Positions 1-38,288 of a DNA stretch of 38,288 bases are shown piece after piece. The stretch is from Jimgerdemannia flammicorona (taxonomy: Eukaryota), in NCBI GenBank assembly GCA_003990765.1, contig RBNJ01000163.1, forward strand, positions 1 through 38,288, given 5' to 3'. The translations under genes and the position numbers were made by a program. The stretch's first letter is position 1. Every line of letters begins with the position of its first letter. The notes under the pieces were generated by a model. The model saw only the letters and a program-made list of their open reading frames with translations. It was not told the origin of the DNA and did no database searches.

Positions 1-946
1 CCCCTGTATATTCAATTTGAGATTTATTTGAAAATGCAAAAAGAATAGATGGATGAAACTCATTAATGGAATTACCTAAGTGACGACTATCAACAACTTT
101 GCGAACCGAAATGCAAGGACAGCAAAAATCTAATACGGTTTGCCTTTGCATGTGGAACCCGTTCCTTTTCTGTGAACTTGGTTGTATTTGGAGCAATTAC
201 TTTCCAATTTAGAAGAGGGGCTTACGGGCACGTGGAATACAAGCCCTTCCGTCCTCGCCAGTTGTGGAATGTGGCAGCCAATCTTCAACTACTGTCTATG
301 GTTGCAATCTGAATTGAATTTGCGCTCGCCAAGAACGTGGCGATCCTGTCTTGATCAGACAACTTGATGGAGCCTAACGAGGATTAATGTCCATCCAGAA
401 GCGAACGAGCAAGTCCGGATCCTCCCACAAAATTAATGCACAAACCATAAGAGGAAATGGTGACTTGGAGTTACCTTGACTCATATATCCATAGCCTGTA
501 ACACGACATGATTGTTGTGTATGTTAAGAGTCAACGATGGGGTTTCCCCACGCCACGCAATTCTACATTTCTGGCTCCCAAGCAGACTGGTTGCTCCACT
601 CGCTGTCAACCCGAGATTCCGACTCAGGGGTGCGACAACACGTTGAATTCTCCCCAATGATGGGAGTAGCCCTCCAGATTTTTTGCGTTGTCAAAAACCC
701 GTACCTTTTCTCGTGTATAGTAATTAAGTAGCGTTCCGTGACGAAGTCTTTGGTTTGGTAGTCTTGTGGCAGCCAAGCGATGTCCTATGCGGGATCTTGT
801 ACACACTTGCTTAGAAACTCAGAAAGTAATGTTACCAAAATTGGCAGACATTGGAATAAACTTCGGCATGGCCAGCCGATGTTAAGTAGTTGTAGCTGGT
901 ATATAAAATGGACTAAAGGTGTCTGCCAACTTGATAAGCTTCCGAT

Positions 947-2085
947 ATGGTCGAATTTACGGGCAAGACTCTACTTTTTGCATTCTTCGCTGTGGCTTGC
1001 ACCATCGTCGCAAACGCTGTGAAAACCGCCACTGTCTCCAAAGACGTCACGGGCCATTTCAGAACAGTAGGCACTTCAAAATAGTTGGTCATCTCAAACA
1101 TGGCTCTCGGTATTGGATGCTCAATCCCACCTTCTTCTAGATCGCCGCCGCTCTCGCCTCCATTCCCGACAATGACGAGGCTTGGGAAGTGGACATCTAT
1201 CCCGGTCTGTATGTGGAGCATTTGGTCATCAACCGTACCGGGCCTCTGACCTTACGTGGACATACCAACTGCACCGAAAGTAAATGCCAGCCAACGTACA
1301 AGGACAATGCGGTGACGATTGCCTGGAACGATTCCGCCACCAACGTAGGCATTGTTTGAGGGGGTTTTTTTAAGACATTATTGAGCCTTCATGTTCTGTC
1401 TCATTTACCGAATACCTTTTGCGTTGCCTCTCAGGGTACCACCAACGAACAAACCTCCGCAGTTTGGATCAGAACCAACAATTTCAAGGCATACAACATT
1501 AACTTCAATCAGACTTGGGGTGATGGTTGGTATGGACAAGGTCCACAAGCAGTTGCGGTAACCGTTGATGCCGATAAAGTGGGCTTCTACCATTCTGGTT
1601 TTTACGGTTGGCAGGACACGCTCTACGTTGGGGATAGTAAGTATAGCAGAAGTTTTTTTTTTTTTTTTTTTTTGGATAATATCATCTCGTTGTTTGGAGT
1701 TATAATAAACACATATTCTGTGATTCTTTAGAGTATCCTGGCAGGCAGTATTTCAAGGAATGCTACATTTCCGGAGGTAATTTTTCCGTCTTTTTGGTGT
1801 TCTGCTTTCGAAGCTGTGATTTAATGAACAACAACACTAATATTCTAACATTCATTCAATATATAGCCGTCGACTTCATCTTTGGCAATGCTTCGGCGTT
1901 CTTTGATAATTGCACCATCGCCTACGTCGGCACACGTGGATTCATGACCGCACAAAAAAAGCAATACGATACTCCCAATGCAACCATCAAATCTGGATTC
2001 GTATTTGATAAATGCCAAGTGATTGCCGCGAATAACACAAGGGGATCGCAAGATAACACTGCTGGTATATCTATATATTTGGCAG

Positions 2086-2122
<37 letters not shown>

Positions 2123-2565
2123 CACACTTAGAGATCACTCAAAAGAAGCACCTAATCGAACCTCACATGCATCTTCGGATTTTAGCTCTCGGAAGACCAT
2201 GGCGTAACCACTCCACCGTGATCTACATGAATTCCTTCATCGATAGGCACATTCAGCCGCAGGGATGGGCCACCTGGTATGCCAACACTTTGGGCGATTA
2301 TTCACATATTTATTACGCCGAGTATAACAATTATGGTCCCGGTTCGTGGGGTCCGGTAAGTGCTATTTACTTTTTGGCCTTCTGACGTGCGTCAAAGTAG
2401 ACCAACGAACGAACTAACCACGCACAATTTATGGTTTTCTGATGGTAGAATGTGGTGGCTCGTGAGACTCTCAACTTCACCCGTCTAATCAACGCAACCG
2501 AAGCCAACCAGTTCCAACTGCACGAGTGGTATGACGATTTGTCCTGGATCGATGGAAAGGCATGA
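947..2565 (+). CDS. Secreted pectin methylesterase (pectinesterase, CAZy CE8), 7 exons, ~351 aa
   Basis: Manual splice: exons 947-1066, 1141-1344, 1435-1636, 1732-1776, 1867-2064, 2186-2355, 2449-2565, all GT-AG, 1056 nt in frame. Signal-peptide-like N-terminus MVEFTGKTLLFAFFAVACTIVANA. CE8 motifs VSKDxxGHFRTIAAA, PGLYxE, QAVAV, GWQDTLY, AVDFIFG, LGRPW, GW, YYAEYNNYGPGS. TATA-like tatataaaa at ~900. Confidence 0.93.
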
Positions 2566-2816
2566 ACGTGGAACGGGAACCTGTCGTAGTAGTTTATATC
2601 TTCACTTGACGATTAACGTAGAGAAGTTGTAAGTTGTGGCATTACGTGAAATACGATTCGTATAGGGGACTAATAATGCGCAAATGGTTTTGAGTTGATT
2701 TGGTGAAACGAACCTCAAAAATATAATAAGAAAAACTGAAGAGCATAGTCAATGATAATCTATCATTTGATGTCAAAATCCAAAATCGATAAAAGGATAT
2801 GACAACGAAGTGTCCA

Positions 2817-2848
<32 letters not shown>

Positions 2849-3464
2849 AAGTAAAAAAAAAAAAAAAAAAAAAAATCTTGCTATTGCTATATACGGTAAT
2901 AAAGCCAATTAATTATTCCCATCGGGAACCAAGGAAAACGCTTGAGTCACCATCTTTTCGACAAGTCGTACGAAAAAGACAACATGGTGGGACACGATAT
3001 ATATAATTACGTAATTCAAAGTATATACGGACTTTACGTATGCAAATAAAAACAAGTAATGCGTGTGTATAGTGTTGCCCAGTTTGACGAGTTGTCAAGT
3101 TCGAGTGTTTTGACGCATTATTTTTCGGCGACACAGATGAATTAATTACGCTAGCTAAACTATAGGTGTTTTATTTTTCATGCTCGCACGTCCCAGAAAA
3201 CGTGTCGTGAGTTCGCCAGAACGGGGTATCGGAGACCAGGAAGAAACCCGAGCTGGGATTGATGTACCGCATGGGGAAAAGCCCCCACCCCCTTTGAAAA
3301 GATGAAATAGAGCATTACCAAGTAAAGTGGAACTGATGGTTGAACATGCTGAAGCATGATGTAAAGATGTCCGAGCACACCAGGGGTTAGGTTTAATATT
3401 AGATGGCTTTCTGTAATTTTTGCACCTTGTTTTACTGATAGAACCTTACCGCAAAAATATAACG

Positions 3465-3495
<31 letters not shown>

Positions 3496-3663
3496 ATACA
3501 TCAAATTTATGAATTCGCCCATGGTTTCACCATCCCGCCGATGTGTGGAATTGAGCATTGTACCTTTCACTCTTTCTAACTCCAACTAAAACAAATTGCC
3601 ACTTTACTTCCTTCTCTGTTTTGAAATGAACCTCCTCACCATCTTATGCGCGGGGGGGAGGGT

Positions 3664-3835
3664 TTAATTAATACTCTTCCACTTGTTCAATCTGTCCTTG
3701 CAGGTAGACTCATGTAATCTGATTGTGCTGAAGATAGCGCTGCCTACCAGTCTGACTGCTACATCGTCGGCAAAGGGCGATACCTTGAAGGGGAGATCTA
3801 GAATTGGTAGGTCTTTTAGACCTCGCCTTAAGGTA
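3664..3835 (-). mobile_element. Degenerate non-LTR (LINE) reverse transcriptase fragment
   Basis: Minus strand reads LRRGLKDLPILDLPFKVSPFADDVAV...HESTCKDRLNKWKS, resembling the RT FADD region and the downstream KLNxxK motif of the LINE at 36720-36890 (RIRNKIGGLDILGVNWKVGAFADDMVV...AKLNWHK). Confidence 0.6.
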
Positions 3836-4091
3836 CACAGAAAGATCCCACTACCATATGTGCGGAGGGCCGTGGAGAGTGCCTTTTTGTGCTCCTTTTT
3901 GGCGAGTGCGGCTTGCATGATTAATTGTCTTACGGTATGCGTAATCCGTACGCGCGGTTCTCCAGCATGCATGATTCCTTACACATATATGCTGGTGTGA
4001 TCATCTCTGATATCCTAAAGCCTTAGTAATTCTCAAATAATCTTCGATAACCCGAACCGAATAGAAACCAACCCGAACCTGAAGGAGCTGC

Positions 4092-4228
4092 GCGACGATC
4101 AGCTACTGTGTGACAATTTAACCACTGGGTGACGATTGGCCTTGCTAGGCGACGATTAGTCTTGCTAGGCGACGACTAGCCGAGTAATAACTTCTAGGTG
4201 ACGATTAGCCGCTGGCGACGACTGATAG
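4092..4228. repeat. Degenerate minisatellite, ~19-20 bp unit (GACGAYTAGYCTTGCTAGGC)
   Basis: GACGAY core recurs about 7 times (~4094, 4112, 4131, 4151, 4171, 4200, 4217). Flanked by ACCCGAACC at ~4050, ~4071 and ~4233. Confidence 0.7.
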
Positions 4229-4812
4229 TTGGACCCGAACCGATCGAGCGTTAGTACCTAATTGTCTCTCTCTGTGAATTCAACACGTTCTTTGTTATTT
4301 AGTGATAAGGCAACAGTATCACAATCTCTCAAATAAAAGGAAAAAAAAAAAAAACATAAACGGTAATTGCAGCTTTCCCACATACTGCAATACAGCAAAT
4401 TTCGAGTTCACTGCTACTTTAAGGCCTCGGTTTGAAAATGAAAATATATAGATATCTTGGACGAGGAATGGTTATTCCCAATTTCAACGACTAAATCAAA
4501 TTTATGTGAAAGCTGAGTATCGAGATTATATTGTGAATGTCAAACGGCCCAAGGTCAAGCAACCCAAGGTCAAGGTGTTGCTTTCCCGCGCCTGTCAGTG
4601 TGACTGGTGGGAACACGAGTTACGCTACTTTCAAATTTGACGGTAGGGAGGTTCGGCGACGATCTCGGTCAAGGAGAAATGTCCTAAAAATCCCGCAGTA
4701 GCGAGTACTAGGAAAATACCTAGGATGTGGTGGCCATTCAAATTGCGATTCCGAGACTCTGGAGCGATTACCCGATACCCAGAAATGCTATTTCTTAGGA
4801 ACCGTTCTGCCG

Positions 4813-6332
4813 CTTTGGCGGGGATCCCTACCTTGCTGGTATCGGCGCTGCCGAAACCATCATCGGCATCCAAAGTCAGGATGTGATCGCAACCGCATTG
4901 GCAACGAACAAGAACACTACCGCACGGCCGAACCATTCACGAAATGTACCTCTGGCCCTTTCATGTGCAGTTACAATCTGGTCAACAACACCTACGCTTG
5001 CGAGAATCCCAAAACCCTCAACAACATTCTTAAAGGCGAGTTGGGATTCCCTGGCTTTGTCATGAGCTACCATGAGTGGTGTGCTGTCAGCCCACTTTCG
5101 TTCAGGCGGTTAACAACGGCCCGGTTCCCTTGTCGAGGATGAACGACATGGCTACTCGCATTTTGACCCCTTGGTATCTCCTCCATCAAGACAGTGGTTT
5201 CCCTGCTGTCAACTTTGATGTTTTTAATGCATCAAAGAACCAAGGTGTCAATGTTCAACAAGATCACTACAAGATTATTCGTGCAGTCGGCGCGACTTCG
5301 ACGGTTTTGCAATCTGCACTTCCGCTCAAGAAGGCCAAGTCCATCGCCCTCATTAGTGCAGATACTGGACCAACCATTCGCCTGTGATGACCATGGTGTG
5401 ATGTTGGTACATTGATGGGGAAGTGATACCTCTGCATTCCCTTACCTTGTTGGAGATTTTTTCTTTTCTTCGTCCCCGCCCCCCCCCCCTCCCCTTTTAT
5501 ATTCGGATTTACAGTACATTTATTCTATCATGGTTTAGCCTTATCAGGGTATCCTTACTGAGTGGCAACACAGTTTACTGGTTTTCGGACGACTCGAACC
5601 TGCAAGGTGCCGCATCTGCCAACTACACCATGTTTTCGCCAACGCGAACTCTGGTGAAGAATACTGTCGAAGGAAACATGGGCGATCGCAACGATTTGAA
5701 TCTTTGGTACAACGGTAATGCTTTGATTGAAGTCAATCCCAACACTATCGTTGTTCTCCACACAGTCGGACCTGTCTTGATACTCTGGGCCAATCACCCC
5801 AACATCACTGCCATTGTGTATGCTCTCCTTCCCGGCCAGGAGTCCGGAAACGCTCTCGCTGATGTTCTCTTCGGTGATGTCAACCCTTCGGGTCGCCTTC
5901 CTCATACCATTGCCAAGAAGGCCTCCGATTACCCCGCCAACGTTCTCTACAACTCGAAGGGTCTCTTCATCGACTACCGTTGGTTTGGCCACAAGGACAT
6001 TGAACTTCTCTATACCTTCAAGTACTCGAAGCTTTCTGTCGCACAACGGTCGTCCCCTGCAGCGTCTCTGACGGTTACGGTCACAATCAAAACACCGGCA
6101 AGGTTGCGGGTGCTAAGATCGTCCAGTTGTATCTTGGATTCCCCAAATCGGCAGGCGAACCCCCCAAGGTCCTCCGTGGTTTCCAAAAGGTCTTCCTGTC
6201 ACGCTCGGCTTGAACCAGCAGGAATTGAGCGTCGCCGCCCAAAAATGGGTTGTGCCCTTGGGCCAATATACTGTGTATATACGTCGGAGCACAGGTTCCG
6301 CGACCTTCTCGGCGACCAGCCACAAGGATTAG
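4813..6332 (+). pseudogene. GH3 beta-glucosidase pseudogene (many short deletions and frameshifts)
   Basis: Fragments across frames: [78 protein letters not shown] (catalytic D-W missing), [78 protein letters not shown], and FN3-like NTGKVAG..VQLYLGFP...EPPKVLRGFQKV. Confidence 0.92.
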
Positions 6333-6615
6333 TACCACAACTCAGGGTTGGGCTTTTTATAGGGCACTCCAAATATGTTTAGAATTGCGTGTCAAGCGTC
6401 TGGTAAATGTTTGTCTTTTCATAATTATTTCTGTTAAATGAGCGGCCGTAAATCCTGTTCGAAGGTTCTTTCTTACCTTTGAGAAAGTTTAGAAACGGTA
6501 CTTATATTAAAATAAAATTACAAAAGCACATATCACATATTTGATGACAACTTCCTGTGTGTGTGTTTTTTTATTTAATTTAATTTAATTTAATTTATTT
6601 TATTTTATTTTATTT

Positions 6616-8653
6616 AAAACAGCTGAAGAATATCTGCAGTACATCTAGCAGATGATAGAGAAGCTAAGAAAGCATGACCTATACATTAAGCCCAAGAAGT
6701 GCAAATTTGCAGAAATTGAGATCTCCTACCTTGGTCATATTATTAACTGAGATGGAACACACACAGACCCTCTCAATATTTAAACAGTAGCAACATATCT
6801 AAGGCCCACCACTATCACTGAAGCCCAAGCCTTCATGGGACTTCCCTCATACTACCACAAATTTATCAAAGGATTCTCCAATATCACAGGCCCAATCTAC
6901 AAACTCAATAAGAAGAATATCAAGTTTCAATAGACTGATAAGTAACAAAAAGCATTTGATTAAAAAAAATAATAAACAAAAAAACAAAAAAAACAAAAAG
7001 CATTTGATGAACTCAAGATCAGACTGACCCAAGTACCCATTCTCATAAGATTCAATTAGACTCAAGAATTTATCCTGTAGACAGATGTAAGTATATAAGG
7101 ACTAGGAGTAGTCCTGGCTCAGAAAAAAGACAAAGTAGGATATATTATTATATATCTTAGTCAAGGAACCTAAGGAGTTGAAATGGAATATGAATTCTAT
7201 AAGTTAGAATGTCTCACAGTCATCTAGACTATAGAAAAGTTCTACTACTATCTTACCAGAAGACACTTTACCATTCAGACAAACTACTCAGCTCTCACCT
7301 AGTTACTGACCATTAGGCAACTCAAAGAAATCTATACCAGATGGATTATGAAGTTATAGGCCTATAATATAACCATTATGCACTACTCTGGAAGAACTAA
7401 TATCAATGTAGATACTTTCTTATAGATACTCTAAAGAACCTCCAACCTATAAATCAATAATGAATAAGGAGCTTTACTACAGAATTATCACCTATCTAGA
7501 ACAGCAAAAGATGCCCTAATATCTGGAAAAATGGATACAAATAATTATTAACAGAATGTAGAAACAATTTGAAACTAATGGAGAAATATTGAAGAAAGAA
7601 AAACTACTAGTCATATCTGAATACAAGAAGGAGCAAATAATGAAATTAGTATATGAACTCAACTATCTTGGAGGAACAAATACTTATAAAAAAGCAAAAA
7701 GAACAATATAGTGATCAGAAATGGAGAAAGATATTAGATAATTTGTCAAGATCTATAACAAATGCCAAAAATAGAAACAAGATCAACAAAATTAGATCTC
7801 AGAATTAGTATATATAGAATTAGTACCCTTTGCTTATATAGCAATAGATGTAATTATCTCTCTACTCTTGACTTTGAATTGTAATCAATATATCATTTTT
7901 ATTATAGATCTTTTTATAAAATAGATAGAGACAGAACTCCTCAAAGAAGCCAATGCATAATTGATTGCTAATTTCTTTTATAAAGAAATCATTTGCTGAT
8001 TTAAGACCCCATTATAAATAACTACAGATAGAGGAACAGAATTTGTAAATCAGATCTTTGAGGTTCTTTATAAGAAGTATAAGATCTAGTACATTTGGAC
8101 TATAGCCTATTACCTTTAAGAAAATGGATAAATAGAAAGAACCAATAAGACCCTCAAGAATATTATTACCAAGATTTATAATAACTATGAAAATTGGGAT
8201 CACTATCTATTAATAGAATTATCTGCTCTCTGAGATATTTAATCACAAAGCACTCATTTTATCTCTTGGGAAATGCTATTTAGAGAAGAAAGTTCTCAAG
8301 AAACCCTATTATCCAATAGAGATACTATATAGAAATACATGGACATAGAGATACAGAGACTATATCAAATCAGAAAGAAGGCTGAGAATTATATAACCAA
8401 GGTACAGGCACTATATATAATAGAATAATGCAAAAAGGATTTACAAGTCTCTAAAGATTATTAAGATAGAAGATATAGTCCTAGTATATTAAAATATAGT
8501 AGAGACTTCATGGTTATAAAAGCTAGAGCCTAAGTGGGAAAGACCTTACCTTGTGTAAGATATAAAAGAAACCATCTTTTAACTATAAAAACTCTCAGGT
8601 ATAATTATCTCTACTACTATTTACTAAAACTAACTCAAGAAGTATTATGGTTA
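6616..8653 (+). mobile_element. Ty3/Gypsy LTR retrotransposon pol relic (RT C-terminus, RNase H, integrase), hypermutated, 5' part missing
   Basis: KPKKCKF..ISYLGHII, AFMGLPSYYHKFIKGFS (RT/linker); FIL*TDVS..GLGVVLAQ, KLECLTVI*TIEKFYYYL, QTNYSAL (RNase H); DIR*FVKIYNKCQK (zinc finger); IAIDV, ITTDRGTEFVN, ENG*IERTNKTLK (DDE core). Order RT-RH-IN is Gypsy type. Stops are TAA/TAG/TGA revertible by C>T/G>A. Confidence 0.93.
6944..7008 (+). mobile_element. Poly(A)-only retroposition scar: 31-nt A-rich insert with 17-bp TSD
   Basis: AACAAAAAGCATTTGAT at 6944-6960 and 6992-7008 flanks TAAAAAAAATAATAAACAAAAAAACAAAAAA. Removing the insert plus one copy restores the pol frame (QKAFD-ELK). Confidence 0.85.
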
Positions 8654-9153
8654 ATTAATAGAGTATTGTTATAGCTCTCAAGATCACTAATACTATATAA
8701 TAAGCTATAGAAAGACAATAGTATACTACTGAGCCACCTACAATGGAGGAATCCTTCAATAATATTCAGAGTATAGTACAGATATACTTGTTACAAATTT
8801 TACATTTTAAGGTCTACTAGAACTAGACTGAGTTTCAAGAATACTTTAAGTTAGGACAGCTACTGAACTTACAGTCAGAGATGGAAAAAGAAGACTGGAT
8901 TAGAGAGTGTCAGCTCTCTTATACTCAAATTACTATTGCTAAATAGGTTAACAAATTGTTTAAAGATAATGAGCCAGCCATAGCTCATTTCTGAGAAATA
9001 GTTCTAAGAGACTTTAGATATATTAAGAGACACTATTAGGAGAATATAATGATACAAATTATATAGTATAAGAAGATACAACTGGTGGAAGCTTTGGAGG
9101 TCAAGTGAATAGAATATTTCATAAATAAATCTCTATTCAGGAGAAAGTTGTGA
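8647..9153 (+). pseudogene. Extra ~168-codon ORF between Gypsy integrase and 3' LTR (unknown function)
   Basis: ATG 8647 overlaps the integrase end (LKKYYG). A single frame runs to TGA 9151-9153, and internal stops are all revertible to CAA/CAG/TGG/CGA: ...EPPTMEESFNNIQ...EFQEYFKLGQLLNLQSEMEKEDWIRECQLSYTQITIAK*VNKLFKDNEPAIAHF*EIVLRDF... Confidence 0.6.
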
Positions 9154-9624
9154 TGGTTGATACAAATTAGGAATATGAATCAGAAGAATAAATATTTGAT
9201 CACAGTATCTGAATCCAATTCTCAAATATAGTATAGTCTTACAAATAGCAGTCATTTCACAAATATTAAAGTTTTGACAAATGTTAATATTTTTACAAAT
9301 ATTAAGATTTCACAGATATTAAAGATTTAATAGATATTAAGAATTAATACTTGTAAAAAGTAACTTATAGAAAACATAGTTATAACTTAGCTATCTTATA
9401 GCTAGCAAACTTGTATAAATATCTCCAATATCTAAAGTAAATAAACCTCAGATTGAAATAGTTCAAAGCAAAGAGAAAGCAAGAGAACTAATAAATCTGT
9501 AGATAGATATACTTCAAACTCACTCACTTCTACATCTTAAGAACTCTACAGAGTCAAAGAAGATTAAGTTTTCAAGATACAGAAATCCAATATACTTATA
9601 TAATTATATATTTACTATATTACA
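9149..9624 (+). repeat. 3' LTR of the Gypsy element (~476 bp)
   Basis: Preceded by purine tract AGGAGAAAG (PPT). Starts TGTGATGG and ends TATTACA, which reverts to the terminal inverted pair TGTGACG..CGTCACA. Internal TATAAAT (~9414) then AATAAA (~9439), and ~17-18-bp tandem repeats at 9256-9342. Confidence 0.7.
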
Positions 9625-9649
9625 ATATATATAGAAGCTGATTATATAT

Positions 9650-11580
9650 TTAAAATTTCCAATTCTATAGTAACTAAATAATATATAATAGAATAAAACT
9701 TTCAAATTATAGTATATAGATTAAAAATGACAATATATATATTACAATCTTATATTTAAATCTAAATAACTATATATATACTCTTTTAATTAATAGAATT
9801 AACTATAAGAATATCTTCTAATAAGATATATCTTACTATAAATATATAAGTATCAAATAAGGATCATCAAGACTAAATATATAAATAGTCTATCTACTCT
9901 TAGCTTAGTAATATAAAAGCTCATTATATTATCTTAATATTATATATTATAGTTATAACTATATATTATTTATTTATTTAGCTTATATATTTTATATTTA
10001 TCTTAAGTAGTATTGATAAAAATGATAATTAAATATTAATATAATAAATTTTCTTTTAAATATTTGAGCTTTAAGAATCAAGATTTACATCAATTGATAA
10101 ATAAGCAAGTATACTAAAATTTCATAATCTCTAAGTTTCTTACAATACTAAAAATACTACTACTAAATATAATATATATATATAAGTATATTCAAATATA
10201 GCTAAAAAGATCCCTAAATAAGAATCTATTATTTATAATTATACACTTGTCTTTACTGAATTTACTATTAAGCTAGGACTATTTTACTAAGTACTAGTTC
10301 AGATACATATCTCTATTACTTAATAAAATTTTCTAGCTAATAGTATCATTATACTACTAGAGAAGAGATCTAGCTAGTTCTATATAGTTTGTAATTATAG
10401 ATTAATTATTATAACTAAATAAAGTCACATTTGTAAAGCTGGAGAATATTTATAAAATTATAAAATAACTTTCAGTAGATTTAGAGTATTAATTATAAAG
10501 TTTATCAATATATAAGATTATATTAGTTATTTTTTATTAAAAGATACTCAGTCTTTAAGGTAATGCTATATAGAAATATATAAGAAGATTTTTCTTATTA
10601 TATTATTCTCAATGATATTATCTCTATTATACTCAATATTATCTTTAGCTTTATTCATACTAAGACTATTGAAAATATTATTGAAACTTCTATTATAATA
10701 AGAATATATTATATAGTCAGGTTTTTTCTCCTCTCTAAGCTTATAAAGATAGTACTGGAATATGTATATAATCTTTACTAGTCTTAGTATTGTCTCATTA
10801 CTTCTCAATAAAGCCATCACTACTATCTCCTAAAGTGAAGCTAATAAGAATCTCTATAATATACTTCTCAACTATTTCTGTACTCAAAAGCTTACTATTA
10901 ATAAGATGACTAATCTTTTCAAAGAAGTTCTTAAACTACTCTTTATTAAGATAGTGACTCTTTTTATATCTAAGCATAATTTATTATATTAACTAAGTTT
11001 GAATATATAATAAGAATATACTATCTGTTTTGAAGTGCTATACTATTTTATATAATATCAATAATATGGTAGCAGAGTATAATTGTACAGTCTAGTTGAG
11101 AGATGATATATTGTATATCTTATTTCTTAAACTAATAGATTACTCTAACCTTACACTCATTTATCTATATTAACTTAAGAACCTTGTAGAGGTAGTTAAC
11201 ATATTTGTAGAGACCTCTCTATATTATATTTATAGTGTTTTATCATTATGTCTGCAAGAATACTATATATTCTACAGAGTATCTGTCTTTTGTATTATGA
11301 AAAAGCATATTACAATATCAGTCTCTAGTAGGATCAATCAAAAGTCAATTCTCAATTAGTTATTTCTGAAGATAGTCTGATTGTGAAGCTTTTATCAAGA
11401 GCTTTAGAAGTAATAAGGCAGATAGTATGACTTTCTATTCTTAGAGCAGAAGTTTACAGCAATCTATATAAATGGGACATTATTGTTAAATTCATTAGAT
11501 CATTTGACAACTTGGGTATCTGTATGATTGAACTTGTTGAAGAGGAATTCACACATTTTGATAGCCACATGCAAGATTGA
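9650..11580. pseudogene. Extremely hypermutated non-TE segment; 9650-10410 is a paralogue of 11590-11722 + 13041-13855
   Basis: Collinear matches, e.g. 10243-10277 vs 13708-13742 (13 of 35 differences, all C>T or G>A); 9775-9915 vs 13041-13165; 9991-10025 vs 13293-13330. The distal part has a near-open frame (VKLLSRALEVIRQIV*LSILRAEVYSNLYKWDIIVKFIRSFDNLGICMIELVEEEF) of unrecognised family. Confidence 0.65.
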
Positions 11581-11722
11581 CTGTATGCTTGGAATTTTCA
11601 ATTCTACAGTAGTTATCAAAAATATATAATAGAACAAAGTATTCTAATTATAATATATATATTAAAAACAATGATAACATAATCTTATATTTAAATTTAA
11701 ATGATAATATATGCACTCTTTC

Positions 11723-13040
11723 TATAATTTTGAATGTCTACTGGCTATCAAAGATGTGGTATTTGGCATACTATCTGAACTTTCTGGTCTGGGTGATGAA
11801 GAGGTTCTTGAAGCTAGTCAAAGATTGGATCTGGGCTAGGTGAAGGAGTCAGATTAGCTGGGAGATCTTATCATTACCAGTGACTAGAGGAGGTCTTGGG
11901 CTGGTTGACTTTTTGAAGAGGTTATATTATCTGAGAGTATGGTGGTTAAAGAGAGTAGTAGAACTGAGAAGTGGTAGCTAGGTTCCTCTGATAAAGAAGG
12001 TCTGAAAGATGAGATACTTATTGAGAGAAACTACCAGAAATTTACTATCCTTGGTTGGGCTTCCAAATAGTAGGCATATAAGATTTAAGAGCTTCTGGTA
12101 GGGAGTAGTAGATGAGACTTACTATATCAGAATTTGCTATCAGAAATATGAAGGAGAGGTGCCTTGAGGCCCAGTAATATAGAAATGAGATTGAGTGTTA
12201 CTGAGGAGTGCCCTCCTTATGGACTTTGATATTGGTGATAGAGTAGAGTGCCAGAGGGAGATAGGACAGGATATATGGTCTAGCAGCTGACAGATGGTAG
12301 ATATTGGAGAGGAGTGGAACTGGAATGGAGTCTGGACTTAGAGTATGAAGATAAGGTGATAGTTGCCACCCAAGTACTGGGTGGTTTGGTGGTACATGCT
12401 GTAGAGAAATGTTATGCTCAACTTTCACTTAGACCATTTTGTGGAAGGGAGAAACTTTGACTATGAGGAGTACTATAATGTGGGACAGGAAGGGGAGTTT
12501 GTGCAGATGCCAGAATATTGGCTGGGGGAGTATAAGGTACTTGGTGGATTCTGGTTAGCAGTTGGGAATAGACTGGGTCCTGTATATAGGAGAGATGGCA
12601 AGCAGGGTTGATGGGAGGATCTGAGAGATAGATTGGTGGGGGGGGGGGTGAGGAAGAAGTGGCTGACTTTGGGTTGGGTATTAGCAGTATGGATGGGCCT
12701 GGCAGGTCACTGGCTGTTTGTTTTTAAGGAAGGAAAGTGTTTGAGTTTGGGAGAGTAGTTGGTGAGGTGGGAAGGGTTGATAGAGGACATCTTGACAGGC
12801 TGGTGACTGGAATGGGGTCTGCAGGGAGGTCAGTGGCACCATTTGGTGGAGAAAATTTGTGGGCAGAGTGAGGGGAAAGTTGGAGTGGTGGGTGGCAAAG
12901 TAGTTTTCAAATATGAAAATATAGGGAGGGGGCTCCCTAGGGGTATTGGGTAGTAGGAGGGGATAATGTAATTTTATGTGATAGATTGGTAATAAATGGC
13001 AAAGTCCAAGTGACTATAAAAAAAAAATAAAAAAAAAAAA
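11723..13040 (+). mobile_element. 5'-truncated LINE (L1/Tx1-like) 3' end, ~1.3 kb, with poly(A) and 17-bp TSD
   Basis: Begins LNVYWLSKMWY (homologous to 37102 LNVYWMPKLWY), includes the GGLGL and CxxC..HWLxEC-like region, AATAAA at ~12991 and an A-tail 13018-13040. TSD AATATATGCACTCTTTC (11706-11722) / AATACATGCGCTCTTTC (13040-13056). Confidence 0.9.
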
Positions 13041-13855
13041 ATACATGCGCTCTTTCAATCAACGGAATCAACTATGGGACTGCCTGGAGAAATATCACCA
13101 ATGCAAGTATCGGAAAAAGGATCATCGAGGCTGAATGGTCCATCCGCTCTTAGCTTAGCAATATGAATACTATCGTCGTTCTGTACCAAATCCTATTATA
13201 TTGCCCTACCATTTTCGTGCCCTGTATACAGTAATAGCCATTTATTTATTTATTTATTTTGGCTGATGTCTTACCTGTAAACTGTCATGTCCTTTATATT
13301 CGCCTTAAGTAGTGCTATTGACAAAATGGCACACACTATTGCCGAAAATGCCGTTGTAATATGTATGCGTGCGTTCAAAGCAAACCCGAACTTATCGGTA
13401 GGAGAAAAAGTCAGTTTTGATTTAAACGCACTCAAATGCAGCCGAAAAGTCTCATCCATCCATTGCTTTGACAATGGGGACGTCGTCGCCACCTCCCAAG
13501 CCGTGGTATTCCCTGTCCATCTGCATGTACGAAAGCGCGCAGTTTATGGGGCCGAAGCCGCCGACGCACGTCCCTCCGTCTCTGATCCATCGTGCACCCT
13601 CCCTCGGAAGAGCAAGAGTGACAAAGGATATCCCACTCCTCCATCTCGATGACAAACTTGTACCTCCTCGACACATTGGTCAGACAAGGATCTACCAGCT
13701 GCAATCAGCGCTCGTCTCCGCTGAGTCCGCTGTCAAGCTGGGCCGCCGAGTATATCTCCATCGCTTGGCATGGTTTTCTGGCTGGCAGCATCTCTGTGTC
13801 GCTGGAGAGGGGATTCAGCTGGTACCGAATGAGCTCGTGATTATGGATTAGTTCA
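13041..13855. pseudogene. Unmutated paralogue of 9770-10410; fragmentary coding-like remnant, family not recognised
   Basis: CpG-rich and GC-balanced, aligns with the AT-rich copy by transitions in the blocks checked. No continuous ORF or convincing start/stop. Confidence 0.45.
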
Positions 13856-14315
13856 AGTTTTAACATCAACAACTTAATACCAACTTGGTCAATATACCAT
13901 CCACCCCAAAAGGGGGTGTGTAATGACTTTGCGTCTTAGTTCTACTCTCTCTATTCGTTACAGTTTTTGCATATCACACACTGCAATTGGCTAAATGTAC
14001 AAATGCTATCAAAATCACAACAGTCGACCATTTCAGAAAGAAAACATCAATATAGTAAAAAATGAAAGAAAGCAAACGTAGAGGAAGAAGAAAGGTTATA
14101 TCGTATATTTACAGCAAAAAAAGCAACCGCTGAAGAGGAGGCTTTTTCGAATGAAACACTACCTAGGCAACCTTAATCATTGTCGTAAACCGAATCCACG
14201 CAATTTCTTATCCGCAACTCTTCACACAACCCACTCAAAAATCCATTATTCCCCAATTAGAAAATACATCTTTATCCGCCTCCCACTTTCACCTTCCCTT
14301 TGTCCACCTCCGTTT

Positions 14316-15965
14316 TCACCTCCCCTCTCCGGCTTCATCCATCAAGTTTGTTAATTTCTCCACATTGATCGGACTCTCCGCTAACATGTGTGGGTTATAC
14401 GCGAATGAGAATGATAGGTCCCGTAGCGTGATACTTGACTTCCCGTCCTGTTGCCTCGAAATTGACGACGGGGTGGTGAGCAGAGATGGGGCAGGAGTCG
14501 CGGCGCGGGCGCCGGAGAGCGACGACATGCCGAGCGGAATCGGAATGTTGCGGACAAGGTCCGGGCTTGAGGTGATAGGGAGGGCGAAGGCACCGGTATG
14601 GAAGTTGGTGGTGGCGGTTGTGTCCGGTTGTTTGGAGGAGACAGTAATGCCCATGGAGCGGTTGGCGCGGATCTTGTAGATTGTGCTGGAGATGATGGAT
14701 ATAACGTGGCTCTGTGGAGTATGAGGACAGTTAACATCCGTGACTGTATTCCAATTGCATACGTAGCCCCGATCACAACTAACCGCAAACCAAACCCCCC
14801 AAAACCGGCCACCCACCTCCAACGCGTATTTCATCGCCTCGACCGACTCGTCCGCCACCCCGCCCATCAACCCGTTCTCGTGCGCGATGGTCGCCATCCG
14901 GTATCGCAGTGCCTCAAAATTGGGCAGGTCCTTGGTGCCACAGCAGAGTGGAGTGAAGTGACCGTGGGAGAACCCGAGATTAACTGCTGCGTTGTCGTGA
15001 ACGTGAAGGACAAGGTGTGAGCCAGGGATTCAAACCATCGTGCAATGCGTGACTGATGGAATTAACTAGAGGCCTCATAATAAACAGAACGACGCTATTG
15101 CTACACTTGCCTCCCTCTGGCGGTTCCAAAGATATTCAAATATTATATATAAATGAAAACACGAAGCAGAGACACATACTCGGCGGCGTCCTCTCATCTT
15201 TCAAAATAGGCATCATGGGCACATTTCTAATCGGCGGCGACATAGGTTTGTTGATCGGCGCAGACGTCTCCGTGTTCCGTATCTGTTGCAAAAAAAAAAA
15301 AAAAAAAAAGCCAAAAAAAATATGAGGCGACATCTATCAGACCCCTACACAACTCTCACACATTCCCCTATCCTCCCTTCGGCTACTCTCCAGCCCTTCT
15401 CCCTTCCGCACTCTCACCTTCGCCAATTCCTTGATCCTCTCCCTTTCCGTCTTATCCAACGACATGTTATCGCGCTTCTTCTTCTTGGCCTCCTGCCTAA
15501 CACCGCCAACTCCCGCCACGTCATCGTCTTCATCCTTGATAGGGCGCTTGCGCCTTTGTGAGTTAGCGCCATGCTGATTCGCTGGTGAGGGGAAATCCTT
15601 TTGGGCGTTATGGATCGTCGCGAGGATGAAAGCGTTGTGGAGGGGGGCTGGGATAATGGGTGGTTAAAGGATGAGTCGGTGGTATTACCTTTATGACAGT
15701 TAAAAGAGCGGATATTAATGTCCGTCCTTCTGATAGCACAATGACGGGCAACTGCAACAAACGTACCATTTTGCCTATTCAGAAACAGATTTGCATAAAA
15801 GTCAAACTCCTGTCTATTCAGCTTCCCGGTAACAAACTCCCTCAGAGCGTCCCAGTACTGCGGGGCATTGCCGGCCAGGGCATCTACGAGCTTGTGCTTG
15901 ATGTTGAGCAGCTCCTGACGTCCGGTCGGCGGTGCAGTGGTGGTCGGCGGTGCAGTGGAGGGCAT
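14316..15965 (-). CDS. HFI1: SAGA complex subunit Ada1/Hfi1 (SAGA-Tad1 family), 5 exons
   Basis: Exons 15965-15767, 15647-15418, 15282-15180, 14986(or 14983)-14817, 14711-14316, GT-AG and in frame. Motifs YWDALREFVTGKLNRQEFDF..LHNAFILATIHNA, PLCCGTKDLPNFEALRYRMATIAHENGLMGGV..ESVEAMKYALESHV..II, ITLRDL..SFAYNPH are typical of Ada1/Tada1. Confidence 0.88.
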
Positions 15966-16241
15966 GTTTCACGTTGAGAACGGAAAAAGACACTACTCCT
16001 TTTTCGGGCGCATCGTGACATCACGCGTGGCGCTCGGACACGTTATCTTCGTAGACGTCATTTGATAAACGTTTCCTAGTATAAACTTATTTCTTTATTT
16101 GAGCCGAGAGCGCGGTCAGTTTAAACTGGATGATACATGCGTAGAGTTCTTGATAATACATGTGAGAAGAAATACAGTTGATAAAAAGGAAGCGGGGCGG
16201 GAATTTTTTTGTAGTCGGAACTGGACAACAATGTCATCCAT

Positions 16242-17397
16242 TTATGTCGGTAGCCGGTCCTTGACAGATTTTTCGTTTGTAACATAGAACACCCAAAGTG
16301 CGGCGCGAACTGCCTCTGTTGGTTTGGCTGTGTCGGATGGATTCTCGTAGTCTTTGTTGAATTCGTCCTCGTCCCATTCTCTAATGAAAGTTCCGTGGGT
16401 AGCGGAATTTCCCCACGCCTCGGCTAGGTAATCGTCCAGAACATTCGTGATTTTCCAGCGAGTATTGACGATCCGCAATGGTTCCGTTCTAATTACAGCA
16501 CGGTAGCGTTCCCTATAATTGGTAATTTAAATTAGTTGGTCGGCTCGATTCGATTAACAAAATGTCAAGTCTTTGTCTAAAAATTCTTCTTACCAGTAGT
16601 CGATCGGCGATCGAGCAAATTGGCGGACAATTGGATCTCTTAAAAGTATTTCGTGATACACAAGTTCAATCCCATCAGGATCCTTCATATACCTGAGGTC
16701 ACGTCTCCCGAATGTCAGCGTAAAACAGCCGCCACTATCATATGCCTCTTTTACTGTGAATTTTTTTTCACTGTTGACAAGAAAATACATCGGTGGTTAG
16801 CGAACATAAAATATGACCCTTTTCCCAAGTATCATTTATATGAATTACTTACATCTGGGAAGATAGTTGGTCAAAGCTGTGAAAGAGCCGATGGGCGCGC
16901 TGGACATTCAAGATTAGGATGAATATGACATGAATCTTCTGTTAAAAACCAAAAGACGAGGCGGGACGTAAACAAACCTCTAGGTCTGACGTCTTTAGGA
17001 GAGGTATGTGTTTCGCTCTAGCCTTTTGGAGGATATCCAGGTACGCATCATCTGATACTCCGACGTCATCATCGACCGCAACGAATGCCTGTGTAATATA
17101 GATCGTAAGATAAAAAAAAATTCGTAAGATTTCCATTCCTGACAAGCTTCAAAAGCCTATATAATTATTACGTACCGCCTGGGTCATATTCGTGACCACA
17201 CGAATGTTCAATGTCTCTGGATATAATTTAGTTTGGCGAACAGCTCGAGTTAGGCATGATGTGGAGTTGCTGGAGGTTAAATGGTAGAATGCCTTGTCTT
17301 TGATAGAGTGGGGAGTCCATTTTGGTAGCCAAGTATCGTTCGAGGAAGAACTCATTGACAGGCAGAAAGATTTTGGGGATTGTAGGTTCGACGCCAT
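16242..17397 (-). CDS. Hypothetical protein, 5 exons, ~288 aa
   Basis: Exons 17397-17176, 17088-16978, 16938-16853, 16770-16594, 16512-16242 with canonical GT-AG sites (CTAAC branch point in intron 3), 867 nt in frame: MASNLQ..KLYPETLNIRVVTNMTQAAFVAVDDD..GIELVYHEILLRDPIVRQFARSPIDYWERYRAVIRTEPLRIVNTRWKI..EAWGNSATHGTFIREW..VRAALWVFYVTNEKSVKDRLPT*. Confidence 0.75.
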
Positions 17398-17526
17398 CTC
17401 TTATAACTATTTCGGAGTTGCCAGTACTTCTATTTTTTTTTTTTAAGCAGGTTTTTTTATCGGAGGACTGTTCGAAAAACAATCCTACCATCTAATTTGT
17501 TCAACAGAAATTAGACGCGGGGAATG

Positions 17527-17606
17527 AGCGCTGAGGAAAGGGAGATGCAAAGCGGAGATGGAAAAGCACTGAGGAAAGGAGGATGCAAAAGCGCTGACAA
17601 AGGGAC
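17527..17606. repeat. Short degenerate tandem repeat (GCGCTGAGGAAAGGGAGATGCAAA-like)
   Basis: Three to four imperfect units visible upstream of the 16242-17397 gene. Confidence 0.55.
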
Positions 17607-18195
17607 AAGGGACGGTGGCCTTGGTGCCTTGTTTTTAATAGTTTTGGTGCTATAGAATATAGAATTAAAAAAAAAAAAAAAAAAGGTGGCTTAGATTACG
17701 TCGCACATTTCAATTACATATGCTTATGACGTAATGGCGTAATAGCTTATTGAGCAGGATGCGGCTTGCGCAGCAGATACATTCCCTTAATTCTTTCAGA
17801 CCAAACCCACATTTGTTTGACGAACTCCATAATTACATTGTCATCTATTGGCACCTTCTGTTTTCACCGTATAATTGAATTGCCGGACATGCACGAACGT
17901 CTTTTTGGAGGCAGCCGCCATGCGTATGGATAACGTTATCGGTCCCCTACCCACGACAGTAAACAAACAGGGTTTTAGAGCCTTATCAAGAGCGAGGCAA
18001 ATGCATGTGATATTATTTGTTTCGCATGTTATTCATGCAGGTACCAATCCGACGAAATATGTCCGATTTGAAGGTCAGCCCTCGCAGACTCGAGGGCGTT
18101 ATTTTGCTGTTATCCATATTCAGGAGCCCTTTCAAAAAGCAGATACAATACGGCCAACCCTATAAACCCCAGTAAATTTTGAAGGAATAGAACAC

Positions 18196-18277
18196 CATGA
18201 GGAAAAAAAAATAAAAATCTAAGATCATAGAATGATTCTTTAACCTTAGAACTTTTTTTATTTAGCTTTTCCTCATG
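18196..18277. repeat. Imperfect ~82-bp inverted repeat (hairpin or mini-MITE-like)
   Basis: Left arm CATGAGGAAAA..AAATAAAAA.TCTAAG; right arm reverse complement CATGAGGAAAAGCTAAATAAAAAAAGTTCTAAGG. Confidence 0.55.
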
Positions 18278-18317
18278 TCTTGGTATAAGTAATTTAATAT
18301 AGAGACGAACAATTTGA

Positions 18318-18462
18318 GAGACGGATGGACGATGGAGACAGACGCCGATTGAAATGGACGCCGATTAAGATGGAAGATGAAGACGGACAGCCGATTGAGC
18401 TAGAAGATGGAGACGGACGATGGAGATGGACGCCGATTGAGATTGAGACGGAAGATGGGATG
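18318..18462. repeat. Purine-rich degenerate minisatellite (GACGCCGATTGA / GATGGAGACGGAC units)
   Basis: GCCGATT recurs four times and GGACGATGGAGA twice. Confidence 0.65.
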
Positions 18463-18644
18463 GGTGAGAGGTTGACTTTAGATTATGGTTCAAACCTGGT
18501 ACATATATGTATATCTAGTCAACTTTTGGTATTGCAAAAGATAATAAGGACAGCCAGTTATATATTTGAGGATAGGCAAAGCACGTCGATGATTATCGGA
18601 AATGGTGTGCCAACGGTACGGTAATTACGGCTCTGACGTCCCGC

Positions 18645-19372
18645 GACATAAAGAGAATGGTTGGCTGCCACCGGCTACAAAAAAGGGCTGGTAAGCTCGC
18701 CGCCTCAAACCTATCTGCCCACCACCTGATATCGCCACCGCGAAGACGAAAACAAAAAAAAAAAAAAAAAGAATACTCTCTTTGCCGCCGCCACGATCCA
18801 GACCCCGCAGTTTGGTGATATTTTCAAGAGCCTAGTCACGGCGCTCCTTAAGCTCGGCGGAGGCATCGTGGCTCGGCTCCTCAAGCTGGACGAAAAGCGC
18901 GATCTACAGGTCCGTCGGTTGTCGCTGGCGGAACCGCCGTCCCGAAATGAATATATCACGTGCTCTTTGTTATTTCCGAACCACGCGGCTTCGATTTTTG
19001 CCATTGGCCACCGTTTGAACCGCCCACAATACCACAACCGAGGTTGCCGAGTACACATTAAACGTCACTGTCCCCTCCACCTCATTAAGGCGAGGTGTCG
19101 GGTGGACTCGAAGGATGTTGACGCGAACGGGTACACTTTATTCTTTGAAATAATTTATTTCCGACCGTTTCCGACCAGTTTCCGACTGGGTTGTTGCCAA
19201 CGGTGTTGTAATATACATATATTATGGAAAGAAGCGGTTTCTTCCTTGCTTAAGGATGTGTGGGGGCACGTGGTCAAAAACAGGACGCGTCCAAAATGGG
19301 CAAAATCCTGGATTCTGAAACACACATGTAATCGGAAGAAGTCCATTTCCATTTCCATCTCTAAAGCGCTCT
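18645..19372 (+). pseudogene. Possible degraded ankyrin-repeat gene remnant
   Basis: Scattered ankyrin-like words: ENGWLPPATKKG followed by a GTAAGC donor, TLFAAA, IVARLLKL, HAAS..GH, PLHL, DVDANGYTL, EAVSSLLK. Spacing is not canonical. Confidence 0.3.
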
Positions 19373-19710
19373 AATTACTCAGTGGAGTGTTTCAGATACT
19401 TCTTGCAGTTTCATAGAGGCATTACTAGTATTCTAGTAGGTTTGAGGGGATAGAGACCTCCATGTATAAATAGCATAGGATTTGAGCATGTAATAAAGGA
19501 CAGAGTTGGTTCAGATAATCAGAATTTATTAGAAAATTGACAACTAGAGCACATATTTTGAGAATTTATAGATCTAAAGATTAGGTATACAAGCAGTCAT
19601 TTTTCAAGCCTTCTAAGAGGTTCTTCAGATACTTTACTTAATGAATTCTTTATAGCAAATATATTATGACTACTATATGCCCTTTTAGTCTATATCTAGA
19701 CTAATTACTG

Positions 19711-20371
19711 TTTTTTTTTTTTTTTTTAATAGTCTTATAGATTTCACTATTTATTACCAGTCTATCAATATAATTATAGTACTCCATCCCACTACCTAAT
19801 CTTTTTAGGGAGGCTCCCCTCTACTCTCTTATACTTGAAAGCTACCTTATCATTAACTATTATTACTCTCTCTCTATTCTGTTTATAAATCTTCTTTATC
19901 AATCAATACTGATATCTTCTCTATAAATCTCATCTCACTCACTAATCTATCAAGATATCTTCCAACAATCCTTCCTACCTCACCAGCTGCTCCCCCAAAC
20001 CAACTTATCTCTTTTTCTCAAAAATATATAGCTAATGTTCTATCAGTCTCACCTATATAGCTAAAATTCAATCAATAGTGAGCTACTTATTTTAATACTC
20101 TCTACTAATCTATCTTTTAAGTTCTCCCATCAGTCTCTCTCCATCTCTCCTTCTCACAACATTCAACCTATCTCCAACTACTAACCAAAAGTCTTTGAGT
20201 ACTTCACACTCTTATAGCTAATGTTCTAGTATCTATATATACTCTTTTTTCTATTTAATATTATAATATTCCTTATAATCAAATTGACCACCCTCTACAA
20301 GATAATCTATATAAAAGTTGAGTATGATATTCTGCCTCAGCAAGTATCACCAAACCACTCAAAACTTAAGT

Positions 20372-20406
<35 letters not shown>

Positions 20407-22247
20407 GGACTCATGTCCTGCAGATTTTTATTAGAAGAGAACCTAGACTATATAGGCCAAAACCCTCCTCCACCATCCACCAAGCACTACCCCTCCATTA
20501 ACCTAGGCTAGCTATTGTTCAGCAGCTCGACCATGCCAGGTGCAGCAGGGCCGATAAGGCCTGTACCTCATTCTGTGTACCATACTCTCCCTACTACCAG
20601 GGGAAACCCAACCATATACCAATGACCAAAAGTATATGCCTGAGAACCCAACATATGTACAAGGCCATGCCCGAGCCAAATAGAATAGCCCTGCCACCCC
20701 AAAGAGAATGACAGATAAAGAAAAAACCCTCATCAAAGTACAACATAGTGGGTAGGGCCTGGTTCTCTCAGTTGAGGTGAGTAAAGGACTTATATGTAAG
20801 GTGAGAGGAAACCCCCAATACCCCACTACTTAAGCCTGTGGACCTCGATCACATTGCTATATCAGCTCCTGGTTCCAGTTGAGTGCAGCCAAGATATCTG
20901 AAATGGGTAGCCTCAGGCCTCCTGACCCCTCCTGATGACTAGGGCCCAACCCTGCTGACTGCCAAAAGAAGCTGATAGTGATACCTACTATGTACCTAAC
21001 CATGCCACACCAATCAAAAGGCCCCACTGAAGCAGCACCTGCCCCAGCCCCAATGACCACCCCCAGTCTGGTACCCTACTGGTTCACTGTAATCACCCTT
21101 CCTCCTATCTATAATGACCATCTCTCCTCCCATCCCGACAATACCTGAAAAACAGTCACCTATATCAGAACCACACTTGCCAGGAAGCTCGCCAAAGCCA
21201 GAGAGCCCCACCACAGGCACCGAGGACCTGCAGGTAACCTACACTGAGCACTTGATGCCCAAAGTTGGCTGACTCCCTATGTAGCCTGAGATACACCAAG
21301 ACAACATCTTGTTGGTGATGGCAAAAGGAAGAAGGCACCACACTAAAATGGGTATACCCCAGATGCAGCTGAAGGCACCAGAATCTGCGAAAAAGTGGAG
21401 AAAGCACCAATCTAACACTAATAAAGGAGCAACTCATCACTATTGCCCTCCTCCCACCATACCCCTGCAGGCACAGCAAACCAACCCGAGATAGAGGGGG
21501 TAACAATAGAGGAAAGGGGACTCGGAAGGTTATCTACCAAACCTTGTAACCGGTAAGATAGTGGAGAAAGGAGCTGTCAAAACTTAAGTAATAGTTATTA
21601 TCAGATCTCAGCACTTTAGGCCCAGACTCTATTTTAGTCTCACCCCTCTCCAATACCTATTATCTACCAGCCCCTAGACCATATATCTTATCCTAACTCT
21701 CTCTGGCACTCTACTCTATCTCTAATATTGAAGTTAATTAGTGAGATGTCCTCTAATAATACTCAATTTTATCTCTATATTACTGGACCCTATAGTATCT
21801 CTCTCTTTACTCTTTACTAGTGAAGATCAATACAGTATATTCTATCAACTACTCTCTATCAAAAGCTCTTAAATTATATATGCTCACTATTCTGAAACTC
21901 AATCAGAGATAAAAGATCTCTTATAGAGTCTCTTGGCAAGAACCTCATCTTCTAGATCTTTTTCATCAGAGAGACTCAGCTACTACTCTTCAGTTCTACT
22001 GCTCTCTTTAATTACCAAGCTTACAGATAATATAGTCTTTTTAAGAAATCCACCAGCCCAAGTTCTTCTCTATCTACTGATAATAATAGAATTTTTCAGC
22101 TAATCTGACTCTGTCTATCAGCTCAGATCCAACTCTTGACTAGCTTCAATAGTCTCTTTATCATCCAGGCTAGAAAGTCCAGATGATATACTAAATACTA
22201 TAGCTTTGATAGCTAGTAGACATTCAAGATTGAAACATAACCTACAA
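19711..22247 (-). mobile_element. 5'-truncated LINE 3' end (minus strand), split by a 1.2-kb insertion
   Basis: T-tail 19711-19727; reverse-complement homologous to 11730-13020. TSD AGACTAATTACTGTT (19698-19712) / AGATCAATTACTATT (22248-22262), differing only by transitions. Confidence 0.88.
20375..21576 (-). mobile_element. Complete ~1.2-kb non-autonomous poly(A) retroposon (long SINE-like), copy 1
   Basis: Perfect 16-bp TSD TCAAAACTTAAGTAAT (20359-20374, 21577-21592); ~30-nt A-tail; AATAAA ~25 nt upstream of the tail; 5' end CTCCTTTCTCCACTATCTTACCGGTTACAA resembles the LINE 5' terminus; no recognisable protein. Confidence 0.88.
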
Positions 22248-22781
22248 AGATCAATTACTATTCTTTAACTGTTAAGTAATTTCTGATAGAAGACTGTCAA
22301 ATTTACATTAATAGAGACATTGAGGAATAATTCTTAAAATTAAGTATTTAAAGTAAAATCCACAACCACTATGCTAAAATATTACTAGTATAAGAGACTC
22401 TGCTATACTATACCAATATATACTATAAGAATATTATCATCTTCTTTAAGGATTTAGAGATATATATAGTTGATTACTACATCTATACTAATGAAGAAAA
22501 GATAGATATCTTTAAAGTCTATTTATATGATAAGATCTTGACCATGACCAATAATATAGTTATATTGAAGAACCCTTTCATCATTACTATCAGACCTATA
22601 TATAATATAATTAAGACCTATATTATCACTCAATTCACTTAGAATTGAGGACTTATAATACTTAACATCAATCTCAGTACTATTATAATCAGTCTAGAAG
22701 AGAGCTTTATTACTTTCTGAGCCCAGATATAAAAGAATTACAATCTATATAATATTATAATAAAGAAGTTAAGAGAGTGAT

Positions 22782-24235
22782 CTCTCTCTGATAATATTCA
22801 GATTATACAACCTTTTGGCAATACTTATGATATAGTTTTTTGGAGAAAAATACTAGTAGCATAGTGACTGACAAGCATTCTGAGGTACATACTGAGTAGG
22901 GTAGCTCTGGGACATTTGACTGGCAGTATGTAGGGAGGGGCCCCAGCTTATGGAGAAGCATGAGAGGCTTATTGGTAGAAGGATATAGTAGGAAAGGAGG
23001 TAGTGCTGGTAGACAGAAAACTGGGAGGACTAGTTTCATAGATAAGGTGAAGAGAGATTAGTAGAGAGCTGGGCTAAAGAGTTGACTGAGGAGAGACAAG
23101 GAGATCATGAAGACTGTAGGGCAACAGCTTCAAGAGAGAGTTCTTCTGGAAGGTCAGAACAGTGGGGCTGATAGTGTAGTAGCTGAGAGAGTGACTGCTG
23201 ATAGGAGTATAATAGGCAATCTGGAAAAAAATCTAGTTAGGACTGCTGATAGTAGACTGAGCTATGAGAAAAGCATGAGGCCTAGTGATCTAACTGATGA
23301 TATAATAGGCCTAGTGGTGGCACTATTACTCAAGAAGTCAATCTTAGAGTTCACAGTCATACTGTACTTCTGAGGCTTAGTAGTAATAGCAAAAATGGTC
23401 TTGGAATTAATTATAAAGCAGATGGATGGAGTAGTATTAGTGAAGTTCCTGAGGGGCTTAAAAGGGATGAAGGTGGGCTTTGAGGAGACTGAGCAGCCTT
23501 TGAAAGCTGCACTACAGGCAGAGTTGACTATTGGGAAAATATGTATTCCAATGGTATGATACTTGAGGTGGGACCCCAGGGTAGTACAACTTCTGATAAA
23601 AGAAGTATCCATAATGATAGCTATAGAGATGAGGAGAAAAGTAGAAGAGGTCATGGTAGAGTATAAAGAGGTAGTTGATATTGGCTTTTGTATCTGGGAA
23701 GGGATCTCATTCAGAACAGGAGATATTGATGTTCAGCTTTAGCTGGCAGGGAAGGAGGCTACTGAGAAGATTCATAATTGGCCATTAGTAATAATGTAGA
23801 GGACCTTTGTATATAAGGTAATAAGGGTGAAGGAGAGTGAGGAGGAGGAGGAGAATTTGTTAAAGATATTAGAGGAAATGAATGGAGCAGTAGAGCAGAG
23901 AACAAAGGTTTGGAAGAAGTATATAGAGTTGATATATTTGGAGATTATAGATAGGAAGTATGTCTATATTGACAAGAGACTGTGGGAGCAGTCTCAAGGA
24001 TACAAGAGGCAGAGGAAGTTGTTGGTAAGCCTAAAAGAGAGGGCAAAGAAGAATATTAGTAGTGTTAAGGAAAGGGCCTAGATAAGGCTGGGAAAGTGGT
24101 GAGCAATAACTTATATATAGATAGTATGTTTGAAGTCTAGAAGGACACACTCTCTCTTATTAGGCAGGGTCCAGTTATAAGGAGTTGGGTGGCAGAGAAT
24201 GTACCAATCCTTACACTCAACTACATAATATCCTT

Positions 24236-24240
<5 letters not shown>
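22782..24240 (+). mobile_element. LINE copy A (5' end + ORF1 part), heavily hypermutated
   Basis: 5' motif CTCTCTCTGATAATATTCAGATTATACAA. ORF1 DLTDDIIGLVVALLLKKSILEFTVILYF*GL..VKFLRGLKG..WDPRVVQLL..RTGDIDV. Interrupted at 24241. Confidence 0.88.
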
Positions 24241-24319
<79 letters not shown>

Positions 24320-25153
24320 GACTCAAAGTTCTATAGATTTTTATTAAAAGAGAACCTAGACTATATAGACCAAAACCCTCTCCCACTACCTACTAAGTAC
24401 TGCTCCCTCATTAACCTAGGCTAACTATTGTCCAGCAGCTTAACTATACTAGATACAGTAGAACCTATAGTGGCCTGTATCTCATTCTATGTACCATACT
24501 CTTCCTACTACCAGGGAGAATCCAGTTATATGCCAATAACTAAAAGTGTATACTCAAGACCCCAATATATGTACAAGACCACACTCAAGCTGAATAGAAT
24601 AGCCCCTACTACCCCAAAGAGAATGATAGGTAAAGAAAAACTCTTATCAAAGTATATAATAGTGAATAGGGCCAGGTTCTCCCAGTTAAGGTGAGTAAAG
24701 AACTTATATGTGAGATGGGAGAAGACCCTAATACCCCACTACTCAAACCTGTAGGCCTTAATTATATTGCTGTGTCTGCTTTTGATTTCAGTTAAGTATA
24801 GCCAAGATATCTGAAATAGATAGCCTTAGGTCCCCCAACCCTCTCTAATGACTGGGGCCCAATCTACCAAATTGTCAAAAGAAGCTGAGAGTGACACCTA
24901 CCACCTAACTGCTTCACACCAATCAAAAGGCCCCACTGAAGCAGCACCTGCCTCAGCTCTGATGATCACCCCCAGCCTGGCATCCTACTGGTTTACCATA
25001 ATTATCCTTTCTCTTATCTGTAATAGCCATCTCCTCTCCCATCTCAACAATACCTAAAAAACAGTCACCTACACCAGAACTGCACTTGCTGGGAAGCTTG
25101 CCAAAGTCAGAGGGCCCCACTATAGGCACTAAGGACCTGCAGGTAACCTATAC
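24241..25153 (-). mobile_element. Non-autonomous retroposon copy 2 (3' ~0.9 kb; rest displaced by the next insertion)
   Basis: 75-nt T run 24241-24315, then collinear with 20404-21243 up to CTGCAGGTAACCTA; more C>T/G>A mutated than copy 1. Confidence 0.88.
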
Positions 25154-27975
25154 CAATTCAACTAAACTGGTCTTAGTTTTTTGAACTTCCTGAAATATAG
25201 AAAATTCTGAATATTCAGAATAAGTCTGAAAAAGAGACTTTGGTTGAGATATCAACCTAATCTTGAAATCAATAAGCATAGAGAATATACTCTATATAAA
25301 ATTGATCTTGACCTAAAGAAAACAGTTTTCTAAAATATTTAGAACTTTCAGAAAATCCTTCCAGAACTATATAATAACACTCTAATAAAGTAACTCTCTT
25401 ATAACTTAGTAGTAGTGAGTTACAATCCAATTCTACTTCAAGATGCTTTCTTATTCTACTATAAATCTTTACAAGAAATTCCTATAAGTTAGTATAAAGC
25501 CCAACCTCTAAACTGAAATTTATTCTAAACTATCTGACAATTTGAAGTGAATTAAACCTGATGTATAAGGATAATTTGACCTCTATACCTATAATAAGTA
25601 GGACAGACTTTATCTACAAAATGAAGTACTCTAATTAAATCAGCAGATAGATAAAACTCTATATACTAAACTTTTTGCTCTATACCCTACAAATCAAGAC
25701 AAAGAAGGTCTTATAGAAGTCTTCTTTACTCTTCTCAATAAGAGTTTTATTAGCTCTATAAATCTGAGCAATCTAGAACAACTAGTAGCTATTTTTCTAG
25801 CCTTAGTTTCTTATGAAATATAAGCCTCTGTAGTCAAGTGGCTCAACTTTACCAACTATCACCATATCAGGATCAAGACTGCCTTATAGTACTATTTCCA
25901 AAATTGCAAGATCTGCTATATTCTTAAAGAAGAAGTTAGGGAAACTCTTTATCAACAATCTGACTCTGAGTCAGCACTGAACTGAAACCAGCTTTTGAAT
26001 TAAGCTTATCTGAAATCTAATACATAACTAATATATATTATCTACTTTAATATCAAATAAACCTAACTATACAGAGACCAAAATAAAGAGGAGGAGGAGT
26101 ATCTTACTAAATTCAATCCTAGATATACATACTACTAAAAAGACATACTTTCCTCAGGACAAAACACACCTATAGAACAATAGACAGTTATCTATCAACT
26201 CTTATACCAGACTCATAACAGTTACTTCAGTAACTTATATAGACTCAAAGAACACGATTATACTCTGCACTACTATCTCAAGTCATACTAGTAACTCTAC
26301 TATCAGTAGTCCAACCATCTCTAGTAAATAATATAGCAAACTAACAGATTCTAGACCTTACAGCCTAGATAGCTATAATGGTAGCAACTATTACTATCTT
26401 AGCCAAACAGACCTAACCAATAAAAAGTCTGAGTCTATCTATCTTTAATAGTACTATACAAGAAGTCCAAAGCTTCATTAATATAGTTAATACTAATTTT
26501 GAAGTCAACCAATAGACTAATAAGTGAGTTGCTGACTGCCTTCTGATAAATAACCAAGACCATATCATCAAATAACTTTTTGCTACTATTATAGCCTATA
26601 TCTATTAAGTTGTTACATTCTTCTAAGGACCTGCTGAAGAATAGTAGCAAACTCTTTCTGAAAAACCCCTCATATAAGATACTCAATCTGTAGTTATTGC
26701 CCAAAATACAGTAAATAATACTCCAGGATATGGAGACCACTCTGTAGCACCTGGGCTCAAATAACTCATAATTGCTCAATATTGCAGTAAAACTCTGATT
26801 GCTGAATTCTGAGCAAAACTCTGTAGCCTCAAATTTGATTTATATAGTAAAGAGAAGTTTGAAACCTTCTATATAAAACTCAAGTCACTTCTGAATACTA
26901 TTGATCTAGAATATATTATTAATAATAAAGTATGAAATAGTACAAGAGTAGACTATTTATTTGATATACTATCAGAATAGCTCACAAAAAAGATCTGAGA
27001 ACAAGAATGCTCAGTTAGCTATAACTATCAATAATAGTATCTGATAAGAATCAAGATCATGGTTAAGTGAATTTTAATAGCTAGATCAATTCTGCCTCAA
27101 AGACAATTCAACAACAAGGAAGAATCTTAGATCAAGAAAGAAGAACCCAAGCATGAAGTATCCTAAGCTCTCTTTATATCTATCTCTAGAATATTCTGAA
27201 ATTCTGAACCTACTCAGCTAAGTATCTTTAAGAAACTTATTAAAGGAGAAAGAAATGAACTCCAAAGAAGTAGTATATACTTTTATTGCTAAAAGATAGA
27301 ATATATAGCTAGTATCTGCTCTAACTAAAAACTCTAAACAGTAATATAAGCAACTGTTACTACTCTGTATCATCTCAATAATCTGACTACCAAGATACTA
27401 GACTTTGTCAAGTTAAGGCTAACTGCTATGGCTCTAACCAAAGAAAGCCAAAAAGCAGTTAGATATGATCTATATGTAGCTAAAGAAGCTATGGTTTCCA
27501 ACCAGGAAGTCAAGTAAGTCTATATAAGGATCAGCATCCAAATTCCTGAAAGATATATTAGAAGAATATGCTGTTGCAGCAGCCTAGTATTAAAAAAACT
27601 CTTAGTAGAAGGAGGAATCATTGATAAAGATTATATAGGCAAAATCATTATCCTTATCTGAAACTATAGTTGGATATCATTTAAGATCTCTATTAGATTT
27701 TGTATTGTATAGATCTTATTTGAGAAAATTGAGTCAACCCTGATAGTCAAGGAAGTCTCTGAACTATTGCCTACTATCTGAGGATTCAAAGAATTTAGCT
27801 TATCAAAAAAATCCTCAGCACAACCTACTATAAATAAAGAAGAGCAATTCTATAAGAAAATTGAAGATAGATTTGTACCAAGTGGTCAATATCTCTATAG
27901 TATTGAAATATACTCTTTCTGAATAATTGATAATTACTACTCTTATATCAATGAACTGATCCAAAGAGTGGGTAC
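25154..27975 (+). mobile_element. LTR retrotransposon relic 3 (LTR-like, putative PBS, long 5' ORF, gag with CCHC knuckle, dUTPase)
   Basis: TATATAA..AATAAAG then TAGTAGTAGTGAG at ~25407 (reverts to a TGGTAGCAG iMet-type PBS). Gag words VVTFF*GPAEE**QTL (=AEEWW). Knuckle YFYC*KIEYIASICS at 27278-27322 reverts to CFYCxKxGHxAxxCP. Cut by a LINE at 27976. Confidence 0.8.
27401..27805 (+). pseudogene. dut: Trimeric dUTPase domain of the LTR retrotransposon (hypermutated)
   Basis: Reads FVKL..AVRYDLY..IQIPERYIRRICCCSSLVLKK.LVEGGIIDKDYIGKIIILI*N..FCIV*ILFEKI..TI*GFKEFSLS. Transitions revert this to the five dUTPase motifs AGYDL, GRIxxRSG, GGxIDxDYxGEI, RIAQ, RGxxGFGSS. Same frame as the upstream zinc knuckle. 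Confidence 0.92.
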
Positions 27976-29449
27976 CTTTCTTTGGTATAATTCATATTAC
28001 ACAAACTTCTGGTAACACTTTTTGTAATAATTTAGAGAAAAGATACTATCAATATGTCTTCAAGCAAGAGTTCTGATGGGCATACTGAATTAGGTGGATC
28101 TGGGGCATTCAGTTAGCAATATGTGGAGAGAGGTTATGATCTGAAGATGGACTCCTTTAGAGACACATAGGATGAGAAGAGCTCTGGAGAGTACCTGGTA
28201 TCTAGTGAAAATAGGGAAGAATCTGGATTTCCAAGTTTTACTAATAACATGAAGGAGAGTGGATGGCCAGCAGGTGCTTGAGCTGGCAGAGCTGAGAGAA
28301 AAGACAAGACTAGCTTGGGGAGAGCAGAAGGCCCTTTGCTGAGGAGAGTAAGTATAGGAGCAGGAGAGGTTGTGGCTGGGGGCAGTGTGATGGAAGTGTG
28401 ATATAGAATTGAGAAAAAAGTGATAACTGATAGTAGTGCTATGCAGGGGGACAGACAGAGGCAGAGAGACCTAGCTGATAATATAATAGACCTGGTGGTG
28501 ACCCCATTACTCAAGAAGTCAATCTTAGAGTTCACTATCACATTGTACTTCCAGAGCTTAGCAGTGATGGCAAGGATGGTTCTGGGGCTGATCTCAAAGT
28601 AGATGGCTGAAACAGCCTCAGTGAAGTTTCTGAAGGAGCTTGAGGGGGTGGAGGTGGACTTTGAGAAGACTGCTCTCTTAGAGAAGATAATTAAGGCAGA
28701 ACTGACTATAGGAGAGATTGTAGTTCCAATAGCTTACAATCTGAGATGAGACCCCAGAGTGATCCAGTTATTGGTGAAAGGAGTATCCATGGTAATGATA
28801 GTTGAGACAAGAAAGAGAGTAGAGGAGGTTATAGTGAAGTATGGTGAGATGGTTGATATCAGCTTCCAGGTCTGAGAGAGAACTTTATTCAGGATAGAAG
28901 ATATGGATATCAGGCTCTGATTGGCTGGAAGAGAGGCTATGGAGAAGCTAAGAGACTGGCTCTCAGTGCTATTGTAGGGGGCATTTATCTGTAAGATAAC
29001 AAGAGTGAAAGAGAGTGTAGAGGAGGAGGAGTATCTGGTGGAGGTACTGAAGGAGCTCAGTAGAGTAGTAGAGCAGTAGGCTAAGATATGGTAGGTATAT
29101 ATAGACTTGACACATTTGGAAGTGATGGATGAGAAGCATATCCAGGTAGATAAGGAGTAGTAGGAGAGAGCACAGAAGTATAAGTAGCAGAGAGAGTTGC
29201 TGACTAGTTTGAAGGAGAAGATGAAGGAGAAGGTAGTGCCTAGCTCTAATGATGCTATAGAGAGTGCTCAGAAGAGTGTCTGGGCAGATGTTAAGGTAGA
29301 GAGGAGTACAAAGACTATAGGGGAGAGCCAGGAGACAAGGGACCAGGCTCTCTACAATGATAATATACTGGAGATATGGGAGGAGAGTAAGGATTTGAGA
29401 GGGAGGTCTAGAGTTATATGGCCAAGAGCTAGAGAGGATGTGGAGACAC
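27976..29449 (+). mobile_element. LINE copy B (5' end + ORF1 part), heavily hypermutated
   Basis: 5' motif CTTTCTTTGGTATAATTCATATTACACAA. ORF1 DLADNIIDLVVTPLLKKSILEFTITLYF..SVKFLKELEGVEVDFE. Interrupted by copy C. Confidence 0.88.
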
Positions 29450-32400
29450 CTTTCTCCAGTAACATTCAGGTTACACAATCTTTGGCAAAACTTTCAACAC
29501 AGTTTCTGGAGAAAAGCTACTAGTATTATGGCGACCAATGAGCATCCGGAGGTACGTACTGGGCAGGGTGGCCCTGGAGCATTTGAATGGCAGCAAGTGG
29601 GGAGAGGCTCCGGCTTGGGGGGAAGTATGAGGGGCCTGCTGGTGGGAGGCTGTGGTGGAGGAGGGGGTGGGGCTGGAGGTCAAGGGTCTGGCAGGGTGAG
29701 CTTTGCAGAGAAGATGAAGGGGGGTCAGCAAGGGGCTGAACTGGAGAGCTGGCTGTGAGAGGGGAAGGTATTGGTGAAGGCTACTAGGCAGTAACCTCTT
29801 GGGGGTACCTCTCTGGAGGGCCATAGGGGGGGAGTTGGGGGGGTAGTAGCTGGGGTGGAGACTGCTGATAGGGTGTGATGGGCGATCTGGAAAAAAATCT
29901 AGATAGGACTGCTGATGGTGAGCTGAGTAGTGGGAAGGGCACGAGGCCCAGGGACCTGGCAGATGGTGTAACGGGACTGGCGGTGGCTCCGTTACTCAAG
30001 AAGTTGATCTCGGTGTTTGCAGTCATGCTGTGTTTCTGGGGCTTAGCGGTGATGGTGAAAATGGTGTTGGGGCTTATCGCTAAGCAGGTGGCTAGAGCGG
30101 CTTCAGTGAAGTTCCTGAAGGGACTGGAGGGGGTGGAGGTGGGTTTTGAGGAGGTTGAACTGCTGGAGGAGGCACTGAGGGTTGGATTGGTAGTTGGGGA
30201 GGTGTGTGTTCCGATGGCGAGGTGTTTGAAATGGGATCCGAGGGTGGTCCAACTGCTGGTGAAAGGAGTCTCCATAGTGATGGCGATGGAGATGAGGAAG
30301 AGAGTAGAGGATATCATGGCGGAGTATGGCGAGATGGTGGATATCAGATTCAGGGTCTGGGAAGGGACCACGATCAGGACTGGAGACGTGGATGTGAGGA
30401 TTCAGCTGGCCGGAAAAGAGGCTACTGGGAAGACGAGGGACTGGCCTTCAGCAATGGTTTGGAGTGCATTCCTGTGCAAGGTGATGTGGGTGAAAGGAAG
30501 TGAAGAAGAGGAGGAGGATTTATTGGAAGCACTGGAGGAGCTGGATGGGGCTGTGGAATGGTGTACCAAGGCCTGGAAGGCTTTCGAGGAGGTGATGCAT
30601 CTGGAGGTAGTGGATGGGAAGAGGATTTGAGTAGACAAGGTGTAGTGGGAAAGGGCTCAGGGGTGGAAGAGGCAGAAGGATCTGCTGGCTAAACTGGGGG
30701 GTGGACCACAGAAGGATGCGAGCATGAAGATGGGTGCAGAAGGGGCTGGAGCGAGTGTCAGGAGTGGGAATGATGGGGCAAAGACTGGGAAGGCAAAAGA
30801 GGTGATGATTAGCAACCCATATGTGGATGGCACCTTGGAGGTTTGGGAGGAAGTCTGGGAGAACTCCCCCACCCCTTCCCCTCTTATCAGGCATGGCCCA
30901 GCTTCCAGGAACAAATCTGGAGAGGACATGATGATGCTGGGGACCCAGCAGGTGAAATTCAGCATTCCGGAGATAATGGATGGGGACCAGATAGTAGCGG
31001 CTGGGGAGGAGGAACTGGTGGATATCTCAGAGGTGTGGGATGAGAACGTGAGTGCTGGAGCTGACACTACAATGCTGGACAGAGGGAGGCCGGCAACCCC
31101 TGGTGGGAAGGAGGTGGGGAACCTACTTTGGATGTGCTGGATGATGAACAACCTGGTGGCAGAGGAGCTGGGGGAGATGGACTTGTGTGGGATGGGTGAT
31201 GAGCACTGGGTGAGAATTTTGCAAGGGGAAGAAGTGGCAATGGCACTGAAGGCAGAAATTCTCACAGTATATCTGGAGGAGGAAGGGTATGAGGTGGATA
31301 AGGAGAGGGAGGCAGAGTTGGTAGTTGTCGCTGGGGAGAAGGCTGAGTACTGTTGGAACAGGCATCATGAGTTGCAGCTTTGGCAGGAGGCTTGCATTGA
31401 GTACAGAGAGGAGTTTGAGGAGAAGGCTGATGAGGAGATGAATGAGCTGTTGGCTGGACTGGAGGTTCAGAGGGCTGAAGAGGAGGAGGTGATGACTGAA
31501 CATAATCTGGACATGGCACAGGAGGAGATGGGCATGAAGCAGTAGGGATTGATTGCAAACAAACCATATTTCATTATGAACAGTATAACCAACATTTTTT
31601 CTTTGAACGTGAATTGGCTAAGGGGCACAGTTAGACACAGGAACATTTTTATTTGGTTGAAGGGATTAGAGGCCGATCTCTTCCTCTTGCAGGATATCAG
31701 GTGCAAGGATGATTCTAATAGAATGGAATGGACTAAGGAATGGGGTGGCATGGTGATTTGGAATAGTAAGGTCAGGATTCTGGTTCGGAAAGGCAGAGGG
31801 GAGATACAGAATGTGAGGAGCTGGGGGGAGAGGCTGGTCTGGGGTAAGTGGATTTGTGTAGGTTGGAAGCCAGTTATAGTTGGCTCCTATTACTGCCCTG
31901 CTGTGCAGGGGAAGTGTGTGGATTGGGTGAAAGGGCTCCTAGAGAGTGTGATCCTTGCTGAAGCTGGGTTGGATATACTTGGAGGAGATTTCAATATGGT
32001 TCAGGATGTACGGCTGGATAGAACTGATGGAGGACGGGGTGCTGAGAGCAGGAGTGGGGGGCTGGTAATGTAGGAGGAGGTTGAAAGGCTAGGAGTGCTG
32101 GTGGATGCTGGTAAGGAGTACTGGGGGGACAGGAGGGTATATACACATTGGGCTGGAGGTCTGGGGACAAGAATTGACTGGATTCTGATGGCTGATTGTT
32201 GGGGCCGCGATGTTTGGAAGGTGCTAGAGGTAGAATGGTGTCCATGGTCAGATCACTGGGGCCTTTTGGGACAGGGGTGTTTTGGGGGAAGTGGTGATAG
32301 GCCTGGACATTGGTGCCTGAATTCCTCCTTGTTGGATGATGAGTCCTGGTGGGAGGAGTGGGCAAAAGACATTCAGATGAAGGTGGCAAATTGGCAGCAG

Positions 32401-32646
32401 GAAGGGGCCACAATTGGGGTTCGGTGGAGGAGGATGAAAGAGATAGCCAGGATATATTGGAGCGAGGCTGGCAGAGTGGCTGGGAGACAGTGAAGGCAGA
32501 GAGTGCATTGGGCTTCTACTAGATTGGCTAGGCTTCTGGAGGAGTGGGTGAGTCTGGCAGTAGTGGAGAGAGAAGAGAATTGGAGAATAACAAGGGTGAA
32601 GATGGAGGTTGGGGAACTACAACAGATGCTGCAGGAAGTGCGGACT
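29450..32646 (+). mobile_element. LINE copy C: ORF1 (29527-31545) and ORF2 endonuclease (from 31576), interrupted by copy D
   Basis: 5' motif CTTTCTCCAGTAACATTCAGGTTACACAA. ORF1 MATNEHPEV..RRM-like VQLLVKGVS..YGEMVDI..RTGD with a few stops. APE endonuclease SLNVN, DLFLLQD, GGDFN, TRIDW, WSDH. Confidence 0.92.
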
Positions 32647-32725
32647 CTTTCACCAGTAACATTTGGGTGACACAAGACTCAGACAACACTTTTTACAATG
32701 TTTTTGGTGTCTGACGACTAACAAC

Positions 32726-34642
32726 ATAGACGGCAACGATCGATCTGGTGAGCATACTGGCCAGGGGGGTGATGGCGCCTTTGGCTGGCAGCAGGTGGGG
32801 AGGAGGGGGGATGGTTTGGGGATGCCAGGGGCCTCGATGGCTGCCCGTGGCCCCAGCAGCAGAGGAAGGGGCAGTCTGTGGCAGAGAGGAGGGGAGAGGA
32901 TGACCTTTGCTGACAAGGTCAGGATGGGGAAGATGGCTTCTGGGCTGGATGGTTGGCTGGGCCTGGGGAAGGCGTCGATGACTACTGCTGGGGGTCAGAG
33001 TGGTGCATCCCAGGGTACTTCTGGTGGTAGGGAAGGGGCCGGAGTAGGGGCTGGAGATGTGACTGTTGATGGGGCTGTGACTGGGGATCTGGCAAAAAAT
33101 CCAGATGTGACAGCAATTGGCAATTCAGGACTTGGAGGGGGCACAAGGCCTGGGGACCTGGCGGATGGGGTGATGGGCATAGTGTTAGCCCCATTACTCA
33201 AGAAGTCGAGGTCTGAATTCGCGGTCACAATGTGCTTCTGGGGCTTGGCAGTGACAGTGAGGATAATTTTGGGGCTGGTGGCGCAGGAGGCTAAGGGAGT
33301 AGCATCGGTGAAGTTCTTGAGAGGAAAGGAAGGAGTCGAGGTGGGGTTTGAGGAGGAAGACGCCTTGTTGGCAGCCATGGAGAAGGGGGTGATGGTCGGC
33401 GAGGTGGTGGTCCCTATGGCCCAGTGTATACGCTGGGACCCCCGGGTAGTGCAGTTGATGGTGTTGGACCTTCCCATAGTGTCGAAGGAAAGGACCAGGG
33501 AGTTGGTTGTGGAGGCAATCAAGGAGTATGGCGAGATTGTGGATGTTGGGTTCAAGGTCTGGGAGGGCACAGAGCTTAGAACTGGAGATGTAGATATCAG
33601 GGTGAGACTGGCTGGTAAGGAGAATACGGGGAAGTCGAGAGACTGACTGGCGGTGCTGAGGTGGGGACCAGTGGAGTGTAAGGTCACTAGGGTGAAGGGG
33701 ACTCAGGAGGAGGAGGAGGACCTGTTGGAGGCTCTAGAGGACCTGGAAGGGGCAGTTGCGAGGAGGAGATTAGCCTGGAGGGAGTTTGAGGCCAGGACGG
33801 TAGTGGGGGAGGTGGATGGGAAGAGGGTTCAGATGGAAAAGGGGGCCTGGGAGAAGATGCAGGGGAGGAGGATCCAGAAGGAGTTGTTGGCGAAGATGGG
33901 TGGGGGTAGAGCTGGTGGAAGCTCTGGGGAGGGGGCCGCAGGGTTGCAGGAGAGCGCCTGGGCTGAAGGGGGTGAGATGGCCCAGGGCAGGGCTCAGATT
34001 GGAGTCGGGGAGGAGAGGGAGGATAACTTGGAGGTGGATGCTGAAATGGGTGAAGGTGGATGCCCTCAGTATAGTGTTCCGAATGGGGCAGGAGGTGAGG
34101 AGGAGCTGATGGATGTGCTGGATGAAGAGTGGGATGAGTTGGTGAGGAGGAGTGCACTGGTGGACCCTGAGATGGATGGGGGACAAATTGCTCAGGGGGC
34201 GGTGGAGGCGGTAGATGAGGAGAAGTGGATGTGGAAGACTCTGGAAGGGGTAGCGGCTGAGGAGCTAGGGGGTGAGGACTTCAGAGTGATGGAGGAGAGG
34301 CATTGGGAAGAGATTCTGCATGGGGAAGAGGTGCCAAGAAAGATGAGGAATGAGATCCTGGCTGTCCTCCTGGAGTCTGTTGAGTATCAGGTTGATGATC
34401 AGCGAGAGGAAGAGCTTAGAAGGATTGCGAGCGATAGGGCACTTGTCTTGTGGAACTCGAGGAAGGGACTGGAGAAGTGGCGCGCAGTCTGCTTGGACTA
34501 TAGAGTGGATATGGAGGAGGTGGACAGGGTGGAGTGTCAGGAAATCTTGGGGGCACTGGATGCTCGGGATATTGCGGAAGGTGAATTGGAAGCTGAGTGG
34601 CTCTTGGACTTGGCGAGAGATGAGATGAGCATGGAATTATAG
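32726..34642 (+). pseudogene. LINE ORF1 (Gly-rich N-terminus, RRM-like core, acidic C-terminus), one internal stop at 33644
   Basis: ORF track 32663-33646 and 33653-34642 are one frame separated by TGA (W in copy C). Start inferred (ATA probably from ATG). Confidence 0.8.
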
Positions 34643-34673
34643 ATTGGGGTCTCTTCTACAATATCTACTCAAT

Positions 34674-37600
34674 ATGAACAGTACAACTAGGATATTCTCA
34701 TTGAACGTTAATGGGCTATGGGGGGCAGCTAGGAGGAAGTATATTTTTGGTTGGCTTCGGGATCTGGATGCGGACCTCTTCTTGTTACAGGATGTTCGGT
34801 ATGAGGCAGAGGTGGATTTACAGGATTGGACTAAGGAATGGGGGGGTGCGGCAGTTTGGAGAGGGAAAGTGGGTATTCTTGTTCGGAAAGGGATGGGGGA
34901 CATTGGGGACATTGGACATTGGGGGTCACGTGTGGTGTGGGGAGTGTGGAAAAGGCCTGGATGGGGCTCGCTGATGGTTGGGTCTTGCTACTGCCCAGCT
35001 GAGAGAGGGGAGAGGGTGGATTGGATTCGTAGATTGAAAGAGGCTGGATTATTGGGAGAGGTTGGGTTTGACTGTATGGGGGGGGACTTCAATATGGTAC
35101 GAGATAAGGAGTTGGACAGAACTGATGGAGGGAGAGGCATGCAAGGTGAGAGTGGTGGGCTGGCGGACTGGTTGGAGACAGAAAGATTGTGCTCCTTAGT
35201 GGACTCAGGGAGACATTTTTGGGCAGATCGGCAGGTGTATACCCATTGGGCAGCAGGACTGGGCTCTAGGATTGACTGGGTACTAACAGCAGAGTGTTGG
35301 GGAGTGGATGTCTGGATGGTGCTGGGAGTCGTATGGTGTCCATGGTCTGATCACTGGGGGTTGCTGGGAGGGGGGAGGCTTGGAGGAAATGAGGATGGGC
35401 CTGGACATTGGCAGCTAAACTCTTCCTTGTTGGAGGATAGGACATTGTGAGTGGGTTGGGAAACAGAGGTAGTTGGAGATATCGGCAGGTGGCGGGATCA
35501 AGGCCTGGCAATTGGGGACCACTGGAGGAGGTTGAAGGTGAAGGCTCAGGGGTATTGGAGGGAAGCGGGGAAAGGAAAGAGTGCTCAGCAAAGGCGGTGG
35601 GTGATGTGGGCCTCACGGCATTTGGCGGCACTCATGGGCGGGTGTGCTGGAGGATAGGGCCAAGACAGATTGGCGTGTTGCGAGAGTCCGGCAGGAGGTG
35701 GAGGAGCTCAAGGGGGTGCTTTGAAGAGAGGAAGAGGAACAACTACAGGGGATGGTGGCCCGCTTGCGGTGGCAGGGGCTTGAGGAAGGAGAGAGACCTA
35801 CCAGGTTCTTTTCATGGTTGTTACAAGTACGATGAACGAGGCAGCAGTGGGAGGGAGTTTTGGACGATGATGGCGAGCTGGTGGTGGGGACCCCGATGAT
35901 TTTGGAACTATTGTGAACCCGGTGGGGGAACCTTTGGAGTGAGGATGAAGGGGGACTGGATGCTCTGGACATTGAAAGGCAGCTGGGGGATTGGCACCCT
36001 GACCCTGCCATGGGACTTGGGGCATTGGGGGACCCAGTGAGCAGTGAGGAGATTTGCAAGGTGGTGGCATCTACGAGTAAAGGGACAGCCCCAGGAGAGG
36101 ATGGACTCCCCTGGGATTTTTGGCAGAAGATGACAGGGGTGTGTGAGGTATTAGAGGAGATGAGGGCTATGTGTGATGAAGTTCTTCGGTCTGGTGCCTG
36201 GATTGGGGGACAGCACTTGGGGCTGGTCTCCTTGCTTTATAAGAACAAGGGCAGGAGGGAGGATTGGAAGAACTGGTGGCCAATCATGCTTCTGGACATG
36301 GACCGCAAACTGGTGATGAAGATCGTGGTGTTGTGGTTGCAAGGAATCGCGCAGCAGGTGCTTGGAGTGGAGCAACATGGGTTTGTTGGAGGTTGGTTGA
36401 TTCGAGATGGGACGGCCTGGGTTCATGGAGTGATTGAAGGTGCCCGGGCTATAGGGGTGGATGGCAGATTGGTATTTCTGGACCAGGAGAAGGCTTATGA
36501 TAGAGTGCAGAGAGTATGGCTGGAGGGAGTGCTGAGGCAGATTGGTATCCCCCCGGGGTTCCGAGGGTCATTGGTCAGCCTCTTGGAGGACAGTTAGGCG
36601 GCATTGGTCATCAATGGCCACCGGGGGATGACCTTCCCCCTGGGCCATGGGGTGCCACAAGGGGACCCCTTGTCACCCATATTATATGCCCTTTCCCTGG
36701 AGCCACTACTAGACAGGATTCGAAATAAGATTGGTGGGTTGGACATTTTGGGGGTGAACTGGAAGGTGGGGGCCTTTGCTGATGACATGGTGGTTGGCCT
36801 GGGTTCCTTGGGGGATGTTGGAGAGTTGCAGAGGACAGTGGAATGGTATGAGCGAGGTTCTGGTGCCAAACTGAACTGGCACAAATGTGAGATGCTGGTG
36901 CTGGGCACTGGGATTGTCGGTGGCAATGTCATTGGGATGGTGGTTCCAGCTGGTGAGCCAGTGCGCTACTTGGGGATCTACTTCTTGGTGTTCAGTTCTC
37001 TTCTTCCCCGGGCATAGTGGGACTGTAAACTGCTGGAGTGGGGTGATGTCTTGATGTGATGGGGAGGCTGGCATATGTCCCTTGCCAGAAGGGTGATGGT
37101 GTTGAATGTGTACTGGATGCCGAAACTGTGGTATGTTGGGTATCATTTGGATTTCCCACCATGGGTGGTTAAGGGGCTGTTGAAGATGGTGAGGTCGTGG
37201 ATCTGGAGAGGGCGGCGGAGTCAGGTTGGTTGGGAGGTACTCACACTGCCCTTGGAAAGAGGTGGACTGGGCTTAGTGGACTTTACTAAGCGGCTTTTAT
37301 GTCTGAGGGCCTGGTGGCTAAGGAGGGCGAGTGAGCTTTGAGGTCGGGAGTGGGTGCCACTCATGCAGAGGTTGTGGGAGGTTCAATACTCCCCACGGGG
37401 TGGCTCTGGTGACCTGCTTGCAATGGTGGCCATGGAAGGGAGCCGGAGGATGCGGTTTACAGGCTTTTGGTGGGGAGCAGTGGATGGTGCTAAGAAAATC
37501 GGCCTTTGGTGGCGAGGTGACGAGGCCGAGGAGGTTTGGGGACCGCAGATGTGGAAATGGGACAGGCTTTTATTGGGGGGTGTTATGGTGGAGAACTTTT

Positions 37601-38288
37601 AGCTTGGCAAGGGTCTGGAGTGCCTGTGAGGCCTAGATAGAGACCTGTGGCCTGAGACCTGGCAGAGGGTTGGAATTGGAGAAGAGTGAGATTGGAATGG
37701 GCTCTGGCTTTAGAGCAAACAGGTGAGGCAGTGGCTGCCCCCCAAGTTCTGGTTGGCATGGTGGTGGGTCCTTCGGCGGAATATGATGCTGAACTATCAG
37801 TCTGGTCACTTGGTGGATGGTGGGGTCTTCAAGTGTGAGGAATGTTTCAATGTTGGTCAGGAGGGAGGGGTGGTGCAATCACCTAAACATTGGCTTGGCG
37901 AGTGTGAGGTTTTGGGGGAGTTCTGGAAATGTATAATGGACAGGTTAGGGTTGGGGGCTGGGGGTGGGGAGAGAGTGAGGAGATGGGGAGAGCTTTGCCG
38001 GCGATTAGTGGGTGGGGTCGGGGACGAATGGCTGACCCTTGGCTGGGCCTTGGCTATGTGGGTCGGGTTGGCCAGGCATTGGGTGTATGTATTTGAGGAA
38101 TTGGGGTTGGAGAGAAGATGGCATGGTGGGAATGGTTGCTGTTGGACATTTTAAACAGCTGGTGGCAGGGTTGGGGTCTGGGTGGGGGGTACCGCAGGGG
38201 TTTGGTGCAGTGTATCTCCCAGAAGAGTGGTGGGAGGGTTCAGGTCATGGGTGATCGGGTGGTGCTTGGGCAGGGGGAGGTTGAGGGT
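34674..38288 (+). pseudogene. LINE ORF2: APE endonuclease, reverse transcriptase, C-terminal Cys/His motif; several transition-derived stops
   Basis: SLNVNGL, LLQD, GGDFN, SRIDW, WSDH; APGEDGLP, W(R>W)PIMLL, QHGFVGG, FLDQEKAYDRV, GVPQGDPLSP, AFADD, KLNWHKC, RYLGI; GGLGL; CEEC..HWLGEC. Confidence 0.93.

Follow-up and report, generated by a model that had tools for sequence, protein, structure and literature searches.

Classical RIP, as in Neurospora and Leptosphaeria, is known for AT-rich isochores and for leakage, and Leptosphaeria maculans is a known RIP species. Mutagenesis of the RIP type is regarded as characteristic of the Dikarya, and essentially of the Pezizomycotina. The relevant passages of two papers report RID from Pezizomycotina only (PMC9963178, PMC5751038), and those of the former also mention DIM-2-like homologues in Endogonales, in a text that leaves the species unnamed. 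DIM-2-mediated RIP is described as reaching adjoining single-copy DNA, with an even stronger preference for CpA (10.1101/115501, passages on DIM-2). Methylated transposons undergo Dim2-dependent CA>TA changes in Zymoseptoria tritici, which the authors liken, in the passages concerned, to a mitotic RIP that needs no sexual cycle (PMC8016269).

Outside the Dikarya, the picture given by the corresponding sections of recent papers is largely negative. A kingdom-wide screen of 2025 is summarised as finding strong RIP signatures only in four ascomycete classes (PMC12543289), and a paper of 2021 gives RIP signatures as undetected in Mucoromycotina and the transposons of Rhizophagus irregularis as CpG-methylated (PMC8647823). 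Table S14 of the 2025 screen labels Jimgerdemannia flammicorona 'no_rip' by k-mers, with 23 k-mers enriched in non-coding DNA and none in annotated repeats, the same type of pattern as in Leptosphaeria maculans (PMC12543289). A literature search combining Jimgerdemannia or Endogonales with RIP, methylation, DIM-2 or DNA methyltransferase found no report of such a signature.

Here we describe a RIP-like locus in J. flammicorona, a mycorrhizal fungus of an early-diverging group. The window, by which we mean the whole stretch of DNA that was analysed, is 38,288 nucleotides long (contig RBNJ01000163.1), and its features are collected in Table 1.

Table 1. Coordinates of the features discussed in the text
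Feature	Position	Strand	Remarks
Hypermutated island without CpG	6497..13047	.	0 CpG against 139 expected, 127 GpC (6,552 bp)
LTR-retrotransposon pol relic (end of reverse transcriptase, then RNase H)	6649..7299	+	Broken by stop codons
Left copy of the repeat	9624..10407	+	Hypermutated; 17% GC, without CpG; from alignments and composition
Mutated linker between the copies	10408..11563	+	24% GC; 11-mer 11067-11077, purine tract 11540-11548
Right copy, left piece	11564..11722	+	Mutated as well; 18-21% GC, without CpG
Target-site duplication of the LINE insert, left (16 nt)	11707..11722	+	Two transitions against its twin at 13041-13056
LINE 3' fragment, 5'-truncated, splitting the right copy	11723..13040	+	Poly(A) 13018-13040; no CpG
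Target-site duplication, right	13041..13056	+	Unmutated; first CpG (13048) after 6,552 CpG-free bases
Right copy, right piece	13054..13853	+	Pristine; 47-49% GC, CpG obs/exp about 0.9
Hfi1/SAGA-Tad1 gene	13945..15954	-	Five exons, expressed; Pfam matches, spliced RNA contig; normal CpG content
Second transposon island	19368..29531	.	CpG-free or nearly (12 CpGs in 10.2 kb); LINE fragments, repeat pair
Two little-mutated LINE copies (endonuclease and reverse transcriptase)	29474..38288	+	Less-mutated reference

Two copies of a repeat

The left and right copies are paralogous, as the initial annotation had proposed. An unbiased local alignment (+1/-1) of 9600-10450 with 11560-11722 joined to 13054-13900 scored 115.5, against 26.1 +/- 2.2 (maximum 31) in 30 shuffles. 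When a log-odds model allowing C>T/G>A was used, 9639-9917 aligned to 11578-11722 plus 13054-13167 with a score of 139.3 (20 shuffles, 21.9 +/- 1.5), whereas a control model allowing C>A/G>T reached only 39.8 on the same copies. Further collinear blocks pair 9983-10014 with 13285-13316 (score 30.5, marginal) and 10215-10407 with 13681-13853 (score 110.1; shuffles 21.3 +/- 1.6), and a purine/pyrimidine diagonal scan independently recovered 10288-10397 opposite 13733-13842. No alignment could be obtained between 10015-10214 and 13317-13680. An earlier transition-tolerant scoring (shuffles 579, copies 846) was dropped as too permissive in favour of the log-odds model.

The left copy is low-complexity, AT-rich sequence prone to spurious alignment, and the similarity might on that account be due to chance, to a natively AT-rich copy or to an assembly artefact, with no hypermutation at all. 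This is hardly credible, however, as the scores lie far above those of the shuffles, the gain appears only with the transition-tolerant model, the blocks are collinear over 770 bases, and parts of the island are matched by RNA contigs of the organism itself (where such contigs are missing, this carries no weight).

The limits of the left copy are approximate (start 9624-9639, end 10407 to about 10428). The coordinates first given for the copies were off by no more than a few bases, 13041-13053 being the poly(A) end and target-site duplication of the LINE insert. About 90 bases separate the end of the right copy from the 3' end of the Hfi1 transcript, which an RNA contig places at 13945. Beyond the ends, neither 8000-9638 against 10420-11577 nor the sequence to the right of 13853 contained a block above the score threshold, and a purine/pyrimidine scan of both strands of the window found no other relative of 6500-11600. 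A degenerate 29-nt pattern derived from the repeat had 0 matches in the metagenomes scanned.

Direction and context of the changes

Across the 317 bases that align with 13054-13853, the left copy carries 43 C>T and 47 G>A changes. Transitions in the opposite direction number 2 and transversions 11, so that C>T or G>A in this copy accounts for 90 of the 103 differences from the pristine partner. The 35-nt block that first drew attention corresponds to 10243-10277 and 13708-13742; its 13 differences are all of this kind, as had been stated, and it is the sole window with at least 12 of them.

The changes depend strongly on context. Cytosines of the pristine piece were changed in the left copy at 42 of 44 CpA, 24 of 29 CpG, 14 of 34 CpC and 10 of 47 CpT sites (CpA against CpT, p = 1e-13), a contrast that does not come from the alignment model, since the model scores all C>T changes alike. 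Conversion to TpA affected 20/21 CpA and 20/22 TpG, and all 14 aligned CpG dinucleotides were destroyed, 10 of them to TA. Because CpA is the most strongly hit context, the spectrum is RIP-like, and the contrast with the CpA preference of RIP that the initial annotation implied does not hold. Its argument that CpG-methyl decay alone is insufficient is borne out, as the changes are not confined to CpG: only 24 lie there and 66 of the 90 elsewhere, which CpG-only decay cannot account for.

The right copy is less uniform than it had appeared. It is CpG-rich, as described, to the right of the LINE (obs/exp 0.93 in 13001-14000), but its left piece has no CpG and 18% GC in 11578-11719. Its 140 aligned bases include 16 changes in the direction of the left copy, 8 in the direction of the piece itself and 5 transversions. 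The right piece has 2 transitions of its own in 317 bases and the left piece 8 in 140 (Fisher p = 0.0017), and the claim that one copy only was mutated has to be abandoned, since the right copy is mutated over its left 159 bases.

The CpG-free island and its edge

GC content in the island is lowest (17-19%) at 9500-10500. The sequence duplicated at the insertion site of the LINE occurs once in the left repeat copy (9772-9787). Compared with its right twin, the left target-site duplication carries one CpA>TpA and one CpG>CpA change. This duplication is thus mutated on the island side only, which shows that mutation continued after the LINE had inserted and did so only on that side. The LINE insert is homologous to 37095-38288 and, inverted, to 19759-20399 and 21564-22251. 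Along it, the forward minus reverse transition rate falls from about 0.19-0.27 on the left to 0.03-0.04 on the right, so that the island edge fades out inside the insert within about 1.3 kb. Mutated DNA adjoining the repeat also includes the linker and the island-side part of the LINE.

As had been suggested, hypermutation at this locus is a matter of position or domain and is not paired between the copies: 6497-13047 is free of CpG and the right piece is spared. It also sits, again as proposed, in and around transposon relics, with the pol relic and the LINE insert both in the island. The position of the edge could be due to a spacer effect of the LINE, to its poly(A) tract or to transcription of the neighbouring gene.

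Identity of the elements

The initial annotation regarded the duplicated segment as non-TE. This is probably wrong, to judge by the reverse transcriptase/RNase H relic that it adjoins, by the 11-mer at 11067 and by the transcribed, diverged paralogues of the segment. Four matches in the relic, each below the Pfam cut-offs, are collinear with matching spacing: RVT_1 (profile 173-205 at 6649-6747, E 2.9e-4), RT_RNaseH_2 (3-25 at 6976-7056, E 0.076, and 41-63 at 7099-7170, E 0.12) and RT_RNaseH (61-83 at 7228-7299, E 0.018). No integrase match was found in this relic. The left copy lies directly downstream of it. The 11-mer is unique in the window and is presumably primer-binding-site-like, as it matches the complement of the 3' end of the initiator tRNA; the window holds no tRNA gene for comparison. 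The purine tract of the linker lies shortly before the right copy.

Direct repeats are present, with the right one truncated, and neither TG..CA ends nor a flanking target duplication can be demonstrated. RNA contigs from the same organism contain diverged paralogues of the segment with indels, and contigs with a similarity of at least 85% to the pristine right copy occur. Five frames of that copy gave no Pfam family even at E 5, its 123-aa frame had no homologue among proteins of 67-216 residues, and its frames had no usable match in the Atlas. On these sequence features, the most likely identity of the duplicated segment would be a Ty3/gypsy-type LTR, whole or in its 5' part. The left copy probably represents the 5' portion of an LTR whose end may lie at about 11066.

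The insert at 11723-13040 is a fragment of a non-LTR (LINE) retrotransposon, with 5' truncation, poly(A) and a 16-nt target-site duplication. Full LINE copies at 34.6-37.0 kb match Exo_endo_phos (E 1.7e-8) and RVT_1 (E 2.6e-15).

Other repeats and genes in the window

The Hfi1 exons agree fully with a named protein of J. flammicorona, which places the DNA in Mucoromycota (Endogonales), the possibility raised at the outset. The window also contains a GH3 gene. Its best identities (53-62%) are spread over chytrids, Mucoromycota and basal basidiomycetes, and in a tree it groups with one protein outside the named clades and is not nested in the sampled Dikarya, among which Pezizomycotina are represented by one row; taken alone, this gene says no more than that about the host.

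Other repeats in the window bear the marks of the same process. The second island contains a repeat pair (20369-21265 and 24282-25174) in which 105 transitions in one copy and 39 in the other stand against 13 transversions. Three-way polarisation of a LINE copy in the same island (19700-22260) gave 142 lineage-specific C>T/G>A changes, 19 reverse changes and 19 transversions. Its context order is unlike that of the focal pair, with CpC (0.47) about equal to CpA (0.51).

Since it is in retroelements (an LTR element and LINEs) that these C>T/G>A changes occur, an APOBEC-like deaminase could have edited their cDNA before integration. Changes per site are nevertheless equal on the two strands, both in the focal pair (43/75 C and 47/79 G sites) and in this LINE copy (26/60 C and 116/296 G). 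Moreover, mutation of the target-site duplication and of the host-side piece to the left of the LINE took place after integration, and the gradient crosses the insertion boundary, which makes such editing very improbable.

The composite RIP index along the window is at most 0.58, weakly positive, and falls below zero in the LINE relics without CpG. RIP of the classical, RID-dependent Neurospora kind, set off by the duplication itself and leaking into the flanks, would account for the nearly transition-only changes with a preference for CpA>TpA, and for pairs in which both copies are mutated (105 and 39 in the second island, 16 and 8 at the left piece of the focal pair). It does not agree with a right piece that has no more than 2 transitions of its own over 317 bases, though it is about 800 bp long and 2.6 kb away, with a mutated linker and a mutated, non-homologous LINE flank, or with the adjacent multi-copy LINEs at 29.5-38.3 kb (55% GC), which are barely mutated. 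The passages cited above place RID in Pezizomycotina only (PMC9963178, PMC5751038), and the host is a mucoromycote. We therefore consider this explanation improbable. The sparing of these LINEs and of the transcribed paralogues that resemble the right copy speaks for a local domain and against an efficient search for homology. No homology-triggered model predicts that an 800-bp LTR piece with transcribed paralogues stays pristine; this requires an ad hoc boundary and is a difficulty for the explanation preferred below as well.

Passive decay is rather unlikely, though it carries real weight. It would require only that CpG and CpA, or all contexts, were methylated for long and that 5-methylcytosine deaminated spontaneously, without a mutagenic step. 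CpG is wholly lost across both islands (bar the few listed in Table 1), even where GC is 41-49%. The little-mutated LINEs at 29474-38288, which have 55% GC and a G-rich sense strand, are already at CpG obs/exp 0.13-0.44, which suggests that CpG is lost first and the other contexts with age. The focal copies are not young, as transversions amount to 11/317 bases, or 19/356 in the unbiased alignment, and deamination of 5mC is presented as a general mutagenic load (PMC13297926, passage on 5mC). Taken by itself, the DNA fits slow methylcytosine decay as well as an active enzymatic step. Against decay alone, saturation at CpA (42/44) equals or exceeds that at CpG (24/29), and the repeat pair of the second island has 144 transitions to 13 transversions, which puts non-CpG C>T many times above background and is more than we would expect from spontaneous deamination. 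Passive decay and the explanation that we prefer have a methyltransferase in common.

Proposed explanation and its meaning

We favour, with moderate confidence, a domain-bound, strand-symmetric C>T hypermutation of a transposon relic of J. flammicorona that prefers CpA and CpG, with a DIM-2-type methyltransferase as its putative agent. According to this proposal, one LTR copy would lie inside a 6.5-kb transposon relic and the other at the relic edge, beside the expressed Hfi1 gene. On both strands equally, CpA and CpG have been driven to TpA near saturation, and CpC and CpT much less. Everything within the domain is hit: the pol relic, the presumed LTR, the linker, the right copy over its left 159 bases and, on the island side, half of the LINE. 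Mutation fades to nothing within about 1.3 kb, inside the later LINE insert. The agent may be a cytosine methyltransferase of DIM-2 type tied to heterochromatin, which would convert C to T through its marks or its activity, working in a mode akin to the DIM-2/DIM-5 branch of RIP in Neurospora or to the Dim2-dependent CA>TA mutator of Zymoseptoria. Points against this proposal are the different context order in the LINE copy of the second island, the heavy mutation of CpG, which was spared in the Zymoseptoria experiment, and the 'no_rip' label of the species, although that label goes with a k-mer pattern of the type listed for Leptosphaeria maculans.

The locus is unusually clean, as it combines a pristine internal reference, a dated insertion and near-saturated change of CpA and CpG to TpA. 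It shows a RIP-like process to have been at work in a mucoromycote whose transposon-rich genome measures 231-240 Mb, and it bears on whether the DIM-2 branch of RIP is ancestral and on how DNA next to genes is shielded from mutation. Relics of this kind can escape screens based on repeat annotation.

More tentatively, and on balance doubtful to us, an Endogonales fungus that lacks RID according to the literature may run a DIM-2-type, heterochromatin-based genome defence by C>T change at CpA and CpG, and RIP-like mutagenesis would predate the Pezizomycotina. If so, it would be at least as old as the common ancestor of Mucoromycota and Dikarya, and kingdom-wide screens would miss the process because its relics are no longer annotated as repeats.

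Comparison with known systems

Decay after CpG methylation (DNMT1/DNMT5 type, for example in basidiomycetes) shares with the island the full loss of CpG in transposon regions beside unaffected genes, but would not give 66 of 90 focal changes outside CpG or the steep order CpA > CpC > CpT. Classical RIP, in the relevant sections of PMC12543289, likewise leaves sharp-bordered AT-rich blocks beside GC-balanced genes, CpA>TpA changes and stop codons in transposons. It normally mutates both copies and nearly all repeats, whereas the focal right piece and the LINEs are spared here and the composite RIP index is weakly positive at most.

The Dim2-dependent mitotic mutation of Zymoseptoria tritici resembles the island in being confined to transposon regions, which in Zymoseptoria are methylated, and biased to CA>TA. 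CpG sites stayed unmutated in the experiment as described there (PMC8016269), while every aligned CpG was destroyed here (14/14). Zymoseptoria is also an ascomycete that has RID, and the present host is a mucoromycote. The DIM-2/DIM-5 RIP of Neurospora crassa, according to the passages on it, shares the restriction to C>T/G>A, a very strong preference for CpA and the mutation of linkers and adjoining single-copy DNA, and does not need RID (10.1101/115501). It differs from the J. flammicorona locus, where, in a mucoromycote, CpG is hit as heavily as CpA, one linked member of the repeat is almost wholly spared and many nearby repeats are barely mutated.

Gene-bearing stretches and transposon islands

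By composition and domain searches, the 38.3 kb split into gene-bearing stretches, with a GC content of 40-58% and a CpG observed/expected ratio of 0.8-1.4, and two transposon islands. A 237-residue Hfi1 frame was compared with a set of 1.84 billion representative proteins, and the best match, 99% identical, was 'hypothetical protein BC936DRAFT_142241, partial [Jimgerdemannia flammicorona]'. In a pairwise alignment with this protein all aligned residues (206/206) were identical, and gaps occurred only at intron/splice read-through. The second-best match was 56% identical and was followed by Mortierellomycotina, Calcarisporiella, Bifiguratus, Basidiobolus and others. The NCBI lineage of J. flammicorona is Mucoromycota, Mucoromycotina, Endogonales, and the hypermutation that the initial annotation considered notable if the host belonged to the Mucoromycota thus lies in such a host.

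Features of the window
Feature	Position	Strand	Remark
Pectinesterase gene	about 1360-2385		
GH3 beta-glucosidase gene	about 4800-6320		
First transposon island	6497-13047		
RVT_1 end	6649-6747		E 2.9e-4
RT_RNaseH_2, positions 3-25 and 41-63	6976-7056 and 7099-7170		
RT_RNaseH, positions 61-83	7228-7299		
16-nt target-site duplication of LINE insert	11707-11722 and 13041-13056		single occurrence in left copy
LINE fragment	11723-13040		5'-truncated, poly(A) tail; splits right copy
Hfi1/SAGA-Tad1 gene	exons 13945-14711, 14817-14986, 15180-15281, 15418-15647, 15767-15954	minus	from spliced RNA contigs
Gene without known family	16103-17399	minus	high expression
Second transposon island	19368-29531		
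Two LINE copies	29474 to window end		little mutated; endonuclease domain E 1.7e-8, reverse-transcriptase domain E 2.6e-15

Contigs from two RNA sequencing runs of the same organism, X1 and X2, were aligned to the window. Over Hfi1 (14357-15948) the X1 contigs are ~2.6% off the window (9/349 bases, plus 6-nt indels) and the X2 contigs almost identical to it, which suggests two haplotypes or strains under one organism label. The frames of the neighbouring gene at 16103-17399 gave no Pfam family; its introns measure ~78-90 nt and its RNA contig depth is ~1,500-2,450, at least 10x that of Hfi1. The GH3 gene (5402-6382) groups solely with one CBM1-bearing protein, to which it is 61% identical across 204 columns; the clades of its best matches (Mucoromycotina, chytrids, Dikarya) do not include it. 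On its gene side the first island is bordered by a (TTTAA/TTTTA)n simple repeat (6570-6615), and two low-complexity purine-rich tracts, 2779-2904 and 24211-24342, match one another in inverted orientation.

Mutation of the left copy

The left (~9624-10407) and right (11564-11722 plus 13054-13853) segments are indeed paralogous, as claimed initially: an unbiased local alignment scored 115.5 versus 26.1 +/- 2.2 for shuffles. A log-odds model tolerant of C>T/G>A gave 139.3 for 9639-9917 versus 11578-11722 plus 13054-13167, where a C>A/G>T model gave 39.8 and shuffles about 22. Further collinear blocks join 9983-10014 to 13285-13316 (score 30.5) and 10215-10407 to 13681-13853 (110.1), and an attempt to align the middle stretch, 10015-10214 versus 13317-13680, gave no alignment. 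Just upstream of the left copy, 9236-9345 holds four degenerate 18-nt units that belong to a 39-nt family, are 67-79% alike and show inverted symmetry.

The initial annotation had described one-way C>T/G>A change in the left copy from a 35-nt block, which corresponds to 10243-10277 versus 13708-13742 and in which 13/13 differences are of this kind. When the CpG-rich part of the right copy served as the reference, the same direction was found over 317 aligned bases in ungapped blocks: the left copy shows 43 C>T and 47 G>A; reverse transitions number 2 and transversions 11. Since 43/75 C and 47/79 G sites were changed, the process is strand-symmetric. CpA was changed at 42/44 sites, CpG at 24/29, CpC at 14/34 and CpT at 10/47 (CpA versus CpT, p = 1e-13; C before purine versus C before pyrimidine, p = 4e-15), so that the contrast drawn initially with the CpA preference of RIP was mistaken. 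All 14 aligned CpG dinucleotides were destroyed (10 to TA, 2 to CA and 2 to TG), and TpA was produced from 20/21 CpA and 20/22 TpG. As the scoring model weights every C>T equally, this context order is not a product of the alignment. The spectrum of the left copy is of the RIP type, extended to CpG.

The right copy and the island edge

The right copy was not spared throughout. To the left of the LINE (11578-11719, 140 aligned bases) its GC content is 18% and CpG is absent, and it carries 8 transitions of its own there, as compared with 2 over the 317 bases on the other side (p = 0.0017). Within the right copy, mutation has thus affected the part left of the LINE, and the part on its right is pristine; the view that only one copy had been hit does not hold. 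Relative to its gene-side counterpart, the island-side copy of the target-site duplication shows one CpA>TpA and one CpG>CpA, and mutation therefore continued after the LINE insertion, on the island side only.

Compared with 37095-38288, the LINE insert shows from left to right 0.28/0.09, 0.30/0.03, 0.25/0.12, 0.24/0.14, 0.15/0.11 and 0.21/0.18 forward transitions per G/C site / reverse transitions per A/T site, a noisy gradient given 66% identity between the two copies and 13-21% transversions. At its edge the island tapers off over about 1.3 kb, without a step. The position of this edge inside the LINE may be due to the insert acting as a 1.3-kb spacer, to its poly(A) tract or to transcription close to the 3' end of Hfi1, which lies 90 bases from the right copy.

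Composition of the islands and other repeats

The first island contains 127 GpC but 0 CpG, where its base composition predicts 139; the first CpG after this gap, at 13048, falls within the gene-side target duplication. GC content is at its minimum of 17-19% at 9500-10500, which corresponds to the left copy, and is higher to either side. The second island is without CpG over 21552-26254 and 26256-29531. The composite RIP index is weakly positive, with a peak of 0.58 in 10001-11000, and negative in LINE relics that are CpG-free yet GC-rich, where (CpA+TpG)/(ApC+GpT) is 1.3-1.5; the pattern in these relics fits CpG as the earliest context to be lost, by conversion to TpG and CpA.

The same process is seen in further repeats of the window. 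Between the members of the repeat pair 20369-21265 / 24282-25174 there are 105 + 39 transitions but 13 transversions. When LINE 3' fragments were aligned three ways, the copy at 19700-22260 was assigned 142 C>T/G>A, 19 transitions in the reverse direction and 19 transversions. Per-site rates in this copy are equal for C (26/60) and G (116/296); such symmetry between the strands speaks against editing of cDNA by a deaminase. The rates of this copy by context are 0.51 for CpA, 0.47 for CpC and 0.23 for CpT; CpC is thus close to CpA, unlike in the left copy, and the context order therefore differs between targets.

At 20400-21563 a ~1.16-kb element, a member of the repeat pair, breaks an inverted LINE 3' fragment (19759-20399 / 21564-22251) as a nested insertion, and the second island therefore grew through repeated hits. 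The sense strand of the LINE family (29600-38288) consists of 40.6% G, 14.3% C and 22.5% each of A and T, a GC skew of about +0.5 over 8.7 kb; composition of this kind was also noticed at 11723-13040, 22800-24150 and 28000-29500. This extreme composition accounts for long open frames on both strands, and its equal shares of A and T mean that C>T decay does not explain it.

Identity of the duplicated segment

The segment had been described as non-TE, which is probably wrong. A pol relic on the same strand lies directly upstream, as four collinear Pfam matches, all sub-threshold. An 11-mer at 11067-11077, found once in the window, is a candidate primer binding site, as it matches what we take to be the complement of the initiator tRNA-Met 3' terminus, commonly used as such a site, and a purine tract lies shortly upstream of the right copy. 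RNA contigs of the same organism match 9340-9873 and 13078-13900; they contain indel joints (11559>13166, 13093>13146 and 13122>13293), and their loose ends resemble diverged paralogues. Where contigs and window differ between G/C and A/T, it is mostly the contigs that have the G or C (for X2, 31 places versus 5 opposite, counted across 4000-20000).

The simplest reading of the arrangement would be an internal region followed by an LTR, a short remnant of internal sequence and a truncated LTR, all of a Ty3/gypsy-type family that would keep unmutated, transcribed members; neither TG..CA ends nor a flanking duplication could be made out. None of the frames searched in the pristine copy yielded a protein family or a homologue. 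A 167-codon minus-strand frame covers it at 13435-13935, with a single TGA at 13705-13707; parts of this frame matched no homologue or family, and the frame may have arisen by chance, the DNA being GC-rich.

Comparison with known systems

Leptosphaeria maculans is a textbook RIP species. In the accessible text of the screen of Badet and Croll 2025 (PMC12543289), which used scaffolds >50 kb only, strong repeat-directed signatures are confined to four Pezizomycotina classes; J. flammicorona has 23 k-mers enriched in non-coding DNA (TATA 4.0-fold) and 0 in repeats, a ratio of 0 and the label 'no_rip', and L. maculans is given the same pattern (45/0/0, 'no_rip'). This label is compatible with old relics, because L. 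maculans carries it as well. The mean scaffold length of the J. flammicorona assembly is 6.5 kb. Dallaire et al. 2021 (PMC8647823), in the accessible part, cite another paper for RIP signatures being undetected in Mucoromycotina, and our literature searches turned up no account of such a signature for Endogonales.

Classical, homology-triggered RIP of the RID type is a misfit: the 800-bp repeat piece is untouched though 2.6 kb from its partner, the adjacent multi-copy LINEs retain 55% GC, and the non-homologous linker and flank are also mutated. RID is moreover known from Pezizomycotina only, according to the accessible text of PMC9963178 and PMC5751038. The domain dependence proposed in the initial annotation agrees with this distribution. 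C>T mutation would be bound to a chromatin domain, and its agent would be of the DIM-2 type and linked to heterochromatin, a reading proposed from one locus in one window towards which we lean slightly. The main rival, purely passive decay of CpG- and CpA-methylated DNA, appears less likely to us; the sequence itself is compatible with either.

For a DIM-2-type process, DIM-2-like homologues have been reported for Endogonales (PMC9963178, accessible part), and in Zymoseptoria a functional Dim2 is described as leading to mitotic CA>TA mutation in methylated transposons (PMC8016269, accessible part). The DIM-2/DIM-5 branch of RIP in Neurospora, as described in the accessible part of 10.1101/115501, has an even stronger CpA preference and mutates linkers and adjoining single-copy DNA, likewise affected here as linker and flank.
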